Assembly: GCA_050178385.1 (NCBI GenBank)
Contig: JBFXGD010000002.1
Location: 842-64,841 of the forward strand
Direction of reading: 5' to 3'
DNA: 64,000 nucleotides
Source of the DNA: Calditrichaceae bacterium
Lineage (GTDB): Bacteria; Calditrichota; Calditrichia; Calditrichales; JBFXGD01
Position numbers and translations under genes: made by a program. The notes under the pieces are model-generated. The model did not search any database and was not told the DNA's origin. It worked only from the letters and a program-made list of their open reading frames with translations. Each line of letters opens with the position of its first letter. Within the stretch, counting starts at the first letter, position 1. Shown here piece by piece: positions 1-64,000 of this stretch.

Positions 1-1003
1 GTAACATGATTGGGATGATGAGCAAAAATACGATTGGAAATGATAACTGCTGCGCTTCCTGATCAGTATTTGTAAGAGCGCCAACAGCAGCATAAAGTAT
101 TGAAAAAATAAAATATCCGAGAATATAAAAGAGAACAAAATATACAAACAGCATAGGGGAAAAGTTGAAATAATCCGATGAAATTGGCATGACTCTACCG
201 CCGAAAAATATCATTCCTATTCCAAAAACCGCCCAAATCAGATACTGAGTTAATCCGACAGAGCCCTGCCCCAGAATCTTCCCCGCCATCATTTGAAATG
301 GACTGGCAGATGAAAGCAAAACTTCGATAATTCTGGAGCTTTTCTCCTGGACAATACTTCTCATAATAGATGTACCATATAGAATTAGTGTGGCATATAG
401 AATTAATACAAAAATGAAGGTGCTGAAATATTCTTCGCCGAATCCCCGCTCTGATTCTTCTCCGCCTTTGGTGATTTTATATGTTTTTAAATTGATTGAT
501 TTAGTAAGTTTATTAATCAGTTCTGGATCGAGTTGTGAAGCAGCTAACCGCTTATTAACAACAATTTCAGTCACCGTGTTTTCAATTCTGCGGTTCAGGT
601 CAAAATTCGCGACATTTTTTGAATAAAAAGATAATTCACTACTCTCTGTGATATCCTCCGGAATAAAAAGGAAGCCGTCAACAACGCCCGTCTCAACCAT
701 TATTTTTTCGTTCGAAATGGAATATTCAGGATTTTCCGCGTCACTTTTTAAATTAAGAAAGTACTTTTTTGAACCGTTGCTGAGTGTGTCGGATAACGCG
801 GAATTAAGACGGGTAAAGATAAAACCAGTTTTGTCGACTACATTCAGGACTACAGGTTCCTCTGATTCAAGCCCAATGAGAAGTGACGGTATGACACCCA
901 GTGCAATCATGATCAGCGGAGTCAATAAGGTTATGAAAATAAAACTCTTCTTGAATACAGACTCCATATATTCTCTCTTAATCAATATCCATAGTTTTTT
1001 CAT
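1..1003 (-). CDS. ABC-2 type transporter permease (NatB-like), partial; the C-terminus lies beyond the window start
   Basis: Absent from the ORF track because it runs off the window. My translation of the minus strand from the ATG at 1003..1001 gives MKKLWILIKREYMESVFKKSFIFITLLTPLIMIALGVIPSLLIGLESEEPVVLNVVDKTG. The same frame is still open and hydrophobic at positions 2-61 (..SFPIVFLLIIPIM). Its ATG overlaps the TGA of the upstream ATPase gene (ATGA at 1000-1003). Confidence 0.7.
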   Translation of the reverse strand, partial: MKKLWILIKREYMESVFKKSFIFITLLTPLIMIALGVIPSLLIGLESEEPVVLNVVDKTGFIFTRLNSALSDTLSNGSKKYFLNLKSDAENPEYSISNEKIMVETGVVDGFLFIPEDITESSELSFYSKNVANFDLNRRIENTVTEIVVNKRLAASQLDPELINKLTKSINLKTYKITKGGEESERGFGEEYFSTFIFVLILYATLILYGTSIMRSIVQEKSSRIIEVLLSSASPFQMMAGKILGQGSVGLTQYLIWAVFGIGMIFFGGRVMPISSDYFNFSPMLFVYFVLFYILGYFIFSILYAAVGALTNTDQEAQQLSFPIVFLLIIPIML

Positions 1004-1905
1004 GCTTTGGCTCCTCCATGAGAAACTGAAATAAATATTTCATTTAAACTGGATCTCTGAGACTGAATACCTGTGACTTCTATCTTATCGGTAATTTCTT
1101 TCAGCAGATCATTGGTGGTATGTTTGTCATTGAGTACAACTTCAACATAATTGCCAAAATCGTTGAACTTATTTATAAATGGCAGATCTTTAATAAAGCG
1201 GGCATCGCCTTTATACTCAAGATGAACGGAATTATTACCATAATTCTTTTGAATTTCCCTGAGATTTCCGTCAAGAACTTTCCGGCCCTTGTTGATCAGC
1301 AGGATTTCATCACATATTTTTTCCGCGGCATCCATCATATGAGTAGATAGCATGATGGCCTTCCCTTGTTGTTTTAGTTCAAGCATTATATCTTTTACAA
1401 GGATAACATTGACCGGATCAAGTCCGGAAAATGGCTCATCAAAAATTATTAGCTCAGGATCATGGATAATAGAGCCGGCGATCTGCAGTTTTTGCTGCAT
1501 GCCTTTTGACAACTCCTGCACAGGGTTATCTCTATACCCCGATAATTCGAATCGTTCAAGCCAGAAATCGGTTTTTCGGGCAGACACGGCAGCAGAAAGC
1601 CCATGAAGTTCAGCAAGAAAAATAAGCATTTGACGGACCTTCATTTTTGGATAAAGTCCTCTTTCTTCAGGGAGATAACCAATTCTGCCCTTAAGACGGT
1701 CAGACATCTGCTCACCGAATAGTTGTATCGATCCGCTGTCAGGAATTAAAATATTCATTACCATACGGAGAGTCGTTGTTTTACCTGCGCCGTTTGGGCC
1801 TAATATTCCATAAATGTGACCCGGGTCCAGCGTAAAACTAACATCTTCAACCGCATTGTAATCACCAAATGATTTAAAAATATTCCGTACATCCAGAACT
1901 GACAT
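1000..1905 (-). CDS. ABC transporter ATP-binding protein (ABC-2/NatA-like)
   Basis: Walker A GPNGAGKTT, ABC signature LSKGMQQKL, Walker B LIIFDEP, H-loop STHMM. I place the start at the internal Met (MSVLDVRNIF, ATG 1905..1903), which is preceded by GGAGAA, rather than at the longer ORF-track start at 1959. Confidence 0.92.
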   Translation of the reverse strand: MSVLDVRNIFKSFGDYNAVEDVSFTLDPGHIYGILGPNGAGKTTTLRMVMNILIPDSGSIQLFGEQMSDRLKGRIGYLPEERGLYPKMKVRQMLIFLAELHGLSAAVSARKTDFWLERFELSGYRDNPVQELSKGMQQKLQIAGSIIHDPELIIFDEPFSGLDPVNVILVKDIMLELKQQGKAIMLSTHMMDAAEKICDEILLINKGRKVLDGNLREIQKNYGNNSVHLEYKGDARFIKDLPFINKFNDFGNYVEVVLNDKHTTNDLLKEITDKIEVTGIQSQRSSLNEIFISVSHGGAKA

Positions 1906-2170
1906 AGTTTCTCCTGATTTTGATATATGGCTATTTAACTCTATACACTGAAACCGCACCGCAGTATTGCCAACTATTTAATAATGTTAGAAATATGACA
2001 CCTGATCGCAAGGTTTAAAGAATAAAATTTAGAGATTTTTTAAATAATATAAGCATAATTAAAAAAGATACATATAGTTTTATGTTGAATAAACTGCTTA
2101 TTTTTTTTAATTTTATGTTTGATTAAAATATCATCATTTGAATATGCATTTCTAAGGATAGCGGCTTAAG

Positions 2171-3724
2171 ATGATTCGACGAAAATTTTTAAATGTGGTT
2201 TTATCATTATCCGGAAGTTTGCTTCTGATTCCGAATAAAATATTAAGCGCCGCTGGCAGGCCTGCTCAGTTTGATGATATGCCGGGGAAGAAAAAATTAA
2301 TTATCAATATTGCCGCCAAAGGCATCAACGCAAAAGAAATACGTGTGTTATATAAATGGAAAGAACCTTATCTCTCTCTCCCGGAATTCGTCGCGAGCTG
2401 CGATTATGGTATTTATACGAATCCGGCAAAAAGAAAATCAGTGGTCTATATCGGTAATGACAAAGCAACTTTTACCGCCGATAACACTTTTGTTATACTG
2501 AATGAACAAATTTATCAAAATTTATATGAGTCCATCTGGAAAGATTCCGAGTTGTGGATTCCGGTTCAGGCCTTATCTGATCTTTTCAGTAAGTATACAT
2601 CCCAACATATGGAATTTGATAAGGAAAATCTGCGGCTGAATATAGGAATGAAAGCCGTAAATATTTCAAATATAAAAATTTCAATAAAGGAAAACGGTAC
2701 TTTAATCCGTATTATGGTTCAAAAAAGGTTTGCCGAAAAAGATATCACCCTTGATATCAGGAACGGCTGGCTGCACGCAGATTTCTTAGGCGGTAAAGTT
2801 GACACCGAGATGCTAAGCAGGCAAAAAGCGGGAGGCATCGTCTCAAGTATTCAGGCCATTCAATTCGAACAGTTGGCATCGATCGCGTTCAAATTAAAGA
2901 CTGATATACTGTCAAAGGAACTTATTTTTGATCAGGATTCTGATGATGTCTGGATAAATATCAGGACAAAAGAGAATATATCACATGAAAAGACCGAAGA
3001 TCTGGAACGTCAGAAAAATAATTGGCTTATCGATACGATAATAATAGATGCCGGACACGGAGGTAAAGATCCCGGAGCGGTCGGGTATGGTAAGTTAAAT
3101 GAGAAGGAGATCAATCTTGCGGTTGCCTTAAAGCTGGGTGAAATAATTTCCAAGAAGAATCCGTCACTCAAAATCGTTTATACACGAAAAACGGATGTAT
3201 TTATTCCACTCTGGCAACGTACAAAGATTGCCAACGAAAACAAAGGGAAACTATTTATCAGCCTTCATTGCAACAGCAGCAAAAGCCAAAAGGCGTCAGG
3301 TTTTGAAACATACTTTTTGAGCGCCGACAAAAATGAGAAGGCCAAAGATGTAGTATTAAAGGAAAATGCTTCAATCGAATTTGAAGAATCACATGACCGG
3401 CAGCGTTACGAGGGTGTAAATTTTATATTGGCGACAATGGCTCAGAGCGCTTTTATCAGGCAAAGCCAATACTTGTCATCCCTTGTGCAGACTTCACTGA
3501 ACCGGAAACTAAATCCGCTCGGAATGGTCGACCGGGGGGTAAAACAAGGACCTTTTTGGGTTATGGTTGGGGCGACAATGCCCAACATCCTGATAGAAAT
3601 GGGATATATTTCAAATAAATATGAATCCAAAATGCTAAAAAACAAATCAACGCAGCTAAAACTCGCGGAAGCGATATATGAAGGTATTGCGAAATACAAA
3701 AATGATGTGGAAAGTTCTATATAA
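2171..3724 (+). CDS. N-acetylmuramoyl-L-alanine amidase (Amidase_3 family) with a long N-terminal domain
   Basis: Signal-like N-terminus. The C-terminal half has Amidase_3 hallmarks: IIIDAGHGGKDPGAVG, LFISLHCNS, GFETYFLS, ILIEMGYISN. Confidence 0.9.
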   Translation: MIRRKFLNVVLSLSGSLLLIPNKILSAAGRPAQFDDMPGKKKLIINIAAKGINAKEIRVLYKWKEPYLSLPEFVASCDYGIYTNPAKRKSVVYIGNDKATFTADNTFVILNEQIYQNLYESIWKDSELWIPVQALSDLFSKYTSQHMEFDKENLRLNIGMKAVNISNIKISIKENGTLIRIMVQKRFAEKDITLDIRNGWLHADFLGGKVDTEMLSRQKAGGIVSSIQAIQFEQLASIAFKLKTDILSKELIFDQDSDDVWINIRTKENISHEKTEDLERQKNNWLIDTIIIDAGHGGKDPGAVGYGKLNEKEINLAVALKLGEIISKKNPSLKIVYTRKTDVFIPLWQRTKIANENKGKLFISLHCNSSKSQKASGFETYFLSADKNEKAKDVVLKENASIEFEESHDRQRYEGVNFILATMAQSAFIRQSQYLSSLVQTSLNRKLNPLGMVDRGVKQGPFWVMVGATMPNILIEMGYISNKYESKMLKNKSTQLKLAEAIYEGIAKYKNDVESSI

Positions 3725-4575
3725 TGAGAAATCCAATAGGAATATTTGACTCGGGAATAGGCGGTTTAACGGTTGTAAAAGAACTCATAAAACTTCTGCC
3801 GGATGAACACCTTATATATTTCGGTGACACGGCAAGAATTCCCTACGGGACAAAATCAAAAAGACTGATCGAACAATATGCGTTGGAAGACGCGAATTTT
3901 TTACTTCAATATGATATAAAATTATTGGTTGTGGCATGTAATACGGCGTCATCTCTCGCGCTGCCGGTCCTCGAAGAAAAGCTGAAAATTCCGGTTGTAG
4001 GGGTTGTAAAGCCGGGCGCCAGGGCGGCTGTAAAAATGTCCAAAAACAAGAGAATAGGTGTGGTTGGAACCTCTGCTACTATAAACAGTTCATCTTACGG
4101 CAAAGAAATTAGTCTAATCTTAAAGGATGCGCAGGTATTTGGCCAGCCATGTCCACTCCTTGTTCAATTGGTTGAAGAAGGATGGCTGGATGATGAAATA
4201 ACCATGTTAACACTAAAAAAATATCTGGAGCCGATTTTAATAGAAAAAATAGATACGCTGATTTTGGGTTGTACTCATTATCCTTTATTGGAGAAAGCGA
4301 TACGTCAGGTAGCCGGGCCGGGTGTTAATCTTATTGATTCAGGACGGGAAACAGCAAAGGCGGTTAAAGAATTACTGAATGGTTTAAATATATTGAACAA
4401 TTCAGGCCGGTTTGGAGCGAACAGATATTATGTAAGTGATATTCCGGCGAAATTTGAAGAAATTGGTTCACGTTTTCTTGGTCAGCCTTTAAAAAATGTT
4501 GAACGGGTTGAATTTGAAAAATTTCTGATACAGTCAGGAATGAATATGGCTCATACTAAAATGTATGGGGCATAA
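3724..4575 (+). CDS. murI: Glutamate racemase
   Basis: IGIFDSGIGGLTV, FGDTARIPYG, VVACNTAS and LGCTHYP motifs. The TAATG overlap with the amidase stop suggests coupling. Confidence 0.95.
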   Translation: MRNPIGIFDSGIGGLTVVKELIKLLPDEHLIYFGDTARIPYGTKSKRLIEQYALEDANFLLQYDIKLLVVACNTASSLALPVLEEKLKIPVVGVVKPGARAAVKMSKNKRIGVVGTSATINSSSYGKEISLILKDAQVFGQPCPLLVQLVEEGWLDDEITMLTLKKYLEPILIEKIDTLILGCTHYPLLEKAIRQVAGPGVNLIDSGRETAKAVKELLNGLNILNNSGRFGANRYYVSDIPAKFEEIGSRFLGQPLKNVERVEFEKFLIQSGMNMAHTKMYGA

Positions 4576-4598
4576 TTTTTATGTATTGAAAGGTTTGT

Positions 4599-5555
4599 GT
4601 GATGAAAACAGTCTGCAGATTGTTTTGTTTAATTATCCTGGCAAGTTATCCGGTTTTTGCCGGTAATTCTTTAACAAGCGGGTTTGAGTTTTTAAGAACC
4701 GATTTCAGTCCAAGGACAGCCGCGCTGGGAAACGCGTTCACCGCTGTAAAAGGGGATATAAACGGTGTGTTTATAAATCCGGCCGGGTTGGCATATGTCG
4801 AAGACAGACAATACTGCTTTAATTATACAAACTACCTATTGGATATCTCCGGCGGATCAGCGGGTTATGTTCATCCGACCGAAGATTATGGTGTGCTTGG
4901 CATCAGTATTTTATACATGGATTATGGCGAATTTGAAAAAACAGATGATTTTGCAGTAAAGACGGGTGACAGTTTTGGAGCCAATGAACTCGCGCTGGCT
5001 TTTAGCATATCAAATTATCTTGACCGGCAGTTCAGTTATGGTGTCAATTTAAAATATGTATATTCAAAAATTGAAGATTATGATGCATCAGCAGTAGCTC
5101 TGGATTTTAGCATTATGTATCAGGCAGCCTTTCAGGAAGATCTGTATTTTGCCGTGTCACTGCTGAATGTAGGCCAGAATTTTGAATATTACGCCGGAAG
5201 GAAAGAATCAATGCCCACGAGTCTGCGTATCGGATTTACAAAAAAACTGGCCCATCTGCCGCTTGTGCTGGGGGGCAGCCTGAATGACATAAATATTGAA
5301 TCAGATACCATCACGGACAGGTTAAAAAGATTTTCAATTGGAGGCGAATTTCAGCTGAGTAAAATGCTTAATCTCCGATTGGGTTACAATAATGATCTGA
5401 GAAACAGCCTTGAAACCACATCTGAGACCGGATTTGACGGTATATCAGGCGGACTGGGGATCAACTGGCAGCAATTCAGGTTCGATTATTCATACTCGAG
5501 TTTCGGGCTGCTCGGAAGCACACATCGCGTAGGTATTTCTGGCGCGATTAAATAA
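4599..5555 (+). CDS. Outer-membrane beta-barrel protein, PorV/PorQ-like (UPF0164-like)
   Basis: Signal peptide. N-terminal motif FEFLRTDFSPRTAALGNAFTAVKGDINGVFINPAGLA resembles the PorV-type FL..ARs.g.G...A...D.n..f.NPA signature. Alternating beta-strand pattern throughout. Confidence 0.55.
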   Translation: MMKTVCRLFCLIILASYPVFAGNSLTSGFEFLRTDFSPRTAALGNAFTAVKGDINGVFINPAGLAYVEDRQYCFNYTNYLLDISGGSAGYVHPTEDYGVLGISILYMDYGEFEKTDDFAVKTGDSFGANELALAFSISNYLDRQFSYGVNLKYVYSKIEDYDASAVALDFSIMYQAAFQEDLYFAVSLLNVGQNFEYYAGRKESMPTSLRIGFTKKLAHLPLVLGGSLNDINIESDTITDRLKRFSIGGEFQLSKMLNLRLGYNNDLRNSLETTSETGFDGISGGLGINWQQFRFDYSYSSFGLLGSTHRVGISGAIK

Positions 5556-5586
5556 TTATTAATGAGAATGGATAGAGTGATAAATT

Positions 5587-6588
5587 ATGTTTATAGATTA
5601 TGTTAGAATTCATGTTAAAGCGGGACAGGGTGGGAGCGGATGTATGAGTTTTCACCGCGAAAAATTTGTAGATAAAGGCGGTCCTGATGGTGGCGACGGG
5701 GGAAAAGGCGGCAGTATCATTTTTAAAGCCAATAATCAGTTAAGAACACTGAGAGATTTTAAATACAGGAATGAATACCGGGTTAGACACGGCCAGCATG
5801 GAATGGGCTCCAACAGACATGGCCGGAAGACAGAAGATATCATTCTGGATGTACCGGTCGGAACTATTGTCAAAGATGAGGTTACCGGTGAGCTATTGGC
5901 CGATCTTATTGAAGATGGCCAGACCTTTATTGCGGCAAAAGGAGGAAGAGGCGGGAGAGGGAACGCCCGTTTTGCGACGCCGACACACAGAAGCCCGAGA
6001 GAGTGGGAGGTTGGGGACGCCGGAGAAGAGCGTTGGCTGACACTCGAGTTGAAGCTCATTGCCGATATAGGTCTTGTCGGTTTGCCGAATGCCGGAAAAA
6101 GTACTCTCCTTTCGCGTATATCAGCGGCAAAACCAAAAATTGCTGATTATCCGTTTACTACTCTGGAACCCAATCTGGGGATAGTCAATCACAGGGATTA
6201 CCAGAATTTTGTTGTTGCCGATATTCCGGGGCTCATTGAAGGAGCTCATGAGGGGAAAGGGCTTGGACATCAATTTTTAAGACATATCGAGCGAACGCGA
6301 ATTTTGGCCTATATTATAGATTGTACCGATGAAGACCCGGCAGAAACTTATAAAGTTTTGCGGAATGAGTTAAAATCTCACAGTAAATTTTTAGTAAAAA
6401 AACCATCGGTAATTATTTTGACAAAATTGGATATTTATCCCGGGGATAAAAAAGACCTGAAATTCAGGACAAAATTACCGGTTATAAAAATCTCCGCCGT
6501 TAGCGGGGAAAATTTATCAAATCTAAAAGATTCACTCTTTGAGTTAATTCAGTACACCGAAAAATTAGAAGAAGAAATTATTTCTTAA
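5587..6588 (+). CDS. obg: GTPase Obg/CgtA
   Basis: Gly-rich Obg fold (GGSGCMSFHREKF..GGPDGGDGGKGG). G-domain motifs GLPNAGKST, DIPGLIEGA and TKLD. Confidence 0.96.
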   Translation: MFIDYVRIHVKAGQGGSGCMSFHREKFVDKGGPDGGDGGKGGSIIFKANNQLRTLRDFKYRNEYRVRHGQHGMGSNRHGRKTEDIILDVPVGTIVKDEVTGELLADLIEDGQTFIAAKGGRGGRGNARFATPTHRSPREWEVGDAGEERWLTLELKLIADIGLVGLPNAGKSTLLSRISAAKPKIADYPFTTLEPNLGIVNHRDYQNFVVADIPGLIEGAHEGKGLGHQFLRHIERTRILAYIIDCTDEDPAETYKVLRNELKSHSKFLVKKPSVIILTKLDIYPGDKKDLKFRTKLPVIKISAVSGENLSNLKDSLFELIQYTEKLEEEIIS

Positions 6589-6589
6589 A

Positions 6590-7687
6590 ATGCACGAGAC
6601 TTTTTCTGTTGAAGCATTGATGGCATTGTACTCGATTCCTTCTATCGGTTCAGCCAAAATGCGAAAATTAATTTCCATTTTTAATTCGCCGCAGGCGGTG
6701 TTGGATGCAAGCGCTCGTCAATTGATGCATGTGGAAGGCATCGATCATAAAACCGCCGAAAAAATTAAGAGCGGTCCGGATGAAAAATTTGTTCGTGAAC
6801 AAATGGAGCTTATAAAATCTCACGAAGTCAAAATTTTAACATACTGGGATAAGCAGTACCCGGAAAGACTAAAACGAATTTATGATCCCCCGGCATTTTT
6901 GTTTGTCAAAGGAAATACGGATTGTCTCAACGGAACGGGTATCGGGGTTGTGGGTTCGCGGGTACCCAGTACTTATGGTAAAATTATTACTGAACAATTT
7001 GCCCGTGAACTCGTGCAGAATGATTTTACGATCGTTAGCGGATTTGCCCGTGGGGTCGATACAATAGCGCATAAAACAGCAATAAAAAACAATGGAATTA
7101 CGATTGCCGTTCTTGGAAACGGGGTTGATTTGGTATATCCTTCGGAGAATGTGCAGCTCCGTTCAGAGATTTTGAGCAAAGGCGCCGTTATAAGTGAATA
7201 TCCGATGAAGACGAATCCTGACGCAGTAAATTTTCCAAAAAGAAACAGGATCATAAGCGGTTTAAGTTATGGGGTATTAATCACGGAGGCGGGGGCAAAA
7301 AGCGGCGCCCTTATCACCGCATTTTACGCCCTTGATCAGAATCGCGAAGTTTTTTCTGTCCCGGGGCCTATAAATTCAGGGAAAAGCGCCGGTACGAATC
7401 GACTAATAAAAGAGGGCGCCAAACTTGTACAGGGCGTTCAGGATATACTTGTTGAACTTCCTGGGCAGATAAACCTGACAGGCAAAATAAAAGCTGCGGT
7501 TCCTCCACCGGATCTGAACGGATCATCAAAAGTTGTATATGATTTATTGAGCAGCGAACCACTGTATATTGATCAGATTGCGATTAAAGCTGATCTTTCA
7601 ACCGCGGAAACTTTGGGAGTTCTGCTAAGTCTTGAGCTGATGAATCTTATCCGGCAAATGGCGGGCAAAATGTTTGTTCGATTATGA
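6590..7687 (+). CDS. dprA: DNA-processing protein DprA (Smf)
   Basis: GSRVPSTYG, SGFARGVDTIAHK and AGAKSGALITA motifs typical of the DprA Rossmann-like domain. C-terminal winged-helix-like tail. Confidence 0.92.
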   Translation: MHETFSVEALMALYSIPSIGSAKMRKLISIFNSPQAVLDASARQLMHVEGIDHKTAEKIKSGPDEKFVREQMELIKSHEVKILTYWDKQYPERLKRIYDPPAFLFVKGNTDCLNGTGIGVVGSRVPSTYGKIITEQFARELVQNDFTIVSGFARGVDTIAHKTAIKNNGITIAVLGNGVDLVYPSENVQLRSEILSKGAVISEYPMKTNPDAVNFPKRNRIISGLSYGVLITEAGAKSGALITAFYALDQNREVFSVPGPINSGKSAGTNRLIKEGAKLVQGVQDILVELPGQINLTGKIKAAVPPPDLNGSSKVVYDLLSSEPLYIDQIAIKADLSTAETLGVLLSLELMNLIRQMAGKMFVRL

Positions 7688-7693
7688 CGATGT

Positions 7694-7724
7694 AAAAAAA
7701 ATGGCAGGGGTCAATACCTGCCAT
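7694..7724 (-). terminator. Intrinsic terminator for the minus-strand redox/two-component block (may also stop dprA read-through)
   Basis: Perfect 8-bp stem ATGGCAGG/CCTGCCAT (7701-7708 and 7717-7724) with an 8-nt loop. On the minus strand the hairpin is followed by a T7 run (plus-strand A-run 7694-7700). Confidence 0.8.
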
Positions 7725-7760
7725 TCATGTCTTAATTAAGAAGAATATTCGAAATTTCTA

Positions 7761-8924
7761 TTAACGTTTGAAGAAATCGTTAACCACCGTTTCAAGTTCT
7801 TTATCTTTTAACCCTGAAAGCTCACCTAAATAAAGATGACCGTCAGCCGGAAATTTATCTTCATCTTTGGATGCTATCGCTACCTTTTTGATAAATTCCT
7901 GCACCCGCTTAATGTCAGTATGATAAAAACTTACCGCGCTTTCACCGATTTTTAAATCTTTGATCTCTAAATCAAGCTGTGATGATTCCAGTTTACAAAT
8001 CCAGTTTTTGTCATATGTGGTAGTATCAAGTCTGTCGAGATCATCAAGCAGCGCTTTGTTGATCTTCTCAACTTTACCCGATACAGGTGCGTTGAAAGGG
8101 ATTGAATGCGTACCCTGGCGGATACTGAAAAGATTTTGCCCTTTTTTGATTTCCATCCCCAGATTGGGAAGTTCGATGGAATCAATTTTACCGATTAATT
8201 TTTTTGCAAAATCGTCAATACCCACATTCACTTTTCCGTCCTGGTCAATTCCGGCCCAGCAGTGGCCCTCGGAAATGAAAACACCACCTGGGATGGAAAA
8301 TTCGACCGAGGCCGGAATCTGTGTGTCTGTCAGATGTGTAATATTAACCTGAGGAACAAGCTGCCGATGGATGCGCTCTTGTCTTGTGATCAGTGATTTT
8401 TTGATCATGGCGAGCAGTTCATCTTCAGTAAACGGCTTCTGAACATAATCCAACGCACCGAATTTCATAGTCTCAACAGCTGTTTCGACAGACGCGTAAC
8501 CGGTAATAACAATCACATCTATATCCGGCCGCAAATGTTTTACGCTTTTGCATACATCCACACCATCCATTTCGGGCATTTTTAAATCGACAAATACAAA
8601 ATCATAATGGTGTTTTTGTATTAATCCTAACGCCTCTTGTCCTGATTCAACGGTATCGACGCAATATCCGTCAAGGACAAGAATTTTTCTGAAGCTGTCA
8701 AGAATTACGGCTTCGTCGTCTACCGCAAGAATTTTAGCTTTAGGATTCTCAACTTCGACGCGTTTAAGGCTTTTAGCCTCATGAGTGAAATCCAGATTCA
8801 GGCTGACTTTAAGCGCTTCTTCGCGTTCACCTAAAATTCTTTTTGTGTTGATTTTTTTGATTATCATGCGAATGATGATATCTGCAATCACAAAAAGAAT
8901 GACTGCTAAAACTAAAAATAGCAT
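7761..8924 (-). CDS. Membrane-anchored response regulator: N-terminal TM helix + REC + GcvH-like domain lacking the lipoyl lysine
   Basis: Hydrophobic N-terminus MLFLVLAVILFVIADIIIRMII. REC motifs LAVDDE, FVFVDLKMPEMDG (Asp113), VITGY, QKPF. Residues ~215-325 align by eye to glycine-cleavage H protein (HCWAGID.DGKVNVGIDDFA..IGKIDSIELP..G......APVSGKV..IN..L). The position of the lipoyl-Lys (ESVKA in E. coli GcvH) reads QGTHS. I see no DNA-binding or AAA+ domain. Confidence 0.75.
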   Translation of the reverse strand: MLFLVLAVILFVIADIIIRMIIKKINTKRILGEREEALKVSLNLDFTHEAKSLKRVEVENPKAKILAVDDEAVILDSFRKILVLDGYCVDTVESGQEALGLIQKHHYDFVFVDLKMPEMDGVDVCKSVKHLRPDIDVIVITGYASVETAVETMKFGALDYVQKPFTEDELLAMIKKSLITRQERIHRQLVPQVNITHLTDTQIPASVEFSIPGGVFISEGHCWAGIDQDGKVNVGIDDFAKKLIGKIDSIELPNLGMEIKKGQNLFSIRQGTHSIPFNAPVSGKVEKINKALLDDLDRLDTTTYDKNWICKLESSQLDLEIKDLKIGESAVSFYHTDIKRVQEFIKKVAIASKDEDKFPADGHLYLGELSGLKDKELETVVNDFFKR

Positions 8925-8996
8925 TTTTTGGCTCCTTGGATAAGATATACATTTATAATCACATTATAAGTTTAAATTTATTTTTTCTGCTCTCCT

Positions 8997-9803
8997 CTAA
9001 ATTCTGTCTGAGCTGCAGGGTGTTAAATGCTTTAGTTCGTATTCAAGGTCAGAAGGAATGATACGATAAAACCACCCTTTGAAATAGGGATCCTTTTCTA
9101 TAATCTGTTTATCCTTCAGCAAATGATCATTTATTTCTATAATTCTTCCCGTCATCGGCGCAAGAATATTGTGAACAAGATTATCAGTAGTGACAAGTTG
9201 GGCACACGCGTTACCCTGGACAATCTCTTCATCCATATTTAAAAGTTCTATATGGTCAATGCTGTCAACCGTTCTCAAAAGCAAATCTGTGATGCCTGTT
9301 AATACAGAACCGTCATGTTCGATGTAAAGCCAGCTCCCATAACCTAGACGAAAATATTTTGCGGGGCAGGGGATATATATAATCGATGCATCATTTTTTA
9401 CTGAATTTACATGTTTTAAAGATTTATTTATTTCAGCATATTTTAAACCCCGAAAAACAGAACTCAGCAGTTCATCTACCGTAAATGGTTTTGGCAGAAA
9501 ATCTATCGCGCCTGTGTATAACGATTTTACCGCATTTTCAACCGTGGAATATCCGGTAGTCATTATAACCGGAGAATCCAGATTCTGAGGAATGATCTCA
9601 TCCAGAAACATAAAACCGTCCATCTCAGGGAGCATAATATCACATATGATCAGCCGGTATCTGTTTTTGGCGATTTTATTCAAACCTTCATTCGCGTCAA
9701 GCGAAGAATCAACACTAAAGCCTTCGTTGGTACAAAGTTTGATTACGGAATCAATGATCACCTGTTCATCATCAATAATAAGTATATCATATTCTTTGCT
9801 CAT
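8997..9803 (-). CDS. Response regulator: REC + GcvH-like domain lacking the lipoyl lysine
   Basis: REC motifs IIDDEQ, LIICDIMLPEMDG, MTTGY, LPKPF. The C-terminal ~115 aa is GcvH-like (WLYIEHDGSVLTGITDLL..VDSIDHIELL......LAPMTGRIIEIN..L......DPYFKGWFYRI). The Lys position reads TTDNL. No HTH recognisable. Confidence 0.75.
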   Translation of the reverse strand: MSKEYDILIIDDEQVIIDSVIKLCTNEGFSVDSSLDANEGLNKIAKNRYRLIICDIMLPEMDGFMFLDEIIPQNLDSPVIMTTGYSTVENAVKSLYTGAIDFLPKPFTVDELLSSVFRGLKYAEINKSLKHVNSVKNDASIIYIPCPAKYFRLGYGSWLYIEHDGSVLTGITDLLLRTVDSIDHIELLNMDEEIVQGNACAQLVTTDNLVHNILAPMTGRIIEINDHLLKDKQIIEKDPYFKGWFYRIIPSDLEYELKHLTPCSSDRI

Positions 9804-9817
9804 CGGGATTCCTGATT

Positions 9818-11689
9818 TTAACTTGCTGACCTGGTGGCCGGGATCCTCATCGTGAAGGTTGTCCCTTCGCCGATATTGCTGTCGACGGTTATGGTACCGT
9901 TATGATTGTCAATAATACCCCAGATGATCGCCAGGCCAAGCCCCGTGCCTCGCTGGCCTTTTGTTGAATAAAATGGTTCAAATATGCGATAGAGATTCTC
10001 TTTTGGAATGCCGCATCCCGAGTCCGAAATTTTAATCTCTATAAATTCCCTTTTACCTTCCAGTTCAATCATCTTCCAGTTCTGCCATCCGCAATCCCTG
10101 TTTGTACAGCCGACAAACTCACCCTGTGTTGGAATTTCAAATGAATACACGGAAGATGCGCATTTTGGGCATTTGTTGTTTTTTTCTATTAGCGAAATAT
10201 CGCAATGGGGGCACAACAACTGTAGCGACTTATTTTTACTATATTCGATACCAAAGTAATGCCTTGATTTCCCGTAGATCGGGTCGAGATTAACAAAACC
10301 GGAGCTGCCGTTTGAAAGCGCCTTTAGTTTAATCGAAGGTAAACCGTCGATTTTAATTTCATTGTCGATAAGACTGTGTCCTTTTGGACAAGCGGCTCTT
10401 TTAATCTGCATATAGCCTTTTGGTGGAACAAAAAGTAAAGATGTTGACACATTTATGTTTCCACCGTTTTTCCCGATTGCATCATTCGCGTTAACCACCA
10501 GGTTGATAAAAACCTGTTCTATCTGGTTGGCGTCAATGGTTACTTTTGGCAGCTGTATATCAAGGTTTTTAATAATTTTTACATTGTTGATGGTCAATTG
10601 ATTCTCTACCACACCAATCGCGTGGTTAAGAATATCATTGATGTTCGAATTATTTTTTTTCGGAACTGATTGTCTGGCAAAATCCAGCAGTCCTTTTACA
10701 ATTTCCCTGCTTCTTTTTGTTTCTCTGACAATTACTTCTAAATCCGATTGCAATTCCGAATTGCCCTTGGTCCTCTTTAGTAAAAAACTGCTGTATGTTA
10801 AAATCCCGGTCAGCGGGTTGTTAATCTCGTGCGCGACGCCGGCCGCGAGACGGCCAAGTGAGGCCAGTTTATCTGATTGAAATAACTGCATTCTGGCTTC
10901 GGATAATTTTTGCGTCATGTTGTTAAATGAACGGGCAAGCATTCCCAATTCATCATTGCTGTGTTCCTTAATCGTGTAGTTCAGATTTCCGGCGGCGACA
11001 TTCTTCGTAGCCTGTAGCAGAGTGTTCACCGGTTTGTCAACCAAACTTTTCACGAAGTACCAAACGGTGCCGCTCAGGAGAATGATGGCAATGATGGCAA
11101 ACATGAGCATTTTGAATTTTGTTGACGCAATCTGATTGTCAATTGCCTTGATGGAAATAGTGACATCGAGGACGCCAAGAACGGTTTTTTCAGATGCGTG
11201 TGCATGACAATCGGCTTCCCAGCAGGAAGGTTCATTATAAATCGGATTAATTATACCTAACACCCTGGAAGAATCAGGTGCTAATTTATAGACACGCGTG
11301 CGCTTTTCAATCTCAAGTTTTTCCAGGGGTTTATTAGCCGCGTGACAAGCGTAACATGCTTCGGTCTTTTTGTCAACCATATGTCCGATTGCAGTAGTAT
11401 CAGAAGAATAGATGATCTCTCCTTCTTTATTAAAAACCCGGACTTCGTTAATGCAGGGTTGATTCCCGATTGTCTGAATAATGTTATGGATATGCGCGCG
11501 TTCATTAAGAAGCATTCCGTATCTGGTGCTATTCTTAACCGTTTCGCTTAGTTGGTTGACATGTCTCTCCACCTCATCAAAAAGAGCCTTACTCTGAGAT
11601 TGTACGTTCAGATAGGCAAATACGAATATGATGATGATGGTTGCCGTTCCTACGGCGGAGATTAATTTAAATCCAATTTTCTTGAACAT
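9818..11689 (-). CDS. Sensor histidine kinase: two TM helices, periplasmic domain with c-haem-type motifs, HAMP, DHp, and a HATPase domain split by a Cys-rich insertion
   Basis: TM1 at ~res 9-28 and TM2 at ~193-213. Between them lie CYACH (res 112-116) and CWEADCH (156-162). HAMP-like 214-265. H-box AGVAHEINNPL. N-box NLVVNANDA. Then a ~128-aa insertion (res ~418-545) containing CPKGH, CPHC..x10..CPKC and C-x4-C. This is followed by G1 DSGCGIP, the F-box FEPFYSTK and G2 GTGLGLA. Confidence 0.85.
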   Translation of the reverse strand: MFKKIGFKLISAVGTATIIIIFVFAYLNVQSQSKALFDEVERHVNQLSETVKNSTRYGMLLNERAHIHNIIQTIGNQPCINEVRVFNKEGEIIYSSDTTAIGHMVDKKTEACYACHAANKPLEKLEIEKRTRVYKLAPDSSRVLGIINPIYNEPSCWEADCHAHASEKTVLGVLDVTISIKAIDNQIASTKFKMLMFAIIAIILLSGTVWYFVKSLVDKPVNTLLQATKNVAAGNLNYTIKEHSNDELGMLARSFNNMTQKLSEARMQLFQSDKLASLGRLAAGVAHEINNPLTGILTYSSFLLKRTKGNSELQSDLEVIVRETKRSREIVKGLLDFARQSVPKKNNSNINDILNHAIGVVENQLTINNVKIIKNLDIQLPKVTIDANQIEQVFINLVVNANDAIGKNGGNINVSTSLLFVPPKGYMQIKRAACPKGHSLIDNEIKIDGLPSIKLKALSNGSSGFVNLDPIYGKSRHYFGIEYSKNKSLQLLCPHCDISLIEKNNKCPKCASSVYSFEIPTQGEFVGCTNRDCGWQNWKMIELEGKREFIEIKISDSGCGIPKENLYRIFEPFYSTKGQRGTGLGLAIIWGIIDNHNGTITVDSNIGEGTTFTMRIPATRSAS

Positions 11690-11732
11690 TTTATTCTTTC
11701 AGATGTCGAATTTTGTTGACTATGACATTAAG

Positions 11733-11794
11733 GGCGGTATGCATAATTTGAAAATTTCAGGGTTTGCCCGCGTGATTAAAGGATGCATACCGCC
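11733..11794. repeat. 12-bp perfect inverted repeat with a 38-nt spacer between the cytochrome gene and the kinase gene
   Basis: GGCGGTATGCAT (11733-11744) and ATGCATACCGCC (11783-11794) are exact reverse complements. They sit in the 156-bp gap between the cytochrome stop (11846) and the kinase start (11689). Confidence 0.7.
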
Positions 11795-11845
11795 TATTCT
11801 TATCTTACATAATATTACGAAACAAATATATGCCTGATCAATAAT

Positions 11846-13009
11846 TTAAAGTTTTGTTTTTGTTAAGCTGCCTGGCATTGCAGCCGGGTATTTATAATTA
11901 TCATGGCAATTGTCACATGTCGGTTTTTTGTTAAAATTGAGATCAATATGGCATGATTCACAATCCATTGCACTATGGTTTTCATCAAGGACTAATCCGG
12001 TTACGCGATGTTTGAATGACTCGGGATTCCAGTTTTTGTGACAGCTGGTGCATGTTGGATTCAGACTTGAAAAGATTTTATTCTCGCCATGACAAGTCTG
12101 ACATCTAAGGGATGCGTGGTAACTTTTGAGCGGCCATTTTGCGGTAACAGAATGGTCGAACGGTCCCTTTTGCTTGTTGCTGTGACACTTAGTACAATTA
12201 TCATCAGCATGGCAGGAGAAGCAGGTTTCATGTTTTTCATCAACTGATTTACTTGCAGCTACAGGTTTTGCCGTGGCTACCTGTTCCTTATAAGTTGATT
12301 TTGAAAGGTCGTGACAACGACTACAGCTCTCGTTGGTATGACAATCAACGCATTTAAATCCAAACTTTCCTGAATGTTCATTATGATAGAAAGTCACATA
12401 TTTGCCCTCTTTGGCCGCGGTTTCGTAAACCACTTTATCCGGTTCTGTAATCTTTGGGTGTTTTGAGCCAATAATGTCACTTTGATCAGAAATCTTTTTC
12501 TCGGGAGAGGCGGCACCTTTTAAAACATGGCATACATTGCAGTCAGTTGTATGACTCCATTCGCGGTGACAGCTTAAACACTGCCGGTGATAGGCGCCTT
12601 TTAGGCCCGGTTTGCTGAGATCAGCTCTTATGGGTTCTGTCTCATGACATTCCTTACACGCGGCAATCTTACCGGGAGGGTTATGATGATGACATGATGT
12701 ACAGCTTCCGGACATTTGTCCCATTTCAGCATGAAGCCTGTGCGGGAAAACCGTCGGTTCGTATATGTTTGATAAAATATCGATATTCAAAGTATCGGGT
12801 CCCTCATCAGGAGTATGGTGAATGGTTACCACATTCCGTTTAAATTCAGGGCAGCATGTAAGACACGGGTCCGCTTCCGTCGGATTGTCGCAGCTGTGAC
12901 AGGATTTGCAATCCAGAGCAAGTTTTGAATGATGTTCAGTACTGACTGTCTGTGCAAACAGCGGGGTGATGATGAGTAAAAAGCCAATAATCAGATTTAA
13001 TTTTTTCAT
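11846..13009 (-). CDS. Periplasmic multihaem c-type cytochrome (13 CXXCH motifs, cytochrome c3-family-like)
   Basis: Signal peptide MKKLNLIIGFLLIITPLFAQ. There are 13 CXXCH motifs: CKSCH, CTSCH, CKECH, CLSCH, CNVCH, CVDCH, CSRCH, CFSCH, CTKCH, CQTCH, CTSCH, CESCH, CDNCH. No CXXCK motif is present. The ATG overlaps the upstream gene's stop (ATGA at 13006-13009). Confidence 0.9.
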   Translation of the reverse strand: MKKLNLIIGFLLIITPLFAQTVSTEHHSKLALDCKSCHSCDNPTEADPCLTCCPEFKRNVVTIHHTPDEGPDTLNIDILSNIYEPTVFPHRLHAEMGQMSGSCTSCHHHNPPGKIAACKECHETEPIRADLSKPGLKGAYHRQCLSCHREWSHTTDCNVCHVLKGAASPEKKISDQSDIIGSKHPKITEPDKVVYETAAKEGKYVTFYHNEHSGKFGFKCVDCHTNESCSRCHDLSKSTYKEQVATAKPVAASKSVDEKHETCFSCHADDNCTKCHSNKQKGPFDHSVTAKWPLKSYHASLRCQTCHGENKIFSSLNPTCTSCHKNWNPESFKHRVTGLVLDENHSAMDCESCHIDLNFNKKPTCDNCHDNYKYPAAMPGSLTKTKL

Positions 13010-14250
13010 TTTGCAGCCCCTCGAATAGCGAATTTTGTTTTTGGCCTATATCCTTTAACCGGTTGGCTTATAACAGGGAATATCAAAACGAGGGTGCGGT
13101 ACAACAATACTTCAAGAGCGATAAAGCCTACCGTGACGGAAATTTCTCCGATTGACGGGAAATATGAATTCATTGCATAAGGTGGTGTGTAGGCAACGAT
13201 AAAGGTATTGATTCTGTTTATCAGTACTCCGAATATCACCAAAAGAGAAGCAGTGAATAACCAGGATGGGGATTTCAGAGCTTTATTCGAGAGGAAAATC
13301 CTTAGAGGGATAATCACGCCGAACAGCATTTCAATGATAAACATTATGCTTTCGATATTGAAATCGAGTAAATAAACATAGGTTCCCCGAATAACCATAT
13401 CGCCTATTTTAAATGCAAGGTAAATTCCCAACAACGGGCCGATTATACGTCCCAAATTGGAGAGTACATGCATTTCTCTTTTTAGTCCAAAGGACTTTGA
13501 CGCGATCATAGATTCAAGAACGACCATCGGAAATCCAACAGAGATCGCGGAGAGTAAAAACAGAAGTGGCGCGATAGGAGTCTGCCAGAGCGGGTGAATC
13601 TTAGAACCTGCTAAGATCATAAGTGTTCCAAGGGATGACTGATGCAGACAGGATAACACAACACCGGCAATCAAAAAGATGAACATGGCCGGATTCAGAA
13701 TTTTGTCAAGAAATTTTAGCAGTGATTCCAGGGGTTTTACAAGACCTGCCAGAAATCCGTTTAAATGCACCTGACCTTTAAACCGCTCAATGACAACAGG
13801 GATAAATTCAATGTACAAAACAGTGAGATATGTCATCACGCATATACCGACTTCGAACAACGCTGAATTTCCGTTCCACATATACATGACATGATAAATA
13901 GAATAATAACGTCCGAGATCAATAAAGACTCCCAGGGCGACAAATGTATATCCTAACATGGCTGTGAGCAGAGCAGGACGTACAATAACGTGATAGTCTC
14001 CTCTATGGAAAACATGTCCGAGCGCGGCAGTTGTAAATCCTCCCGCGGCAAGGGCTACTCCCGCAGCCACATCAATGCCGATCCAAATACCCCATGGATG
14101 CTGATTGTCAAGGTTAGTTACTGCTCCAAGTCCGAATACAAATCTCAATAAAGCGAATATCAAGCCGTTTACAGCTAGTATCGTCAAGAAAATTACACCG
14201 GGTGTAAAAAATTTTTTTTCAATACGAGCAGGTTTAATCATTTCGTCCAT
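13006..14250 (-). CDS. NrfD/PsrC/HmcC-like integral membrane quinone-interacting subunit
   Basis: 414 aa and almost entirely hydrophobic, with about 10 predicted helices. Its N-terminus and overall layout resemble the polysulfide reductase NrfD family. It is flanked by an FeS subunit and a cytochrome, as in Hmc/Nhc/Qrc-type complexes. Confidence 0.8.
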   Translation of the reverse strand: MDEMIKPARIEKKFFTPGVIFLTILAVNGLIFALLRFVFGLGAVTNLDNQHPWGIWIGIDVAAGVALAAGGFTTAALGHVFHRGDYHVIVRPALLTAMLGYTFVALGVFIDLGRYYSIYHVMYMWNGNSALFEVGICVMTYLTVLYIEFIPVVIERFKGQVHLNGFLAGLVKPLESLLKFLDKILNPAMFIFLIAGVVLSCLHQSSLGTLMILAGSKIHPLWQTPIAPLLFLLSAISVGFPMVVLESMIASKSFGLKREMHVLSNLGRIIGPLLGIYLAFKIGDMVIRGTYVYLLDFNIESIMFIIEMLFGVIIPLRIFLSNKALKSPSWLFTASLLVIFGVLINRINTFIVAYTPPYAMNSYFPSIGEISVTVGFIALEVLLYRTLVLIFPVISQPVKGYRPKTKFAIRGAAK

Positions 14251-14259
14251 TATCGCCTC

Positions 14260-15153
14260 CTACTCAACTTCTTCTTTGTTCTTGTTGATCCACATGATAC
14301 CGCCAAGCAGCGCATAAAGAGATACCGGTGGGATAAAATATTTAAATATTGCGTGCTGAATGGCTTCCGATACGCCGGGCGCCGGGTTATCAGCTAATTT
14401 TGGGAAATCCAGATCAGCGAAATCTGTCGATGAAAGATACAGCCATGATGTACCGCCGACTTCTTTCTCACCGTAAATATGGTCAAAATATTTTTCGGGA
14501 TTCTTTTTGATTCTTTCACGGGCGATTTTTAACAGATCGGAGCGTTTTCCATAGGTCAGAGCTTCCACAGGGCACATTTCTACGCATGCCGGAAGCAGAC
14601 CTTCTTTTGTTCTTTCAAAACAAAAATCACATTTTTGGACCTGTGGCGTAAGAGCATTTTTGTATTCATAGGAAGGGATCTGAAAAGGACAGGCGACCAT
14701 GCAGTACCGGCAGCCGATACACTTATTGACATCATATATCACCGATCCGTTCTCTTCTTTAGAAAGTGCGCCTACAATACATGCGGAAACGCAAGCCGGG
14801 TGATCGCAGTGCATGCACTGGACCTTGACGTTTATGGGGTATTTACCTCCATTGTTGTTGTCATATTCATTAACAACGGTGTGACCATCAAAATCCGGCC
14901 TTCTTAATTTTTCAAACACAGACCGGTCATCATATGATTCAATCGATCCGGTAGGGAAATCATGTGCCTTTTTACAGGCATACTCACATTTTCGGCAGCC
15001 AATGCAAACGGTCGTGTCAACAAGCACGCCCATCCGATCTTCCATCAATACATTTTTGGGGGCAGCCTTTGCCTGCTTGGCTCCCACACCGGTTAGACCG
15101 GCACCGACCAATCCGGCGGTTTTGAAAAAATCGCGTCGGCTCTGTTTACCCAT
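14260..15153 (-). CDS. TAT-exported 4x[4Fe-4S] ferredoxin subunit (NrfC/HybA/HmcB-like) with a C-terminal TM anchor
   Basis: Twin-arginine signal SRRDFFKTAGLVGAGL. Four Cys clusters: CIGCRKCEYAC, CMHCDHPACVSAC, CIGCRYCMVACP, CDFC..x13..CVEMCP. Hydrophobic C-terminal helix YFIPPVSLYALLGGIMWI. Confidence 0.88.
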   Translation of the reverse strand: MGKQSRRDFFKTAGLVGAGLTGVGAKQAKAAPKNVLMEDRMGVLVDTTVCIGCRKCEYACKKAHDFPTGSIESYDDRSVFEKLRRPDFDGHTVVNEYDNNNGGKYPINVKVQCMHCDHPACVSACIVGALSKEENGSVIYDVNKCIGCRYCMVACPFQIPSYEYKNALTPQVQKCDFCFERTKEGLLPACVEMCPVEALTYGKRSDLLKIARERIKKNPEKYFDHIYGEKEVGGTSWLYLSSTDFADLDFPKLADNPAPGVSEAIQHAIFKYFIPPVSLYALLGGIMWINKNKEEVE

Positions 15154-15267
15154 TTTCGACTCCTTGTATTCGATTTCAAAATAATAATTTCACAAAATCA
15201 GCACGACAGATAAACTAATCGCACAAATATTTAATACCAATAGAACCATTCGTTACAGTTGGTGATA

Positions 15268-15281
15268 GCAAAATTTGTGCC
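15268..15281 (-). promoter_or_regulatory. Candidate sigma-54 (-24/-12) promoter for the nrfC-like operon
   Basis: The minus strand reads aaaGGCACaaattTTGCta, which is GG-N10-GC with exact spacing and a good -12 TTGCT. It lies ~115 nt upstream of the ATG at 15153 and is followed by an AAGGAG RBS. Confidence 0.5.
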
Positions 15282-15376
15282 TTTCTTTCGGAGAACGCGT
15301 TTTTAGATGATTTAATCTGTTAAATCTATGACAACGCTGCTTCCTCGCAATGGGTGGAATTTTACTTTCTCAGGTT

Positions 15377-15401
15377 GGATTAATAATTTTCGGATTAATA
15401 A
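15377..15401. repeat. Direct repeat GGATTAATAA x2 (15-bp period) upstream of the sigma-54-like promoter
   Basis: GGATTAATAA occurs at 15377-15386 and again at 15392-15401. Confidence 0.6.
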
Positions 15402-15404
15402 ACA

Positions 15405-15454
15405 AAGTGTTTCAAAAAGTGTTTCATACGGGATAATTAAAATAGTATGTTTCA
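15405..15454. promoter_or_regulatory. Three copies of a GTTTCA-containing motif; candidate upstream activator sites
   Basis: AAGTGTTTCA at 15405-15414 and 15417-15426 is a perfect 10-nt direct repeat with a 12-bp period. A third copy, TATGTTTCA, is at 15446-15454. The motifs are 125-175 bp upstream of the -24 element on the minus strand. Confidence 0.4.
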
Positions 15455-15918
15455 AAACCTGTTAAACAATGTTAACCTGATAAAAATAAATGAATTATCA
15501 TTCAGTTGTGGAACATTTTGTTCCTGTTTTTTTTGATTTCACGCCCTGATTCTCGGGATAAATACTTTCAAAAATCAATTTTTATTAGAAACGAAGGATT
15601 ATTTTTTCTGAATGTTTACCGCTTTCGCATGTTGACCGAAGCCTGGATTAAATATAAATATTGAAAATATTTGTACCAAATAAAATAATTTAAAATACAT
15701 TTTTCCAATTTTTAATAAAAATACTCCTTTTAAACCCGCAGAAGCGCTTCGCAAAATCCGATGCAAATAATATTAAATAATGGAATTTCAGTCATTTAAC
15801 CGTATATGTTCAAGTATCCTATTAAACTGGATTTAATGAAATAAAATTAATTGAATGAATGGTATAATATTTGTAACTTTAATATTTAATAACATTGCAA
15901 GCGGAGGACTATTAAATA

Positions 15919-16797
15919 ATGTACAAAATTGTTGAAGCAGGCTTTCTTGCGGAAAATATTAAACGTTTTGTGATTGAAGCGCCGAGAATTGCCAGCAAAC
16001 GAAAAGCGGGTCAATTTGTTATTATACGAATTGATGAGCATGGCGAAAGAATCCCTTTGACCATCGCGGATTCCGACAAAGAAAAGGGAACGATTACGAT
16101 TATTGTCCAGGGGATTGGAAAAACCACAAGCGCTCTGAATCTGAAAGAAGCGGGAGATCAGATTCTGGATGTTGTCGGACCGTTGGGGCACGAGTCTGAA
16201 ATCGAAAAATTTGGTACTGTCGTAAGTATTGGCGGCGGAGTGGGAACGGCAATTGCTTTTCCGACAGCGGTTGCTCTAAAAGATGCCGGAAATTATGTGA
16301 TCACAATTAACGGCGCCAGAAGCAAGGATATGGTTATCCTGGAAGATGAACTAAGGTCAGTAAGCGATGAGGCATACGTGACTACTGATGACGGATCTTA
16401 CGGATTCCACGGTTTTGTAACCCAGAAACTGCAGGAACTGCTCGATGCCGGCAAAAAAATTGATTTTGTTCTGGCCATTGGTCCGATCCCGATGATGAAA
16501 GCGGTAGCCGAAGTGACACGGCCGTATAAAATAAAAACAATTGTCAGTCTGAACCCCATTATGGTTGACGGTACAGGAATGTGCGGTGGATGCCGGGTTG
16601 TTGTGGGTAATGAATCTAAATTTGCCTGTGTTGATGGTCCGGAATTTGACGCGCATCTTGTCGACTTCAAAAATCTTTCCGACCGGAACAAGATGTATTC
16701 CAAACACGAGAAACTATCACTGGAAAAATTCAAACACGAATGCAATCTGGATAAACAGGCTAAAGCGCACAAGGAGCTCGAACAAGTTGAGAGCTGA
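15919..16797 (+). CDS. nfnA: NADH-dependent reduced ferredoxin:NADP+ oxidoreductase subunit A (NfnA / SudB-like FAD + 2Fe-2S subunit)
   Basis: MYKIVEAGFLAENIKRFVIEAPRIASKRKAGQFVIIRIDEHGERIPLTIADSD..GTITIIVQGIGKTT is typical of NfnA/SudB. C-terminal CGGCRV...C cluster motif. Confidence 0.85.
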   Translation: MYKIVEAGFLAENIKRFVIEAPRIASKRKAGQFVIIRIDEHGERIPLTIADSDKEKGTITIIVQGIGKTTSALNLKEAGDQILDVVGPLGHESEIEKFGTVVSIGGGVGTAIAFPTAVALKDAGNYVITINGARSKDMVILEDELRSVSDEAYVTTDDGSYGFHGFVTQKLQELLDAGKKIDFVLAIGPIPMMKAVAEVTRPYKIKTIVSLNPIMVDGTGMCGGCRVVVGNESKFACVDGPEFDAHLVDFKNLSDRNKMYSKHEKLSLEKFKHECNLDKQAKAHKELEQVES

Positions 16798-16863
16798 TTT
16801 TTAAATTATTTAGAAATTTAATATTTAGAAGAAATAAATTTAAATAAAAAAAATGGTGAACGA

Positions 16864-18291
16864 ATGCAAAAGTTGACAGCAAAAGAACGCATGAAAATAG
16901 CCCGGCATCCTATGGTTGAACAGGATCATCTGGAACGGGGACATAATTTCAAAGAGGTAAACCTCGGATATACCACTCAGATGGCACAGGAAGAGGCGTT
17001 AAGATGTTTACAATGCGCGAAGCCGACATGTGTACAGGGGTGTCCGGTTAATATACAAATTAAGGATTTTGTTACTCTGATCGCGGAAGGTGATTTTATT
17101 GGTGCCGTGCACAAAATTAAAGAAGACAACGCTCTCCCCGCGATTTGCGGACGTGTTTGTCCTCAGGAAGAGCAGTGTGAGCAGGTTTGTGTCGTGGCGA
17201 AGAGAGGCGAACCTGTTGCCATTGGAAATCTGGAACGGTTTGTGGCTGATTATGAAAGAACAAGCGGGAAAGTCGAACTGCCGAAAGTGGGAGCTCCAAC
17301 TGGGAAAAAAGTTGCTATAGTTGGCAGCGGTCCGGCCGGATTGAGCTGCGCTAAAGATATGATTCAGATGGGACATAAAGTGACCGTATTCGAAGCGCTC
17401 CATGAGTTGGGCGGGGTGCTGGTCTATGGAATTCCGGAATTTCGTCTGCCGAAAGATATCGTGCGGCAGGAAATCGAAGGTCTACAAAAAATGGGCGTTG
17501 AGTTTGTTACCGATGCCGTAATCGGAAGGACAACCACTATCGATGAACTCATGGAAGAAGAAGGGTATGACTCCGTGTTTGTTGGCGTGGGCGCCGGACT
17601 GCCATGGTTTCTTGGAATTCCTGGTGAAAATCTGATCGGAGTTTATTCGGCAAATGAATTTCTTACCCGTGTTAATTTGATGAAGGCGTACGATTTTCCA
17701 AATTTCGATTCGCCTGTTTTGGATTGCAAAGATAAGAATATTGCTGTTTTCGGTGGTGGCAACACCGCGATGGACTCAGTACGCACCGCGCTCAGGTTAG
17801 GAGCGAAAAACGCTTATATTGTATATCGCCGTTCTGACAAGGAAATGCCGGCACGCGCTGAGGAAGTAAAACATGCCAAGGAAGAGGGAATCCAGTTTCT
17901 GATGCTGACGAGTCCGCTTGAATTTGTCGGGGACGAAAGCGGCTGGCTGAATTCCATGAGATGCATCAAAATGGAACTTGGTGAACCTGATGCATCGGGC
18001 CGGCGGCGTCCGGTACCCATTGAAGATTCAGAGTTCGTTATGGAAATTGATTTGGCAATTATCGCTATCGGAAATGGATCAAATCCCCTTATCAAACAAA
18101 CTTCACCCGAAATAGAATTCACAAAACGCGGCACGATCGCCGTTGATAGTGAGACAATGAAAACATCCAAAAAAGGCGTGTTCGCCGGCGGGGATATCGT
18201 AACCGGCGGGGCAACAGTCATTCTGGCGATGGGGGCCGGCAGAAAAGCCGCGGCCGCCATGAATGATTTTATGAATAACGGCGATTGGTAA
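16864..18291 (+). CDS. nfnB: NfnB / glutamate synthase small-chain-like (GltD/SudA family) FAD/NAD(P) oxidoreductase
   Basis: N-terminal FeS motifs CLQCAKPTCVQGCP and CGRVCPQEEQCEQVC. Dinucleotide folds VAIVGSGPAGLSCA and VFGGGNTAMD. C-terminal GVFAGGDIVTGGATVI. Confidence 0.88.
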   Translation: MQKLTAKERMKIARHPMVEQDHLERGHNFKEVNLGYTTQMAQEEALRCLQCAKPTCVQGCPVNIQIKDFVTLIAEGDFIGAVHKIKEDNALPAICGRVCPQEEQCEQVCVVAKRGEPVAIGNLERFVADYERTSGKVELPKVGAPTGKKVAIVGSGPAGLSCAKDMIQMGHKVTVFEALHELGGVLVYGIPEFRLPKDIVRQEIEGLQKMGVEFVTDAVIGRTTTIDELMEEEGYDSVFVGVGAGLPWFLGIPGENLIGVYSANEFLTRVNLMKAYDFPNFDSPVLDCKDKNIAVFGGGNTAMDSVRTALRLGAKNAYIVYRRSDKEMPARAEEVKHAKEEGIQFLMLTSPLEFVGDESGWLNSMRCIKMELGEPDASGRRRPVPIEDSEFVMEIDLAIIAIGNGSNPLIKQTSPEIEFTKRGTIAVDSETMKTSKKGVFAGGDIVTGGATVILAMGAGRKAAAAMNDFMNNGDW

Positions 18292-18305
18292 ATCACAAAA
18301 ATATA

Positions 18306-18344
18306 AACAGGGTAATTGAAAATTGATTGCCCTGTTTTTTTTTT
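18306..18344 (+). terminator. Intrinsic terminator after nfnB
   Basis: AACAGGGTAAT / ATTGCCCTGTT stem (one G-U pair), 9-nt loop, followed by a T10 run. Confidence 0.8.
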
Positions 18345-18487
18345 CTTCATTTGAATGAAAATATCATTTATTGCTTTGCATATACACAGAGGTTATATTT
18401 TTCTATCGTGTTATCTTCTTTGAAATCAATAATCCGGTATTACAACTATATTATTTTTCATCGTTTTAAAGTAAAAGGAGATCAGAA

Positions 18488-19444
18488 ATGTTAAACAAAA
18501 TTGCAGTTGTTGGCGGCGGGAATATCGGCGGCGTGCTGGTACAGGAAATCGTCCGGCGTCGTCTGGCGCGAACTGTTGCCCTCGTCGATGTGAAAGAGCC
18601 TGAGCTCGCTAAAGGGAAAACCCTGGATATCTCAGAGGGTTGTCCGGTTATCTCATCTGATATCAAAGTCATAGGGTCAAAAGAGTATGATGTGATAAAA
18701 GATGCCGAAATGGTCATCAATACTGCCGGTGTGCCACGCGCTGCCCGTCCGGACGGCACTCTTCCTACAAGAGAAGAACTTTTAGCGACCAATCTAAAGA
18801 TTACTGATTTTGTCAGCGCCGGAATTGGCAAGTATTGCCCCAAAGCGATGGTCATTTCTATAGCAAATCCGCTTGACGCAATCGTATATCGATTGAATAT
18901 GAACCTCAAGCCTGATCGCAAACGCATGATCGGTATGGCCGGTGTTTTGGATTCTGCCCGCTATCGCTATTTTATTGCCGAAGAAGCCGGTGTGAGTGTT
19001 GAAAATGTTGAGGCAATCGTATTGGGTGGACATGGTGACGATATGCTTCCGATACGCTCCGCATGCAGGATTGCAGGTATGCCCGTCGAGAAATTTGTAT
19101 CTTCGGAAAAACTGGATGCGATTGAGGCAAGAACCCGCAAAGCGGGCGGTGAAGTTGTAAAACTTCTGGGCTCCGGTTCCGCTTTTGTCTCACCTGCCTG
19201 GAGTGCTCTTGAGATGGCGGAAGCGATTATATTTGACAAAAAGAAAATTATGGCGGTTAGTGCGCTTCTGAATGGTGAATACGGAGTAAAAGGTCTGTTT
19301 ATAGGTGTTCCTGCAATTCTGGGCGCAAACGGTGTGGAAAAAATAATTGAGATGGATTTAACCGCTAAAGAAAAAGAAGCCTTCGCGAAGTCTGTTGAGT
19401 CGGTTCAGAAAACCGCGAATGAAGTTGTCTCAATGACTAAATAA
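18488..19444 (+). CDS. mdh: Malate dehydrogenase (LDH-like MDH family)
   Basis: KIAVVGGGNIGG Rossmann motif. TAGVPR, IANPLD and GGHGDDMLP (catalytic His) motifs. Confidence 0.93.
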   Translation: MLNKIAVVGGGNIGGVLVQEIVRRRLARTVALVDVKEPELAKGKTLDISEGCPVISSDIKVIGSKEYDVIKDAEMVINTAGVPRAARPDGTLPTREELLATNLKITDFVSAGIGKYCPKAMVISIANPLDAIVYRLNMNLKPDRKRMIGMAGVLDSARYRYFIAEEAGVSVENVEAIVLGGHGDDMLPIRSACRIAGMPVEKFVSSEKLDAIEARTRKAGGEVVKLLGSGSAFVSPAWSALEMAEAIIFDKKKIMAVSALLNGEYGVKGLFIGVPAILGANGVEKIIEMDLTAKEKEAFAKSVESVQKTANEVVSMTK

Positions 19445-19458
19445 TTAAAATATTAAAA

Positions 19459-19488
19459 AGGAATCCGGCTTACGGGTTCCTTTTTTTT
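19459..19488 (+). terminator. Intrinsic terminator after mdh
   Basis: GGAATCCG / CGGGTTCC stem (one G-U pair), 5-nt loop, T8 run at 19481-19488. Confidence 0.8.
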
Positions 19489-19608
19489 AGAAATACTGAC
19501 CGTTTCCCAGGCAATAAATTTCGGCTGACATACTCTCAGTTTCCGAAATGGAATCATGCAAAAAAAACCAGCCTTTCCCCAAAAATCCAGATATATTAAT
19601 CCGGAGAA

Positions 19609-20298
19609 ATGACAATGCGATTGATATCGGATGTACTGGAATCTCTGAGTAATATGGAAGATCCGGTACATGCAGAACGTCATCGCGCATATCATAAAAG
19701 CAATTTAAAATTTTACGGATTAAAAGTGCCGGTAATGCGCAAAATAGCAAAAAAAGCCGGAAAATCAATTTCCGGCAGGGATGACCTGCTTGAATTTTTT
19801 CGGCAATTGTGGACACTGGAATCTTTTGAAACAAGATCAATAGCAGTTTTTGCAATGATCAACCATATTGATTTTCTTGTAAGTGACGATTTTCATCTCT
19901 TCTATCCGGTTTTCCGGAAATGTGACGGCTGGGCGTTGACCGATTATCTTGCTACCGGTGTACTGGGTGAATTTTTATGGAAGTACAATTCCTATAGTAA
20001 AAATGTTGATGTGTGGAAATCCGATGATTGTCTATGGGTAAGACGGGCGGGTATTCTCCGTTTTATATCCCAGGCAAGGCACGAGTCTCTCTGGTCAAAA
20101 GAAATGGAAAATATTTTTAGTTTTCATCTTAAAGAAGAGAATTTTTTTATAAGAAAAGCAATCGGGTGGACTCTTAGGGAATGGGCAAAAAATCAGCCAA
20201 CTAAGGTCATGGAATATGTTGAAAAGAACAAAACTTTGATGAGTGGTCTGACATACAGGGAGGCTACAAAGCATATTGTCCGGAATGGCGGGAAATAG
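19609..20298 (+). CDS. DNA alkylation repair enzyme family protein (AlkD-like HEAT repeats)
   Basis: N-terminal pattern L..L....DP..AE....Y.KS...FYGLKVP..RKIAK and later W...D.WV.RRAGIL...........F.RKAIGW.LRE are typical of the PF08713-type family. Confidence 0.75.
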   Translation: MTMRLISDVLESLSNMEDPVHAERHRAYHKSNLKFYGLKVPVMRKIAKKAGKSISGRDDLLEFFRQLWTLESFETRSIAVFAMINHIDFLVSDDFHLFYPVFRKCDGWALTDYLATGVLGEFLWKYNSYSKNVDVWKSDDCLWVRRAGILRFISQARHESLWSKEMENIFSFHLKEENFFIRKAIGWTLREWAKNQPTKVMEYVEKNKTLMSGLTYREATKHIVRNGGK

Positions 20299-20412
20299 GA
20301 TCCGCGTGGATTTCCCGGAACTACAATTGTCAGCAATCAATTTTTATTTTGCTCAGAATTTATTAAATTTCAAGACAGATGGTTCGTATAACTATAAATT
20401 TTGGAGGTTTAT

Positions 20413-21090
20413 ATGATCAAATTGACCTATCTGAGTCATTCAGCATGGATGATAGAGACGGATCAGTATAAAATTGCCATAGATCCGTTTCTCGATGGAA
20501 ATCCAATGGCAAAATCAAAACCTTCCGACATCAAAGCCGATTTTATTATTGTTACCCATGCGCATGGCGATCATCTCGGGGACGCGATACCCATGGCAAA
20601 AGCGTCAAACGGAACCATTATATCAAATTTTGAGATTGTTAATTATTGCAGTTCCAAAGGCGCGAACGCTCATCCCATGCATATCGGAGGAGCTCATGAA
20701 TTCCCGTTTGGAAAAGTGAAGTTAACCCCCGCGTGGCATGGATCCTCATTCCCGGATGGCACATACGGCGGAACTCCCGCGGGATGTCTGTTGATGATCG
20801 ATGGCAAAACAATCTACCATACAGGAGATACCGGTCTGTTTCTGGATATGAAACTCATCGGAGAAATGAATCCTGTCGATGTCATGCTCGTCAGCATCGG
20901 CGATAATTTTACCATGGGAATTGATGACGCGGTTAAAGCAGTTGAGTTTGTAAAGCCAAAACTTGTAATTCCTATGCACTATAAGACATTTGACGTGATC
21001 GACGTTGATCCCGCGGAATTCGCGGACAAGATTAATTCAAAGGGGTTTTCGGCCAAAATTCTCGGTATCGGCGAGAGTCACCAAATATGA
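20413..21090 (+). CDS. UPF0173 metal-dependent hydrolase (metallo-beta-lactamase fold)
   Basis: MIKLTYLSHSAWMIE..IDPFLDGNP..THAHGDHLGD. Start placed at the ATG at 20413, preceded by GGAGG; the ORF track begins at the upstream TTG at 20401. Confidence 0.85.
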   Translation: MIKLTYLSHSAWMIETDQYKIAIDPFLDGNPMAKSKPSDIKADFIIVTHAHGDHLGDAIPMAKASNGTIISNFEIVNYCSSKGANAHPMHIGGAHEFPFGKVKLTPAWHGSSFPDGTYGGTPAGCLLMIDGKTIYHTGDTGLFLDMKLIGEMNPVDVMLVSIGDNFTMGIDDAVKAVEFVKPKLVIPMHYKTFDVIDVDPAEFADKINSKGFSAKILGIGESHQI

Positions 21091-21138
21091 TAATTTAGAT
21101 GGCGCCTGTGATGCAGGACAGGCGTCTCTCATTTCCGG

Positions 21139-21843
21139 ATGAAGAATTTTTTTATGACTGACACGCAGCTTCAAAGTTTGATGACAGAACAATATCAGTT
21201 CAATTTTCCGACTAAAAAGTACCGGTTAAAAGCAGAGTTCTATCCATCAAAATCCCTGCGTCATACTATCAGCTTGCGCTCCGGTCAAATTTTAATCAGA
21301 ATTTCCGAGACATTCAAATCAGTACCCGAAGAGATACTTGGTCTTCTCGGCATTATTTTGCTTGCAAAAATATTCAGGTATAAAGTTGAAAGGGATATCA
21401 ACCGCAAATACCGGGAATATGTTCGTGAATATATTTTGCCGCAGCACCCGGTTAATGAGCGTCGGCCGTCTGTCAAATATACAGCTGCAGGAAAATTTTA
21501 TGATCTTAATGAGATATTCAACAGCATAAATTCACAATTTTTTGAGAATAAGATACAAAAACCGGTACTTGGATGGAGTTTAAACAAAAGTTACGGGCGG
21601 CTGGGATTTTATTCGGACGCGAGAAATCTTCTGGTCATCAGCCGAATATTTGATTCCCGAAAAGCTCCTTTGCAGGTGGTCAGATATCTGATGTACCACG
21701 AGATGTTGCATATTTACCTGCCGGCCAGAATAGTCAACGGTCGAAAGTTGGTTCATACCGAGAGATTCAGAAAACTGGAAAGACAATTTCCTGATTTTGA
21801 GAACATTCAAAAATGGATTACCGGGAAACGATACAGGCTGTAA
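21139..21843 (+). CDS. SprT-like / DUF45-like zinc metallopeptidase domain protein
   Basis: HEMLH zinc motif in the context YLMYHEMLHIYLP, followed by HTERFRKLERQFP. Preceded by an SprT-like segment (FNSINSQFFENKI..VLGWS..SYGRLGFY). Confidence 0.55.
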   Translation: MKNFFMTDTQLQSLMTEQYQFNFPTKKYRLKAEFYPSKSLRHTISLRSGQILIRISETFKSVPEEILGLLGIILLAKIFRYKVERDINRKYREYVREYILPQHPVNERRPSVKYTAAGKFYDLNEIFNSINSQFFENKIQKPVLGWSLNKSYGRLGFYSDARNLLVISRIFDSRKAPLQVVRYLMYHEMLHIYLPARIVNGRKLVHTERFRKLERQFPDFENIQKWITGKRYRL

Positions 21844-22076
21844 AGATATAATTGTAACTTTAATTTTTTCAAATAATACGAGCTCAAGGTGTTGTCGGGA
21901 TATGATATTTTTGTTGCAAACAAAAAATGAATTTCTTACTTTTTATACTTATGTAATCGGGAGCTTTAGGATAAAGCGCGCAGGATATTTCGATATTTCG
22001 GAATGCAAAATCGAATTTACCTGAAGTTAAAATAAATCTATACATAAAAAAGAGAACCGTAGTAAAGGAGGCAACA

Positions 22077-24146
22077 TTGAAGGCTTTCCAGACTGAACAA
22101 ATCCGCAACATTGCTTTTGGGGCGCATGGAGGCGCGGGCAAAACCACACTTGTTGAGGCTATGCTGTTTGACCTGAAAGAGACTACAAGAATCGGAACTA
22201 TTGATCAGGGTTCGACAATCTCGGATTACAATGAAGATGAAATCAAAAGGCAAATATCACTCAATACGTCATTACTGCACGGAGTTTGGAAAGACCGCAA
22301 AATCAATATTATTGATACTCCCGGATATTCTGACTTTTTCGGTGAAGTAGTTGGGTCGATGAAAGCAGCCGATACGGTTTTTGTGGTGGTCTCCGCAAGC
22401 TCCGGTGTCGAAGTGGGTACTGAGATGGTATGGAATGAAGCAGAAAAGAATAAACTCCCCCGATTTATCATTTTGAATAAACTGGATCGTGAAAATATTA
22501 ATTTTGATTCTGTATTTGAAGGGCTCGTGGAAAGTCTTGGGCACAAGGCGGTACTGGCGCAATTTCCCGTTGAAACAGGACCTAATTTTGACCGGATCGT
22601 CGACCTGTTCAGAATGAAGGTTTTAAATTATGCAAAAGATGGAAGCGGTGAATATAAGGAAGAAGATATTCCGGATGGATTGAAAGAAAAAGCGAACGAA
22701 CTCCATCTCAAACTGGTTGAGGCCGTGGCGGAGAGCGATGATTCGCTGATGGAAAAATATTTTGAAGCAGGAACACTAAGTGAAGATGAATTCATTGTCG
22801 GTTTTAAAAAAGCGGTTGCAAATGATGAAGTTTACCCGGTGTTTTGTGTGTCGGCGACGGAAAATATAGGTGTTAAAAGGCTGCTCGATGTGATTGTTAA
22901 TTTCTGTCCTGCGCCGAACGAACACGGAGACAAAACGACGAAAGACGAAAAGACGGTAAAAGTCAGCTCTGCAGATCCCGTTTCGGCATTTATCTTTAAG
23001 ACTATATCTGAGCTGCATGTTGGAGAGCTTTCATATTTTAAAGTAATGTCCGGCACTTTAAAAACAGGGGATGACGTTATGAATACATCCCGGGATCATA
23101 TCGAGAGAATTGGTCAGATTTTTATTCTGAACGGTAAAAACAAGAAGAATATTGAGGAGCTCCATGCCGGGGATATCGGCGCGCTTGTAAAACTCAAAAA
23201 GACACATACCAGTGATACACTTGCGGCAAAAGAAAGACCTGTTGTGTTTCCTGTGATAGATTTTCCGGAACCGATTATCCGGGGCGCGATCAGACCGAAA
23301 GCAAAAGGTGATGAGGATAAAATTGGTCAAGGCCTGCATATACTTCATGAAGAAGATCCGACCTTTGTTTACCACCAGGATCCGGAACTGCATCAAACGA
23401 TCATATCAGGACAGGGCGAACTCCATCTCGCGATTATTTTACAGCGCCTGAAACAGAGATTCGGAGTGGAAGTTGAAGAAGAGGAGCCAAGAATACCATA
23501 TCGCGAAACAATAAAGGGGAAAGCCGAAGCCCAGGGTAAATATAAAAAACAATCCGGTGGCAGAGGCCAATACGGAGATTGCCATTTGAAAATTGAACCA
23601 ATGACCAGGGGTGAAAAATTTGAATTTGTTAATGCGATTGTCGGCGGTGTAATTCCCGGAAAATATATCCCCGCTGTCGAGAAGGGTGTCATTGAAATAA
23701 TGGAAAAAGGCGTGCTCGCGGGTTATCCGGTCGTTGACGTTCGTGTGGCTTGTTTTGACGGCAGTTATCATAATGTCGATTCATCTGAAATGGCATTTAA
23801 AATCGCGGCTTCCATGGGATTTAAAAAAGCGTTCCATGATGCTAAGCCGGTTTTGTTGGAGCCGATTTATTTACTGGAAGTCCGTGTTCCGGATGATTAT
23901 ATGGGTGATGTGATGGGTGATATCAGCAGCCGCCGCGGGAAAATTATGGGAATGGACAGTGACGGTAAATTTCAGGTAATTAAAGCGATGGTTCCTCTGG
24001 CAGAGTTATATAAATACTCAACCACATTACGGTCCATTACGCAGGGACGAGGAATTCATAAACGGACTTTCTCGCATTATGAGGATGTTCCGCCGGACAT
24101 CGCGGCTAAGATCATCTCTGAAGCAGAAAGTGAGAATGAAGAATAA
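22077..24146 (+). CDS. Elongation factor G paralogue (EF-G-like GTPase)
   Basis: 689 aa with the five-domain EF-G layout: G1 AHGGAGKTT, G3 DTPGYSDF, G4 NKLD, and domain IV/V motifs HNVDSSEMAFKIAA. TTG start at 22077, 6 nt after AAGGAGG. Confidence 0.9.
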   Translation: MKAFQTEQIRNIAFGAHGGAGKTTLVEAMLFDLKETTRIGTIDQGSTISDYNEDEIKRQISLNTSLLHGVWKDRKINIIDTPGYSDFFGEVVGSMKAADTVFVVVSASSGVEVGTEMVWNEAEKNKLPRFIILNKLDRENINFDSVFEGLVESLGHKAVLAQFPVETGPNFDRIVDLFRMKVLNYAKDGSGEYKEEDIPDGLKEKANELHLKLVEAVAESDDSLMEKYFEAGTLSEDEFIVGFKKAVANDEVYPVFCVSATENIGVKRLLDVIVNFCPAPNEHGDKTTKDEKTVKVSSADPVSAFIFKTISELHVGELSYFKVMSGTLKTGDDVMNTSRDHIERIGQIFILNGKNKKNIEELHAGDIGALVKLKKTHTSDTLAAKERPVVFPVIDFPEPIIRGAIRPKAKGDEDKIGQGLHILHEEDPTFVYHQDPELHQTIISGQGELHLAIILQRLKQRFGVEVEEEEPRIPYRETIKGKAEAQGKYKKQSGGRGQYGDCHLKIEPMTRGEKFEFVNAIVGGVIPGKYIPAVEKGVIEIMEKGVLAGYPVVDVRVACFDGSYHNVDSSEMAFKIAASMGFKKAFHDAKPVLLEPIYLLEVRVPDDYMGDVMGDISSRRGKIMGMDSDGKFQVIKAMVPLAELYKYSTTLRSITQGRGIHKRTFSHYEDVPPDIAAKIISEAESENEE

Positions 24147-24191
24147 TCTAGCTGTTGATATGAAGAAGCTATATTAATATTTAAAAATCTT

Positions 24192-24225
24192 AGCCCAATG
24201 CTGTTTAACGGTATTGGGCTATTTT
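24192..24225 (+). terminator. Probable intrinsic terminator after the EF-G paralogue
   Basis: AGCCCAAT / ATTGGGCT perfect 8-bp stem (24192-24199 and 24213-24220), followed by a weak ATTTTA tail. Confidence 0.5.
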
Positions 24226-24248
24226 ATCTTGAAAGGAAGGAACGATAA

Positions 24249-24749
24249 ATGAAACGGCTTTGGGCCCCGTGGAGAATGGAATATATTTTGAATGAAATTG
24301 ACAAATCGCCCGAGGGTTGTATCTTTTGTGATCTTCCCCCCCAGAAAGATGACCGGAAAAATTTGATTGTTTACAGGGCGGAAAAATGTTTTGTCATGCT
24401 AAATAAATTTCCATATAACAATGGACACCTGATGGTTGTGCCTTATTTGCATACAGGTAATATTTTGGATTTGGATGATGATATAATGCTTGATCTGCAA
24501 AAAGTCATTCAAATGGCTGTTAAAGTACTGGAAAATGAAATGAGTCCTCATGCTATGAACATCGGTATGAATCTGGGTCGCGTTGCAGGAGCGGGAATTG
24601 TCGATCATCTGCACTATCATATCGTGCCCCGGTGGGATGGCGACACAAATTTTATGCCTGTAATAAGCGATACGAAAGTGATTTCGGAGTCCCTGACCGT
24701 AAGCCGGGACAAGCTGCACAACGGATTTAAAAAAATATCAGATCAATAA
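24249..24749 (+). CDS. HIT family protein (Ap4A phosphorylase/GalT-branch-like)
   Basis: WAPWRMEYI N-terminus, CIFC motif, and histidine triad HLHYHIVPRW. Confidence 0.85.
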   Translation: MKRLWAPWRMEYILNEIDKSPEGCIFCDLPPQKDDRKNLIVYRAEKCFVMLNKFPYNNGHLMVVPYLHTGNILDLDDDIMLDLQKVIQMAVKVLENEMSPHAMNIGMNLGRVAGAGIVDHLHYHIVPRWDGDTNFMPVISDTKVISESLTVSRDKLHNGFKKISDQ

Positions 24750-24765
24750 TTTTCCGGGGATCAGG

Positions 24766-25995
24766 ATGAGTGTACTTATAAAAAATATCGGGAAAATATA
24801 TACTCCGGTTTCCGGAGAAAAATACGGTACCGTTCTGGAAATAGAGAATTGTCACCTGCTGATCGAAAATCAGAAGATTTCCAAAATCTATATCAAAAGC
24901 ACCAATTTGCCGGATGTAAATATGGTGATCGACGCCCATGGTAAAACTGTCCTGCCGGGCTTTGTAGATTCTCACACACATCCTGTTTTCTGGATGACGC
25001 GCGAAGATGAATTTATTATGCGGATTCAGGGAAAAAGTTATGAGGAAATTGCCGAAGCGGGAGGGGGCATCAGAAACAGCGTCAGAAGATTCCGTGAGGC
25101 CGATAAGACCCGGATAAAAGAGGTGACAAAGCACAGAATTAACCGTTTCCTTGAGTACGGGACAACAACAATAGAAGCGAAAAGCGGTTACGGTCTGTCT
25201 ACGGCGGATGAAATTAAATCTCTTGAAATCATAAAGGAACTGTCATCAGAGCAGGATCTGGAAATGATTCCCACTTTTCTCGGCGCTCATGAAATTCCCG
25301 ATGAGTATCAGACAAATCGTAAGGCATATATCGATATCGTAATAAAGGAAATGATACCTCTGGTAGCAAAACAAAAATTAGCGGTTTTCTGCGATGTATT
25401 CTGCGAAAAAGGTGTTTTTACGGTTGATGAAAGCAGGGCAATACTGGTCGCAGCAAAGGACTACGGATTGATGCCCAAAATTCATGCTGACGAACTTTCC
25501 GCATTTGGTGGCGGAGAATTAGCCGCGGAAGTCGGTGCTGTTTCGGCGGATCATCTTGTGAAGGTATCAGATAAGGGAATAAAAGATATGGCTGAGCAGG
25601 GTGTGATTCCCATATTGCTTCCGGGGACAACATTTTTTCTCCGTAAGGATGAGTACGCTCCGGCGCGTAAAATGATTGACGCCGGGTGTGAGCCGGCGGT
25701 GGCGACTGATTTTAATCCAGGCAGTTCCGCCACTCAGAATATTCAATTGATGTGGACCATCGGGGCCTTAAAAATGGGGCTTTTGCCAAATGAACTTTTA
25801 TGGGCGACTACTGTGACAGCGGCAAAAGCGATAGGAATGGATGAGAAAATCGGATCTGTTGAAGAAGGAAAATTTGCCGATCTTATATTACTGGATATCC
25901 CAAATTTGAATTATCTACCTTATCATTATGGCATTAATCACACATATATGACTATCAAAAGAGGAAAAATCGTCTATCACAGAGGATCAAACTAA
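24766..25995 (+). CDS. hutI: Imidazolonepropionase
   Basis: PGFVDSHTHPVF, YEEIAEAGGGIRNSV, EAKSGYGL, HADE and DFNPGSS motifs. Confidence 0.9.
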   Translation: MSVLIKNIGKIYTPVSGEKYGTVLEIENCHLLIENQKISKIYIKSTNLPDVNMVIDAHGKTVLPGFVDSHTHPVFWMTREDEFIMRIQGKSYEEIAEAGGGIRNSVRRFREADKTRIKEVTKHRINRFLEYGTTTIEAKSGYGLSTADEIKSLEIIKELSSEQDLEMIPTFLGAHEIPDEYQTNRKAYIDIVIKEMIPLVAKQKLAVFCDVFCEKGVFTVDESRAILVAAKDYGLMPKIHADELSAFGGGELAAEVGAVSADHLVKVSDKGIKDMAEQGVIPILLPGTTFFLRKDEYAPARKMIDAGCEPAVATDFNPGSSATQNIQLMWTIGALKMGLLPNELLWATTVTAAKAIGMDEKIGSVEEGKFADLILLDIPNLNYLPYHYGINHTYMTIKRGKIVYHRGSN

Positions 25996-26111
25996 ATTTT
26001 CCGAATTTGTCTGTATTATTCAAGTCACGATAAAAGCGTACGATACTAATTATACAATCCAATTCATCCTGAAGTATTTTAATTTTTAATCCAAAAAGAA
26101 GGAATTATTCC

Positions 26112-26651
26112 ATGAGCATTGAGATGCGTATCAATGAGAGTGTTCTTCATTTGGAGAAAGGCGATATTACCGCGATGTCGGTAGATGCCATTGTTAATGC
26201 CGCAAATCAGCACCTGATTCTCGGTGGAGGCGTTGCGGGGGCAATTTCAACAAAAGGCGGACCCTCGATACAAGAGGAATGCAACAGAATCGGAGGAACT
26301 TATGTCGGTGGGGCGGTTATCACCGGCGGCGGTAATCTCCCGGTTAAAAAGGTTATCCACGCTGTGGGACCCAAAATGGGTGAAGGGGAAGAAGATACCA
26401 AATTAAAAAACGCCACAATGAACAGTCTGATTCTTGCAGAAACATATGGACTTGAGAGTATCGCTTTCCCGGCGATCAGTACCGGTATATTCGGATACCC
26501 GGTTGAACGGTGCGCGGAGATAATGCTCAGCGCGGCAATTGGATACCTGCAAAGACCGACCAAAATCAAAGATCTTTATTTCTGTCTGTGGAGCGATGCC
26601 GATTACACGGTCTTCCAAACAACGTTAGAGTCAAAAATGGAAAATTTATAA
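26112..26651 (+). CDS. Macro domain protein (O-acetyl-ADP-ribose deacetylase-like)
   Basis: GDITAMSVDAIVNAAN..L..GGGVAGAI and IAFPAISTGIFGYP macro-domain signatures. Confidence 0.9.
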   Translation: MSIEMRINESVLHLEKGDITAMSVDAIVNAANQHLILGGGVAGAISTKGGPSIQEECNRIGGTYVGGAVITGGGNLPVKKVIHAVGPKMGEGEEDTKLKNATMNSLILAETYGLESIAFPAISTGIFGYPVERCAEIMLSAAIGYLQRPTKIKDLYFCLWSDADYTVFQTTLESKMENL

Positions 26652-26696
26652 ATCACGAATCATGACCGGTGTTTTGAAAAAGGAAGATAAAAAATT

Positions 26697-27437
26697 TCAG
26701 CAGGCTTCATCTATATTTTTATAGTGTTCCGCGATCACATTTGGGACATCGGTAATTATTCCCTTAACCTCATCAAAGCCGGAAAGTCTGCTCAAATCGT
26801 TAATATTATTGACGGTCCAGGCAAAAACAGGCATATCTCTTTTTCGGGCCTCAGACACCAGCCTTTCATCGATAATCGAATGAAGCGGATGCAACGTGTC
26901 AATCCCGGTCAAATTATTTATAACTCGGTGGAAAAGGAATAGACGTTTAAATAAATATCCCGTTCGGATTTTACCGTTTATTGATTTGAGTGCGTTAAGC
27001 AGAAACGGATTAAAAGAAGAAACCCAGATTTGCTCCGCGGCTCCGCTGTTTTGTATAACTTTATTGAGGTTATGGGCAAGTTTCCGGTTGCCGAAGATAC
27101 CTGATTTTGCCTCGATATTAATCGGTACTGTATTTTTAAAATGCTCGATAACTTCTGATAATTTTGGTATATGTACTTCTGCGGATTCAGGTAGATTTTC
27201 GAATTTCATACCACGTAACTGTTCTGAGGTCGTGCGACTGACACGAGCGGGAGAGCCAAATAACCGTTTTAACGAAAAATCGTGAAAAATTACCAGCTCA
27301 TGGTCACCACAAAGCCGGATATCAAGCTCCAGCCCGTTCGCGCCTTCCTTTAACGCTGTTTCCATGGCGGGAATGGTGTTTTCGGGGTAAAGATTACCGT
27401 TTCCCCGGTGGGAAATGATAAGTGGATTCAATTTCAA
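26697..27437 (-). CDS. Glycerophosphodiester phosphodiesterase
   Basis: ISHRGNGNLYPENT, LELDIRLCGDHELVIFHD, and a C-terminal VFAWTVN..GIITD pattern of the GDPD family. Confidence 0.88.
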   Translation of the reverse strand: MKLNPLIISHRGNGNLYPENTIPAMETALKEGANGLELDIRLCGDHELVIFHDFSLKRLFGSPARVSRTTSEQLRGMKFENLPESAEVHIPKLSEVIEHFKNTVPINIEAKSGIFGNRKLAHNLNKVIQNSGAAEQIWVSSFNPFLLNALKSINGKIRTGYLFKRLFLFHRVINNLTGIDTLHPLHSIIDERLVSEARKRDMPVFAWTVNNINDLSRLSGFDEVKGIITDVPNVIAEHYKNIDEAC

Positions 27438-27439
27438 TT

Positions 27440-28561
27440 CTACCGGTTCAATATTTCATTGTAATAATCTAAATAGAGTGGAACCACTTTGTCAGCATTA
27501 TATTTGCTGACGGCCAATTCCCTGGCGTTCTTACCAAATGAAATTCTCAGGTCCTTATCTTCGAGCAGACGACTTACGTACCCGGCAAATGCCCTGGTAT
27601 CTCCAATATCGACCGTAAAACCTGTTTCACCATGAATATTAACTTCGGGCAATCCACCGGCGTTAGTAGAGACGCAGGGTACGCCGCAGGCCATCGCTTC
27701 AAGCACCGCTAATCCGAAACTTTCGTTTTCACTCGGCAACAAGAATACATCGGTACCGGCCAGAATTTCACTAATATTTTCCTGTTTGCCCAGAAATAAT
27801 ATATATTTACATAATCCTTTTTCCCGGCATTCTTTTTCTACACGATAACGCTCAGGTCCATCGCCGACCATGAGAAGTTTGAATTTGAATTTTTTTGAAA
27901 GCTCCTCGACCACGGGGATCAATTCGTGGACCCTTTTCAGTGGCCTGAAATTTGAGATATGTGTAAGGACAAATTCATCATCACTTACACAGTAAGGTTT
28001 AACGCTTTTTGAATCACGTATTTCCAAAAAATCATCGGGAATAAAATTTGGAATAACCCGAATATCGTTTTTGATCTGAAAAGTGCTTTCCGTCTCTTTT
28101 TTTAGAAAATCTGATACGGCGGTTACACCATTACTTTGCTCTATGGAAAACTTTACGATTTTGATATAGGAAGGATCCGATCCGATTAGGGTAATATCCG
28201 TACCATGTAAGGTGGTGATGAATTTAAAATCCTTTTTTTCCGTCATCTCTCTCGCCAGATAAGCGCTGGTCGCGTGGGGAATGGCATAATGTACATGAAG
28301 TATGTCCAGATTGGCGGATTCTATGATTTCAGCCATTTTTGATGCCAGTGAAAGGGAATAGGGCGGATATTCAAATAAAGGATATTTGAGAACTTCAACT
28401 TCATGAAAGAAAAGATTCGCGGTAAATCGGTTCAATCTGTAGGGCAGGGCATAAGTAATAAAATGCACTTCATGCCCCATTTGCGCAAATTTTTTACCCA
28501 GTTCGGTTGCCACAACTCCGCTTCCGCCATAAGTCGGATAACATGTAATCCCTATTTTCAT
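27440..28561 (-). CDS. bshA: N-acetyl-alpha-D-glucosaminyl L-malate synthase (GT4 glycosyltransferase, bacillithiol biosynthesis)
   Basis: MKIGITCYPTYGGSGVVATELGKKFAQMGHEVHFI is the characteristic BshA N-terminus. C-terminal GT4 E-x7-E region (PSENESFGLAVLEAMACGVP). Confidence 0.85.
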   Translation of the reverse strand: MKIGITCYPTYGGSGVVATELGKKFAQMGHEVHFITYALPYRLNRFTANLFFHEVEVLKYPLFEYPPYSLSLASKMAEIIESANLDILHVHYAIPHATSAYLAREMTEKKDFKFITTLHGTDITLIGSDPSYIKIVKFSIEQSNGVTAVSDFLKKETESTFQIKNDIRVIPNFIPDDFLEIRDSKSVKPYCVSDDEFVLTHISNFRPLKRVHELIPVVEELSKKFKFKLLMVGDGPERYRVEKECREKGLCKYILFLGKQENISEILAGTDVFLLPSENESFGLAVLEAMACGVPCVSTNAGGLPEVNIHGETGFTVDIGDTRAFAGYVSRLLEDKDLRISFGKNARELAVSKYNADKVVPLYLDYYNEILNR

Positions 28562-28564
28562 CTG

Positions 28565-30091
28565 CTACATCACCATTTTTTCGTTAAATTCCTGAATCTG
28601 ATTTCGTCCGTTTCGTTTCGCATAATACAGCGCCGTGTCCGATTGATTTATTAAACTCTTATAATCCATAGAATCTTCCTGCAAAGATGCAACTCCGATG
28701 CTTACGGTAATATTTCCGTTGGGCTGCACCTCTTCGTGATCAAATTTGGCGCTTTCGATTCTTTCCCTTAAACGTTCGGCGAGAATTTTTGCTCCGTCTC
28801 TGTCAACCGCCGGCAGAATTACCGCAAATTCCTCCCCACCGTATCTTGCGACGATGTCGTTTTCACGAACGGTCTCTTTGAGTATATGACCGAGTTTACG
28901 AAGAACTTCATCACCGGCCTGATGACCAAGAGTATCGTTATAATTTTTAAAAAAATCAACATCCAGAATCAGAAGTGAGAGTCCAGTTTTGGTACGATTA
29001 TGACGTACCACCTCTTCTTTTAATCTCAGCTCAAAATATCGGAAATTGTGCAATTCAGTCATTCCGTCCGTATATGAAAGCTGTTCAACTTCATTATATA
29101 ACGCCGCGTTTGTTACGGCAACTGATATCATATTGCTTAGAATGGAAATCTGCTGTAATTCCCGTTCCTCATAATTCAGGTCCCTTACCCTGGGGCCCAG
29201 ACAGATAAGCCCTTCAAGTGAATTTTTAACAATAATGGGGGTAATAATCTCAATATGCAGGTTTAGCATCCTTTTTAACGCGGATGAATTTTTTAGTTTA
29301 TCGCTCATTTCCCTCAGCTTGACCGGATAACCGCGTGTTTCGAAAAATTTTTCCAGCGGATCACTTTTTTGAATCACAAGATCAGCGATATCTTTTTGAA
29401 AAAATCCCTTTGAATTAGTGACTTCGAGCCTTCTGGTCGCCGGCTTCATCGCATATAGAAATAACACGCTCTTGCAGGAAAACTGCCCAATAATAGTCAG
29501 CAGCGTGGAGTTGATCAGGCGCTTCATTTCAAGTATCGAATTGAGTTCCATAGAAATTTCAAACAAGGTATGAAGACCAAAAATATTTTTTCTCAATTCC
29601 CTGTTTTTCTCTATCAGAGTTTGATTAAGGTTGTTGATTTGCCTGTTAGCAGTGGTAAGCTGCAAGGATTGGCTAAGAAGTAGTTCATTCAGTTTTTTTA
29701 GCCGTAAGGCCGAATTGACGCGCGCGATGAGTTCATCCAGATGAAAAGGTTTTACCAAATAATCATCAGCGCCCGCACCGAGGCCCTGCACAATGTCACT
29801 CACCGTGTTTTTGGCGGTGATAATAATGATAGGGGTATAATTAGAGCCCTGATCAATCTTTTTTATTTCTTTAATTACCTCCAGCCCGGACATCCCCGGA
29901 AGCATTATATCCATAAGAATCAGGTCGGGTTCTTCATCCTTGAATTTTTGTAAACCCACTTCACCGTTTTCAGCTTCGATGGCCGTATAATTCTGAGATT
30001 TTAGATACTTTTTAAGTATCTTCATCATGTCCTGGTGGTCTTCGACGATCAATATTTTTTTTTGGTCTGTAACTTCCATATTTTTTCTCAT
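28565..30091 (-). CDS. Response regulator with GAF-like and GGDEF (diguanylate cyclase) domains
   Basis: REC motifs ILIVEDH, LILMDIMLPGMSG, KPF. Coiled linker, a central GAF-like segment, and a GGDEF domain with RYGGEEFAVILP. Confidence 0.88.
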   Translation of the reverse strand: MRKNMEVTDQKKILIVEDHQDMMKILKKYLKSQNYTAIEAENGEVGLQKFKDEEPDLILMDIMLPGMSGLEVIKEIKKIDQGSNYTPIIIITAKNTVSDIVQGLGAGADDYLVKPFHLDELIARVNSALRLKKLNELLLSQSLQLTTANRQINNLNQTLIEKNRELRKNIFGLHTLFEISMELNSILEMKRLINSTLLTIIGQFSCKSVLFLYAMKPATRRLEVTNSKGFFQKDIADLVIQKSDPLEKFFETRGYPVKLREMSDKLKNSSALKRMLNLHIEIITPIIVKNSLEGLICLGPRVRDLNYEERELQQISILSNMISVAVTNAALYNEVEQLSYTDGMTELHNFRYFELRLKEEVVRHNRTKTGLSLLILDVDFFKNYNDTLGHQAGDEVLRKLGHILKETVRENDIVARYGGEEFAVILPAVDRDGAKILAERLRERIESAKFDHEEVQPNGNITVSIGVASLQEDSMDYKSLINQSDTALYYAKRNGRNQIQEFNEKMVM

Positions 30092-30254
30092 GGCCTTTTG
30101 ATTAAATGATCATATTGATTTAGAATATATAAATATATAATTTCATTAAAAATATTTATTAAATTTTAGTCATCCGGACTCCAATTGAAGTTTCTGTTTG
30201 ATTATTTATACATCATATAATAAATATATTTAGAAAAATATCAGGGGTGTTGAT

Positions 30255-30704
30255 GTGAAGCAAATCAATTTTTACGCGTTTTTTATTTTCTGTTTGATTA
30301 TTTTGACCAATATTTTAATACAAAGCTGCGATAGCGGAACAAATCCGGCCGATATCGATTATGTGCTGCCTGAGAAAAATCTGAGTTATTATGATGACCT
30401 TCAGCCGATGTTCAATGGCAAATGCGCGTTTGAATCCGGATGTCATGGAACAAATACTAAATTTTCTTTAAGTTTCGATACAAAAGACGAGTTTATGAAC
30501 TATCGTTTTACACAGACAGGTGAAAAACTGGTGGACGTCGTGAGAGATCTCCCTGAACCTGAGTTATCACCATTATACCTGATTGTCACAGAGGGATATT
30601 TCTCCTATAAAGAAATAAAACGGATGCCACTGGATCGGAATCGTCTTCCCCAAAACAATACCGACGGCATTAAACAATGGATAAAAGAAGGCGCAAAGGA
30701 CTGA
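30255..30704 (+). CDS. Small lipoprotein with a PSCyt1-like (planctomycete cytochrome c-like) domain carrying C-x5-CH
   Basis: Lipobox LIQSC. The pattern LQPMFNGKCAFESGCHG...LSF....F.......G..LV...........SPLYL.........MPL.RNRLP....DGIKQWIKEGA mirrors the PSCyt1 layout, but with CAFESGCH in place of CXXCH. GTG start. Confidence 0.5.
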   Translation: MKQINFYAFFIFCLIILTNILIQSCDSGTNPADIDYVLPEKNLSYYDDLQPMFNGKCAFESGCHGTNTKFSLSFDTKDEFMNYRFTQTGEKLVDVVRDLPEPELSPLYLIVTEGYFSYKEIKRMPLDRNRLPQNNTDGIKQWIKEGAKD

Positions 30705-30715
30705 TAAATACCGAA

Positions 30716-33361
30716 TTATAATTTCAAATGTACCTGAGAATAGGGAATAAGCCGCACAGGCCCGTATAATCCATATTCCCTTGAAAAATACTCGTTCTGA
30801 CATCCGGCATTCTGTCCCGCCAGATAATTTGACAGGTTGTTCGCGACCGTGATGCTTATTTTATTTTCTCCCGACGTAACATAGTTTGTGATATCAAAAA
30901 ACCATGGAGGGGAATAAATACTCCCGACGAATTGATCATTAACGGATAATCTGCACCAGTCGCTTAAATCTCCCAGATCAAGCAGCAGTTTTTTGCTGTC
31001 CAGATAATCTTCGTTAATTACGATAAGTTTGTGATAAGTAAGAAAGTCGCTGTAGAACGGAAACGCGGCGCTCTGATCTCCAAGATGAACCTTATTTTTA
31101 AAATGTTTGCTTTCCAGGAACCAGTTTTCAGTGCTTACCACCAGAATCGCAAGTTTATTTTTTATTTGATAAGTTAATTTTTTAATCTCCGTGTCTTTCC
31201 TGACAGTCACTGAATAATCGCCCAGTTCTCTTTGCCATCCTGTGAGTTCCAGTTCAGATTCATTTTGTTTAAGAATCTCACAATGATCCATCTGCGACGC
31301 ACTTAGCTGCCAGTATTTTTCAGCTTTCGTCTTATCGATAATAATCAGATTGCTTTCTCCGCCGTGTAATTTTACAAAAAAGGTCAGACCGTCTGAGTCA
31401 CATATCCATTCCGGGACGGGTACTTTCCGCGTGCTTCCAAATTCCAGTTTGTAAGGGACGCCAATAAGACGCGTTCTAAATTTTATCTCAATTTTTTCAT
31501 CTCTATTGGAATTAAAAAGAAACAGAATATAGGATTCATCCGTTTCCCGTAAGATATATTTGAGTCCGGGTCGTTTTGTTTCAGGGAAGATAATTATATG
31601 CGGTTTAAGGTCCTGCAGAACTTCGGAGAAACGGTCGATATTTTCCTGAAAATATCCCATTCCTCCTGAACCGTTAAGTTTGAAATGCGTGCTGGGAAGA
31701 TCGGCTTCTTCCGGCCATATTTCACTCTTTAGCTCATTAAACCCGTCTTGATTATTTGATGAATAATCTTTTAAAGGGAGCTGCGCCAAAGCAATAACAA
31801 AGCCGCCATTGGCATAAAAAGCCGCCAATTTTTTCAAAGTGGTCAGAGGCAAAGTATCTATACCGGGTAAAATGATAAATTTGAAATTTTTGTCCCGAAA
31901 TTTTAACTTGCCGTTTTCAACCTGACAAAATTTATCATCTTCCAGAGTACTAAACTCAATCACATCATAATCAAGACTCAATTCTTCTGCTTTTTTTATC
32001 GTTTTAAAAAATGAAGTCTTGTCTTCATCAAGATCGGGATACACAATAAGGAATTCAGGTCTGTGTTTACCTTCCCGAAGATATAATTCCATTCCCCGGA
32101 GATGATCGTACCAGTGTATGTATTCTTTAAAATTGGGATCAGTTTCTGGAAGATCGCTGTAAAATTTGTTGTCAAACGCGGGTAGTTTAAAATAGAACCT
32201 GTTCACTCCGCGGCTCATGAGATAATCAATCTGATATTTCTTTTCGCGAAATGAATATCCGGTATTTATAATATCATGGATGCCCGCTTTAATTTCCGTG
32301 ATATTGTCTTTCAATGCTTGTGCGGAAGCTCTTTTCAAATTTGCGATTACCTGATATAAATATGGGCTTTCGGGATAGAATTGTTTTTCATCTATCATAA
32401 ATATGCATTTTGAACTGAATTGAGTTCCGGGAATGAGTGAATTTATCGCGTTAACCGTAAATTCATTTTTATTCTTCTTGCTGCTTAGGAGCGGGTGAAT
32501 TTCCGTGTCTATGTATCCGCAAAAAAACCGGTTGAATTTTATGCTTTGACTGAATGATTTTCCACCGTTTAGTAAAAATTCCGTCATATCATAAATAAAA
32601 TCACTTTGAGTCGATTTTTTATACGCTTTTCTGATGGAATCGGTTGAGGAAACTAAAAAATCATTCTTTATGATACGGTCCAGATCGAAGTAGATGCCTC
32701 TCTCGGGATGATTCTGATTTGAATCGATATTGTTGTCAATCTTACCGTCAGTTAAAGACGAATAGTCATGATAAAATACCGGCTTTTTTTCAAAGTAGAC
32801 CAGTAATTTCCGTATGACGATAATCCGAATATCATCAACAGGGGCAGTTCTGACGTGAAGTACGCCGCTATTTGGATTAAGATATTCTGTGATATCCTTA
32901 ATGTTCTGAGTCGGTGTTGTGCCTGGTGACATGAACACCGCTTCTATATCTTCAGGTGAAGGAATTGTAAGAATTGCGTGTTTTTTATTTGTTTTAATGA
33001 TATAAATTTCAGGTTCATCTCCCCAAAAACGAAAAATATCAAACCCGAAAAAATTCTGATTTTTATAGTACTGGTTCGTACAGAAAAGCAGAGGCTGTAT
33101 CATTTGCCTTAACCGATCCCGGTTTTTATTTAACAACAGGAGAGAATTATGCGAAATATACCGGGTGCAATTAATATCCGAATCAGAGTTTTGAACAGTA
33201 TGAAAAAATGATTCCGGTTCCCCGGAAATATTCCTTATCGACAGAGACTGTACCTTCATAGAATTGAGGATGACCAGAATGTCAGATAAATACGCGTTGT
33301 CAAGCCGGCCGTTAATGTCAATAAATGCTGAAACCGTCTGAGAAGGTTTTTGGGGTATCAA
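30716..33361 (-). CDS. Large hypothetical protein (881 aa), glycoside-hydrolase-like: GH42-middle-like flavodoxin-type segment and C-terminal galactose-binding-like jelly roll
   Basis: No signal peptide seen. The central FKFIILPGIDTLPLTTLKKLAAFYANGGFVIAL resembles the GH42 trimerisation/GATase-like domain. The C-terminal DWCRLSVNDQFVG..PPWFFDIT.YV.SGENKISITVANNL...YGLYGPVRLIPY resembles GH2-type sugar-binding domains. TTG start. Confidence 0.45.
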   Translation of the reverse strand: MIPQKPSQTVSAFIDINGRLDNAYLSDILVILNSMKVQSLSIRNISGEPESFFHTVQNSDSDINCTRYISHNSLLLLNKNRDRLRQMIQPLLFCTNQYYKNQNFFGFDIFRFWGDEPEIYIIKTNKKHAILTIPSPEDIEAVFMSPGTTPTQNIKDITEYLNPNSGVLHVRTAPVDDIRIIVIRKLLVYFEKKPVFYHDYSSLTDGKIDNNIDSNQNHPERGIYFDLDRIIKNDFLVSSTDSIRKAYKKSTQSDFIYDMTEFLLNGGKSFSQSIKFNRFFCGYIDTEIHPLLSSKKNKNEFTVNAINSLIPGTQFSSKCIFMIDEKQFYPESPYLYQVIANLKRASAQALKDNITEIKAGIHDIINTGYSFREKKYQIDYLMSRGVNRFYFKLPAFDNKFYSDLPETDPNFKEYIHWYDHLRGMELYLREGKHRPEFLIVYPDLDEDKTSFFKTIKKAEELSLDYDVIEFSTLEDDKFCQVENGKLKFRDKNFKFIILPGIDTLPLTTLKKLAAFYANGGFVIALAQLPLKDYSSNNQDGFNELKSEIWPEEADLPSTHFKLNGSGGMGYFQENIDRFSEVLQDLKPHIIIFPETKRPGLKYILRETDESYILFLFNSNRDEKIEIKFRTRLIGVPYKLEFGSTRKVPVPEWICDSDGLTFFVKLHGGESNLIIIDKTKAEKYWQLSASQMDHCEILKQNESELELTGWQRELGDYSVTVRKDTEIKKLTYQIKNKLAILVVSTENWFLESKHFKNKVHLGDQSAAFPFYSDFLTYHKLIVINEDYLDSKKLLLDLGDLSDWCRLSVNDQFVGSIYSPPWFFDITNYVTSGENKISITVANNLSNYLAGQNAGCQNEYFSREYGLYGPVRLIPYSQVHLKL

Positions 33362-33687
33362 AAGTACTCCTTTTTCAGTTATTCTTCACACACTGAATTC
33401 AGAATTAATCGCAATTGATGATATTTCCGGAAATTCCGGATCAGGACACCGGTTTAATAATTCGTTTTATCATCAAATATATTTGTTTTAAACGTAAATT
33501 ATTTTAAAATTCACTCTTGTTCGAAGGAATAACGGGTATATTGATAATTTTGAATTAAGTTATCATTATCATTATGACATTGTTGAGTAATAAGTCACAT
33601 TTCAACAATTTTTTTGATAATTTATAAAAAAGAAAAATAAATGTATCTCTTACAAGTTTTGAATGCTCAAGGATTAATAAATTAACA

Positions 33688-34440
33688 ATGTATATAAAAA
33701 AAACCGTATTGTTCGCGTCTCTCTTGTTATTCGGCGCCGGCCTCATCCTTGCAGGCTACATCTATTATTCAATACCCGATATGTCTTATCTGGAAAGAAA
33801 AAATCCGGATATGACCGCGCTTATGAAAATGAGAGTTGCGGATGAGAAGGCTGCCGGGAAAAAATTACACATCCGACAATACTGGGTAGCTTTTGACAAT
33901 GTCCCCGAAATCCTGAAAAAATCTATCCGCATTACTGAAGACGCGTCCTTTTATTCGCATGAGGGCGTTGATAGAATTGAATTATGGGAATCGGTAAAAA
34001 GAAACTGGGAGAAGGGCAGGTACGCGCGCGGAGGCAGTACCATAACGCAGCAGCTCGCGAAAAATTTATTCCTCAGTACCGAAAAAAGCCTGCTCCGCAA
34101 AGTCAAAGAAATTATAATTGCCCGAAAAATGGAGCAAACTCTGAGCAAAAACAGAATTTTCCAGCTGTATTTGAACGTCATTGAATTCGGTCCGGGAATC
34201 TTTGGAGTTGAAGCGGCATCAAGGTCATATTTCAGTAAAAGTGTTACTGAATTAAATTTGGAAGAAGCCGTCCGTCTGACAGCAGTAATCCCCAGGCCTC
34301 TGATCACAAGCCCGACCGATAACAGCAGATGGCTCAACTGGAAATCCAGATGGATTTTAGGCAAACTGTTGAAATACGGTTATATTAGCCAGGGTGAATA
34401 TGATGAAACTATTGAAAAATTCGTCTCCGGAAAAAATTGA
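33688..34440 (+). CDS. mtgA: Monofunctional biosynthetic peptidoglycan transglycosylase
   Basis: N-terminal TM anchor. GT51 motifs ITEDASFYSHEGVD, GGSTITQQLAKNLF, RKVKE and ILQLYLNVIEFG. Confidence 0.9.
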   Translation: MYIKKTVLFASLLLFGAGLILAGYIYYSIPDMSYLERKNPDMTALMKMRVADEKAAGKKLHIRQYWVAFDNVPEILKKSIRITEDASFYSHEGVDRIELWESVKRNWEKGRYARGGSTITQQLAKNLFLSTEKSLLRKVKEIIIARKMEQTLSKNRIFQLYLNVIEFGPGIFGVEAASRSYFSKSVTELNLEEAVRLTAVIPRPLITSPTDNSRWLNWKSRWILGKLLKYGYISQGEYDETIEKFVSGKN

Positions 34441-34494
34441 CCGCAGATCAAAAATCCTTTGTTAATTCAGGTATGATCAATTAAGCAGTTATCT

Positions 34495-36261
34495 ATGAAG
34501 AAAAATATATTTTATCTGGCATCTATTTTTGTCCTTATCCTTTGTTTAAGGTCATTTGGGCAAAACTCCGTCACGGTCACAAAGGTTGAGTTTGCCGGTA
34601 ACTTCATTGGCTCTAACGCCGAAGTTAAAAATGGGTGGGGGCTTAAAAAAGGGCGGATTTTTTATAAAAGACTGCTTGCGGAGAGTGTTGACAGTTATGG
34701 CAGGTACCTCAATGACCTGGGTTATCTTTTCGCCAGGATCGATTCAGTTCAGACAATATATGAAAATGATTCAACACAGGTTTTGCTCAAAATTTATGGT
34801 GACGAGGGAAAACGCGTTGTATGGGGAAAGATTGAGATCGAATCCGACTCCGTTTCAGCCGGCTTGTACCGCCGCCAATTAAACGTCAGTAAAAATTCAT
34901 ATTATTCGCGCGTACGTTTCGAAAAGGATTTGAAACGGCTCCTGTCCGTGGCTGCTGATTCCGGATTTTTATTTGCCGATGCTGATTTTGAGAATATGCA
35001 ATTCAGACCTGATGGCAATATATATTATTTAGACGTTAATCTTAAAATCAATGAGAACGAGCGGGCATATATACGGAACATAATAGTAAAGGGTAATCAT
35101 TATACAAGAGACGATGTCATTTTAAGAGAACTGAACATTAGCGGCGGGGATGTTTATTCCGATCGGAGGATAAAGCAGATACCTGAAAAATTGACACGTC
35201 TTTCATTTTTTAAAAATGTAAAAAAACCGGCCATTTTAATGAATGGTGACAAAGATATAGATCTGATAATCGAAGTGGAAGAGGGGAACGCCACATATTT
35301 TGACGGTGTTGTGGGCTATATACCGGGTGACAATACGGAAGCCAACCCTGACGGATATTTCACGGGACTGGTTGATCTGAATTTTAAGAATCTGTTTGGC
35401 ACAGGCCGCCGGTTTGATATTCACTGGAAAAAAGCCGATCAATATTCTGAGGAATTTAGTCTGGCATATACAGAGCCATGGATATTAGGTTATCCGTTTG
35501 ATCTTGGCCTGGGACTGGACAGGACCGTAAGAGACAGCACTTATGTTGAATGGAATTACAACCTGAATGCTCGTCTTAAAATATTTGATAATCTTTCGTT
35601 GGTAGGATTATTGGAACAAAAAACGGTGACTCCTGATTCGGCCGCGAGCAGGGATCTCAGACTGGCAAAAAATTCATTGTTTAATATGGAAATCGGGGTT
35701 GAATATGATACCAGAGATTATCAGATAAATCCGAGATCCGGAATATTTTATAATAGTTCCTATAGTTACGGGGTCAAAAATAATTCCGGTCCAGGCTATC
35801 TTCTGGAAGATGATGATATTTCAAAAAATGAAGAGATTCAGACAGTTAAATTAAGATTTGACTGGTTATATAATTTTTATAAAAATCAGGTGTTTTCCGT
35901 CTCATTGAACGCGAACCAGATCAAAGGGGACCGTCTGCAGTTGTCTGATTACTTTTGGTTTGGAGGTTCGAGAAGTCTGCGTGGATACAGGGAAAATCAG
36001 TTCAGGGGAGATATTGTGGCCTGGTCAAACATTGAGTACCGATTTATTCTTAACCGAAATTCTCGTATATTTCTGTTCAGTGACTGGGGGTATTACCAGT
36101 ATTCGGAAAATGACAAGATTATAGATGATACGCTTCCCGGCTATGGTATCGGCATTCGCATGGATACCCCGATGGGTATTCTTGGTGTAGATTTTGGTCT
36201 TGGACGGGGTGACAGTTTCAGCGAAGGTAAAATACATTTTGGCATTATTAACAGGTTTTAA
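34495..36261 (+). CDS. Omp85/BamA-family outer-membrane protein (POTRA + beta-barrel), short form
   Basis: Signal peptide. POTRA-like repeats (I..I.V.GN..T.D.VILRE..I..G). C-terminal barrel with GGSRSLRGY and a terminal ...HFGIINRF. Confidence 0.78.
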   Translation: MKKNIFYLASIFVLILCLRSFGQNSVTVTKVEFAGNFIGSNAEVKNGWGLKKGRIFYKRLLAESVDSYGRYLNDLGYLFARIDSVQTIYENDSTQVLLKIYGDEGKRVVWGKIEIESDSVSAGLYRRQLNVSKNSYYSRVRFEKDLKRLLSVAADSGFLFADADFENMQFRPDGNIYYLDVNLKINENERAYIRNIIVKGNHYTRDDVILRELNISGGDVYSDRRIKQIPEKLTRLSFFKNVKKPAILMNGDKDIDLIIEVEEGNATYFDGVVGYIPGDNTEANPDGYFTGLVDLNFKNLFGTGRRFDIHWKKADQYSEEFSLAYTEPWILGYPFDLGLGLDRTVRDSTYVEWNYNLNARLKIFDNLSLVGLLEQKTVTPDSAASRDLRLAKNSLFNMEIGVEYDTRDYQINPRSGIFYNSSYSYGVKNNSGPGYLLEDDDISKNEEIQTVKLRFDWLYNFYKNQVFSVSLNANQIKGDRLQLSDYFWFGGSRSLRGYRENQFRGDIVAWSNIEYRFILNRNSRIFLFSDWGYYQYSENDKIIDDTLPGYGIGIRMDTPMGILGVDFGLGRGDSFSEGKIHFGIINRF

Positions 36262-38023
36262 CGCACGGGTGATCAAAGACCGATCAAAATCGATCATAAA
36301 AGGTCTTGATATCCTTTTTTTGGTGGTAAGTCTGGGCGCCATCGCCAGTCTTATTGCACAGTATGGTTTTTATCTATCCATGACACTGGAACGATGGTTC
36401 GAACGCATGGATATATTAATCGTTCACTACTTTGTCCTCCACTATATTCTGAAACTGATATTTGTTCATGACAGGGTCGATTATCTTAAAAAGCACTGGT
36501 TTCAGGGAGTTCTGACCTTACTGATCATCTCGCAGACAGTTCTGATTATCAATACGCTGGGAATTGACTTAATTCAAAACTATTTTTCCAATTTGAATGT
36601 CACCGCAATCACAAAACTTACGATTGTGTCTGCTCAGGTAATTATTCTTCTTTCCGTTATCAGCGCGGCAATCCGTTACAACCGAAAGATCGCCTCTCTT
36701 AAATTTCATCCCGCCCAGACCATTTTGTTGAGCTTTTTGCTGGTAATTCTGGCGGGTACTATTTTATTGCAGATGCCAAGGGCAAGCGCATCGGGAGAAT
36801 CGATTGATTTTCTTGACGCGCTTTTCACTTCCACAAGCGCCACATGTGTGACTGGATTGATCGTTGTTGATACGGGAAGTTATTTTTCCTTAACCGGTCA
36901 AATAATTATCCTGATGCTAATTCAGATTGGCGGATTGGGTATCATGACACTTTCAAGTTTTCTGGCGATGTTTTTCGGCCAGGGTGTAGGGATCAGAGAA
37001 CGGGTTCTGCTTCAGGAGATGATGAATATCGACCGATTGGGAATGATAACGAAAAGTTTGCGAAATGCCGTTCTCATCACTTTCTCGTTTGAAGCAATAG
37101 GAGCGTTCATACTTTTCTTTTCCTGGAATCATCCGGATTGGTTGTTGGGTGAGAGGATTTATCATTCTGTTTTTCATTCAATTTCAGCTTTCTGCAATGC
37201 GGGATTTTCTCTGAATTCTGATTCTCTTATGGGATACAGTCATAATTACCCGGTTTTGCTGACGATTGCCGCTCTGATAATCTTTGGAGGGCTGGGATTT
37301 GTTGTAATTATGGAACTGGGTGGCGCGCGCGTATTAAGCGGAAAAAAAGTGACAAAAAGTAAAAAATGGTCAGTTCAGACGAAACTGGTTGTCCTTATTA
37401 CGACTATTTTACTCGCAGGCGGAACAATAGTTATATTTCTGCTTGAAAGCAACAGCGGTTCACCCGGAGACAGGTTAATGCAGGCATTCTTCAGTTCGGT
37501 AACAGCCCGCACAGCCGGTTTCAATACGGTGGATTTTGCCCGGTTATCCATGCCGGCGACATTGCTGATTTTGATATTGATGTTCATCGGAGCTTCACCG
37601 GGATCAACGGGTGGCGGGATAAAAACAACAACGCTTGGAGTGTTATTCGGAAGCTTGTATTCCATTATAACCGGTCAGAATAAAATTAAAATGTTCCGCC
37701 GGAATATTTCATATACGGTGCTGAACAGAGCCCTGGTGGTTTTTGCGTTTTCGATAACAGTGATTGCCGTCTCGACTTTTTTTCTTTCAATCACGGAAAA
37801 CGCGGAATATCTTGATATTTTATTTGAGGAAATCTCTGCTTTTGGCACGGTGGGACTTTCAAGGGGTTTAACACCAAATTTGTCGGGGTGGGGAAGATTC
37901 ATTATTATTCTGACAATGTTTATCGGGAGAATAGGACCGTTAACACTGGCATTTGCTATTACCACTCCAAAAGAAAATCAAAAAATTGAATATCCTGCCG
38001 AACGAAATATTATGGTAGGATAG
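36194..38023 (+). CDS. trkH: TrkH/KtrB-family K+ transporter subunit with an extra ~150-aa four-helix N-terminal extension
   Basis: Four repeated pore-loop signatures typical of TrkH/KtrB: TSATCVTGL, FCNAGFS, VTARTAGFN, FGTVGLS. The ORF-track start at 36194 overlaps the BamA-like gene by 68 nt. An in-frame GTG at 36269, just past that gene's stop, is an alternative start. Confidence 0.85.
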   Translation: MVLDGVTVSAKVKYILALLTGFNARVIKDRSKSIIKGLDILFLVVSLGAIASLIAQYGFYLSMTLERWFERMDILIVHYFVLHYILKLIFVHDRVDYLKKHWFQGVLTLLIISQTVLIINTLGIDLIQNYFSNLNVTAITKLTIVSAQVIILLSVISAAIRYNRKIASLKFHPAQTILLSFLLVILAGTILLQMPRASASGESIDFLDALFTSTSATCVTGLIVVDTGSYFSLTGQIIILMLIQIGGLGIMTLSSFLAMFFGQGVGIRERVLLQEMMNIDRLGMITKSLRNAVLITFSFEAIGAFILFFSWNHPDWLLGERIYHSVFHSISAFCNAGFSLNSDSLMGYSHNYPVLLTIAALIIFGGLGFVVIMELGGARVLSGKKVTKSKKWSVQTKLVVLITTILLAGGTIVIFLLESNSGSPGDRLMQAFFSSVTARTAGFNTVDFARLSMPATLLILILMFIGASPGSTGGGIKTTTLGVLFGSLYSIITGQNKIKMFRRNISYTVLNRALVVFAFSITVIAVSTFFLSITENAEYLDILFEEISAFGTVGLSRGLTPNLSGWGRFIIILTMFIGRIGPLTLAFAITTPKENQKIEYPAERNIMVG

Positions 38024-38034
38024 AGGAGATAATT

Positions 38035-38715
38035 ATGGATAAATATTTAATTGTCGGTCTGGGTGTCTTCGGGAAAGAACTGGCTACGAATTTAATTGAA
38101 AAAGGCGCCGAGGTGATTGGCGTGGATAAAAGCATGAATCTTGTTGAAGAAATGCAGGATATGGTCACTTACGCGGTAAAACTGGATGCCACGGACGAAT
38201 CCGCCTTATCCGCGCTTGGCGTAAGTGATATTGATGTGGCCGTCGTGTGCATAGGCGAGCATTTTGAATCGAATCTGCTGGCCGCTGTCAATCTTAAACA
38301 GCTTGGGGTAAAGAAGGTGATTGCCCGGGCATCTGACCCGGTTCATGTCAAAATTCTTAGAGCTGTCGGTGTGGATATGATCATCACTCCGGAAGTTGAA
38401 GCGGCGGAGAAGCTATCTTACCGCCTGATGCATAAAGGCTTGATTGACATTACCTTTATTGGTGACGGTAATGCGGCTGCCAAGGTGACAGCTCCTAAGG
38501 TATTTGTAGGCAAATCACTCGCTCAGATTGCATTGCGGGTGAAGTACGGCGTAAATCTGATAGCAATTCAGTCTCCGCAAAAGGAGAATATAGATGGAAA
38601 ATATCAGCCGACTGCCACTAATAATAATCCCGCGGCGGATACGATAATCAGGGAAGGAGACATCATGGTTGTCATCGGGAGAAACCGTGATTTGCAAAAT
38701 TTGACCAAATTATAG
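38035..38715 (+). CDS. trkA: TrkA/KtrA RCK-domain K+ uptake regulatory subunit
   Basis: Rossmann IVGLGVFGKELA (TrkA_N), plus a C-terminal TrkA_C-like segment (L....I....YGVNLIAI......G.....I.EGD.MVVIG). Confidence 0.88.
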   Translation: MDKYLIVGLGVFGKELATNLIEKGAEVIGVDKSMNLVEEMQDMVTYAVKLDATDESALSALGVSDIDVAVVCIGEHFESNLLAAVNLKQLGVKKVIARASDPVHVKILRAVGVDMIITPEVEAAEKLSYRLMHKGLIDITFIGDGNAAAKVTAPKVFVGKSLAQIALRVKYGVNLIAIQSPQKENIDGKYQPTATNNNPAADTIIREGDIMVVIGRNRDLQNLTKL

Positions 38716-38765
38716 CTGCCGAAACGGAATAAATGATTTAAATCTGTTTTAAAGTGTATTTTTTC

Positions 38766-38794
38766 TTGACATTAATGGCCTTGTGAAATATATT
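38766..38794 (+). promoter_or_regulatory. Sigma-70-type promoter of tRNA-Arg
   Basis: TTGACA (38766-38771), a 17-nt spacer, then TATATT (38789-38794). It lies ~20 nt upstream of the tRNA 5' end. Confidence 0.7.
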
Positions 38795-38814
38795 TCGCCT
38801 CCGTGTAAAATCAT

Positions 38815-38888
38815 GCGCCTGTAGCTCAATTGGATAGAGCGTTGGATTCCGGTTCCAAAGGTTGGGGGTTCGATTCCCTCCAGGCGTA
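38815..38888 (+). tRNA. tRNA-Arg (anticodon CCG)
   Basis: Hand-folded cloverleaf: acceptor GCGCCTG/CAGGCGT (G1-U72 wobble), D-arm GCTC..GAGC, anticodon stem TTGGA/TCCAA with loop TTCCGGT, T-arm GGGGG-TTCGATT-CCCTC, discriminator A. 74 nt, with no encoded CCA. Confidence 0.9.
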
Positions 38889-39028
38889 CTTTATATGAGT
38901 AAAATTAGTAACTGTGAAAGAGTCCCGAATTTAAATGCTTGACATCATGCCGAAGTTATTGTCCGGTTTTTTATCTTTCCAAACAGGATTTTTCACAATT
39001 ATAATATTTGTAATAAATTGGGGATGTT

Positions 39029-40459
39029 ATGGCTGAGAAGGTCACACCGAGAGATGTAGATTATTCACGCTGGTATACAGACGTTGTATTACAGGCAAAA
39101 CTGGCTGACTATTCACCGGTAAAAGGCGCTATGGTAATACGGCCCAACGGATATGCTATTTGGGAAATGATCCAGAGCAATCTGGATAAAATGTTCAAGG
39201 ATTCAGGACATGTGAATGCATATTTTCCGCTTCTGATACCCGAAAGCTTTATGAAGAAAGAAGCAGAGCATGTGGAGGGATTCGCCCCTGAGTGCGCGGT
39301 TGTGACCCACGGCGGTGGACAGGAGTTGGAAGAAAAATTATATATCCGGCCAACTTCGGAGACCATGATCTGGAGTATGTACAAAAAATGGATCATGAGT
39401 TACAGGGATTTGCCGATCCTGATAAATCAGTGGGCAAATGTGATGCGCTGGGAGCTTCGCACACGGTTATTCCTCAGAACATCCGAATTTCTTTGGCAGG
39501 AAGGTCATACCGCTCATGAAACCTATGATGAGGCGGAAGAAGAGGCACTAAAACTGCTCGAAATTTACCGGACTTTTTCAGAAGAATTTTTAGCGATACC
39601 TGTGATTCCGGGTAAAAAATCTGATTCCGAAAAGTTTGCCGGCGCGCTTCATACTTATTGCATCGAATCGATGATGCAGGACCGCAAGGCGCTTCAGGCG
39701 GGGACATCCCACCATCTGGGACAAAATTTTGCGAAAGCATTTGATGTGCAGTATCAGGACAGAGAAGGCAAACTAAATTATGTTTGGGCCACATCATGGG
39801 GAGTGAGCACAAGATTAATCGGCGCGCTAATCATGACTCACAGTGATGACCGTGGGGTTGTTATACCGCCGCGTGTCGCTCAGCGGCCCATCGTGATTGT
39901 TCCGATCTGGCGTGGAGATGATCAGAAAAAAGTTGTTCTTGATTATGCCGATTCAGTCTATAAAGAGTTAAAGACAAAACATAATGTAATATTTGATGAC
40001 CGGGATCAGTATAAACCGGGATATAAATTTGCCGACTGGGAACTGCAGGGAATTCCTATCCGGCTCGAGATCGGTCCCAAGGATGTGGATAATAATCAGA
40101 TGGTCATGGTTCGCAGGGATACGCTCGAGAAAAAGAACGTGAAAAGGGATGGTATTCTGGAACTGGTAACGTCAGAATTAGAGAAAATGCAGAAAGAATT
40201 ATTGGAGCGGGCAAGGAATTTTCAGAATGAGAATACGTTTGAAATTGATAATTATGACCGGTTCAAAGACGTGATCGCGAAGGACGGGGGATTCATCAGA
40301 AGTCATTGGTGTGGAAGCCCTGAGTGCGAATCAAAAGTAAAGGATGATACGAAAGCGACGCTTAGATGTATCCCGTTTGATCAGAAAAAAGAAAAGGGCA
40401 AATGCGTAATTTGCGGTAAAGATTCAAATGGACGTGTTATATTCGCGAAGGCATATTGA
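39029..40459 (+). CDS. proS: Prolyl-tRNA synthetase (archaeal/eukaryote-type, no INS editing domain)
   Basis: 476 aa. Class II motifs ([43 protein letters not shown]). C-terminal zinc-binding tail (CG..EC......C..C). Confidence 0.93.
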
Positions 40460-40545
40460 GAAATTTTTGCATTGTCCGGAAACCTGAAGGACGTTTTTGG
40501 AGTAGATTTTATAAAATCTGATATTTATCGAAATAAAGAAGAAAT

Positions 40546-41376
40546 ATGAATAACTACAAGTCTTTTGGTTTTGGCCCGGGTGGTGTTCTGCCACCGGCCG
40601 TAAAGAATATCGTCTTCCTCAATGGTGTGGTGTTTTTAATGCAGTTCATAAATCCGGGACTTAACAGTGTTCTGGTTAAAAATTTCGCGCTTGATCCATA
40701 CGGTGTGCTGCACCAATTCAAAATATGGCAATTAGTAACATATATGTTTCTGCATGGCGGGTTCTGGCATGTTTTTTTCAATATGTTCATCTTTTGGATG
40801 TTCGGAGCGGAACTGGAACGGGAATGGGGTACGAGGGAATTTTTAAAGTACTATTTTTTGACGGGAATCGGAGCGGGTTTAACGGTAATTTTACTATCCA
40901 ATGCTCCGACAATCGGCGCCTCGGGCGCGGTTTACGGTATCATGGTTGCATATGCATTAAGGTATCCGGACCGGATGATATATATATACTTTCTTTTTCC
41001 GGTTAAAGTTAAATATTTCATGGCGTTTCTTGCTCTGGTCTCTTTCTTTTCGACGGTTGGGCCGGCCACGGATGGGATTGCTCACGCTGCGCATCTCGGC
41101 GGAATGCTGATCGGATTTGTGTATTTGAAATACTGGTATCTGTTTTATAAAATTAAAGGCAGCCTTAATTCTATAACAAAAAAAGCCACTCATAACGCAG
41201 ATATGAAATTTACAAAAGGCGGTTCAGATAAAACCCAGTATTACAGACAAGTATTGGATGATTTGCTGGATAAAATGAATCGGGTCGGATTTATGAATCT
41301 GACCGAAGAGGAGAGGAAACTGCTTGATGAGAGCAGTAAATATCTCCGCGAACATGATGAAGGAAATTATAATTAA
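40546..41376 (+). CDS. Rhomboid family intramembrane serine protease with a cytoplasmic C-terminal extension
   Basis: Motifs W.L.T..F.H.G..H...NM, catalytic GASGAVYG, and AHLGG. Confidence 0.88.
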   Translation: MNNYKSFGFGPGGVLPPAVKNIVFLNGVVFLMQFINPGLNSVLVKNFALDPYGVLHQFKIWQLVTYMFLHGGFWHVFFNMFIFWMFGAELEREWGTREFLKYYFLTGIGAGLTVILLSNAPTIGASGAVYGIMVAYALRYPDRMIYIYFLFPVKVKYFMAFLALVSFFSTVGPATDGIAHAAHLGGMLIGFVYLKYWYLFYKIKGSLNSITKKATHNADMKFTKGGSDKTQYYRQVLDDLLDKMNRVGFMNLTEEERKLLDESSKYLREHDEGNYN

Positions 41377-41409
41377 TAACAGATCAGTCTTTCAAGGGAG
41401 GCTATCTCA

Positions 41410-41646
41410 ATGGCTTACTTCGAGAATTTGCGATGTAGCGCTGAAGATTGTCATTACAATCATGATATGTTATGTTATCGGGAATCAATCACGCTGGACT
41501 TAAACGGAACGTGTGAGGACATGACGGATTGCGAGGATTTTGAATGTCATGATTGTGAGTTTTTTGATTTTTGCAAAAAAGAGAAAAAATTCAATTCCGC
41601 TGCATTCACGGGGAACGAGGATTATTACAACGAAGACGAATATTGA
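41410..41646 (+). CDS. Small Cys-rich acidic protein (DUF1540-like)
   Basis: 78 aa. LRCSAEDCHYNHDMLCYRESITL resembles the DUF1540 C-x2-C-x-N...C motif. Very acidic tail. AGGGAGG RBS upstream. Confidence 0.5.
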   Translation: MAYFENLRCSAEDCHYNHDMLCYRESITLDLNGTCEDMTDCEDFECHDCEFFDFCKKEKKFNSAAFTGNEDYYNEDEY

Positions 41647-41666
41647 TCCCCGTCCTTATTTAAATT

Positions 41667-41698
41667 GAAAAGCCCGGCAATCACCGGGCTTTTTTTTT
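41667..41698. terminator. Bidirectional intrinsic terminator between convergent genes
   Basis: AGCCCGG / CCGGGCT 7-bp stem (41671-41677 and 41684-41690), flanked by an A4 run upstream and a T8 run downstream. It overlaps the stop of the minus-strand GNAT-like gene. Confidence 0.8.
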
Positions 41699-42824
41699 AC
41701 AAGGGAAATGAGTATATCCTGTATTTTTTATAAATTTTGGACCCAACAGCTTCTATCGCTCTGTTCATGGCGTTGTTATCCTCCAGTATCCAGGACATTT
41801 CACCCGCCTGATAGCCCAATTTTCTGGCTCTGCGTATAGATTCAATATAAAAGATGGAGCCTAATCCAATAAACTGATACTCTTTTTTTACTCCGAGTAT
41901 CACGACGCGGACGGTTTTTATCTTTTTTAGACCGGCAAGAAGTTTAAATATTCCGGTCGGCAGCAACCGGCCATTGGGGATCCTGGCTAAAATTTCATTA
42001 ATATTGGGGAGTGTGACACTAAATCCTATGGGTTCGCCGTTTTTCTCGGCCAGAAGGAGAAGATTCTCATCCGCGATGTCCTTTAAATCCGCCGCTACAT
42101 GGTTTATCTCCTCATCCGTGAAAGGAACAAAACCCCAGTTTTCACTCCAGGCGTTGTTGTATATTTCTTTGACCAGTTTGATCTCATTTTTTAGATCTTT
42201 TACCTTCAGATTACGGATTTTCAGGTCATATTTTTTAATGATTTTGTCGGAAACTCTTACCATTTTTTCGGTGATGTTTTTTTCCGCTTCCTCGGTTGTA
42301 ATTATCCAGGCGTAAAGATCTTTGGCTTTAACATTTCCGAAGCCCTCAACAATCCCGGGATAATAATCCGGATTGTGAGTCATCATTAAATATGGAGGTG
42401 TATCAAAACCCTCAATCAGAAGTCCCGCCTCGTCATTTGTGGATGGGTTCATGGGGCCGATCATCACATCACGTTTTTTCCCTTTAAGCCATTCCGCGGC
42501 AGCCCTGAAGAGGGCATTTGCGGTGTCCTGGTCATTGATACAATCAAAGAAGCCCCAGAATCCTGTTTTATCATTATGAAAATCGTTATAGTTCTGGTTT
42601 GTGATGGCCGCGATACGCCCGACAATTTTCCCGTTTTTGTGAGCCAGAAACATTTCAATTTCGGAGTGTAAAAAAAATGGATTCTTTTTAGGATTCAGCA
42701 AATCTTTTCTTGCCAGTTTTAGAGGACTAACCCAGTTGGGAGTTTCCCGGTTTGCCTCCCATTCAAAATTGATAAAGCTGCTTTTTTCTTTTGCGGATCG
42801 GACAGGTTCGACTCTTACTTCCAT
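41697..42824 (-). CDS. GNAT-fold-like N-acyltransferase (375 aa); candidate bacterial ceramide synthase-type enzyme
   Basis: Two-lobed acyl-CoA N-acyltransferase-like sequence; the C-terminal half (VVILGVKKEYQFIGLGSIFY...RKLGY) is a GNAT motif A-like segment. It lies 21 nt downstream of, and is co-oriented with, the Spt-like gene. Confidence 0.5.
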   Translation of the reverse strand: MEVRVEPVRSAKEKSSFINFEWEANRETPNWVSPLKLARKDLLNPKKNPFFLHSEIEMFLAHKNGKIVGRIAAITNQNYNDFHNDKTGFWGFFDCINDQDTANALFRAAAEWLKGKKRDVMIGPMNPSTNDEAGLLIEGFDTPPYLMMTHNPDYYPGIVEGFGNVKAKDLYAWIITTEEAEKNITEKMVRVSDKIIKKYDLKIRNLKVKDLKNEIKLVKEIYNNAWSENWGFVPFTDEEINHVAADLKDIADENLLLLAEKNGEPIGFSVTLPNINEILARIPNGRLLPTGIFKLLAGLKKIKTVRVVILGVKKEYQFIGLGSIFYIESIRRARKLGYQAGEMSWILEDNNAMNRAIEAVGSKIYKKYRIYSFPL

Positions 42825-42845
42825 ATTTTATCCTCGCTTAAAGAA

Positions 42846-44033
42846 TTATATGATTCCTATTTCTTTGCCGATTCTTTTCATAATTTCAAGAACCTGTTCC
42901 AGATCTTCATCAGAATGACTCGACATGAAGCTTGTTCTCAGGAGCGCCTGGTCAGGCGGCACCGCCGGGCTGATAACCGCGTTGGCAAATACACCCGCAT
43001 CAAATAGTTTCCGCCAGAAATAGAATGTTTTTTCATCATTCCGCACAAAAATAGGAATAATCGGCGTATCATTACTTACACCCGTATCAAAACCAATAGA
43101 TTTAAATTCTTTACGCATAAAAGACGCAATGTATTGAAGTCTTTGTAAATGTTCCGGTTCACTCTTAATGATGTCGATCGCTTTCATCACCGAAGCGGTT
43201 GCAGCCGGAGTCGGCGATGCGCTGAAAATTAACGGACTGGCTTTATGTTTCATATAACTGATTACTTCTTCGCTCCCGGCAATAAATCCGCCTATGGAAG
43301 CGAGTGATTTACTGAATGTACTCATGACAATATCCACATCATCTTCAAATCCGAGATGTTCGCAACTGCCTCTTCCGTTTTTTCCGAGTACGCCTACACC
43401 ATGGGCTTCGTCAATATAAACCCGCGCGTTATATTTTTTTGCGATTTTAACTAATTTAGCCAGGTTGACAAGATCGCCTTCCATACTGAAAACCCCGTCA
43501 CTGACGATCAACTTACCCTTTTCAGGTTCGAGACGCGAAATAACCCGTTCCAGATCTTCCATATCATTATGACGGTATCTCTTTATGGTGGCGCCCAGAG
43601 CGGCGATTGTTCCGGCATAAATTGATGCGTGATCCGCCTTATCCATGATAATATAATCATCTTTCCCCGCAAGGGTAGAGATGGCCCCCAGATTTGTCAT
43701 ATAGCCGGTGCTGAAAATGAGCGCGGCTTCACGTTTCATAAACCCGGCGATTTTCTGTTCCAGTTCAATATGCATATCAAGCGTGCCGTTTAAAAAACGT
43801 GAACCTGAACAACTGGTACCATATTTTTTAGTGGCTTCAATCGCGGCTTCGATTACACGGGGATCCTGGGTAAGCCCAAGATAATTGTTTGAACCAATCA
43901 TGATCACTTCATGTCCGTCCATGCGAACTCTCGGTCCGTCATTTCCGGAAAGAGGTATAAAGTAGGGATAAATCCCAGCGTCAATAGTTTCTTTTGCGCG
44001 TGTGAAATTTTTGCATTTAGTAAATATATCCAA
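42846..44033 (-). CDS. spt: Alpha-oxoamine synthase family PLP enzyme, serine palmitoyltransferase-like
   Basis: GSNNYLGL, SGSRFLNGT...H..LE, DEAHG, and the PLP-Lys context STFSKSLASIGG. The N-terminus (F.....DAGIYPYF.PL) is Spt-like rather than BioF-like. TTG start after GGAGG. Confidence 0.7.
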   Translation of the reverse strand: MDIFTKCKNFTRAKETIDAGIYPYFIPLSGNDGPRVRMDGHEVIMIGSNNYLGLTQDPRVIEAAIEATKKYGTSCSGSRFLNGTLDMHIELEQKIAGFMKREAALIFSTGYMTNLGAISTLAGKDDYIIMDKADHASIYAGTIAALGATIKRYRHNDMEDLERVISRLEPEKGKLIVSDGVFSMEGDLVNLAKLVKIAKKYNARVYIDEAHGVGVLGKNGRGSCEHLGFEDDVDIVMSTFSKSLASIGGFIAGSEEVISYMKHKASPLIFSASPTPAATASVMKAIDIIKSEPEHLQRLQYIASFMRKEFKSIGFDTGVSNDTPIIPIFVRNDEKTFYFWRKLFDAGVFANAVISPAVPPDQALLRTSFMSSHSDEDLEQVLEIMKRIGKEIGII

Positions 44034-44229
44034 TCATCCTCCAGGGGAAAATAAATTTACAAATTAGGATATCAGGATTTTTAAAGTCCTTTTAATAAAT
44101 AAAAAATAATAAATTAACGACAGTAAAAAGTTTGCGAAATTTAATAAACTTTTTTAAAATATGCTAATTATTTTATGTGAACGAAGCTGTAAAATTATAA
44201 AAAACAATAAATTGAAAAGAAAGTTCTTA

Positions 44230-45210
44230 ATGAAGATATTATTGACAGGCGCGACAGGGTTTATCGGCAGCTTCCTTGCTGAATCGTTGCTGAACAGGGG
44301 ATATGAGGTTCGTTGTCTCGTTCGAAGCACTAGTAACCTGCGGTGGATCGCGGATCTTGACGTTGAATGTTTTTACGGAAGTCTCAATGATCGGAAGTCG
44401 CTCGCGGATGCGATAAAAGACGTGGATTATGTTTATCATATTGCCGGTGTGACAAAAGCGGATAATGAAGAGAAGTTTTACCGGGGTAATTATGAAGGCA
44501 CAAAAAATCTGATTGACGCCGTTATAAATTCGAAGCACAAAATTAAGCGCTTTCTGATGGTGAGTTCGCAGGCTGCCTCCGGACCAAGCCCAACAATCAG
44601 CCCGGTTAATGAATCGGTTGAGCCTAAGCCCATCACATTTTATGGCAAAAGCAAGCTGGCAGCAGAGAGATATGTGATGGGACTCAGCAAAAAGGCGCCG
44701 GTAACTGTCGTTAGGCCCCCGGTCGTATACGGTCCTCGTGACACTGATGTGCTCGAAATGTTTAAAACCGCGAAAATGCGCCTGATCCCGCAGTTGGGCG
44801 GCAGGGAAAAATATTTTAGTCTGATTCACGCAAAAGATCTGGTGAGAGGTATCATTCTTGCCGCGGAAAACAAAAAATCCTTAGGTAAGATATACTTTCT
44901 GGCGAATTCAAAACCGGTCAGCGCGGATGAATTTGCGCGGATTATATTGGATTTGCTCGGGAAAAGAGGCATCCGGGTCAGTATTCCCATGCCGGTAATG
45001 AAATTGATCGCGACAATCTCCGAGGCCTACGCGAAATTTTCAGGGAAAAACACGATTCTCAACCGTCAGAAGATTCTTGAAATGGAACCGGATTTTTGGG
45101 TATGCAGCACTAAAAAAGCAAAGGAAGATTTTGGTTTTGAAGCTGAAATATCCCTGGAAGAAGGTATTCGGGAGACATTGAGCTGGTATGTCAGAAACAA
45201 CTGGTTATAA
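44230..45210 (+). CDS. NAD-dependent epimerase/dehydratase-family SDR; candidate ceramide/3-ketosphinganine reductase
   Basis: MKILLTGATGFIGS Rossmann start; I use this internal Met rather than the ORF-track start at 44161. Catalytic YGKSK. Divergent from the Spt-like gene across a 196-bp AT-rich spacer. Confidence 0.75.
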   Translation: MKILLTGATGFIGSFLAESLLNRGYEVRCLVRSTSNLRWIADLDVECFYGSLNDRKSLADAIKDVDYVYHIAGVTKADNEEKFYRGNYEGTKNLIDAVINSKHKIKRFLMVSSQAASGPSPTISPVNESVEPKPITFYGKSKLAAERYVMGLSKKAPVTVVRPPVVYGPRDTDVLEMFKTAKMRLIPQLGGREKYFSLIHAKDLVRGIILAAENKKSLGKIYFLANSKPVSADEFARIILDLLGKRGIRVSIPMPVMKLIATISEAYAKFSGKNTILNRQKILEMEPDFWVCSTKKAKEDFGFEAEISLEEGIRETLSWYVRNNWL

Positions 45211-45940
45211 TAAAAACTGGTACAAAGAATGGTTCGGTGAAGATTACCTGACCGTCTATGAACACCGTGACCAGGATGACGCGCTGAAATTAGTGGATCT
45301 AATCTTTAGAGAAGCCCCTATTAATCTCCAAAGCAGAATCCTCGATGTGGCGTGCGGTAACGGACGCCATTCGTATTTACTCGGGGATCAGTCATACAAA
45401 GTTTTCGGTGTGGACCTGTCGGCGCATCTTCTCCAAGAAGCCAAAAACCGGCAGACCGGGGGAACTTATCCTTCATTTGTACAGGCAGATATGCGCTATT
45501 TGCCGTTTCACCCGCAATATTTTGATATTATTTTTAGTTTGTTTACATCGTTCGGTTATTTTGAAAAAGACCGGACAAATCAATCCGTAGCTATGGAGCT
45601 GTCCAGGGTCTTAAAGAAAGATGGCTATTTTGTGATCGATTATTTAAATCCTGACTATGTTGTCGCCAATTTAAAGCCTCACGGACACCGAAAAGCGGGT
45701 GATCTTGAAATTGAAGAGGAACGCTGGGTTGATGAAAAAAGGGTCTATAAAAAAATTACGATTAATAAAAATGCCGGAAACAAGGTGTTTTATGAATCTG
45801 TCCGGTTGTATTCACCGGAAGAGATGACGAAAATTCTGGGCACAGCCGGTATTCTTGTCGAAAAACTATTTGGAGAGTATGACGGCAGCGTCTATCATCC
45901 GCGCTCGAGCCGAATGATCATATTTGGAAAGAAAGATTAA
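45188..45940 (+). CDS. Class I SAM-dependent methyltransferase
   Basis: Motif I ILDVACGNGRH. Post-I VFGVDLS. Motif II/III FDIIFSLFTSFGYF. Overlaps the preceding SDR gene by 23 nt. Confidence 0.85.
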   Translation: MSETTGYNKNWYKEWFGEDYLTVYEHRDQDDALKLVDLIFREAPINLQSRILDVACGNGRHSYLLGDQSYKVFGVDLSAHLLQEAKNRQTGGTYPSFVQADMRYLPFHPQYFDIIFSLFTSFGYFEKDRTNQSVAMELSRVLKKDGYFVIDYLNPDYVVANLKPHGHRKAGDLEIEEERWVDEKRVYKKITINKNAGNKVFYESVRLYSPEEMTKILGTAGILVEKLFGEYDGSVYHPRSSRMIIFGKKD

Positions 45941-45942
45941 AT

Positions 45943-47550
45943 TTGCATCCACTTTTCTATAATACAAACACCATCCATCAGGATTACATCGCAGAGTCCG
46001 GAAAATTAAATTCCTTCATAAGACAACCGCTGAACCCCGACTGGAAAAATATTTGCAGGGACATTTTAAAATCTGATCAACACCGGATTTTTATCAAAGA
46101 ACTAATCCGGCAGAATCAAATGAATGCGGATGCAAAAGTACTTGATAATCTAAATCTGCTCGAAGAAAAAAACACGGTCATCATAATAACGGGGCAGCAG
46201 CTCGGATTATTTTTATCACCGCTTTATACTGTTTACAAAACTATTACAACCATCATGCTGGCGGACAAATTAAACGCAGAGAATCACGGGTTTCATTTTG
46301 TGCCTGTTTTTTGGCTGGAAACGGAAGACCATGATTTTCAGGAAGTTAATCATTTTAATTTCTGGACCAAAGACGGAACGTTGGCAAACTTAAACTATGA
46401 AGATGTTCAGGGTGATAAATATGTTTCGATAGGTAACCGCGGTCTTGATGGTAAAATTGTTCCAATCCTAAATCAATTGCGGGAAAATCTTCAGGAGACT
46501 GAATTCACAAATTCATTGTTTGAAGCATTGGATAGAATTTACAAACCAGGAAGACCCTGGCACGAAGCTTTTTCTGAGCAGATGATGATGCTATTTAAGG
46601 AGTACGGGCTTCTGTTGTTTAATCCGTCAACGGAATCCGTAAAAGAAAAAAGTATTGGGTTTTTTGAAGAAATCGTTAAAAAAAATAGTGAATTGTTAAA
46701 TAAAATAGAAGATCAGTCAAGGCATCTTGAGCAATCAGGTTATTTTCAGCAGGTTCATGTGCAGGGTGATAAGAGTTATCTGTTTTATAAAACAAAAGAG
46801 GGAAAGCGCGAAGCCATTATCCGGGATGGTGATTTTTTCAGAATTTTTGATCACGATGAAAAATTATCAGGGGATCAATTAATCAGAATGATTCATGCAA
46901 ATCCGGGATTAGTCTCGTCAACCGTTCTGACAAGACCATTATGGCAAAGCTGGATGCTTCCCGTGGCATCTTATGTCGCCGGACCCGCGGAAATCGCATA
47001 CTGGGCACAAATCAGCGCCGCATTTGATTCGCTTGGTATCGTCATGCCCCATCTAAAATCGAGAATTTCCGCTACGCTGATTGAACCAAAAATTCAAAGA
47101 TTGCTTAATAAATATGAGATAGATCCGGATCGCCTTCAACCTGATGCGGATGAATTTATTGCGGATTTTTTTAGAGCTGATCAATTCAGGGATTTGGACG
47201 AGATTTTCATGAATCTGAAGAAGGCAATAGATCGATACCGGCAGGAAATAACCGGGAAAGCGATAATTCTTGATCCGACAGCGGCAGCTCCCGTTGAAAA
47301 AACATTTGATTCGATAGAAGCCAATATGGATCGGCTGGCCGGGAGACTGATCAAAAAAGCCCAGGAACAGAACGCTTTAATGACCGGGCACTTTGAAACA
47401 ATCTACAAAGCCGTTTTGCCTGAAAAACATATGCAGGAAAGATACATCGGGAGCATTTATTTTTTGAATAAATATGGCCCCGGTTGGATTCAGCATTTGT
47501 TTGATAATTTAAAGCTCGACCGCCGGTCACATCAGATCATTCAACTTTAA
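45943..47550 (+). CDS. bshC: Bacillithiol biosynthesis cysteine-adding enzyme BshC
   Basis: 535 aa, with the family-typical layout: TGQQLGLFLSPLYTVYK, WLETEDHDF, and GPAEIAYWAQ near the C-terminal third. TTG start. Confidence 0.8.
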   Translation: MHPLFYNTNTIHQDYIAESGKLNSFIRQPLNPDWKNICRDILKSDQHRIFIKELIRQNQMNADAKVLDNLNLLEEKNTVIIITGQQLGLFLSPLYTVYKTITTIMLADKLNAENHGFHFVPVFWLETEDHDFQEVNHFNFWTKDGTLANLNYEDVQGDKYVSIGNRGLDGKIVPILNQLRENLQETEFTNSLFEALDRIYKPGRPWHEAFSEQMMMLFKEYGLLLFNPSTESVKEKSIGFFEEIVKKNSELLNKIEDQSRHLEQSGYFQQVHVQGDKSYLFYKTKEGKREAIIRDGDFFRIFDHDEKLSGDQLIRMIHANPGLVSSTVLTRPLWQSWMLPVASYVAGPAEIAYWAQISAAFDSLGIVMPHLKSRISATLIEPKIQRLLNKYEIDPDRLQPDADEFIADFFRADQFRDLDEIFMNLKKAIDRYRQEITGKAIILDPTAAAPVEKTFDSIEANMDRLAGRLIKKAQEQNALMTGHFETIYKAVLPEKHMQERYIGSIYFLNKYGPGWIQHLFDNLKLDRRSHQIIQL

Positions 47551-47619
47551 TTTATTCCGCACTATATTGCTGCGCGGGTTTAGTTTCAGATGGAATTCCA
47601 ATGAGGTCCAAGATTAGTT

Positions 47620-47853
47620 ATGCCGGAAACGAATAATAATCGGAATATACCGGGGAAAAAACCGCTTTGGGAAGAGATAAAACACTTTACAAAGAAGAAA
47701 TCTTTACTCGCCACGCTGCTTATTGTAATAGGGTTGATCGGTTTTGTCATTCCTGTCATACCAGGGCTGCTACTGATTTTGTTCGCGGTGGCTTTGCTGA
47801 AACCCGGTTTAATGAAGCAAATACGTGAAAAATTAAAAAAATGGAAGATTTAA
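47620..47853 (+). CDS. Small membrane protein (PGPGW-like, two TM helices)
   Basis: 77 aa. The hydrophobic hairpin LLATLLIVIGLIGFVIPVIPGLLLILFAVALL is flanked by basic residues. Confidence 0.5.
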   Translation: MPETNNNRNIPGKKPLWEEIKHFTKKKSLLATLLIVIGLIGFVIPVIPGLLLILFAVALLKPGLMKQIREKLKKWKI

Positions 47854-47857
47854 CCGC

Positions 47858-48298
47858 TTACGGGCGGACAACGTCCGAATAAATGATCATTTCTATGGGC
47901 TGAACAGAGCGCTTGCACCATCCTTCGGTTTCCGAGCAATGCACATAAGAAATTTCCCCTTTTACAAGACATGAATCATGCCGGGATGCCCCGGTGCATT
48001 TAAAAACCAGCAGAAAAATTTCATCACCCGAGTAATAAGAATCATCACTATTTGTGTCATTCTCAACGCTGAAGCCCAGATAGACAAAAGCGCGAGCGGT
48101 ATCAGTCAACGCGAAATCAATTTCAGGTTCTCTGTTGAGATGTTGGTCATCGCCGGCAATCATTTTCAATGGAACTACAATATTACTGTCATTGTCCGCG
48201 GTGATCCGGTCGGTGTTTATTTCGAAATGGAGATCTTCGGCATAATTTATACCGATTAACAGAAGAACAAAGATGGCGGCCGTGGGTTTAAATTTCAC
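47858..48298 (-). CDS. Hypothetical secreted protein
   Basis: 146 aa ORF with a signal-like N-terminus (MKFKPTAAIFVLLLIGINYA). I recognise no motif. Confidence 0.4.
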   Translation of the reverse strand: MKFKPTAAIFVLLLIGINYAEDLHFEINTDRITADNDSNIVVPLKMIAGDDQHLNREPEIDFALTDTARAFVYLGFSVENDTNSDDSYYSGDEIFLLVFKCTGASRHDSCLVKGEISYVHCSETEGWCKRSVQPIEMIIYSDVVRP

Positions 48299-48306
48299 TT
48301 TTAAAC

Positions 48307-49335
48307 CTAATATTTCGATAAATCGGCGTTTACCATATTGAGCATAAGGGCTTTTTCACGCATGGGCAGAAAAGCGCTTTTAAAACCTCCCACGATGATA
48401 TCCTTTAAACCCTCAACATCAAGGTCGGCATATTTGGCAGCCAGATAAAGTTCATCGGTCATAGTCGTATTGGAAATCAGCCGGTTGTCGGTATTGATCG
48501 TCACACGCAGTCCGTATTCATAATAAAATTTTAACGGATGATTTTTAAATGACGAGGCCGCTTTGGTCTGAATATTACTCGTAAGACATATTTCCATGGG
48601 AATCCGATGGTCATTTACAAAGTTAAGTAAATCACCATTTTCTTTTAACCGGGTTCCATGGCCGATTCTGTGAGCGCCGCAATAATGGATGGCCTGATGA
48701 ATACTTTCCGGTCCATAGGCTTCACCGGCATGAGCAGTGCAGTTGATGTTGTTGTTCAAAATCAGATAAAACGCTTCGCGATGATGTTTGGCGGGGAAAT
48801 TTTCCTCGGCTCCGGCTAGATCAAAGCCTACCACACCCTGATTTTTGTAAGCGACGGACAATTCCGCAAGCAGAATAGACGTTTCCGGATTAATATTGCG
48901 CATCCCGCAGATAATAACGCCTGTTTTAATATGGTATTTTCTCTCAGCCTCTTTCAGGCCATGGAGAACCGCGTCGACTACGTCAGTGAGTTTCATGCCA
49001 TTATTTGTATGTAAGATAGGGGAATATCTTACTTCAAGATACCAGATGTTCTCCTTTGCCGCATCCTCGGCGAGCTCAAATGCCGCTCTTTTCAGTGCAT
49101 TAAACTCCTGGAGTACCGAAAGTGTGATGTCAAAAGGACGCAGGTATTCCACAAGGCTTTTACACTGCAGGCCCGGAACCAGAAGACGGGTCAGATCTTC
49201 TTTGTTGTCAGCGGGCAATTTTACATTTTGACTTTTTGCCAGGTCCAAAATTGTTTCAACTCTCATACTTCCGTCCAGGTGGCAGTGCAGGTCCGTTTTT
49301 GGCATCTGACGAATGAGTTTCTTATCTATTTCCAT
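48307..49335 (-). CDS. add: Adenosine deaminase
   Basis: PKTDLHCHLDGS, VVGFDLAG.E, HAGE and TINTDN motifs. Confidence 0.92.
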   Translation of the reverse strand: MEIDKKLIRQMPKTDLHCHLDGSMRVETILDLAKSQNVKLPADNKEDLTRLLVPGLQCKSLVEYLRPFDITLSVLQEFNALKRAAFELAEDAAKENIWYLEVRYSPILHTNNGMKLTDVVDAVLHGLKEAERKYHIKTGVIICGMRNINPETSILLAELSVAYKNQGVVGFDLAGAEENFPAKHHREAFYLILNNNINCTAHAGEAYGPESIHQAIHYCGAHRIGHGTRLKENGDLLNFVNDHRIPMEICLTSNIQTKAASSFKNHPLKFYYEYGLRVTINTDNRLISNTTMTDELYLAAKYADLDVEGLKDIIVGGFKSAFLPMREKALMLNMVNADLSKY

Positions 49336-49344
49336 GACAGCCTC

Positions 49345-49926
49345 TTATTTGTAAAATTTTGTATTTATAAATGGAATCATCGCGCTGATCAGAGCAGCTT
49401 CAAAAGCCCCTGTTCTGGTGAACAGGTTATTTGTTAATATGCCGAATGCGCCTTCTTTGGACCGGACATCTTCTTTACCGCTAACCTCATCGATAATTTC
49501 CGAAAGCTCCCTGTTCTTCTCATATAACTGAACTTCGATGGAGGCGGGTAGAGGGAGTCCCGGCGAGCAGCCAAAATGCCCTTCCACGCCGTTAAAAATA
49601 TAGACCCAGCTCTGCAGAATCGCTTGATGTCCACTGTTTTGAGAAAGATCGAGTCTGTAAGTTCCACCTTCCATCCCGATGGAATAATCCACAGACCGTT
49701 TTTGTTTTTTTAGTGAATCATATACAAAATGGGCTCTTTCCGCAGCGCCTTTTAGAATTTGTTCCAATGAAAGCGGCATATCGGGAACCGTTGTTTCAGC
49801 TATAAGGGGAATAAATTCTAAATTTGAATCTATGACTTCAGGAAATTTTCTCCTTATAATATCGAAAGCCTTTTTACAGGCATTTACCTTAGCATCATTT
49901 GTTGATCCGATTCCTACAATCATCAT
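49345..49926 (-). CDS. yjjX: Inosine/xanthosine triphosphatase (YjjX/DUF84 NTPase)
   Basis: N-terminal GSTN.AK..A....F. The C-terminal SKEGAFGILTNNLFTRTGAFEAALISAMIPF aligns by eye with E. coli YjjX [31 protein letters not shown]. Confidence 0.8.
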   Translation of the reverse strand: MMIVGIGSTNDAKVNACKKAFDIIRRKFPEVIDSNLEFIPLIAETTVPDMPLSLEQILKGAAERAHFVYDSLKKQKRSVDYSIGMEGGTYRLDLSQNSGHQAILQSWVYIFNGVEGHFGCSPGLPLPASIEVQLYEKNRELSEIIDEVSGKEDVRSKEGAFGILTNNLFTRTGAFEAALISAMIPFINTKFYK

Positions 49927-50843
49927 TGTACTGCTTGAGTTGAGTCGCTTTCCGATGGATTCATTTCTTCATCCGGAATCTCATCTGCCTGCGTCTCTGT
50001 GTCAGGCTGAATTTCGGGAGACACATCGTTTTCTGTTGATTCTTCGTCTATCATCTGCTCTTCCGGCACAATTTGCTTTAAATCGGAAGACGCGGCTTCA
50101 TCAACAGGTACGACTTTCCCGGGTTTAGAAGAAACGGGTTCCGCGCCGGTTTCTGAACTGAGACCGAGCTGTTCCTTGTAATTTTTTAATGATGATGCAT
50201 CGGTAGGTAATTCCTTCGAATCTTCCGGATTTAAAAGTTTGATTCGCGCAAGAATACTGAACATGGATTCAGGATACAGAATCGGCAATTTCTTATATTC
50301 ATTAACAGCCTCGTTTGTCATACCTGTTTTTGCTTTTACCAGCGCTTTGCGGTACTGGGCTTCCGATTTGCTAAACAGATCTTCACTGTCAGGATATTTT
50401 ACCGCCTTCTCATAATATCGGATGGCCAGTTGGTAATCACTGGAATCGGATGTGATAATCCCGGGATTAAACAAGGCGGCGCGTTCATAAAATCTGCCGA
50501 TCTGCGTATATATTCGGGGTACTCTGTCAGGGATAATATTTTCTTTTAAAAGCCGCAGAAGAAGATCCATTTGTTCTTCATATTTATCCATTGCTCCGTA
50601 TGCATCCGCCATTTTTAACTGGGTTTCGATATGAAGATCGGAAGTTGGGAATTTTAGCAAAAGAGACTCATACGTTTTTATCGCTTCATCGTATTTTCCG
50701 GCGTTGAACTCATCATTTCCAGCCTGTAGTAATTCTTCGGCGGTAATCTGTTCGGATTCAACACCCTTCTTTTTACCAAAGATACATCCGGTTGCAAAGA
50801 TCAGAATAAGAGCCAGGATAGATGCCATTTTGAGGTATTTCAT
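49923..50843 (-). CDS. TPR-repeat lipoprotein with an acidic C-terminal tail (BamD/YbgF-like)
   Basis: Lipobox FATGC. Several TPR-like units (AEELLQAGNDEFNAGKYDEAIKTYESLL..). Start placed at MKYLK (ATG 50843), preceded by GGAGA, rather than at the ORF-track start at 50876. Confidence 0.65.
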   Translation of the reverse strand: MKYLKMASILALILIFATGCIFGKKKGVESEQITAEELLQAGNDEFNAGKYDEAIKTYESLLLKFPTSDLHIETQLKMADAYGAMDKYEEQMDLLLRLLKENIIPDRVPRIYTQIGRFYERAALFNPGIITSDSSDYQLAIRYYEKAVKYPDSEDLFSKSEAQYRKALVKAKTGMTNEAVNEYKKLPILYPESMFSILARIKLLNPEDSKELPTDASSLKNYKEQLGLSSETGAEPVSSKPGKVVPVDEAASSDLKQIVPEEQMIDEESTENDVSPEIQPDTETQADEIPDEEMNPSESDSTQAVQ

Positions 50844-50872
50844 GATTTTATCTCCTGAAATAGATAATAATT

Positions 50873-52177
50873 TCATAGTACCGCTGAATAACTGTTAACC
50901 GAGTGAAGAATCTCAAGTTCATTTAATGTCAATAATTCTCTGTTCTTCATCAGCCATTTGCCATCTGTCATCACATGTTTCACATCTTCAGCTTTTGATG
51001 AATATACTACTTTTGCATAGATATCTTCGTACGGAACGGAATGAACTTGATTTAAATCTATAAATGTAAGATCCGCTTTCTTTCCTTCCTCGATACTGCC
51101 GATGGTATTCTGCATACCAAGTGTCTGCGCGCCGTTTATTGTGGCCATTTTAAATACTTCAAAAGCCGGCATAGCGGCGGGGCCGTATTTTGGTTTTTGA
51201 ATGAGAGCGGCGAGGCGCATTTCATTGAATATGTCCAGATTATTGTTGCAGGGCGCGCCGTCCGCTCCCAGCGAAACAGTTATTCCATTTTCAAGATATT
51301 CGGGTATTGGAGCGATGCCTGACGCGAGTTTTAGATTCGCGGAAGGACAATGAAGAACTTTTATGTCTTTTTCCTTTAAAAGGGAACGCTCTTCTTCATC
51401 GGTCCAGATACAGTGGGCAAGACATAGGTTTTCGCCCGCGACTCCTAATTCTTCAAACAGGCGGATATTTGAAACCCCGAAGCGTTCACGGACTAATTTC
51501 GCTTCATCTATGTTCTCTGACGCGTGTGTGTGGTACAGAACGTCATATTCCCGCGCGAGCCTGCCTGTTTCCGTTAAAAGTTCGTCCGAACAGGATAGAG
51601 CGAACCGCGGCGCGAACGCATATTGCAGCCGGCCATCATCAAACTGATGCCACTTTTTTAATAATCTTAAACTTTCGTCAATGCTTTCGTCGGTCTTTTC
51701 CTTAAGTTTTTCCGGAAGATTGCCGTAATCCATCATCGTTTTGCCGGCAAAAGCGCGCAAACCTGATTCCGCCAGAGCCTGGAAGATCATATCCTGATGA
51801 TTCACCGTACCCATATCCAGAATCGTTGTTGTACCGGATTTTATTAATTCGGCGATACCAAGTCTGGCGCTCAGCCCCAGACTCTCGGGAGTATGTCCGG
51901 CTTCAAAAGGCCAGATCTTTTTCTGCAGCCAGTCCAGAAGCTGCATATCATCGGCCATATTCCGGAATAATACCTGACAAAGGTGAATATGCGTCTGTAT
52001 AAATCCGGGAACAACCGCAAGGTTAGCAGCATTAAACACTTCATGACAAGGTTCATCAATTGTCTTTGCAATGCGCGTAATCCGGCGATCTTCAACCAGA
52101 ATGTCTCCGGTCAGAATTTCACTTTTAGGATTCATTGTAACGATCAGGGCGTTTTTGATAAGGATTTTTTGAGACAT
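50873..52177 (-). CDS. mtaD: Amidohydrolase-family deaminase (5-methylthioadenosine/S-adenosylhomocysteine deaminase-like)
   Basis: PGFIQTHIHLCQ metal-binding motif, HASE, and a C-terminal ..G.IE.GK.ADL pattern typical of MtaD/guanine-deaminase-type enzymes. Confidence 0.7.
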   Translation of the reverse strand: MSQKILIKNALIVTMNPKSEILTGDILVEDRRITRIAKTIDEPCHEVFNAANLAVVPGFIQTHIHLCQVLFRNMADDMQLLDWLQKKIWPFEAGHTPESLGLSARLGIAELIKSGTTTILDMGTVNHQDMIFQALAESGLRAFAGKTMMDYGNLPEKLKEKTDESIDESLRLLKKWHQFDDGRLQYAFAPRFALSCSDELLTETGRLAREYDVLYHTHASENIDEAKLVRERFGVSNIRLFEELGVAGENLCLAHCIWTDEEERSLLKEKDIKVLHCPSANLKLASGIAPIPEYLENGITVSLGADGAPCNNNLDIFNEMRLAALIQKPKYGPAAMPAFEVFKMATINGAQTLGMQNTIGSIEEGKKADLTFIDLNQVHSVPYEDIYAKVVYSSKAEDVKHVMTDGKWLMKNRELLTLNELEILHSVNSYSAVL

Positions 52178-52294
52178 TTTCTAAGCGTAACCCTATGTAA
52201 ATAAAAAGATAATATAAACGATGACCATATTTTTATCAAGTGAAAAAGTGATCAGGACTTTCTGCGGGGCATTCAAGCGCAGTCGGCTTTATCC

Positions 52295-52323
52295 TTGACA
52301 TATAATGGTAGATTAATTAAATT
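52295..52323 (+). promoter_or_regulatory. Candidate sigma-70-type promoter of gap
   Basis: TTGACA (52295-52300), a 17-nt spacer, then TAAATT (52318-52323). It lies ~60 nt upstream of the gap ATG. Confidence 0.45.
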
Positions 52324-52365
52324 TTGTAATTACGTAAACTTAATAAATACAAATTCTTTCCATAA

Positions 52366-53385
<1,020 letters not shown>

Positions 53386-53403
53386 GATTTATTGGGATAA
53401 ATG

Positions 53404-53433
53404 AGGCTATCTGTTTCAGATGGCCTTTTTTTT
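53404..53433 (+). terminator. Intrinsic terminator-like hairpin between gap and pgk
   Basis: AGGCTATCT / AGATGGCCT 9-bp stem (one G-U pair), 5-nt loop, T8 run at 53426-53433. Confidence 0.7.
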
Positions 53434-53451
53434 GCATCGAAGGAGAAAATC

Positions 53452-54648
53452 ATGGCAAAGCTCACTATAGATAAGATGAATTTTAAGGGTAAAAAGGTTC
53501 TGGTTCGTTGTGATTTTAATGTCCCTTTGGATAAGGATTTGCGGATAACAGATGACCGTAGAATTGTAGCATCTCTGCCGACAATAAAAAAGATCATCAA
53601 AGACGGCGGCAGCGCGGTCTTATGCAGTCACCTGGGTCGTCCAAAGGGAATGGTAAAAGATGAAATGCGTTTGAAGCCCGTGGCGGAGCGGCTTGCAGAG
53701 CTGTTGGGACGCGATGTGGTCATGGTTCCGGATTGTATAGGCGACAGCGTTAAAATACTAAAAAAAAATCTGAAGAGTGGTGATATACTCTTACTGGAAA
53801 ATTTAAGATTTCACAAAGAAGAGACGGATAATGATCCATCATTTGCGGCACAGTTGGCTGAAAATTTAGACGTATTTGTGAATGACGCGTTCGGAACTGC
53901 TCACAGGGCGCATGCATCAACGGAAGGTGTGACAAAATATTTTAATCAATCCGCGGCGGGATATCTTATTGAGAAAGAATTGAATTATCTCGGCGGCGCC
54001 ATCGAAACTCCAAAAAGACCATTGGTGGCAATACTCGGCGGAGCAAAGATTTCCGGAAAAATCGATGTTATTAAAAATCTTTTTAGTAAGGTTGACGCGC
54101 TAATCATCGGCGGTGGGATGATGTTTACGTTCTATAAATCCCGCGGTCTGGAAATAGGTCAGTCATTACTCGAGGAAGATAAACTTGGTCTGGCCCGGGA
54201 GATTCTGGCTGAGGCTGAAAAAACTAATGTAAAATTACTGCTGCCGACCGATGTGGTTGTCGCAGATAAATTCGATAATGAAGCAGCAAGGAGAGTAGTA
54301 TCGGCAAATTCAATACCGGAGAATTTCCTGGGTATGGATATAGGCCCGGAATCCATAAAGCTTTTTGTTTCTGTCATAGAAGGCGCGAAAACAATCATCT
54401 GGAATGGACCAATGGGAGTTTTTGAAATGCCTAATTTTGCCGCTGGCACTCGAAAAGTCGCTGAAGCGATGGCGAATGCAACAGCAAAAGGCGCGGTAAC
54501 GATCGTCGGTGGAGGAGATTCAGCCGCGGCGGTAAGCCAATTCGGGATGGATGAGCAGTTCTCACATATATCCACGGGCGGAGGCGCGTCGCTGGAATTT
54601 CTTGAGGGTAAAGAGCTGCCGGGTATATCAGCGTTAACCGATATTTAA
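53452..54648 (+). CDS. pgk: Phosphoglycerate kinase
   Basis: [20 protein letters not shown] and GGGDSAAA motifs. Start at the internal Met (53452) after AAGGAGAA. Confidence 0.96.
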
Positions 54649-54667
54649 AGTTGGAGAAGATGATACC

Positions 54668-55432
54668 ATGAAAAGAAACAAAGTCATTGCCGGAAACTGG
54701 AAAATGTATAAGACCAACTCGGAAGCGGTACAGTTGGCGAATCAAATCCGTATTAAAACAACTGACATAAAAAAAACTCAGATGATCCTGTGTCCGCCTT
54801 TTACTGCCTTGTCGGTCGTCTCGGAAGTGATTAAAGAGAGCCATATCGCTCTTGGGGCGCAAAATATGTACTGGGAAAAAGAAGGCGCGTTTACGGGCGA
54901 GATCAGCGCCGGAATGATAAAAAGCGCCGGGGCAATTTACGTCATTCTTGGGCATTCGGAACGTCGGCAGTATTTCGGAGAAACGGATGAAACAGTGAAC
55001 CGGAAAGTTAAATATGCATTAGATAACGGCTTAAAGACCATTGTATGTGTCGGCGAGTCACTTGAGCAGCGTGAATCCAATATCACCAAAAAGGTGGTTC
55101 AGAAACAGATACGCGGGGCGTTCGCCGATCTAAGCGGCGAAGATTTATCACATATCATCGTTGCCTATGAGCCGATCTGGGCCATAGGAACAGGAAAAAC
55201 CGCAAGCCCGGAACAAGCTCAGGAAGTTCATTATGAAATCCGTATGCTGATCAATGAAATGTATGGTGAACAAACCGCAGGGAAATTGGTGATACAGTAC
55301 GGAGGAAGCGTGAAGCCCGATAATGCCGATACACTATTGTCGCAGCCGGATATCGACGGCGCTCTGGTGGGAGGCGCTTGTCTCGTGGCGGACTCATTCT
55401 CGTCGATTATCCATACGGCAGAAAATATTTAA
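54668..55432 (+). CDS. tpiA: Triosephosphate isomerase
   Basis: AGNWKM, ILGHSERR, AYEPIWAIGTG and GGSVK motifs. Confidence 0.96.
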   Translation: MKRNKVIAGNWKMYKTNSEAVQLANQIRIKTTDIKKTQMILCPPFTALSVVSEVIKESHIALGAQNMYWEKEGAFTGEISAGMIKSAGAIYVILGHSERRQYFGETDETVNRKVKYALDNGLKTIVCVGESLEQRESNITKKVVQKQIRGAFADLSGEDLSHIIVAYEPIWAIGTGKTASPEQAQEVHYEIRMLINEMYGEQTAGKLVIQYGGSVKPDNADTLLSQPDIDGALVGGACLVADSFSSIIHTAENI

Positions 55433-55509
55433 AATTATCATAAAAGCACTTGAAACTTTATGATATATTATATAAATTAAAAGCTTTGATTTTAACCGGA
55501 GCGCGATAG

Positions 55510-55863
55510 ATGTATACATTTTTGATAATTTTGTTTGTACTGCTGAGTTTTTCCATGGTAGTAGTAATTCTTTTACAGGCCGGAAAAGGCCAGGGTCTTG
55601 CCGGATCAATCGGCGGGGGAATGGGCGGCAGTTCCGTTTTTGGCGGAAGAGGTGCAGCCGATTTTCTGAGTAAATCCACTACATGGATAGCTGCGGCATA
55701 TATGATTCTGGCGATTCTGATTGGATTTCTTTATAAATCGGAAGCTGAGACCACTCAGAAGAGTTTGATTCAGCAACGCGTTGAGGAACAGCAGTCACTG
55801 CCGGCCTCAAATATTCCTGTTGCGCCGATTCCTGAGACTGATCAGCCTTCACCGAATAATTAG
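55510..55863 (+). CDS. secG: Preprotein translocase subunit SecG
   Basis: TM1, then LLQ.GKG.GL..S.GGG......FG, then TM2. Lies in the conserved position after tpiA. Confidence 0.88.
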   Translation: MYTFLIILFVLLSFSMVVVILLQAGKGQGLAGSIGGGMGGSSVFGGRGAADFLSKSTTWIAAAYMILAILIGFLYKSEAETTQKSLIQQRVEEQQSLPASNIPVAPIPETDQPSPNN

Positions 55864-55871
55864 TTTTTGCT

Positions 55872-55957
55872 GCTGGAGTGGTGGAATTTGGTAGACACGC
55901 TATCTTGAGGGGGTAGTGGGTGAGATACCCGTGCGGGTTCAAGTCCCGCCTCCAGCA
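55872..55957 (+). tRNA. tRNA-Leu (anticodon GAG), class II with a long variable arm
   Basis: Acceptor GCTGGAG/CTCCAGC, anticodon stem CTATC/GGTAG with loop TTGAGGG, a long variable arm, T-arm GCGGG-TTCAAGT-CCCGC, discriminator A. 86 nt. Confidence 0.88.
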
Positions 55958-56001
55958 CATTTTAAATATCTAACGACTACACTTCTTACATATCTAATTT
56001 A

Positions 56002-56571
56002 TTGGCATTTTCTATGCTGGTTCAATTTTTCCAAAGAGTTGATACTTTTCTGTTTTACTTTATAAATGTTCATCTGGCCAATCCAATTTCAGATTGGATT
56101 ATGCCGATCATCACCAATAAATACACTTGGGCACCCGTATGGATCATTCTTGTGGTTGGCCTAATCTGGAAAGGCGGAGTGAAGGGAAGGTGGGCCGTTC
56201 TTATAGCGATTCTTGCCGTTGTTCTGGCAGATCAAATAGTAAATGAATTGATGAAGCCATATTTCCAGCGAATAAGACCTTGTAATGTACTTGAAAATAT
56301 AAATTTGCTTGGTAATAAAAAATCATCAAAATCCATGCCTTCATCCCACGCCGCAAACTTCTTTGCGCTTGCTACTGTTTTTTCCTGGTTCTACAGAAAA
56401 TATCAGTGGTATTTCTGGTTTTTCGCAACGCTTGTGGCGTATTCCAGAGTGGCTGTCGGCGTACATTATCCGTTTGATGTTCTTGTTGGCGCCATTTGCG
56501 GAATATTGTTTGGACTTACAGTGATATTCCTCGCCAAACGATACCCCGCTTTTGTACGTCAGGTTAAATGA
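56002..56571 (+). CDS. PAP2-family phosphatase (undecaprenyl-diphosphatase/lipid phosphatase type)
   Basis: Motifs K....R.RP, PSSHA and SRVAVGVHYPFDV, with multiple TM helices. Start is either the TTG at 56002 or the ATG at 56014. Confidence 0.85.
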   Translation: MAFSMLVQFFQRVDTFLFYFINVHLANPISDWIMPIITNKYTWAPVWIILVVGLIWKGGVKGRWAVLIAILAVVLADQIVNELMKPYFQRIRPCNVLENINLLGNKKSSKSMPSSHAANFFALATVFSWFYRKYQWYFWFFATLVAYSRVAVGVHYPFDVLVGAICGILFGLTVIFLAKRYPAFVRQVK

Positions 56572-56672
56572 TGTAGAACCGGATCATTTTATCCGGCATA
56601 ACATAGCCGCTCACCGGGAAGTATCACAACCAAATTCAAATAAATTTTTCTTTTTATTCAGCATTCCTTATA

Positions 56673-57704
56673 TTGATCACTTTTTTAGGAGGATCTGTAT
56701 TGAGCGCAAAAAAGCTGCCGTCAAAATATCCCGAAAAAATTTATGAATTCATTGTCTCTCATAATAACTTTCTGTTATCTGCCCATATGAATGCCGACGG
56801 AGACGCGATTGCTTCGGTTGTTGCGGTAAGTTTATTGCTTGATTCCTTAAAAAAAGACTATATCATGGTGTTTCATGATCAGAAGGTCGATATTAAGTAC
56901 CAGTATTTGAAAAACTCGGACCGGATCATGCGCTATTCAGAAGATGTTGATTTTGGAAAATATTTGCCATCCGGTAAAATTGAGAGCGCCATCATTCTTG
57001 ATGTTCCAAGCTATAAGCGGCTCGGTGATGTCTCTGCGCTTCTTCCCGATAAAAGTAATATTATCAAAATTGATCATCATCCCGTCGAGGATGTTATGGG
57101 TGAGATCGATTGGATTGATGAAAGCGCATCTTCGACTACCGCTATGTTTTATGAAGTCCTCGATATCTCAAAAACGGATATAGATATTGAACTGGCCAAG
57201 GCTATTTTTACTGGCATCGTTTATGATACCGGCCGATTTTCATTTTCAAATACGTCTTCCAGAGATCTTTATATCTGTTCCAGGATGGTTGAGAAAGGCG
57301 CGAAACCCGATGAAATAACGGACAGACTGTTTTTTCAGAACAGCATCGCCGCCCTCAAAACAATTGGAAAGGGTCTTAATTCTCTTGAAACTCATCTGGA
57401 CGGTCTGGTCAGTGTTGTTTATCTGAGCAACGAAGATCTGACAGGTAATAATCAAAGCGAGATTGAAGAACTTGCAAACTACAGCGCCGCAATAAAAGGC
57501 AGCAAAATAGGACTTTTCATTCGCGAAGCCCAACCCGGATTTCATAAAGTAAGCTTCCGTTCAAAGTGCGATATTGATGTTAATTTAGTCGCAAAAGCTC
57601 TTAACGGAGGCGGTCATGCCCGTGCCGCAGGCGCAAGATTGCATGGCACCAAAGATGAGATCATCGATAAAATTCTCCAGGAAATCAAAAAACAACTAAA
57701 ATAA
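56673..57704 (+). CDS. nrnA: DHH/DHHA1 phosphoesterase (NrnA-like oligoribonuclease/pAp phosphatase)
   Basis: HMNADGDAIASV, DHH (IKIDHHP) and GGGHARAAG (DHHA1) motifs. The real start is probably the TTG at 56700, 7 nt after AGGAGG. Confidence 0.85.
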   Translation: MITFLGGSVLSAKKLPSKYPEKIYEFIVSHNNFLLSAHMNADGDAIASVVAVSLLLDSLKKDYIMVFHDQKVDIKYQYLKNSDRIMRYSEDVDFGKYLPSGKIESAIILDVPSYKRLGDVSALLPDKSNIIKIDHHPVEDVMGEIDWIDESASSTTAMFYEVLDISKTDIDIELAKAIFTGIVYDTGRFSFSNTSSRDLYICSRMVEKGAKPDEITDRLFFQNSIAALKTIGKGLNSLETHLDGLVSVVYLSNEDLTGNNQSEIEELANYSAAIKGSKIGLFIREAQPGFHKVSFRSKCDIDVNLVAKALNGGGHARAAGARLHGTKDEIIDKILQEIKKQLK

Positions 57705-57726
57705 TCCCGTTTCATGAGCCCAAAAG

Positions 57727-57764
57727 TGTACGATACGGTACACTTTGCTGTACCGTCCGGTACA
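57727..57764. promoter_or_regulatory. Two tandem 16-bp palindromes (TGTACn-N4-GGTACA); candidate enhancer-binding-protein sites
   Basis: TGTACGatacGGTACA (57727-57742, arms match 5 of 6) and TGTACCgtccGGTACA (57749-57764, perfect 6-bp arms). Centres are 22 bp apart, about 90-125 bp upstream of the TGGCAC element. Confidence 0.55.
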
Positions 57765-57851
57765 AAATATCACGCCTGCCTCTCGCTTCCAAAATATTTC
57801 AATTTCCATAGACATCTGTTTTTCATGAGCTTAAATACCTGTGTAATTTCT

Positions 57852-57866
57852 TGGCACGGATTCTGT
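57852..57866 (+). promoter_or_regulatory. Candidate sigma-54 promoter upstream of the lipoprotein gene
   Basis: tTGGCACGgattCTGTa. The -24 half matches the consensus TGGCACG perfectly. The -12 half is degenerate (CTGT versus TTGC) but at the correct spacing. It lies ~100 nt upstream of the ATG at 57966. Confidence 0.45.
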
Positions 57867-57965
57867 AATATTACCCTGAAGAATGACAAATTCTATAAGG
57901 ATTAGTTCCGCGGGCCCGGAAAATATCCTATCATTTATCATCAAATCACATACGGGAGAATTAAA

Positions 57966-58943
57966 ATGAAGAAAATATTATTTATCATATCCGGTATCTC
58001 GATGCTGTTTTTCGCCGGTTGTCAAAATTCCAGTGACCCTTCAGTATCAGGTGTTGATGAAAGCGCCAACAACGAAGCGATTGAATATATCCTTGAACAG
58101 GATTCGGTCGATGTTCTTTTTGATCCGATTGATGATGTTTCCGAAGACAATTTCGGTGATGAGCCGGACTGGATGGCCGCGAAGATTTCGGATACAAGTT
58201 CGGACAGCGTATCTTACCGTTTTGGAAGAATCGGAACCCGGCCGGTGGAGCGAACAATCCAAATTATTTACGATACGGATACGACCGCGACAGCCTATAT
58301 CTATAAGAAGCTTGAAGGCAAATTTATCGTCATCAAAAAAGAAATTCTTCCTGACACATTGCAATTGACGAGATATGAAAAACCGATGATTCATGAAACC
58401 AATAAGATTGTTCATCTGAAAAAAATCCGTAATACCGATCAGCCGAGGTTAAACTGGAAAATCAGTGATATATCGCTCACGGAAGGAAATTCACCAGAAA
58501 ATACGGTCGAAATTGTAGAATTGACAATCATGCCTTCAGATCAGGATGATGTGGTGATTACCGATCCTCTTGATTACTGGTTAAACGGCGTCAACGTATT
58601 TACTTTCCCGAGATGGACCGATGTGACGCTTCGGGTTGTTGTAAAAAACAGTTCAGCAAATAAGATAGAATACCCGAAAGGTACACTGGCAACCGAGAAA
58701 GTATTGCTGCATTATGGTCGGAATCGCCGGGGAAATCATGCAAGAACTCCTTTGTTTTGGGTAGGTCAGAATGAGAATGGTAATAATGTATACGAAGGAA
58801 CCTGGACGGTAAAACAGTTCGCCGGATATCATCATGCCGTGGTAGATGTGATAGATAACGGCACGATTCTGGAAAGTGATGGCGACGCGTTCCCATACAA
58901 TTCGAATACCTGGTCAACACCATATCGTGTGACGAATTTTTGA
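57966..58943 (+). CDS. Hypothetical lipoprotein (325 aa)
   Basis: Lipobox MLFFAGC. Acidic N-terminal linker followed by a beta-rich body. I recognise no family motif. Confidence 0.5.
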   Translation: MKKILFIISGISMLFFAGCQNSSDPSVSGVDESANNEAIEYILEQDSVDVLFDPIDDVSEDNFGDEPDWMAAKISDTSSDSVSYRFGRIGTRPVERTIQIIYDTDTTATAYIYKKLEGKFIVIKKEILPDTLQLTRYEKPMIHETNKIVHLKKIRNTDQPRLNWKISDISLTEGNSPENTVEIVELTIMPSDQDDVVITDPLDYWLNGVNVFTFPRWTDVTLRVVVKNSSANKIEYPKGTLATEKVLLHYGRNRRGNHARTPLFWVGQNENGNNVYEGTWTVKQFAGYHHAVVDVIDNGTILESDGDAFPYNSNTWSTPYRVTNF

Positions 58944-58961
58944 ACAAATTTCCGGACTCCA

Positions 58962-58994
58962 GGCGCGTGGATTAAAACCCGCGCGCCATTTTTT
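58962..58994 (+). terminator. Intrinsic terminator after the lipoprotein gene
   Basis: GC-rich hairpin GGCGCGTGG...CCCGCGCGCC (58962-58987), followed by ATTTTTTG. Confidence 0.7.
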
Positions 58995-59096
58995 GTAACA
59001 TTATGTTGATGAAAATTAAGAAGTGAATGAAATTGCAATTAAACGGAGAATGGCTTAAACTTTTAATCAGATACTGTTTTCGGTGAAAGATAAAAG

Positions 59097-60593
59097 ATGA
59101 AAATAAAATATTTTATATTACTGCTTATGCTTGCGGTAAATCTTAATGGGCAGACTACTGATACGCAGGAAGTCCGGGACAGACTGCAAAGGCTCGCGCT
59201 GAAAATCACGGAAATTAGAAGGCAGGCTACCAGATATCAGAATCAGCCGGCGATAGAAAAGATTGAAACTGCTCAGCAGGAATATCTCCTTGCGGTTGAT
59301 TTTCTCAGACAGGATCCCCCCGAATTACTTAAAGCCAAATTTCATTTTCTGAATGCTGACCGGTTGGCGGACCAGGCGGCTAAACTGGTTTTATACAAAC
59401 CTCTTTCCAGATTGAAAAATGAGCTTGATCAGGCGATACATCGCGCCGAACTTGCGGTACACCGGTCAGGGAATGACGAAGCGCGTTATTTTCTGACAAA
59501 AGCAAGCGCTTTTCGCGGTAAAGCGGAAGAAGAGTTAAGGAATGGCAGACCGATTCGCAGCATGGAACTGGCGCGGATTTCTTACTATTTTGCTCAAAAA
59601 ACGATTGACATAGCAGAAGGTAATCTAAATACCGGCGACACGGATAATAGTTATGAAGATAAATTACTCAATATCGAAAATTTATATGGCGAAGTTTCAG
59701 GCAGCCAAAATAACAACGCGGATCTTGATGACCTTTTGAAAAAATCACGAATGTTTATAGATAAATCCGGGAGACTGTATGAACAGGGTTTGGTCAGACA
59801 GGCGCTGGTTCAATTACAGATAAGTGAGCGTCTTTTGTATCGCGCGCTGGATATTAGTCAGAGCAATGGAACAAACCGCGAGAATGAGTACAAAATTAAT
59901 TTATATTCATTAAGACGCTATATAGAAGCGGTGGAGGCCGGTTTTTCGGAGAACACTCCGGCGAGAGCCTCTGAATTTCTCCGCAAAGCCAGGCAATTTT
60001 ACCAGGACGCTGAGAAAGCATTGAACGCAAACCAATACGCCGAATTTGAGAAAAGTGTCGCCTTGTCCAACCGCTTCGCCGGAAAAGCGCTGCAGCTGAA
60101 CAACACAGAACCCACTGATGATATTGGGAACATTCCCGACAGGTTAAGTGAGATCGGGCAGATTTTCCGGTTACAAAATGCAAAGACAAACAATTCAGGG
60201 GATGCCATAGTAATCTTTTTCAACGAACAGGCGGAAAAAAATTTAGAGGTGGCCCGCCGCGCTTATGAAAACGGAAACAATGCAAAGGCTGTGGTAAGGC
60301 TGCAGATAGCGCTTCGTTTTATAAATCGCGCCGAATACCTGCTCGGCAGGCAAAAAGATTCCAATCTCAACAGCATGGATTATGAAGGTTTCATAGACAG
60401 ATATCGCGACATACTTGAAAGATTAAAACAAAATCGCGACATCGATAACAGAACCGTTTCCATGATAGAAGCCATAGATGATATGTTGGATGTCCTGGAA
60501 AAAAATTACAGAAAGGGAGATACCGGAACGGCTTCTGAGCTTGCCAATATTATTCAGAACCAGGTAAATGAATTGTTGAAAAATAGCCGTTGA
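59097..60593 (+). CDS. Secreted all-helical repeat protein (about six ~50-75-aa helical-hairpin repeats, DUF4398-like)
   Basis: Signal peptide MKIKYFILLLMLAVNLNG. Recurrent pattern ..A...L.KA......AE.....G......A......A......A (for example ARYFLTKASAFRGKAEEELRNG, ASEFLRKARQFYQDAEKALNAN, EKNLEVARRAYENGNNAKA). Confidence 0.55.
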   Translation: MKIKYFILLLMLAVNLNGQTTDTQEVRDRLQRLALKITEIRRQATRYQNQPAIEKIETAQQEYLLAVDFLRQDPPELLKAKFHFLNADRLADQAAKLVLYKPLSRLKNELDQAIHRAELAVHRSGNDEARYFLTKASAFRGKAEEELRNGRPIRSMELARISYYFAQKTIDIAEGNLNTGDTDNSYEDKLLNIENLYGEVSGSQNNNADLDDLLKKSRMFIDKSGRLYEQGLVRQALVQLQISERLLYRALDISQSNGTNRENEYKINLYSLRRYIEAVEAGFSENTPARASEFLRKARQFYQDAEKALNANQYAEFEKSVALSNRFAGKALQLNNTEPTDDIGNIPDRLSEIGQIFRLQNAKTNNSGDAIVIFFNEQAEKNLEVARRAYENGNNAKAVVRLQIALRFINRAEYLLGRQKDSNLNSMDYEGFIDRYRDILERLKQNRDIDNRTVSMIEAIDDMLDVLEKNYRKGDTGTASELANIIQNQVNELLKNSR

Positions 60594-62131
60594 GTAAGAA
60601 CCGCATGAATAAATCCATCCTTATGTTCATGGTTTTGACCTTAGCGGTAATGACCGGACAACTGACGGCCCAGACCGGCGCATCCCATAACTATCACCTC
60701 CTGATTGAAGAAATCAGCCTGTTCAGGCAATATTACCCAATGGAAAACGATAGTCAGGCGCTGATTGATTCAGCCGCCGGCTATGCGCAAAACAATGATT
60801 TCGATATGGCTGTGGTTTTTCTTGAGCAGATTATCTCAAAAATAAAAACAGAAAACGCCGTGGCTGCGCCCAATGCCGAAAATTCTCTAAATATTTATCC
60901 TGATCATAGTGATCGATTCGAATGGATGATCAGATCCGGAATTGATTTTAACCGCCAGGAATTTGAGATCAATTATGTGGAAAACGATTCACTCCTCACA
61001 GAAGAAATTCAAAAACCTTTTATTGGATTTCAGATGCTGTACTGGCTTATCCGAAAACCTGGAAACACGGGCCTGACGGTCAAAAACAATTTCCGGTATG
61101 ATGAAGAAAGCCTTGAAGAAAATTTGGAAATTAGACATATTTTTTCCGGTTTAAAAGTGAACGGGTATATGGAATATGGATTTAGTTATGACAAGAACAG
61201 CGTATATGAAGATTTTGGCTATATGGAGACCAGCGGTATCCAGCACCTGAGCTGGAATATTACGCCTGAAGATCAGTTACAAATAGACAATACAATCCGA
61301 TACAAAAAATATAAGAATGCGTCCAGAAGCATCCCTGATTTTGTAAAAAATACACTTAGTCTGAATCTTTTTCATCTCAATGAGCCCGGAAGCTCGACCA
61401 ATTTCTATTATAATGCGGATATGAATGAAAGTCTGAAGTACTCAAATAACGATTTTTTGGAACAGAATTTTAAATTATCACTAAGCAACTTGTTTACAAA
61501 TAGTTTTAAAAATGAATTAAGTCTGGGGTTCCGTCACAACCGTTATGCTTATTCGTTTGATGAAAGTGTCAACAGAAATCAGTCAAGAGTGTTCTCGGCG
61601 GAGACAGGAGCCGATTTTTTATTAAGGAAGAATTTGTTTTTGGAATCAGATTACATTCTGGATTACAAAAATTATTCACAAAAAACCGACCAGGAACCGG
61701 ATTACATTCAGCACCGGTTTGATACGGTATTAAAAAAATATTTTAATGATTATTTTGATTTTCAACTGGGTTACCTGTTTGAAACAAGGCATCACTTTTT
61801 GAGAGGGAATGCGGGGAAGGTATATGTAGATGAACAAAATTATACCGGCAATGGAATCATTACGGGGATTGATTATTCAGGGGGAAATAATACATTTATT
61901 TCCTTAAGTGGATCTTATACGTGGCGAAGATATCCCTATGCGCAGGATGCGGCGCTGTCCATTTATTCGGACCGTAATGTGTTTAGTCTTTTTTTAATAG
62001 GACAGATTCCGGTTGCCGGAAATATTATATTCAATATATTCGCTTCCTATGATAATGATCAGGATAAAGACTGGGATAAAAATGATACAAGAAGCGCGCT
62101 TTTTACATCCGAGATTGAATATAAGTTTTGA
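60590..62131 (+). CDS. Hypothetical outer-membrane beta-barrel protein (513 aa)
   Basis: Signal peptide. An N-terminal helical segment followed by alternating amphipathic strands rich in Y/N/D. C-terminal ...SEIEYKF (terminal Phe, OMP signature). The TTG start overlaps the upstream stop (GTTGA). Confidence 0.55.
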   Translation: MSKNRMNKSILMFMVLTLAVMTGQLTAQTGASHNYHLLIEEISLFRQYYPMENDSQALIDSAAGYAQNNDFDMAVVFLEQIISKIKTENAVAAPNAENSLNIYPDHSDRFEWMIRSGIDFNRQEFEINYVENDSLLTEEIQKPFIGFQMLYWLIRKPGNTGLTVKNNFRYDEESLEENLEIRHIFSGLKVNGYMEYGFSYDKNSVYEDFGYMETSGIQHLSWNITPEDQLQIDNTIRYKKYKNASRSIPDFVKNTLSLNLFHLNEPGSSTNFYYNADMNESLKYSNNDFLEQNFKLSLSNLFTNSFKNELSLGFRHNRYAYSFDESVNRNQSRVFSAETGADFLLRKNLFLESDYILDYKNYSQKTDQEPDYIQHRFDTVLKKYFNDYFDFQLGYLFETRHHFLRGNAGKVYVDEQNYTGNGIITGIDYSGGNNTFISLSGSYTWRRYPYAQDAALSIYSDRNVFSLFLIGQIPVAGNIIFNIFASYDNDQDKDWDKNDTRSALFTSEIEYKF

Positions 62132-62519
62132 ACTTCCGCTCTAAGATATTTAGCGGGTATCAAAATATATGGAAACAATAATTATAATAAGCCGTAAATT
62201 ATAAATGAAAATAAGGTTTTGTCTTTTAACTGATTAAAGTTTAATATTAAAAATGACTTGATTTAAACTTGGCATGTTTATATATTTCGTGTGATTTGAG
62301 TTCTCTGCCGTCAGTTAAATAAGACTAAAGTTTTAAGCCTTCAAGACTTTATTTATTTTATTATAACGGTTTTCTTTATTGGAAAATTTTGTATCAAGTA
62401 CAATTGATATTCTGAAATACTATAATATCGTGAAAACTAGTTCAGCAATACTTCATTTAATTTTATAGCGCGGGATTACTGCATTCAGAAAGATATTTTT
62501 AATCTTCTAGGAGTTACTA

Positions 62520-63719
62520 ATGGAATTATTTAATCTCTATCTTCTTTCAGCTTACCTGAAGAAGTGGTCATACGGAGATGGCCGGATTTCGATCAATTAT
62601 TCATACTGTACCGAACATGGATATGATCGCCACCATATTGATACGCGGATCGGTTCGCCCGGAAATATGGTTAATGAAATCATGAATAATGTTTTTTACA
62701 GGGCTAAGGAAAAGATTTTTAAGGATCAGAATGGATCCAACGAAGATGCCGCGAATACTCCCACCATCAATCTTGTAAATGATTCCGAAGTCAATCGTAA
62801 ATTATCAATATATATCTCAAAGATTCTTAAGGAATACAATCATAATAAACGAAGCCGGGGCAAATCGAGAATGATATCGACCCGCAGCCTTGATTTTTAT
62901 TATAATGATTTTGAATTTGAACCGTTGAGTGATGAAATAAAATTTTATGTCCATCTGAACAGAGGCGTCAATAAAATAAACGGTGATCTCTGGGAAAACG
63001 CGGTTGAAGACATTAAACAGGCTTTGCAGTACAAGCCGGATGATATCACCGCAAACAAATACATTGCGCAGGCACTGAATAAATTAGGTAGGCATGAACA
63101 AGCCCTTCCGCATTTAAAAATATGCGCTGAATATGAAAAAACACCTGAAAATCTGAATGCTCTGGCAGGGGGATATTCGCAGGTAGGAGAGTATAAGGAC
63201 GCGGAATCGGTTTATAAAGTAATCGGGAAAAAATATCCCGACTCTAATCTCGCCTTATTCGGCAGGGCGCAGCTTGCGTATAAGCTTGGAAAAGGGTTCA
63301 AATCGATTCTGGATAAAATATTTAAGAATGATCCCGAATGGCTTAAAAATCAGCTTAAAACCAATTGGGAGTATAAAATTCCGGAAAATTCAGAAGATGA
63401 ATCGACCATGTGGAACGCGGCTACTGCGGCCCGGTATCTGGGCTTTGAGCGTCCGTTTGATCTGACCCGCAGGGCATTTAATGACGATCTCCCGTCTTAT
63501 TTCGATTCTGAACGCGGGACTATCCGTTTTGTTAAATCGGAGCTGGACAATTGGGTTGAACTTACAAACCGTTACCAGGTGGACGGCGAGACCTATAAAA
63601 CATATGAAGACAGGTTGCTCCCCGCGGAAAAAGCAAAAGCGCGCAAAAAGAGAACAGTAAAAAAGAAAGAAGAAAAGGGTACTGAAGCGGATTATGATGA
63701 TGGGGCTGTTGCTCTCTAA
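62520..63719 (+). CDS. TPR-repeat protein with a C-terminal excisionase/MerR-type HTH and a Lys-rich tail
   Basis: TPR-like units (AVEDIKQALQYKPDD, ANKYIAQALNKLGRHEQALPHL, GEYKDAESVYKVIGKKYPDS). The HTH-like segment MWNAATAARYLGFERPFDLTRRAFNDDLPSYFDSERGTIRFVKSELDNWV follows the excisionase-family pattern. Tail KAKARKKRTVKKKEEK. Confidence 0.55.
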   Translation: MELFNLYLLSAYLKKWSYGDGRISINYSYCTEHGYDRHHIDTRIGSPGNMVNEIMNNVFYRAKEKIFKDQNGSNEDAANTPTINLVNDSEVNRKLSIYISKILKEYNHNKRSRGKSRMISTRSLDFYYNDFEFEPLSDEIKFYVHLNRGVNKINGDLWENAVEDIKQALQYKPDDITANKYIAQALNKLGRHEQALPHLKICAEYEKTPENLNALAGGYSQVGEYKDAESVYKVIGKKYPDSNLALFGRAQLAYKLGKGFKSILDKIFKNDPEWLKNQLKTNWEYKIPENSEDESTMWNAATAARYLGFERPFDLTRRAFNDDLPSYFDSERGTIRFVKSELDNWVELTNRYQVDGETYKTYEDRLLPAEKAKARKKRTVKKKEEKGTEADYDDGAVAL

Positions 63720-63748
63720 AGGTTAAAGTTATTACAGAATATATTTAA

Positions 63749-63783
63749 ATCCTTCCGGACTCTGAACGGGAGGATTTTTTTTT
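63749..63783 (+). terminator. Intrinsic terminator after the TPR-HTH gene
   Basis: ATCCTTCCG / CGGGAGGAT 9-bp stem (one G-U pair), 9-nt loop, T9 run. Confidence 0.85.
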
Positions 63784-63846
63784 GAGCATTTTTAGTGAGA
63801 TATTATTAAGTTTATAAGGATTTTGACTACAAGCAAACGGAATAAA

Positions 63847-64000
63847 ATGAGTAAAAACCTTTTATTAATAAATCCATGGATATATGATTTTACGGCGTAT
63901 GATTTATGGGGTAAACCGCTGGGACTTCTGTATATCGGATCATTTCTGAAAAAATTCGGATTTGATATAAATTATATTGATTGCCTTGATAAGCATTCCG
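63847..64000 (+). CDS. B12-binding-domain radical SAM protein, N-terminal fragment (continues beyond the window)
   Basis: My translation from the ATG at 63847 gives MSKNLLLINPWIYDFTAYDLWGKPLGLLYIGSFLKKFGFDINYIDCLDKH. This is the typical start of B12-binding (class B-like) radical SAM enzymes (LINP......P.GL.Y....L...G.....D). Confidence 0.6.
   Translation, partial: MSKNLLLINPWIYDFTAYDLWGKPLGLLYIGSFLKKFGFDINYIDCLDKHS

Follow-up and report, generated by a model that had tools for sequence, protein, structure and literature searches.

A block of six minus-strand genes in a Calditrichaceae genome (GCA_050178385.1 JBFXGD010000002.1:842-64841; the 64,000 nucleotides analysed are referred to as the window) is one conserved functional unit, more than a chance juxtaposition of neighbours. 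Its first three genes make up an electron-transfer module of a known kind, while the other three appear to encode the two-component system dedicated to this module, with two response regulators that end in a domain related to the glycine-cleavage H protein (GcvH). The explanation that accounts best for the data as a whole, and to which we give roughly even credence, is that these GcvH-like output domains act on the redox complex.

Layout and conservation of the block

The initial annotation described six head-to-tail genes, a cytochrome with 13 haems, an electron-transfer part devoid of a catalytic subunit and regulators devoid of DNA-binding or AAA+ output. ORF calling returned exactly this order, with gaps of 9, -4, 156, 14 and 72 nt. 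Pfam and NCBIfam profile searches, which the annotation had proposed, assigned families to all six proteins:

14260-15153, minus strand: gene 1, NrfC-like Fe-S protein (Fer4_11 and TAT signal; best NCBIfam matches HmcB and HybA)
13006-14250, minus strand: gene 2, NrfD/HybB-like membrane subunit (Pfam NrfD; best NCBIfam matches HybB and HmcC)
11846-13009, minus strand: gene 3, 13-haem cytochrome (class III multihaem cytochrome domain)
9818-11689, minus strand: gene 4, sensor histidine kinase (HAMP, HisKA, HATPase_c)
8997-9803, minus strand: gene 5, RR1, soluble response regulator (Response_reg and GCV_H)
7761-8924, minus strand: gene 6, RR2, membrane-anchored response regulator (Response_reg and GCV_H; N-terminal transmembrane helix)

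The cytochrome has 13 CXXCH motifs and no CXXCK, and domain scans bear out both the missing catalytic subunit and the missing DNA-binding or AAA+ output. Scanning was extended to all but six of the window's ORFs of at least 150 aa. Neither the block nor these ORFs encode a molybdopterin enzyme, hydrogenase or NrfA-type cytochrome as a catalytic partner, an HTH domain or an AAA+ activator.

We compared 80 loci that represent individual species and are drawn from related phyla. This gene order is found complete in 64 of them, and 12 others are cut by a contig end, which gives 64 of 68 informative loci; the nrfCD-cytochrome genes are absent directly upstream in only four of the 80. The cluster is conserved across Calditrichota, Ignavibacteriota and KSB1 bacteria, with linkage kept at 49-66% protein identity across 64 species, and the same order recurs in the more distant loci L083, L084 and L090. 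In L085 the order is kinase, REC-GcvH, TM-REC-GcvH, cytochrome, NrfC, NrfD, and the GcvH domain there is 26% identical to that of the window. The linkage thus outlasts a change of gene order. The neighbourhood comparison suggested at the outset gave a positive result: nrfCD and cytochrome genes are enriched beside REC-GcvH homologues, and the proposed unit is real and evolutionarily conserved.

Electron-transfer module and its known relatives

Gene 1 encodes a HybA/HmcB/NhcB-like protein of 297 aa with 16 Cys, the number expected for four [4Fe-4S] clusters. It carries a twin-arginine motif, SRRDFFK (Pfam TAT_signal E = 0.0018, residues 5-20), a Fer4_11 domain (78 bits) and, as judged by eye, a C-terminal hydrophobic tail; its NCBIfam scores for HmcB (338 bits versus 420) and HybA (257.7 versus 263) are both below the equivalog cut-offs. 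Gene 2 encodes the presumed quinone-interacting subunit (414 aa), which has about 10 transmembrane helices, counted as 10 hydrophobic segments in a hydropathy scan, and no cofactor motifs (no CXXCH). It matches Pfam NrfD (PF03916) with 72 bits against a cut-off of 25.8, and does not reach the HybB equivalog cut-off (361 versus 450). The 387-aa product of gene 3 is a periplasmic c-type cytochrome that carries a Sec signal; its 14 conserved His besides those of the CXXCH motifs are consistent with bis-His ligation. Its best PDB matches are the C-terminal c3 domain of HmcA (2e84, E = 4.6e-14), nine-haem cytochrome c (residues 66-162, E = 4e-10) and small tetrahaem cytochrome. To judge from these sequences, genes 1-3 are a module of the Nhc/Hmc/HybAB type that has no catalytic site and probably passes electrons between the menaquinone pool and partners in the periplasm.

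The NhcABCD complex of Desulfovibrio is a TpIc3:quinone oxidoreductase (PMC8076601). Both this complex and our module combine a multihaem cytochrome of c3 type in the periplasm with an NrfD-like subunit of 10 helices and a protein that carries, here by prediction, four [4Fe-4S] clusters, and both lack catalytic and cytoplasmic subunits. However, 13 haems are present here versus 9, the gene order is B-C-A versus A-B-C-D, and Nhc has no described kinase or REC-GcvH regulators of its own. Identity with Nhc is ruled out by the 13 CXXCH motifs, by the NCBIfam 9HemeCytC score of the cytochrome (31 bits versus a cut-off of 640) and by a missing NhcD, as no hydrophobic small ORF lies in the gaps of the block.

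Likeness to Hmc is seen in the best NCBIfam match of the Fe-S subunit (HmcB), in the second-best of the membrane subunit (HmcC, after HybB) and in the HmcA domain that the cytochrome matches best. The block differs by lacking the 16-haem HmcA, HmcD, cytochrome b HmcE and the CCG protein HmcF, and identity with Hmc is excluded as well (HmcA score 46 versus a cut-off of 400; neither the block nor the scanned window ORFs encode a cytochrome b or CCG protein). A response regulator gene follows the redox-complex operon both here and in D. vulgaris hmc, a comparison with rrf1/rrf2 that had been raised earlier and holds up to a point: Rrf1, which is treated as a single-domain CheY-like receiver (bioRxiv 10.64898/2026.06.30.735679), appears not to be a REC-GcvH protein. 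Rrf2 represses by binding DNA, a GcvH-like domain is found in neither of the two, and no kinase is encoded in the hmc operon.

A third group of relatives comprises HybA/HybB of E. coli hydrogenase-2 and the HybA-like/HybB-like/multihaem module (bioRxiv 10.1101/2023.11.02.564894), with which the block has in common an Fe-S protein bearing a Tat signal and an apparent C-terminal tail anchor, together with a quinone subunit of HybB type and a c-type cytochrome. Unlike hydrogenase-2, it is accompanied by no hydrogenase among the scanned ORFs of the window. No conserved flanking genes are reported for the HybA-like/HybB-like modules (bioRxiv 10.1101/2023.11.02.564894), whereas here the flank, a kinase and two regulators, is conserved. 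The electron-transfer module itself is thus not new, since HybA/HybB-like modules with a multihaem cytochrome and Nhc have already been described. As for the whole six-gene arrangement and its protein-level control, no description was found in the published literature searched, in agreement with the earlier remark that it was not recognised as any described system.

Sensor kinase

The kinase (623 aa) consists of a first transmembrane segment, a periplasmic PAS-like sensor (residues 32-185), a second transmembrane segment, HAMP, HisKA (57.6 bits in Pfam) with the putative phospho-acceptor H287, and HATPase_c (77.6 bits). Two haem motifs, CYACH at residue 112 and CWEADCH at 156, lie between the transmembrane segments, and a Cys-rich stretch of about 120 aa (residues 419-540) is inserted into HATPase_c. 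Conservation of these features among 70 orthologues is nearly complete: H287 is present in 70/70, and C112/C115/H116 and C156/C161/H162/H164, like H287, in 99-100%, as are C434, H438, C493, C496, C507, C510 and C528 of the insert.

A sensor profile built from the orthologues matches the Geobacter sulfurreducens GSU0935 sensor (PDB 3b42) over the whole domain (E = 1.2e-5), with the conserved CX4CH aligned to the CXXCH haem site of 3b42; the window kinase alone scores 18.8 against PF21563, below the gathering threshold of 27. As in the GSU0935 and GSU0582 sensors (PDB 3b42, 3b47; PF21563), the domain is flanked by two transmembrane helices, and HAMP comes next. Those proteins are chemoreceptors, whereas the output here is a histidine kinase, a second, fully conserved CXXCH motif is present and the haem-site motif is CX4CH. 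We infer that the kinase reads the periplasm via a predicted c-haem PAS-like domain with two haem motifs, homologous to the GSU0935 sensor.

Receiver-GcvH regulators

In RR1 (268 aa) a long alpha-5 linker joins an NtrC-type receiver to an H-protein (GcvH) fold, and RR2 (387 aa) consists of an N-terminal transmembrane helix, a receiver, an H-protein fold and a helical C-terminal tail. The receiver residues are invariant in 47 sequences of each (D11, D12, D55, T83 and K105 in RR1; D69, D70, D113, T141 and K163 in RR2). Both receivers are most similar, by sequence and fold, to those of the NtrC family (NtrC1, DctD, NtrX), including the long alpha-5 linker helix seen in the model, but the AAA+ and HTH_8 output of these proteins is replaced by the H-protein fold.

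In AlphaFold2 models (pLDDT 86.7 for RR1; moderate confidence, pLDDT 74, for RR2), the C-terminal domain of RR1 superposes on the E. coli H-protein with TM 0.86 and rmsd 1.5 A, and the GcvH-like domain of RR2 (209-323) with TM 0.90; Foldseek comparison of both domains with 3a7a_B and 3a8j_E gives target TM 0.86-0.90 and rmsd 1.5-1.6 A, and the fold matches to H protein overall have rmsd 1.5-1.8 A. Both regulators exceed the Pfam GCV_H gathering threshold (56 and 67 bits versus 22.2) and stay below the NCBIfam GcvH cut-off (62.5 and 68.5 versus 117). None of the REC-GcvH proteins examined has the lipoyl lysine of the ESVK hairpin. At the position aligned with K64 of E. coli GcvH, RR1 has Asn, RR2 has His and distant members have Gly or Arg, while a DGC-GcvH relative retains ESVK. 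The output domain of both regulators, as modelled, is a true H-protein fold without the lipoyl lysine. A functional glycine-cleavage H protein was considered and rejected: the fold matches, but the lysine is missing and the NCBIfam scores are too low. The same fold is found in LbpA of sHdr systems, and relatives of our regulators likewise adjoin Hdr-like Fe-S/CCG proteins; unlike H protein and LbpA, the regulators lack the lysine, are fused to a receiver and have no glycine-cleavage or lipoylation genes nearby.

Transcription and expression

Four kinds of elements were located in the DNA around and within the block:

15448-15454, 15420-15426 and 15408-15414, minus strand: three direct TGAAACA repeats, candidate upstream activator site
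15268-15282, minus strand: predicted sigma-54-type promoter AGGCAC-N5-TTGC (GG-N10-GC), with the nrfC-like start codon 129 nt downstream
11730-11793, minus strand: hairpin whose arms (GGCGGTATGCAT...ATGCATACCGCC) pair perfectly over 12 bp, within the 156-nt cytochrome-kinase gap
7691-7726, minus strand: intrinsic terminator (GGCAGG...CCTGCC stem and T8) between the block and the convergent dprA

The sigma-54-type promoter with upstream repeats and the closing hairpin with a T-run had both been noticed before, and we recover both. A search of both strands of the 64-kb window for GGCAC-N5-TTGC finds a single match, GGCACAAATTTTGC at 15268-15281 (minus strand), with 0.29 expected by chance; it is correctly oriented upstream of the first gene and has GG-N10-GC in agreement with the TGGCAC/TTGC consensus. 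The three repeats lie 127-173 nt upstream of the -24 element. Between the window and its nearest relative (L001), promoter and repeats are conserved islands in otherwise diverged intergenic DNA, the repeat block being almost invariant. In most Ignavibacteria an element at -81 is one nucleotide short, with GT or AT replacing GC. The 156-nt gap has a folding energy of -34.3 kcal/mol (z = -2.7), and the arms of its hairpin are kept in L001. The terminator at 7726-7699 is a strong one, its stem having 10 bp, 5 of them G-C, and T8 coming after it.

The initial annotation called the block self-contained. This is too strong, because a sigma-54 promoter needs an enhancer-binding activator, and this is encoded neither in the block nor in the window (same ORF scan), although relatives have one next to the cluster, either an NtrC-type activator with a second kinase or a PAS-type activator (L029, L081, L084, L085). 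In this genome the unit would be transcribed from the sigma-54 promoter, with the driving activator encoded elsewhere.

Published proteome data point to the conditions of expression. Among membrane proteins of Melioribacter roseus, MROS_1567, 1568, 1569 and 1571 were found in 3/3 replicas of anaerobic fermentation and in 0 aerobic ones (adjusted p 0.005-0.008; PMC5492636 Table S2). We assigned MROS_1567-1572 to the six genes by gene order and annotation, not by sequence, and on this assignment the unit is expressed under anoxic conditions, its presumed orthologues being detected only under strict anaerobiosis.

How the regulators may act

Genes 4-6 are best read, from sequence and gene order, as the dedicated two-component system of the electron-transfer module. 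In the mechanism that we propose, the kinase would phosphorylate two NtrC-type receivers, one soluble and one membrane-anchored; as in NtrC1 and DctD, phosphorylation would shift receiver dimer geometry via the long alpha-5 linker, and the lysine-less H-protein folds, serving as protein-docking modules, would then attach to or detach from the membrane redox complex on its cytoplasmic side, or act in this way on intermediates of its assembly. Since the regulators are cytoplasmic, while the cytochrome and the mature Fe-S subunit sit in the periplasm, only NrfD loops, precursors or the kinase would be within their reach.

Neighbours and fusions of REC-GcvH genes in relatives bear on this proposal. 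In L081 and L082 such a gene adjoins genes for a REC-cytochrome b fusion, a 555-aa multihaem cytochrome, Fer4_8, CCG and HdrA-like proteins, and in L087 it is followed by a REC-GcvH-Fer4_8 fusion, which has an HdrC-like Fe-S domain, and a CCG protein; a single protein, P0151, contains FAD-oxidase, Fer4_8 and CCG domains as well as three GCV_H domains. Paralogues of the membrane complex (NrfC'D') are present within 24 of the 80 loci, with a membrane-anchored GcvH-like gene beside them in 23; this gene has no receiver and lies directly upstream of NrfC', which is followed by NrfD'. It had been claimed that the output must act at the protein level. The natural fusions and the receiver-less paralogue strengthen what is a good inference, though one short of a 'must'.

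Because sigma-54 activators are frequent neighbours, an indirect role in transcription has to be weighed, and we regard it as possible, at markedly lower probability. The GcvH-like domain would bind and modulate a sigma-54 activator (compare NifL-NifA and PspA-PspF) or sigma-54, or one regulator would be a phosphate sink, so that the signal ends in expression of the cluster. The promoter predicted in the window agrees with this, as do the canonical sigma-54 promoters upstream of the paralogous clusters in 16 of 23 loci, the adjacent activators listed above and the NtrC-like receivers; the PAS-type activators, having no receiver, would need another route for the kinase signal. However, the adjacent NtrC-type activator, where present, has its own receiver and its own paralogous kinase, and the scanned ORFs of the window contain no activator at all. 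Nor would this role explain the HdrC-like Fe-S fusions, the REC-cytochrome b fusion or the receiver-less anchored protein with NrfC'D', and it gives no reason for the membrane anchor of the second regulator.

It is improbable that the GcvH-like domains are swinging arms that deliver a covalently bound group, such as an unusual acyl or sulfur species, to Fe-S proteins of the Hdr-like or NrfC-like kind, or collect it from them, with the receiver only gating access. The model for this is provided by the lipoate-binding LbpA proteins of sulfur-oxidising sHdr systems, and the true H-protein fold and the fusion or adjacency of GCV_H to Fer4_8/CCG proteins would fit, as would a Cys (C200 in RR1) that recurs in three distant REC-GcvH members. 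That Cys, however, also occurs in E. coli GcvH, is missing from the anchored regulator and lies away from the hairpin tip. The replacement of the lipoyl lysine in every REC-GcvH examined and the NCBIfam scores argue against a carrier as well, and no lipoate ligase, other modification gene or glycine-cleavage gene is linked in the loci examined.

Equally unlikely is inherited synteny without functional coupling, in which the signalling genes control distant targets: in four Melioribacter-like loci the kinase and both regulators are retained with no nrfCD-cytochrome genes directly upstream, two unrelated genes separate cytochrome and kinase in an M. roseus MAG (L042), the hairpin gap could divide two transcription units and the 80 loci come from related phyla, but the linkage persists at the identities given above and is re-created in L085, distant REC-GcvH proteins associate with other redox complexes and are sometimes fused to their components, and the presumed M. 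roseus orthologues of both halves are co-detected only anaerobically.

Several points run counter to protein-level control: the periplasmic location of the cytochrome and the mature Fe-S subunit, the four Melioribacter-like loci, a REC-GcvH subfamily that adjoins a WD40 protein and not a membrane complex, the frequency of sigma-54 activators as neighbours, the assignment of the M. roseus proteins by gene order and annotation, and the moderate confidence of the RR2 model.

The best-supported reading is nevertheless the one suggested by the evidence taken together, direct control of the respiratory complex by phosphorylation at the protein level and not via DNA. Electron flow would thereby be tuned faster than transcription permits. 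What makes the block interesting is its signalling part, a kinase with a conserved Cys-rich insert and a pair of receiver-GcvH regulators.

Components of the six-gene block

The initial annotation described six minus-strand genes with gaps of 9, -4, 156, 14 and 72 nt. Our ORF list agrees with this exactly, and profile searches (Pfam, NCBIfam) upheld the domain assignments of all six proteins.

Genes of the block, each identified as an ORF with Pfam/NCBIfam matches
14260-15153, minus strand, NrfC-like Fe-S protein
13006-14250, minus strand, NrfD-like membrane subunit
11846-13009, minus strand, multihaem cytochrome
9818-11689, minus strand, histidine kinase
8997-9803, minus strand, soluble REC-GcvH regulator (RR1)
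7761-8924, minus strand, TM-REC-GcvH regulator with an N-terminal transmembrane helix (RR2)

The closing terminator is likewise present, as a 10-bp stem followed by T8 at 7726-7699, and no known RNA family was detected in the block (Rfam). The 156-nt gap between the cytochrome and kinase genes has a folding energy of -34.3 kcal/mol (z = -2.7) and contains a hairpin with 12-bp perfect arms (11730-11793, minus strand). These arms are kept in L001, the locus of the closest genome, whose six proteins are 89-97% identical to those of the window. Possible roles for the hairpin are processing or stabilisation, partial termination, or binding of a protein.

No hydrogenase, molybdoenzyme or NrfA-type cytochrome was found among the window ORFs scanned, and the electron-transfer part was correctly described as having no catalytic subunit. 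Outside the block, most of the scanned ORFs are housekeeping genes. An NfnAB/sulfide-dehydrogenase-like gene pair is divergent to the block and upstream of it (15919-18291, plus strand). It encodes a DHODB_Fe-S_bind protein followed by a Fer4_20 + Pyr_redox_2 protein, and its start is also a conserved island in the intergenic region shared with the block. RR1 is 100% identical to an NCBI protein (P0001), and the source of the window is a Calditrichaceae metagenome-assembled genome. The sole other receiver protein found in the window is a REC-GGDEF response regulator of 508 aa (28565-30091, minus strand), with no kinase beside it among the neighbouring ORFs scanned. At 59097-62131 (plus strand) two overlapping ORFs (498 and 513 aa) are essentially blank in Pfam, with a weak HEPN match in the first.

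The NrfC-like protein carries a Tat signal (SRRDFFK) and 16 cysteines, and its top NCBIfam matches are HmcB (338 bits) and HybA (258 bits); those of the NrfD-like subunit, which has about 10 helices and no cofactor motifs, are HybB (361 bits) and HmcC (262 bits), all of them below the equivalog cut-offs. A motif scan of the cytochrome returned 13 CXXCH and no CXXCK, as first reported. The full set of 13 is found in 62 of 64 orthologues and 14 more histidines are conserved, a pattern consistent with bis-His haems that transfer electrons and not with a catalytic site. Its residues 67-162 resemble the C-terminal c3 domain of HmcA (2e84, E = 4.6e-14) and also nine-haem cytochrome c, while residues 294-376 resemble a small tetrahaem cytochrome. 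Three cysteines beside the first haem motif (C40, C49 and C53), conserved in 98% of orthologues, suggest an N-terminal disulfide or an extra metal/thioether site.

Such a respiratory module is of an ordinary, already known kind. The closest described complex is NhcABCD, a cytochrome c3:quinone oxidoreductase that combines a multihaem cytochrome with a 4x[4Fe-4S] protein and an NrfD-like subunit of 10 helices (PMC8076601), from which the window module differs in having 13 haems instead of 9, the gene order B-C-A and no NhcD-like ORF. Three-gene modules of HybA-like, HybB-like and cytochrome genes are known too, with flanks stated to be non-conserved (bioRxiv 10.1101/2023.11.02.564894).

In the kinase, the motifs CYACH (residue 112) and CWEADCH (residue 156) lie between two transmembrane segments. 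The sensor profile (residues 32-185) matches the periplasmic c-haem PAS-like sensor of Geobacter GSU0935 (3b42, E = 1.2e-5), whose haem-binding CXXCH aligns with the CX4CH of the kinase, and both haem motifs, H164 and the phospho-His H287 are kept in 70 of 70 kinase orthologues. Judged from these motifs, the kinase appears to read periplasmic haem. Its ATP-binding domain is interrupted by an insert of about 120 residues in which virtually no variation is seen at C434, H438, C493/C496, C507/C510 and C528; in relatives, paralogous kinases share the sensor and lack the insert. The best matches of the insert are to zinc ribbons and are weak (E ~0.1).

Conservation of the gene order

We scanned one genome per GTDB species and kept the best 80 of 218 RR1 relatives as loci. 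The proposed linkage of REC-GcvH genes with nrfCD-cytochrome genes is borne out by their neighbourhoods: 64 of these best 80 loci have all six genes in the same order, including those of Ignavibacterium album, Melioribacter roseus, a KSB1 genome and a closed Ignavibacteriota chromosome. Another 12 are interrupted by a contig end, their remaining genes being consistent with the six-gene order, and in the last four (L036, L070, L077 and L080) the kinase and the two regulators occur without nrfCD-cytochrome genes directly upstream; the genomes concerned are Melioribacter-like or unplaced Ignavibacteria. With L001 left out, identity to the window is 62-72% for NrfC/NrfD, 38-49% for the cytochrome, 56-67% for the kinase, 49-66% for RR1 and 52-68% for RR2. 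The six-gene arrangement is thus real and strongly conserved. In a Melioribacter roseus MAG (L042, 5431-8016) two unrelated genes (205 and 652 aa) stand between cytochrome and kinase.

The architecture had been noted as unrecognised, and it is undescribed in the literature we searched, though its respiratory module is known. The C. abyssi genome paper leaves the cluster unmentioned. Of the cluster, the M. roseus genome paper mentions NrfCD alone (Mros1572/1571, described as lacking a catalytic subunit; PMC3534657).

Promoter and possible transcriptional control

A serious alternative to direct action of the regulators on the redox complex is indirect transcriptional control through a sigma-54 activator. 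The sequence GGCACAAATTTTGC at 15268-15281 is the sole match to GGCAC-N5-TTGC on both strands of the whole window (0.29 expected), and three copies of TGAAACA lie 127-173 nt upstream of it. Between the window and L001 this intergenic region has diverged save for three islands, namely the repeat block, the promoter and the ribosome-binding region. The block had been called self-contained, which is too strong as regards its transcription: it has a sigma-54-type promoter, yet the scanned ORFs, within the block and elsewhere in the window, include no sigma-54 activator, and an NtrC-type or PAS-type activator adjoins the cluster in relatives.

A canonical sigma-54 motif common to all orthologous loci was sought and dismissed, since it is present just in the window, L001 and L045 (far upstream). 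TGGYAY occurs 64-92 nt upstream of nrfC in 42 of 64 loci, the window included, and 41 of 63 related loci have TGG(C/T)A(C/T)-N4-TT(G/A)TAT at a fixed distance before the nrfC start (about 81 nt in most Ignavibacteria). Compared with the sigma-54 consensus, this element, possibly a variant sigma-54 promoter, has a -24-like box and a shifted -12 part, being 1 nt shorter and without the GC. At the matching position (-86) the window has TGGTAT, and the bases after it differ.

The REC-GcvH regulators

Invariant receiver residues are D11, D12, D55, T83 and K105 in RR1 and D69, D70, D113, T141 and K163 in RR2, and both receivers most closely resemble the NtrC/NtrX/DctD family. As the initial annotation had proposed, neither protein has a DNA-binding output; we also found no enzymatic or nucleotide-binding one. 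In the AlphaFold2 models (pLDDT 86.7 for RR1 and 74.3 for RR2) a long alpha-5 helix links the receiver to the GcvH-like domain, and the modelled GcvH-like domains superpose on the E. coli and Thermus H-proteins with target TM-scores of 0.86-0.90 (rmsd 1.5-1.9 A). No PDB entry combining a receiver with an H-protein fold was found.

K64, the lipoyl lysine of E. coli GcvH (motif ESVK), is replaced by Asn in RR1, by His in RR2 and by Gly or Arg in distant relatives; these H-protein folds are therefore not lipoylatable at the canonical site. The missing lysine weakens the alternative that the GcvH-like domains are carriers of some other prosthetic group. The ESVK motif is retained in a homologous protein of DGC + GCV_H layout (P0266, 313 aa).

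The regulators are widespread: word-indexed searches gave ~1,500 close relatives of RR1 and nearly 5,000 matches to RR2, the latter counting receiver-domain-only matches. The GcvH-like domain alone had 1,640 matches among 1.84 billion cluster representatives, the best of them mostly 250-280 aa long with the domain at the C-terminus, that is, of REC-GCV_H layout. No published REC-GcvH regulators were found in the literature searched. Rrf1 of D. vulgaris was considered as a REC-GcvH protein and dropped, as a 2026 preprint treats it as a single-domain CheY-like receiver homologue. A kinase with paired REC-GcvH regulators, systematically associated with redox complexes, is undescribed in that literature.

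Distant neighbourhoods and a receiver-less paralogous cluster

Wherever enough sequence exists, a REC-GcvH gene directly follows a kinase gene. Three of the distant loci (L088, L089 and L091) are too short for a neighbourhood reading.

Gene neighbourhoods of distant REC-GcvH relatives
L083, L084 and L090: six genes in the window's order
L085: HK, REC-GcvH, TM-REC-GcvH, small cytochrome, NrfC, NrfD; same parts, order changed
L081 and L082: HK + activator, REC-GcvH, receiver-Ni_hydr_CYTB cytochrome b fusion, 555-aa multihaem cytochrome, Fer4_8, CCG, HdrA-like
L087: REC-GcvH, REC-GcvH-Fer4_8 fusion, CCG, flavoprotein genes
L086: HK, REC-GcvH, WD40 protein; NiFe-hydrogenase genes nearby

The GcvH domain of L085 has 26% identity to that of the window. 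Mere synteny as an explanation of the linkage is weakened by the existence of such rearranged and fused versions.

The fusion in L081 (8996-10159) and L082 (5096-6259) is a 387-aa protein of a receiver and a Ni_hydr_CYTB membrane cytochrome b, encoded between the REC-GcvH gene and the multihaem cytochrome/Hdr-like genes; it is unusual for a response regulator to be joined to a membrane subunit of the respiratory machinery. Other composite proteins are P0184 (445 aa; L087 3347-4684), with REC, GCV_H and Fer4_8, and P0151 (1391 aa), with three GCV_H, an FAD-oxidase, a Fer4_8 and two CCG domains.

In 24 of the best 80 loci the main block has a second cluster beside it, in most cases divergent (for example L023 1-4195, minus strand, and L026 5364-11370, with 22 loci besides). 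It encodes a membrane-anchored GcvH-like protein without a receiver (L023 3521-4195; GCV_H E = 9e-9), the paralogues NrfC', which has no Tat signal and keeps the C-terminal hydrophobic tail, and NrfD', a tetrahaem c554-like cytochrome, and a kinase with the same haem sensor and no insert, followed by a response regulator that runs off the locus end. In L029 the complete regulator after the insert-less kinase is an NtrC-type sigma-54 activator, and a canonical TGGYAY-N5-TTGC stands ahead of the paralogous cluster in 16 of 23 cases. Its Cys-rich protein (246-251 aa) has neither a Pfam match nor similarity to REC-GcvH proteins. The complete gene upstream of NrfC' in L023 carries GCV_H; a 163-aa ORF in the same place in L026 was rejected as an RR2 relative, similarity not being significant.

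Because of this paralogous cluster, a membrane-tethered GcvH-like protein is seen as a recurrent companion of NrfCD, with or without a receiver. Such receiver-less companions, together with the HdrC-like and cytochrome b fusions, form our main argument that the H-protein fold may dock on redox machinery.

Expression in Melioribacter roseus

A published membrane proteome of M. roseus sets maltose fermentation under strict anaerobiosis against aerobic respiration of acetate, with three replicas per condition (PMC5492636, Table S2). The consecutive genes MROS_1567-1572 appear to be the cluster orthologues, as assigned by order and annotation, not sequence.

Detection of the apparent cluster products in M. 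roseus, by published name (PMC5492636)
MROS_1567, "sigma-54 response regulator": anaerobic 3/3, aerobic 0
MROS_1568, "sigma-54 response regulator": anaerobic 3/3, aerobic 0
MROS_1569, "histidine kinase": anaerobic 3/3, aerobic 0
MROS_1571, "NrfD-like": anaerobic 3/3, aerobic 0
MROS_1572, "Fe-S protein": anaerobic 2/3, aerobic 0

For the four proteins with 3/3 anaerobic detection the adjusted p is 0.005-0.008 (PMC5492636). The "sigma-54 regulator" names fit a known pattern of mis-annotation; one TM-REC-GcvH relative, for example, is named AlgB.

Proposed mechanism and significance

Homology shows the unit to consist of a quinone-periplasm electron-transfer module without a catalytic site, a kinase with a putative periplasmic c-haem sensor and two predicted phosphorylatable receivers that carry a non-lipoylatable H-protein fold, one of them membrane-anchored. 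In the mechanism we propose, the kinase would phosphorylate RR1 and RR2, and phosphorylation would rearrange the receiver dimers via alpha-5, by analogy with NtrC1 and DctD. In response, the GcvH-like domains would attach to, or let go of, either the NrfD loops on the cytoplasmic side of the complex or its assembly intermediates, and electron flow would be tuned post-translationally.

More generally, we suggest tentatively, as a possibility rather than an expectation, that phosphorelay regulators with neither a DNA nor a second-messenger output serve as subunits of respiratory complexes, the lipoyl-less fold docking on an NrfD-type quinone module (elsewhere on Hdr-like proteins or cytochrome b) and gating flow or assembly within seconds according to the periplasmic haem redox state. 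A mechanistically new finding could plausibly come from the kinase and REC-GcvH unit. Direct tests are feasible, since both Melioribacter roseus and Ignavibacterium album grow in culture and carry the cluster, and M. roseus expresses its apparent products.

To our knowledge, control of the bacterial respiratory chain is understood almost wholly as transcriptional. If the docking reading is true, there would be a new post-translational layer over anaerobic respiration. Should the regulators act directly on redox complexes, they would represent a new output class in two-component signalling and the lipoyl-less H-protein fold would gain a function. Such direct action would also explain how Ignavibacteria and Calditrichota, abundant members of sediment, bioreactor and subsurface communities, switch electron routes quickly.

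Follow-up and report, generated by a model that had tools for sequence, protein, structure and literature searches.

Introduction

Nearly all characterised response regulators target DNA, c-di-GMP or chemotaxis enzymes, or a few familiar protein partners. CheY, RssB and PhyR have protein-binding outputs, their partners being the flagellar switch, a protease adaptor target and an anti-sigma factor, respectively; to our knowledge, none of the three has a GcvH fold or is tethered by an N-terminal membrane helix that keeps one face conserved. The GcvH fold is itself encountered outside glycine cleavage in LbpA, the lipoate-binding GcvH-like protein of an Hdr-like sulfur-oxidation system, which needs a lipoylated lysine and is served by dedicated ligases (PMC6067878). 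Amongst electron-transport systems, a three-gene module has been described that comprises a tail-anchored Tat FeS protein, a HybB-like quinol oxidase and a multihaem cytochrome c, with no conserved flanking genes reported, whilst the D. vulgaris hmc operon has downstream rrf1/rrf2 regulators (10.1101/2023.11.02.564894). Homologues of Rrf1 have been treated as matches to a single-domain receiver (10.64898/2026.06.30.735679). Searches of the literature on receiver plus GcvH architectures, lysine-less GcvH-like proteins and NrfD modules of Ignavibacteria found nothing relevant.

The DNA analysed here, hereafter the window, is a stretch of 64,000 nt from a Calditrichaceae bacterium (GCA_050178385.1, JBFXGD010000002.1 positions 842-64,841, forward strand), which encodes two response regulators, RR-A and RR-B, with a GcvH-like domain downstream of the receiver (Table 1).

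Results

A sequence-only reading had described RR-A and RR-B as paralogues with intact receivers, and both points were borne out: the two proteins share 34% identity over 264 residues (BLASTP, E 8e-41), and their receivers score 105.3 bits (RR-A) and 89.4 bits (RR-B) against Response_reg (PF00072; Pfam cut-off 30.2). The acidic pocket (D69/D70 in RR-A; D11 and D12 in RR-B), the phospho-acceptor (D113; D55), the threonine (T141; T83) and the lysine (K163; K105) are all in place, and these motif columns are invariant both in a 92-sequence alignment of the two families and in a 59-sequence alignment. The closest receivers are those of NtrC1, NtrX and AtoC, long alpha5 linker helix included. No known output domain, whether DNA-binding, enzymatic or other, was detected in RR-A or RR-B with Pfam and NCBIfam, and the two are predicted to be real two-component response regulators in which the effector part has the GcvH fold.

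The C-terminal domains, previously matched to GcvH by eye, passed the GCV_H profile check (PF01597; Pfam gathering cut-off 22.2) with 66.9 bits (E 2e-18) for RR-A and 56.4 bits (E 3.6e-15) for RR-B. In Foldseek searches of the PDB, the AlphaFold model of RR-A superposes on the E. coli and T. thermophilus H-proteins with TM(target) 0.88-0.92 and rmsd 1.5-1.9 Å, and that of RR-B on solved H-proteins with TM(target) 0.83-0.86 and rmsd 1.4-1.7 Å, giving an overall range of TM 0.83-0.92 (3a8i_E, 1onl_A, 3ab9) at 25-28% identity. The GcvH core motifs H-x-W, G-I-(T/D)-D, P-x-x-G, (A/S)-P-(V/M)-(S/T)-G and G/N-W are retained. A pTM of 0.85 for the RR-B model suggests a defined packing of receiver and GcvH-like domain. 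Mean identity among RR-A orthologues is 83% in the receiver and 64% in the GcvH-like domain, and the latter is under purifying selection.

Unlike GcvH, both proteins lack the lipoyl lysine, have an unconserved hairpin in its place and are fused to a receiver, RR-A adding a helix and a tail. When phmmer aligns RR-A without gaps to GcvH of E. coli and T. maritima, Thr272 falls opposite the lipoyl lysine, and Asn208 occupies the position in RR-B by counting back from APMTG, in agreement with the threonine and asparagine assigned earlier; the hairpin tips in the AlphaFold models fall at G271-T272 in RR-A and T206-L209 in RR-B. Since neither hairpin (SIRQGTHSIPFN in RR-A, LVTTDNLVHNIL in RR-B) contains any lysine, regapping cannot restore a lipoylation site. 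Amongst 119 RR-A and 120 RR-B orthologues there is no hairpin column with an invariant lysine, the commonest lysines lying at the column of window Arg269 (91 of 119 RR-A orthologues) and at those of window Val204 and Thr206 (75-79 of 120 RR-B orthologues); the domains are GcvH-like by score and by fold, and none of the alignments puts a conserved lysine at the hairpin. Against the NCBIfam GcvH model NF002270, RR-A and RR-B reach 68.5 and 62.5 bits, respectively, versus a cut-off of 117. The absence of gcvT and gcvP nearby also held, neither these nor a lipoate ligase being found in the 64-kb window with Pfam (every ORF of 150 aa or more that is not nested in another), and we predict for RR-A and RR-B neither a glycine cleavage role nor lipoate carriage.

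Two further systems bear comparison. In LbpA the GcvH fold has moved from glycine cleavage to Hdr-type FeS redox chemistry, and relatives of the window domain similarly adjoin, or are fused to, HdrC-, HdrB- and HdrD-like proteins; unlike LbpA, however, the window proteins are response regulators without the lysine, and no hdr-like or ligase genes of the LbpA-type linkage occur among the Pfam-scanned ORFs of the window. The N-terminal barrel-sandwich hybrids of NqrA and RnfC provide a lysine-less lipoyl/H-protein-like fold with a structural role in a cytoplasm-facing respiratory subunit. Matches to them are weak, those to PF05896 (16.9 bits, cut-off 25, E 0.0074) and PF13375 (14.1 bits, cut-off 25.6, E 0.051) all being sub-threshold and NqrA chains appearing as weak direct matches (E 0.007-0.013); unlike the window proteins, NqrA and RnfC have no role in signalling, and they are parts of Na+/H+-translocating NADH/ferredoxin oxidoreductases, not of NrfD-type modules.

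The single N-terminal membrane helix and the extra C-terminal tail ascribed earlier to the 387-aa copy were both recovered. Residues 1-19 of RR-A have a mean hydropathy of 2.8 and lead into R19, K23, K24, K28 and R29, and the tail exists as a conserved segment. F11, D15 and R19 of the helix are invariant in 53 of 53 orthologues and, being spaced i, i+4, i+8, fall on the same helical face; the helix is predicted to be more than an anchor, and a similar motif (hydrophobic-D/E) recurs among stand-alone GcvH-like proteins. RR-B has neither helix nor tail and may therefore act differently from RR-A. Its C-terminus, CSSDR[LI], is conserved, and its orthologues keep C146 and C263 (120/120), C200 (113/120) and H211 (115/120), a set that makes involvement of a cofactor possible.

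Table 1. Coordinates of the regulators, their domains and the surrounding features in the window.
Feature	Position (nt)	Strand	Residues or description	Basis
RR-A	7761..8924	(-)	membrane-anchored response regulator, 387 aa	Pfam, phmmer, AlphaFold, Foldseek, orthologue alignment
RR-A TM helix	8859-8924	(-)	residues 1-22	hydropathy
RR-A REC	8400-8732	(-)	residues 65-175	Pfam
RR-A GcvH-like domain	7935-8270	(-)	residues 219-330	Pfam
RR-A tail	7764-7934	(-)	residues 331-387 (57 residues)	orthologue alignment
RR-B	8997..9803	(-)	soluble response regulator, 268 aa	Pfam, AlphaFold, Foldseek, orthologue alignment
RR-B REC	9456-9785	(-)	residues 7-116	Pfam
RR-B GcvH-like domain	9030-9335	(-)	residues 157-258	Pfam
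Sensor histidine kinase	9818..11689	(-)	623 aa	Pfam
Multihaem cytochrome c	11846..13009	(-)	periplasmic, 387 aa, c3/HmcA-like repeats	Cytochrom_CIII + Cytochrome_C7 (Pfam)
NrfD-family subunit	13006..14250	(-)	integral membrane, HybB/HmcC-like, 414 aa, ~10 TM helices	Pfam, hydropathy
FeS protein	14260..15153	(-)	Tat-exported, 4x[4Fe-4S]-type, HybA/HmcB-like, C-tail-anchored, 297 aa	Pfam, NCBIfam
Sigma-54-type promoter-like element	15267..15282	(-)	AGGCACAAATTTTGCT; ~115 nt upstream of FeS start codon	GG-N10-GC core intact
Intrinsic-terminator-like hairpin	7699..7726	(-)	35 nt past RR-A stop codon	10-bp stem, T-run
dprA	6590-7687		next gene past RR-A, convergent

RR-A and RR-B belong to a six-gene cassette, a membership that the sequence-only reading does not mention, with the order Tat-FeS, NrfD, 13-haem cytochrome c, di-haem sensor kinase, RR-B and RR-A. 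This order does not vary in any related locus whose flanks extend far enough to show it (83 loci; Calditrichia, Ignavibacteria, KSB1), and the cassette is carried by at least 448 species-level genomes of these three groups, with hundreds of uncultured bacteria among the carriers. The FeS protein matches Fer4_11 (78 bits) and TAT_signal in Pfam and has an N-terminal SRRDFF and a hydrophobic C-tail; the NrfD subunit scores 72 bits against Pfam NrfD, and its gene overlaps by 4 nt that of the cytochrome, which has a signal peptide and 13 CxxCH motifs. With the FeS protein and the cytochrome periplasmic, the only parts of the cassette's redox and sensing machinery accessible from the cytoplasm are the NrfD subunit, the C-tail of the FeS protein and the kinase.

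Genes 1-3 fit the published three-gene module in their SRRDFF Tat signal, C-tail, HybB-like partner and periplasmic 13-CxxCH cytochrome; unlike that module as published, however, the cassette has a kinase and two regulators invariably attached. The placing of a receiver-domain gene after redox genes also resembles the D. vulgaris hmc operon, but HmcD, HmcE and HmcF are absent and the cassette contains no cytochrome b or HdrD-like gene. NCBIfam scores fall short of the cut-offs for the Hmc subunits and for the HybA and HybB equivalogs alike: 338 bits (HmcB, cut-off 420) and 257.7 bits (HybA, 263) for the FeS protein, 262 bits (HmcC, 550) and 360.8 bits (HybB, 450) for the NrfD subunit, and 46 bits (HmcA, 400) for the cytochrome. 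No hydrogenase genes adjoin the cassette among the Pfam-scanned ORFs of the window. Rrf1 was considered as a REC plus GcvH-like protein and set aside, the available descriptions treating its homologues as matches to a single-domain receiver; it remains an analogy by description only.

A promoter-like element precedes the cassette operon and a terminator-like hairpin follows it, the hairpin being the likely end of the operon. The promoter-like element is the sole 1-mismatch match to TGGCACN5TTGCW within the window, and Calditrichia and KSB1 loci have the motif in a comparable place. Of 57 related loci, 41, mostly Ignavibacteria, show no such motif ahead of the cassette, on which ground a sigma-54 promoter was rejected as a general feature of the cassette.

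The sensor kinase has the layout TM1, periplasmic domain, TM2, HAMP, HisKA (H287) and HATPase_c, the last split by a Cys/His-rich insert (~418-540). Its periplasmic domain carries two c-type haem motifs, CYACH (112-116) and CWEADCH (156-162), which the sequence-only reading had passed over. Across 69 orthologues the Cys/His residues of the haem motifs are conserved at 94%, H287 at 100%, and C434, H438, C493, C496, C507, C510 and C528 at 93-99%; a kinase with the conserved H287 is encoded directly upstream of the regulators in all loci. The di-haem kinase is found also in the related clusters L084, L088, L090 and L092, and in L088 a REC plus GcvH-like gene stands beside it with no FeS-NrfD pair nearby. 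Being at least as constant a neighbour as the FeS-NrfD pair, the kinase could be the true target of the regulators, as could an unlinked protein.

The lysine-less GcvH-like domains form a family with 4713 cluster representatives (E<=1e-3), members of which are labelled 'glycine cleavage system protein H' by automated pipelines. Membrane helix, GcvH-like domain and tail constitute a conserved module that is found also without a receiver: the C-terminal 190 residues of RR-A match a stand-alone membrane-anchored family over 187 columns, tail included (hhalign E 1e-56), and stand-alone or sensor-type relatives lie directly upstream of an FeS-NrfD pair in 5/5 readable contexts (L002, L084, L090, L091, L092). 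Since the receiver-less module stands beside FeS-NrfD pairs, RR-A looks like this module with a receiver inserted. One branch of the family combines the GcvH-like domain plus tail with a TM helix and a large periplasmic domain, and is sensor-like in appearance; in related clusters the paired soluble GcvH-like protein has an N-terminal C-x12-C-x5-C-x2-C. Fusions also occur. P0432, in cluster L086, joins REC, GcvH-like domain and an HdrC-like 2x[4Fe-4S] part and is followed by an HdrB-like gene, REC plus GcvH-like proteins in this cluster being paired with a Cache-type kinase and Hdr-like genes; P0346 joins three GcvH-like domains to FAD-oxidase and HdrD-like parts. These HdrC-/HdrD-like fusions argue that the domain works with FeS redox proteins. 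Neither the pre-existing module, nor the size of the family and its fusions, figured in the earlier description of the window. The 675-aa protein P0299, considered as a natural RR-B plus RR-A fusion, was rejected as a gene-call or assembly artefact, its junction being an intergenic read-through and the fusion one in which two cytoplasmic receivers would be separated by a membrane helix.

Discussion

RR-A and RR-B resemble CheY, RssB and PhyR in joining an orthodox receiver to a non-enzymatic, non-DNA-binding effector, with partner binding that is presumed to depend on phosphorylation. Our tentative reading, to which we give somewhat less than an even chance, is that they are phosphorylation-switched protein-binding adaptors at a membrane redox module, and not lipoyl carriers or transcription factors. 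This reading is favoured because neither protein has a known output domain, because gene order with the membrane redox module is invariant (83 loci), because receiver-less relatives adjoin FeS-NrfD pairs, and because the helix face formed by F11, D15 and R19 is invariant. In such a mechanism the kinase would read the periplasmic redox state via its two c-type haems and phosphorylate both RR-A and RR-B; the phosphorylated NtrC1-like receiver would then alter how the GcvH-like domain, in RR-A together with tail and helix, contacts a partner on the membrane's cytoplasmic side. From the gene neighbourhood, the most probable partner would be the NrfD/HybB-like subunit or the FeS anchor, with the kinase as second candidate, and electron flow via the quinone-interacting module would be tuned directly and not via transcription. 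Of the two functions proposed in the sequence-only reading, the protein-protein switch fits the absent output domains, the tight redox synteny and the conserved helix face, its function itself remaining conjectural, whilst the cofactor or ligand carrier finds a single hint in C146, C263, C200 and H211 of RR-B. A broader proposal is possible but doubtful, namely that the domain with helix and tail is an unrecognised regulatory or adaptor subunit of NrfD/HybB- and Hdr-type modules, of which RR-A and RR-B would be phospho-switchable versions, allowing the di-haem kinase to gate the complex directly, on a timescale of seconds and with no transcriptional step; this would be an output class undescribed so far.

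Transcription could nevertheless be the indirect target, the phosphorylated GcvH-like domain binding or releasing a transcription factor, or taking part in partner switching, such that the cassette is regulated at its promoter; a sigma-54 enhancer-binding response regulator accompanying paralogous di-haem kinases would be an example of such a target. The NtrC-like receivers are consistent with this, as are the promoter-like element before the cassette in the window, in other Calditrichia and in KSB1, and the paralogous di-haem kinase plus sigma-54 response regulator that adjoin the cassette in L001 and end a related cluster in L092. We consider it unlikely, however: the motif is missing before the cassette in most of the 57 loci, as noted above, a Pfam scan of the ORFs in the 64-kb window brought up no sigma-54 activator gene, and both the invariant helix face and the receiver-less proteins beside FeS-NrfD pairs are left unexplained. 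The GcvH-like domain might instead bind a non-lipoate cofactor, a metal or a small ligand, and serve as a second (redox/ligand) input or as a carrier to the redox complex. The surface cleft of the H-protein holds the lipoyl arm in the pea structures, H211 of the retained RR-B set lies inside the former lipoyl hairpin, and the N-terminal cysteine motif of the soluble proteins in related clusters points the same way; yet neither RR-A nor most of the family has the Cys/His set, the hairpin ladder should keep C200 and H211 several residues apart, and no cofactor-attachment motif is conserved family-wide, all of which makes this explanation quite improbable.

A role as accessory co-sensors, in which the GcvH-like proteins would modulate the kinase or phosphatase activity of the di-haem kinase or act as a phosphate sink, and would not be effectors, agrees with the presence of a CxxCH + Cx4CH kinase in every cluster type that has the domain family, including L088 without FeS-NrfD, with the ratio of one kinase to two regulators, and with the sensor-like branch. 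The Cache-type kinase and Hdr-like genes that take its place in L086, and the HdrC-/HdrD-like fusions, which point to redox-protein partners, argue against it, and we regard it as decidedly unlikely. That the proteins carry lipoate in the ordinary way, or act as decoy H-proteins regulating glycine cleavage or lipoylation enzymes, is very improbable indeed: fold and identity to H-proteins are all that speaks for it, whereas the acidic and Ser residues of the ESVKA..D motif are lost, the NCBIfam GcvH scores are far under the cut-off, the window lacks gcvT, gcvP and lipoate ligase genes among its Pfam-scanned ORFs, and no lysine is invariant in the roughly 120 orthologues of each protein. The lipoyl-carrier part is refuted by the lysine-free hairpins themselves.

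The cassette suggests a so far uncharacterised coupling between a two-component system and an electron-transport module. Should the regulators bind to the membrane module, the outcome would be direct post-translational two-component control of respiratory electron flow, and a role would be assigned to a large unannotated family; even conservatively, the systematic mis-annotation of that family is corrected. The six-gene unit is testable, with mutational targets in the phospho-acceptors D113 and D55, the F11/D15/R19 face, the tail and the Cys/His set of RR-B.

In ~22 of the 83 loci, all Ignavibacteria-type, RR-A is immediately followed by a Macro gene, an arrangement reminiscent of the GcvH-L/SirTM/Macro operon. 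The link was rejected: the Macro gene of the window (26112-26651) is not adjacent and no sirtuin was seen, and the downstream Macro gene probably reflects lineage synteny.

Domain architecture and predicted fold of RR-A and RR-B

The sequence-only reading described two paralogous response regulators with a glycine-cleavage-H-like (GcvH-like) output, and Pfam searches support this in both RR-A (Response_reg 105.3 bits; GCV_H 66.9 bits, E 2e-18) and RR-B (89.4 bits; 56.4 bits, E 3.6e-15; gathering cut-off for GCV_H 22.2 bits), which are paralogues with 34% identity across 264 residues (E 8e-41). Both receivers are orthodox, the DD, phospho-Asp, T and K residues originally described as intact (D69, D70, D113, T141 and K163 in RR-A; D11, D12, D55, T83 and K105 in RR-B) being invariant in a 92-member alignment of both families. 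NCBIfam gave no match more specific than a generic receiver, its GcvH model scoring RR-A and RR-B at 68.5 and 62.5 bits, far under the cut-off of 117. No DNA-binding or catalytic domain was found in either protein, and they would belong to the response regulators with a non-DNA-binding, protein-interaction output.

AlphaFold2 models were built from family alignments (mean pLDDT 84.6 for RR-A; mean pLDDT 89.6 and pTM 0.85 for RR-B, the latter suggesting a defined resting packing) and compared with the PDB using Foldseek. Two sets of matches were obtained: NtrC1-, NtrX- and PmrA-type receivers, with the likeness to NtrC1 receivers extending to the long alpha5 linker helix, and H-proteins (3a8i_E, 3ab9, 1onl_A, 3a7a_B), on which RR-A superposes with TM(target) 0.88-0.92 and rmsd 1.5-1.9 A, and RR-B with 0.83-0.86 and 1.4-1.7 A. 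Together with the Pfam scores, these superpositions uphold the proposed fold; Foldseek located no solved chain in which a receiver and a GcvH-like domain occur together. The RR-A model additionally contains a long N-terminal helix (2-41) and, C-terminal to the GcvH-like domain, a helix (327-352), a disordered stretch (354-364) and two short helices within 368-385.

Absence of the lipoyl lysine

In an ungapped HMMER alignment to GcvH from E. coli and T. maritima, Thr272 of RR-A falls opposite the lipoylated Lys. The residue seven positions before the (A/S)P(V/M)(S/T)G motif is Thr272 in RR-A, Asn208 in RR-B and Lys in the canonical GcvH proteins of 129 aa retrieved by that search; the hairpin tips in the models are G271-T272 and T206-L209, respectively. 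As neither window hairpin, SIRQGTHSIPFN (RR-A) or LVTTDNLVHNIL (RR-B), contains any Lys, no regapping can restore a lipoylation site. No hairpin column holds an invariant Lys among the orthologues of RR-A (119) or RR-B (120), the commonest occurring at the column of window Arg269 in RR-A (91/119) and at those of Val204 and Thr206 in RR-B (75-79/120). Since this check for a conserved lysine proved negative, RR-A and RR-B are not lipoyl carriers, as the sequence-only reading had argued from the same Thr and Asn. Its remark that neither gcvT nor gcvP is nearby also holds: a Pfam scan of ORFs across the whole 64-kb window identified no gcvT, gcvP or lipoate ligase.

A membrane-anchored module shared with receiver-less proteins

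The hydrophobic N-terminal helix originally noted in RR-A is retained among its orthologues, with F11, D15 and R19 invariant in 53/53 and, given their i, i+4, i+8 spacing, situated on one helical face. This pattern suggests that the helix makes a specific intramembrane helix-helix contact rather than serve as a passive anchor. Positive charges after the helix place the receiver in the cytoplasm, the side required for meeting the kinase.

The post-receiver region of RR-A, including the extra tail recognised in the initial reading, aligns over 187 columns (hhalign, E 1e-56) to a family of receiver-less proteins of 215-250 aa, in which a membrane helix at the N-terminus precedes a GcvH-like domain and an RR-A-type tail. 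The tail is conserved, ending in a pattern approximating h-Y-x-G-E/G ... W ... (E/D)FF(K/R)R, and the receiver-less proteins start with a similar hydrophobic stretch containing Asp or Glu. By this alignment RR-A most probably represents an older module of helix, GcvH-like domain and tail that has gained a receiver.

All five receiver-less or sensor-type relatives with readable context (loci L002, L084, L090, L091 and, from Zixibacteria, L092) lie directly upstream of an FeS-NrfD pair, and RR-A is modularly identical to this membrane-anchored accessory of the pair. After the pair, four of the five loci encode a second GcvH-like protein, and L092 directly a kinase; the HybA-like FeS protein has a Tat signal in L084 and L091 and none in L002, L090 and L092. 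Wherever the contig continues past the cluster (L002, L084, L090, L092) a di-haem kinase comes next, its CxxCH and Cx4CH motifs being found in L084, L090 and L092. In L002 (467-4133 (-)) the second GcvH-like protein carries an N-terminal C-x12-C-x5-C-x2-C motif; an 83-aa protein before this cluster has the same type of membrane helix and shares with the tails a TLYDGG motif. The receiver-less cluster is divergent from the six-gene cassette in approximately 20 Ignavibacteria loci.

Among 1.84 billion cluster representatives, a profile of both window GcvH-like domains matched 4713 proteins at E<=1e-3, of which 1092 reach E<=1e-10. Architectures among the best 146 of the 4713 comprise receiver plus domain; membrane helix, domain and tail; proteins of 550-590 aa with a signal sequence, a ~330-residue periplasmic region, membrane helix, domain and tail; and rarer multi-domain forms. 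Just 7 of these 146 have Lys at the hairpin position. The homologue P0432 joins receiver and domain to an HdrC-like 2x[4Fe-4S] module, with a second receiver-plus-domain gene before it and an HdrB-like CCG gene after (L086:2608-5549), and P0346 (1391 aa) has three tandem domain copies, an FAD-oxidase and an HdrD-like module; the lysine is present in none of the GcvH-like copies of the P0432 locus or P0346.

A conserved signalling-respiratory cassette

Six genes (Table) look, from sequence features, like a single operon, because a promoter-like element lies at the 5' end and a terminator-like hairpin at the 3' end, beyond which dprA is convergent. The NrfD and cytochrome genes share a 4-nt overlap.

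Table. Features of the six-gene cassette in the window
Feature	Position	Strand	Remarks
Sigma-54-type promoter-like element	15267-15282	-	AGGCACAAATTTTGCT; ~115 nt upstream of FeS start
FeS protein, HybA/HmcB-like	14260-15153	-	Twin-arginine signal SRRDFF, hydrophobic C-tail; below equivalog cut-offs
NrfD-family protein, HybB/HmcC-like	13006-14250	-	Ten helices
Multihaem cytochrome	11846-13009	-	Signal peptide, 13 CxxCH motifs
Sensor kinase	9818-11689	-	Between cytochrome and RR-B genes
RR-B	8997-9803	-	268 aa; REC 7-116, GCV_H 157-258; adjacent to RR-A
RR-A	7761-8924	-	387 aa; REC 65-175, GCV_H 219-330
RR-A membrane helix	8859-8924	-	Residues 1-22
Terminator-like hairpin, strong	7699-7726	-	Downstream of RR-A

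When one genome per species was scanned by pattern, a relative of the RR-A C-terminal region proved to be encoded in 448 genome stretches, the best 80 of which derive from Calditrichia, Ignavibacteria/Melioribacter and KSB1, all MAGs or other uncultured assemblies. The order FeS-NrfD-Cyt-HK-RRB-RRA is identical in 83/83 loci examined, every shorter pattern being due to a contig end; linkage of RR-A and RR-B to the quinone-interacting FeS/NrfD/cytochrome module and di-haem kinase is obligatory. Orthologue identities range from 57 to 75%. For RR-A the means are 83% in the receiver, 64% in the GcvH-like domain, which is therefore clearly constrained, and 46% in the last 22 residues.

The Palmer laboratory has described a module of tail-anchored Tat FeS protein, HybB-like quinol oxidase and multihaem cytochrome, to which the cassette's first three genes correspond; that study reports no conservation of flanking genes (bioRxiv 10.1101/2023.11.02.564894).

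The kinase carries predicted periplasmic c-type haem attachment motifs, CxxCH (112-116, CYACH) and Cx4CH (156-162, CWEADCH), kept along with H164 in 94% of sequences (69 orthologues), and would accordingly be expected to bind haem and sense redox state. The Cx4CH variant occurs in tetrahaem cytochrome c3. A ~120-residue insert splits the ATPase domain and, with its seven conserved Cys/His residues (C434, H438, C493, C496, C507, C510 and C528; 69 orthologues), resembles zinc ribbons or a metal site of a different type. Among related loci, a CxxCH + Cx4CH kinase adjoins a receiver-plus-domain gene in L088, with no FeS-NrfD pair nearby, and in L001 one that lacks the Cys-rich insert forms a pair with a sigma-54 response regulator beside the cassette.

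The receiver plus GcvH architecture is already visible in databases because automated pipelines tag both domains, as in the JGI label 'CheY-like chemotaxis protein/glycine cleavage system H lipoate-binding protein'; the NCBI label is 'response regulator' or, erroneously, 'glycine cleavage system protein H'. We found no paper describing or testing it, and NCBIfam holds no curated family model covering it; RR-A and RR-B sit in a widespread, uncharacterised signalling-respiratory cassette.

Possible roles of the GcvH-like output

We tentatively favour, at somewhat less than even probability, an adaptor or direct-control function, the mechanism being hypothetical throughout. The kinase would sense periplasmic redox state and phosphorylate both RR-A and RR-B, whereupon the phosphorylated NtrC1-like receiver would alter the availability of the GcvH-like domain to a partner at the cytoplasmic membrane face, the candidates being the NrfD subunit or FeS anchor first and the kinase second. 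Indirect transcriptional control, via a sigma-54 activator or another factor, appears unlikely. The promoter-like element is the sole 1-mismatch sigma-54-type match in the window and is kept upstream of the cassette in Calditrichia and KSB1 (L004, L007, L011, L012, L013, L015); it is absent in 41/57 loci, and the 64-kb window contains no sigma-54 activator gene. In L092 a sigma-54 regulator follows the di-haem kinase.

A cofactor- or metal-dependent role for the GcvH-like domain is rather improbable, its support coming from RR-B, where C146 and C263 are present in 120/120 orthologues, C200 in 113/120 and H211 in 115/120, and the orthologues end in a conserved CSSDR[LI]; these four residues may constitute a redox or metal site within and close to what was once the lipoyl hairpin. 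Similarly doubtful is a role as kinase accessory or phosphate sink, and a lipoyl-carrier or H-protein-decoy role is effectively excluded.

Neighbouring genes

In approximately 22 of the 83 loci (e.g. L018:10694-11251 and L002:12082-12603; also L017, L021, L023-L025 and others) the gene immediately following RR-A, on its strand, encodes a Macro-domain protein; the window homologue (26112-26651 (+)) is 17 kb away. The arrangement is reminiscent of the GcvH-L/SirTM/Macro operon known from Firmicutes, although no sirtuin or ADP-ribosyltransferase was seen here.

Divergent from the cassette, 15919-18291 (+) encodes two proteins, one PyrK-like (FAD/NAD/[2Fe-2S]) and the other a NADPH-dependent FeS flavoprotein resembling GltD/SudA, which may form a cytoplasmic NAD(P)H:acceptor oxidoreductase pair. 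A 508-aa receiver-GGDEF diguanylate cyclase (28565-30091 (-)), with ~200 residues lacking a domain match between its domains, seems to have no connection with the cassette. Pfam gives little or no signal for three large ORFs, one of 881 aa (30716-33361 (-)), with only a weak C-terminal Glyco_hydro_2_N match, and two without any Pfam match, of 325 aa (57966-58943 (+)) and 513 aa (60590-62131 (+)), the latter following an ORF of 498 aa that matches HEPN weakly.

Follow-up and report, generated by a model that had tools for sequence, protein, structure and literature searches.

Histidine kinases are usually thought to take their signals via N-terminal sensor domains acting on the DHp helices. A different arrangement is found in CckA, the catalytic (CA) domain of which carries a "tower" insertion (PDB 5idm, PMC5026420). 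In this kinase, c-di-GMP located at the sheet edge cross-links the catalytic domain to the DHp and switches kinase to phosphatase (PMC5026420). The closest described relative of the kinase studied here is ZraS of E. coli. Its cytoplasmic domain (PDB 9jfj) ranked first against the DHp and CA core both in sequence (E = 6e-35) and in structure (Foldseek E = 2e-17, with a TM of 0.74 on the target). Kinases of the NtrB/AtoS/ZraS type have H, N, G1, F and G2 boxes identical to those found at our locus.

The gene was studied within a window comprising the whole analysed stretch of 64,000 nucleotides, to which all positions refer. From the N- to the C-terminus, its product consists of a first transmembrane helix, a periplasmic sensor, a second transmembrane helix, HAMP, DHp and a CA domain that is split by an insert:

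9818-11689, minus strand: sensor histidine kinase, 623 aa (open reading frame; Pfam HAMP, HisKA and HATPase_c all above the gathering thresholds)
11120-11599, minus strand: periplasmic sensor with two c-haem motifs (invariant Cys/His in 121 orthologues)
11342-11356, minus strand: c-haem motif CYACH of the sensor, residues 112-116
11204-11224, minus strand: c-haem motif CWEADCH of the sensor, residues 156-162
10673-10858, minus strand: DHp (HisKA) domain with the phospho-acceptor His287 (Pfam HisKA, E = 1.3e-15)
10439-10654, minus strand: N-terminal part of the CA domain, residues 346-417, with the N-box helix and the strand into the insert (ZraS/CckA alignment, AF2)
10055-10438, minus strand: insert as first noted, residues 418-545 (translation of the open reading frame)
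9821-10054, minus strand: C-terminal part of the CA domain, residues 546-623, with the return strand, G1, F box, lid and G2 (Pfam, AF2, ZraS alignment)
9941-9979, minus strand: ATP lid within the C-terminal CA part, residues 571-583

Judged by its sequence, the protein should be a genuine two-component sensor histidine kinase possessing an H box and a Bergerat-fold ATP-binding domain. HisKA scored 57.6 bits (cut-off 26.9), and H287 within HEINNP was invariant in the 121 orthologues, as were N400, D556, G558, G560, F573, G581, G583 and G585 of the CA domain. HATPase_c reached 77.6 bits (cut-off 26.4), the match being a single stretch (residues 542-619) that covered profile positions 30-110 only. 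The kinase core of the AF2 model matched ZraS, HK853 and CckA. Since every catalytic motif is kept, the insert has probably added to the ATPase rather than destroyed it. In the sensor, residues C112, C115, H116, C156, C161, H162 and H164 were invariant in the same orthologues; a preprint on sCache_haem concerns a different sensor family (PMC12889525). An exact look-up disclosed no existing record of the 623-aa sequence.

The position of the insert was determined by alignment to the solved ZraS structure. Residues 269-415 of the kinase correspond to ZraS 15-160 and residues 550-619 to ZraS 168-236, leaving a gap from residue 416 to 549 (window 10043-10444), in which ZraS has a hairpin turn of 7 residues, CckA has 14 residues and our kinase 134. 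The alignment to both kinases holds up to residue ~415-419. The N box and the G1 box are set apart by about 127-134 additional residues, and the core recognised by the family profile described below comprises residues 434-546. The insert emerges from the turn of the beta-hairpin formed by the strand following the N box and the strand entering G1. In the AF2 model, long strands (410-421 and 547-556) flank the insert, inside of which the pLDDT was 82-93. The original prediction of a Cys-rich insert of ~128 aa between the two boxes was borne out by the reading frame, the ZraS alignment and the conservation in orthologues. Its motif positions were correct for DSGCGIP (556), but NLVVNANDA starts at 396 and not at ~398. 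It had also placed the insert next to the ATP lid, which was not supported: according to AF2 and the ZraS alignment the insert sits at the hairpin tip distal to the G1 box and outside the lid, ~10 strand residues away from the G1 Asp and more than 25 residues ahead of the lid.

None of the solved kinases among the structural matches contains a domain at this hairpin. CckA resembles our kinase in having an embellished catalytic domain, and it offers a precedent for regulation via the side of the beta-sheet. Its tower, however, is a short helix/loop devoid of metal ligands, its effector is a nucleotide rather than a fused domain, and, judging from the residue numbers, the tower probably lies elsewhere in the fold.

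The insert was found at the identical position in 120 orthologous protein clusters drawn from NCBI, JGI, ENA and Logan assemblies. A genome scan using alignment A1 yielded 68 loci in as many species-level genomes of at least six phyla, and in all of them the insert was present between both CA halves. In these loci it showed 39-58% identity, compared with 61-84% for the flanking kinase segments. Four knuckles of Cys and His residues were recognised in the insert:

10376-10390, minus strand: knuckle 1, C434-P-K-G-H438 (C-x3-H), invariant in 176 unique kinase inserts
10202-10213, minus strand: knuckle 2, C493-P-H-C496, invariant family-wide
10160-10171, minus strand: knuckle 3, C507-P-K-C510, invariant in kinase inserts
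10091-10108, minus strand: knuckle 4, C528-TNRD-C533 (C-x4-C), C528 invariant and C533 variable

The predicted motifs CPKGH, CPHC-x10-CPKC and C-x4-C are thus indeed present (434-438, 493-496/507-510 and 528-533), and CPxC knuckles are typical of metal sites. Seven Cys fall within the 128 residues of the insert and six within the other 495 (binomial P 0.001). Six Cys and H438 were invariant in the 176 unique kinase inserts, while C533 was exchanged for S, N, G, P, T or D in 43 of them, suggesting that Cys533 is dispensable in a large clade. Five of six C533G orthologues have a His at position 537. Invariant residues other than the ligands are K430, Y472, G473, W538 and G545. Across the whole family, C507 of knuckle 3 was invariant and C510 at least 90% conserved. 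Knuckle 1 reads CxxC in free-standing relatives and C-x3-C in a second kinase clade; the C-x3-H form is common to the closest free-standing relatives. A likeness of the segments CPKGHSLID and CPHCDISLIE, pointed out initially, was upheld at the family level, as the profiles of knuckles 1 and 2 aligned over 15 columns with a probability of 94% (hhalign) and knuckle 1 of distant relatives is a canonical CPxCxxSLMD. Ligand pairing was probed by mean-field DCA on 372 sequences. The analysis recovered the beta-hairpins and gave its strongest coevolution signal between knuckles 3 and 4, but did not discriminate among nested, sequential and cross-brace pairings of the knuckles. The CPHC-x10-CPKC pair exists, yet its reading as one single site is only one of these three pairings.

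The insert belongs to an unnamed family of Cys-rich proteins of ~136 aa. A word-indexed search with the insert alone gave 2 matches, while exhaustive profile and full-length searches reached far broader, the exhaustive profile search yielding 313 cluster representatives. Most members are free-standing "hypothetical" proteins of 115-180 aa, typically about 136 aa; one free-standing open reading frame that was inspected had stop codons on both sides. About 15 representatives are tandem forms, and others are fused to a NuoE-like ferredoxin, a cyclase or a Mur-ligase-like protein. The family profile, based on alignment A2 built in this analysis, matched residues 435-546 of the kinase (E = 5.9e-34), the match covering positions 2-113 of its 115. 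The knuckle order of the family is CxxC ... CPxC-x9-10-CxxC-x17-C-x4-C, and all four knuckles occur in the kinase insert. Modelled alone by AF2, the insert adopted an all-beta fold (pLDDT 81.6, pTM 0.75). Because of this confident fold and the existence of free-standing family members, the insert is an autonomous all-beta domain. No conserved synteny was found around six free-standing homologues. One of the genes (L002) directly follows NuoE/F/G-like genes in a Calditrichia genome, and at a second locus (L006) NuoF- and NuoG-like genes lie ~3 kb away on the opposite strand.

Attempts were also made to assign the domain to a known one. No Pfam or NCBIfam model covers the insert, and with the insert and ten relatives only sub-threshold zinc-ribbon fragments were obtained in these databases as well as in PDB sequence searches. 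The insert alone, used as a fold query as had been proposed, retrieved no similar solved structure by Foldseek. For a kinase architecture with a domain nested in this way, we found no description in Pfam, NCBIfam, PDB or the searchable literature, which agrees with the initial impression that it did not correspond to a described one. Among PDB sequences, E. coli YfgJ (PDB 2jne) came closest to the family profile (E = 5e-4). With YfgJ, Zn_Ribbon_1, DZR, Zn_ribbon_6 and anti-TRAP the insert shares the CPxC-x9-10-CxxC knuckle pair, but these matches span only knuckles 2-3 (~25-40 residues), and zinc ribbons have nothing that corresponds to the beta-meander of 55 residues or to knuckles 1 and 4. 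A classical or double zinc ribbon (DZR PF12773, Zn_Ribbon_1 PF13240, Zn_ribbon_6 PF07191) was rejected, the kinase insert being below the gathering threshold (DZR, 14.4 bits vs 27.3). Relatives without an extra N-terminal ribbon scored 13.6-25.2 bits with DZR/Zn_Ribbon_1/Zn_ribbon_6 (cut-offs 25-27.3), and one fusion (P0104) passed Zn_ribbon_6 (26.3 vs 25) over only 31 residues. The connective peptide of MetRS is similar in that a Cys-knuckle module is nested in a nucleotide-binding catalytic fold, and family members gave recurrent weak matches to the connective-peptide part of PF09334 and to MetRS chains (E = 5e-4 to 1). The host fold, however, is Rossmann in MetRS and Bergerat here, and a nested zinc-knuckle of the MetRS type was discarded (PF09334, 12-19.5 bits vs 20.1; MetRS chains, E = 0.15-2; no Foldseek match). 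The C4 ribbon of topoisomerase I (PF01396) resembles knuckles 3-4 in its CPKC-x17-C-x4-C with a beta-hairpin between; its C-terminal ribbons matched the family profile with a non-significant E = 0.02 over a quarter of the domain only, and by Foldseek with TM 0.24 and an rmsd of 13.7 Å. A RING or cross-brace zinc finger was dismissed as well, as RING and Prok-RING models gave only E = 0.016-0.05 and the coevolution data were neutral on a cross-brace.

The kinase gene always resides in a cluster of six genes, encoding an NrfC-like protein, NrfD, a multihaem cytochrome, the kinase and two receiver-GcvH proteins. Besides the kinase, the cluster comprises:

11846-15153, minus strand: upstream genes of the cluster (Pfam; conserved synteny), namely
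14260-15153, minus strand: NrfC-like 4Fe-4S protein (Pfam)
13006-14250, minus strand: NrfD-like protein (Pfam)
11846-13009, minus strand: multihaem c3-like cytochrome (Pfam)
8997-9803, minus strand: response regulator 1, receiver and GcvH-like, 268 aa, directly downstream of the kinase (Pfam Response_reg, GCV_H)
7761-8924, minus strand: response regulator 2, N-terminal hydrophobic segment, receiver and GcvH-like, 387 aa (Pfam)

In each of the 68 genome loci, the kinase gene is followed by a receiver-GcvH regulator. Regulator 2 had a full-strength match (52-97% identity) downstream in 61 of them, and in the other 7 the contig ends just past regulator 1. We found no description of receiver-GcvH regulators in the searchable literature. 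By its domain content, the output of the cluster is apparently not transcriptional. One genome harbors a paralogue (L009, 2689-4305) with the same dihaem sensor motifs that has a short turn in place of the insert and is paired with an NtrC-type regulator.

Starting from the observed position, conservation, autonomy, family distribution and gene-cluster context of the insert, we tentatively favor, with a probability of roughly 40%, a two-metal structural domain that provides the mobile catalytic domain with an integral surface for docking or regulation. According to this explanation, a complete, independently folding all-beta metal-binding domain would have been captured once into the hairpin turn joining the N-box and G1 halves. 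Its four knuckles would provide seven invariant ligands and a variable eighth for two tetrahedrally bound metal ions, probably zinc, and these would keep the insert folded. In effect, the insert would amount to a small partner protein of the trans-acting kind, here fused to the kinase. It may bias the packing of the catalytic domain against the DHp helices or against the receiver-GcvH partners, and this bias may set the balance of kinase and phosphatase. That a metal is bound, which metal it is and everything concerning function are what we infer here. A docking function is supported by the ligand-like behaviour of position 537 in the C533G orthologues, by the pairing of the insert kinase with receiver-GcvH proteins as opposed to that of the insert-less paralogue with an NtrC-type regulator, and by CckA as a precedent for control via the catalytic domain. 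Against it, the co-occurrence with receiver-GcvH reflects a single inherited cluster instead of independent events, the contrast to the insert-less paralogue comes from one genome, the free-standing relatives lack a conserved neighbourhood so that no partner can be named, and the NuoE-like ferredoxin fusions together with the respiratory setting would be just as compatible with a redox role.

Such a role would be played by a cytoplasmic redox or metal switch, in which oxidation or metal loss unfolds the insert, distorts the G1-strand hairpin and toggles ATP binding or autophosphorylation. The seven or eight conserved Cys/His ligands, one site of which might be labile owing to its His or variable ligand, are consistent with this mechanism, as are the fusions of the domain to a kinase, a cyclase and NuoE-like [2Fe-2S] proteins, the family gene following NuoE/F/G-like genes, the respiratory module encoded by the operon and weak rubredoxin-like matches in homologues (e.g., NF033497 in one of them, 26.7 bits vs 32). 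Zinc-thiolate redox switches are known from Hsp33 and RsrA, whose Cys-rich zinc sites change conformation upon oxidation. These proteins differ in that they are not kinase inserts, and it is in the proposed mechanism that they would resemble the insert. Most nested zinc-knuckle domains in enzymes, e.g., those of MetRS, the adenylate kinase lid and topoisomerase I, are structural, though, and conserved Cys are equally expected of a purely structural site. Furthermore, the hairpin turn carrying the insert lies distal to the ATP lid, and the loss of C533 in a whole clade means that not all of the ligands are essential. Gating by redox or metal state, as initially envisaged, is possible, if somewhat unlikely, and is not preferred over a structural or docking role. 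If it applied, the kinase would gain a second, cytoplasmic input beside the periplasmic haems. It is doubtful whether one can go further and regard the insert as a new embedded sensor, i.e. a metal-thiolate centre on the cytoplasmic side, with zinc or iron, that directly adjusts the balance of kinase and phosphatase according to its redox or metal state, while the free-standing ~136-aa homologues would act in trans to regulate kinases, cyclases and flavoenzyme complexes of the NuoE type. In this respiratory two-component system, one protein would then integrate periplasmic dihaem and cytoplasmic redox signals.

The insert might also be a neutral or purely stabilising embellishment that carries no signal, e.g., an additional dimer or lattice contact. 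A single capture, the constant inheritance with the same six-gene cluster and the lower conservation compared to the flanking kinase agree with this explanation. Nevertheless, a domain of 128 residues has kept invariant ligands as well as non-ligand residues across at least six phyla, which argues for purifying selection on a function and makes us consider it quite unlikely.

Rubredoxin-like, redox-active iron is in our opinion improbable. It would make the domain a small module for electron transfer or for sensing redox potential. Electrons would be carried by the free-standing copies, whereas the copy in the kinase would monitor the pool of electron donors in the cytoplasm. CPxC knuckles are common to rubredoxins and zinc ribbons, homologues gave weak matches to rubrerythrin (16.7 bits vs 200) and to a rubredoxin-like domain, most hosts are anaerobic or facultatively anaerobic, and the NuoE-like fusions and NuoEFG-like neighbourhoods would fit. 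However, no rubredoxin model reached its cut-off, and Foldseek gave no rubredoxin-like match. In addition, most neighbourhoods of the free-standing genes have nothing to do with redox enzymes, and the metal is not readable from sequence.

An assembly or sequencing artefact such as a chimeric join is practically excluded, since the GC content is unchanged across the insert, the reading frame is open throughout and the identical architecture recurs in the 120 protein clusters and 68 independent genomes, so that independent assemblies rule out a chimera. Taken together, the uniform GC content, the open frame and the conservation in orthologues indicate that the insert is real and no chance feature. 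The original prediction had named an artefact and a lack of the insert or of its conserved Cys in orthologues as findings that would speak against it; neither was encountered in these clusters and genomes.

The analysis defines a conserved respiratory signalling cluster composed of a dihaem sensor kinase, two receiver-GcvH regulators and a module of NrfCD plus a multihaem cytochrome. Several hundred small Cys-rich proteins labelled "hypothetical", which form a family as yet without a name, become more accessible to study as well. Control by a conserved, predicted metal-binding domain that sits inside the ATP-binding domain would differ from the route via N-terminal sensors, and the arrangement occurs in dozens of genomes belonging to at least six phyla.

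The segment of about 128 extra, Cys-rich residues, which the original prediction had placed between the N box and the G1 box of the histidine kinase, is indeed present. The relevant features, by window coordinates or kinase residues, are as follows.

7761-15153, minus strand: six-gene cluster, also at L009, L010 and L011-L078 (homologous loci in other genomes or contigs)
7761-8924, minus strand: 387-aa response regulator, receiver plus GcvH-like domain
8997-9803, minus strand: 268-aa response regulator, receiver plus GcvH-like domain
9818-11689, minus strand: histidine kinase ORF, 623 aa
10055-10438, minus strand: insert, residues 418-545 (exact translation)
11342-11356, minus strand: haem motif, residues 112-116
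11204-11224, minus strand: haem motif, residues 156-162
Residues 219-263: HAMP (Pfam)
Residues 278-339: HisKA (Pfam)
From residue 396: N box, NLVVNANDA
From residue 556: G1 box, DSGCGIP
Residues 542-619 only: HATPase_c (Pfam), profile positions 30-110

Residues 269-415 of the kinase aligned to positions 15-160 of ZraS of E. coli (9jfj), the closest solved kinase, and residues 550-619 to positions 168-236. While ZraS possesses a 7-residue turn in between and CckA 14 residues at this place, the kinase has 134. Seven Cys reside within the 128 insert residues versus six in the remaining 495 (binomial P = 0.001), and the base composition is uniform across the insert. By all testable criteria, the protein is a histidine kinase with an inserted member of an undescribed domain family.

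Searches with the full-length protein in NCBI, JGI, ENA and Logan assemblies yielded as the best 120 clusters proteins of 618-634 aa (61-96% identity, 99-100% coverage), annotated as Calditrichaceae, Ignavibacteria or Bacteroidota MAG proteins. All catalytic boxes were invariant in the orthologue alignment, as were the insert residues G425, K430, A432, C434, H438, Y472, G473, C493, C496, C507, C510, C528, W538 and G545. By scanning one genome per species, 68 loci were found, whose hosts include Calditrichaceae (94% identity), Ignavibacteriota, Bacteroidota, Gemmatimonadota, Elusimicrobiota, a "Deltaproteobacteria" MAG and Lysobacterales. In 68/68 loci, tblastn placed the insert between the N- and C-terminal halves of the catalytic domain with constant spacing. 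Neither of the outcomes named beforehand as speaking against the original prediction, an insert or Cys residues unconserved in orthologues or an artefact, was thus encountered in the 120 clusters and 68 loci. An assembly artefact is ruled out by the same architecture in independent assemblies (120 clusters, 68 genomes).

The insert is an autonomous domain belonging to an unnamed family. With the insert alone as query, a word-indexed search disclosed just one kinase fragment and one 151-aa protein, whose ORF is flanked on both sides by stop codons and AT-rich non-coding sequence. An exhaustive profile search covering 1.84 billion representatives gave 313 proteins at E <= 1e-3, 107 of which reached E <= 1e-10. 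Of the best 150 among the 313, about 100 are free-standing (115-180 aa), about 15 are tandemly duplicated (270-297 aa), about 25 are whole or fragmentary kinases and a few are fusions. In three of the latter (the family proteins P0104, P0105 and P0115) the domain is fused C-terminally to a thioredoxin-like [2Fe-2S] domain of NuoE type; it is also joined to an adenylate cyclase/AAA protein and to a protein resembling Mur ligases. A second search using a 96-sequence alignment added 80 proteins, nearly all of approximately 136 aa, called "hypothetical protein" and devoid of Pfam domains. Pfam and NCBIfam contain no model for the insert domain; matches were solely sub-threshold (zinc-ribbon, rubredoxin-like, anti-TRAP, MetRS and TopoI-ribbon fragments) and almost all of them fell on the central ones of its four knuckles (1, C434/H438; 2, C493/C496; 3, C507/C510; 4, C528/C533). 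The kinase architecture goes back to a single ancient event in which a hairpin turn of the catalytic domain took up a free-standing Cys-rich domain. Across six free-standing homologues examined, no conserved neighbourhood was found. One of them, at L002 (1-6411), a locus of a Calditrichia genome, directly follows NuoE/F/G-like genes: those for a NuoE-like and a NuoF-like protein and one for a fusion of 1231 aa with NuoG-, molybdopterin- and GltD-like domains; a GcvT gene is located about 600 nt downstream of it. In a second case, NuoF/G-like genes are about 3 kb away.

Knuckle 1 mostly shows the canonical form CPxCxxSLMD in free-standing relatives, C-x3-H in 176/176 unique inserts of orthologues and genome loci, and C-x3-C in a second kinase clade among the search representatives; the closest free-standing subfamily exhibits either form. 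The proposal that knuckles 1 and 2 are duplicated half-motifs gained support at motif level from an alignment of their profiles (15 columns, hhalign probability 94%). When pooled, the 176 unique kinase inserts show no variation in six Cys and H438, while 43 carry S, N, G, P, T or D in place of C533, most of these belonging to an Ignavibacteriaceae clade. Within this clade (loci L029-L077), the residue (window 10091-10093) has changed to S, N, P, T or D, and the remaining ligands are invariant. A separate small group of C533G orthologues has His at position 537 in five of six cases versus 6/115 sequences with C533 (Fisher p = 1e-5, phylogeny not corrected for), which looks like a ligand swap.

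Sequence similarity to short zinc ribbons, YfgJ (E = 5e-4), the MetRS knuckle and anti-TRAP favours knuckles 2 and 3 as one site, leaving 1 and 4, a pairing in which both evolutionarily variable ligands share one site. A counter-argument is that knuckles 2 and 3 are separated by a predicted single strand (residues 501-506). In mean-field DCA (372 unique sequences, effective number 240), the strongest inter-knuckle coupling connected knuckles 3 and 4 (S512-N530, 3.06 versus a background 99th percentile of 1.15) and the weakest knuckles 1 and 4. Since DCA and the predicted strand are at odds with the sequence similarity, we limit our claim to four knuckles that together hold seven or eight conserved ligands and most likely form two tetrahedral sites for a putative metal.

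The AlphaFold2 model of the insert (81-sequence alignment, mean pLDDT 81.6, pTM 0.75) is all-beta, with every knuckle at the turn of a hairpin and with knuckles 1 and 2 separated by a meander of four strands; its best Foldseek match in the PDB had E = 0.56. A model of residues 265-623 (pLDDT 80) revealed a canonical DHp and catalytic core, best matched by ZraS (E = 2e-17), in which the long strands 410-421 and 547-556 enter and leave the confidently predicted insert. In this model the insert is at the tip of a hairpin, the second strand of which terminates with the Asp of the G1 box. Later in the chain follows the ATP lid (residues 571-583), and this topology does not suggest contact of the insert with the lid, next to which it had initially been placed.

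The kinase is the fourth gene of the cluster, preceded by genes for an NrfC-like 4Fe-4S protein, NrfD and a multihaem c3-like cytochrome and followed by those for the 268-aa and 387-aa receiver-GcvH regulators. The cluster is conserved in both inspected orthologue contigs (L009, L010) and in the genome loci wherever the contig reaches far enough; it spans at least six phyla. Both regulators possess the GcvH-like domain as sole output domain, without a DNA-binding domain, and no paper on such regulators was found in the literature search. In an alignment to E. coli GcvH, the position of the lipoyl-lysine (K65) is taken by Asn208 in one of the regulators and by Thr272 in the second, and therefore neither is likely lipoylated. 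The N-terminal hydrophobic segment MLFLVLAVILFVIADIIIRMII of the 387-aa regulator is probably a membrane anchor.

In the periplasmic domain of the kinase, CxxCH, Cx4CH and H164 are invariant, which suggests a sensor with two covalently bound c-type haems. Pfam gave only weak matches there (Mcp40H-20_sensor and sCache_3_2) and none to DUF3365 (PF11845) at E <= 0.1, the sCache_haem family (PMC12889525). AGGCACAAATTTTGCT (15267-15282, minus strand) is the sole sigma-54-type -24/-12 element with one mismatch in the window. It precedes the cluster's first gene by about 115 nt in the same orientation; matches at up to two mismatches were not above chance (21 versus 24.7 expected). Two genes divergent from the cluster (15919-18291, plus strand) encode an Fe-S/FAD-binding protein of DHODB type and an NAD(P)H oxidoreductase resembling GltD (Fer4_20 and Pyr_redox_2); they could constitute an electron-input pair near the respiratory operon. 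A tRNA gene (38815-38888, plus strand) was the sole Rfam match at gathering threshold in the 64 kb.

In one complete Ignavibacteriales genome, a 538-aa paralogue adjoins the cluster divergently, together with its regulator (L009 1328-4305, minus strand). It shares the dihaem sensor (33% identity) but has a plain hairpin without insert. Its partner is an NtrC-type sigma-54 activator, and both may represent a transcriptional tier above the in-operon system. Such a paralogue was adjacent neither in the other loci nor in the window. In L010 (337-3705, minus strand), a second NrfC/NrfD pair occurs together with a free-standing gene for a GcvH-like protein of 223 aa and one more kinase (530 aa), which hints at a general link of GcvH-like domains with NrfCD-type modules.

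The ligands are strictly conserved, the kinase motifs intact, and the insert is inherited with a respiratory signalling cluster. We favour the reading that the insert is a structural two-metal domain, which would provide an extra docking or regulatory surface on the mobile catalytic domain; as a fused trans-regulator, it might bias packing of this domain against DHp or partner proteins. When knuckle domains are nested in enzymes, their role is usually structural. In this kinase the domain was inserted distal to the ATP site, and the family occurs free-standing as well as an add-on to several unrelated enzymes. Moreover, the insert always accompanies non-canonical receiver-GcvH partners, while the insert-less paralogue has a conventional regulator. 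The reading is also favoured by CckA, where cross-linking to DHp by elements on the catalytic domain's sheet side can turn the kinase into a phosphatase (PMC5026420). Its main rival is the thiol or metal redox switch of the original prediction, or a rubredoxin-like iron centre, with which the fusions to NuoE-like domains, the respiratory setting and the labile appearance of one site are consistent. No description of the insert domain or of the architecture was found among curated families, solved structures and the searched literature, in agreement with the initial impression of a kinase architecture not yet described.
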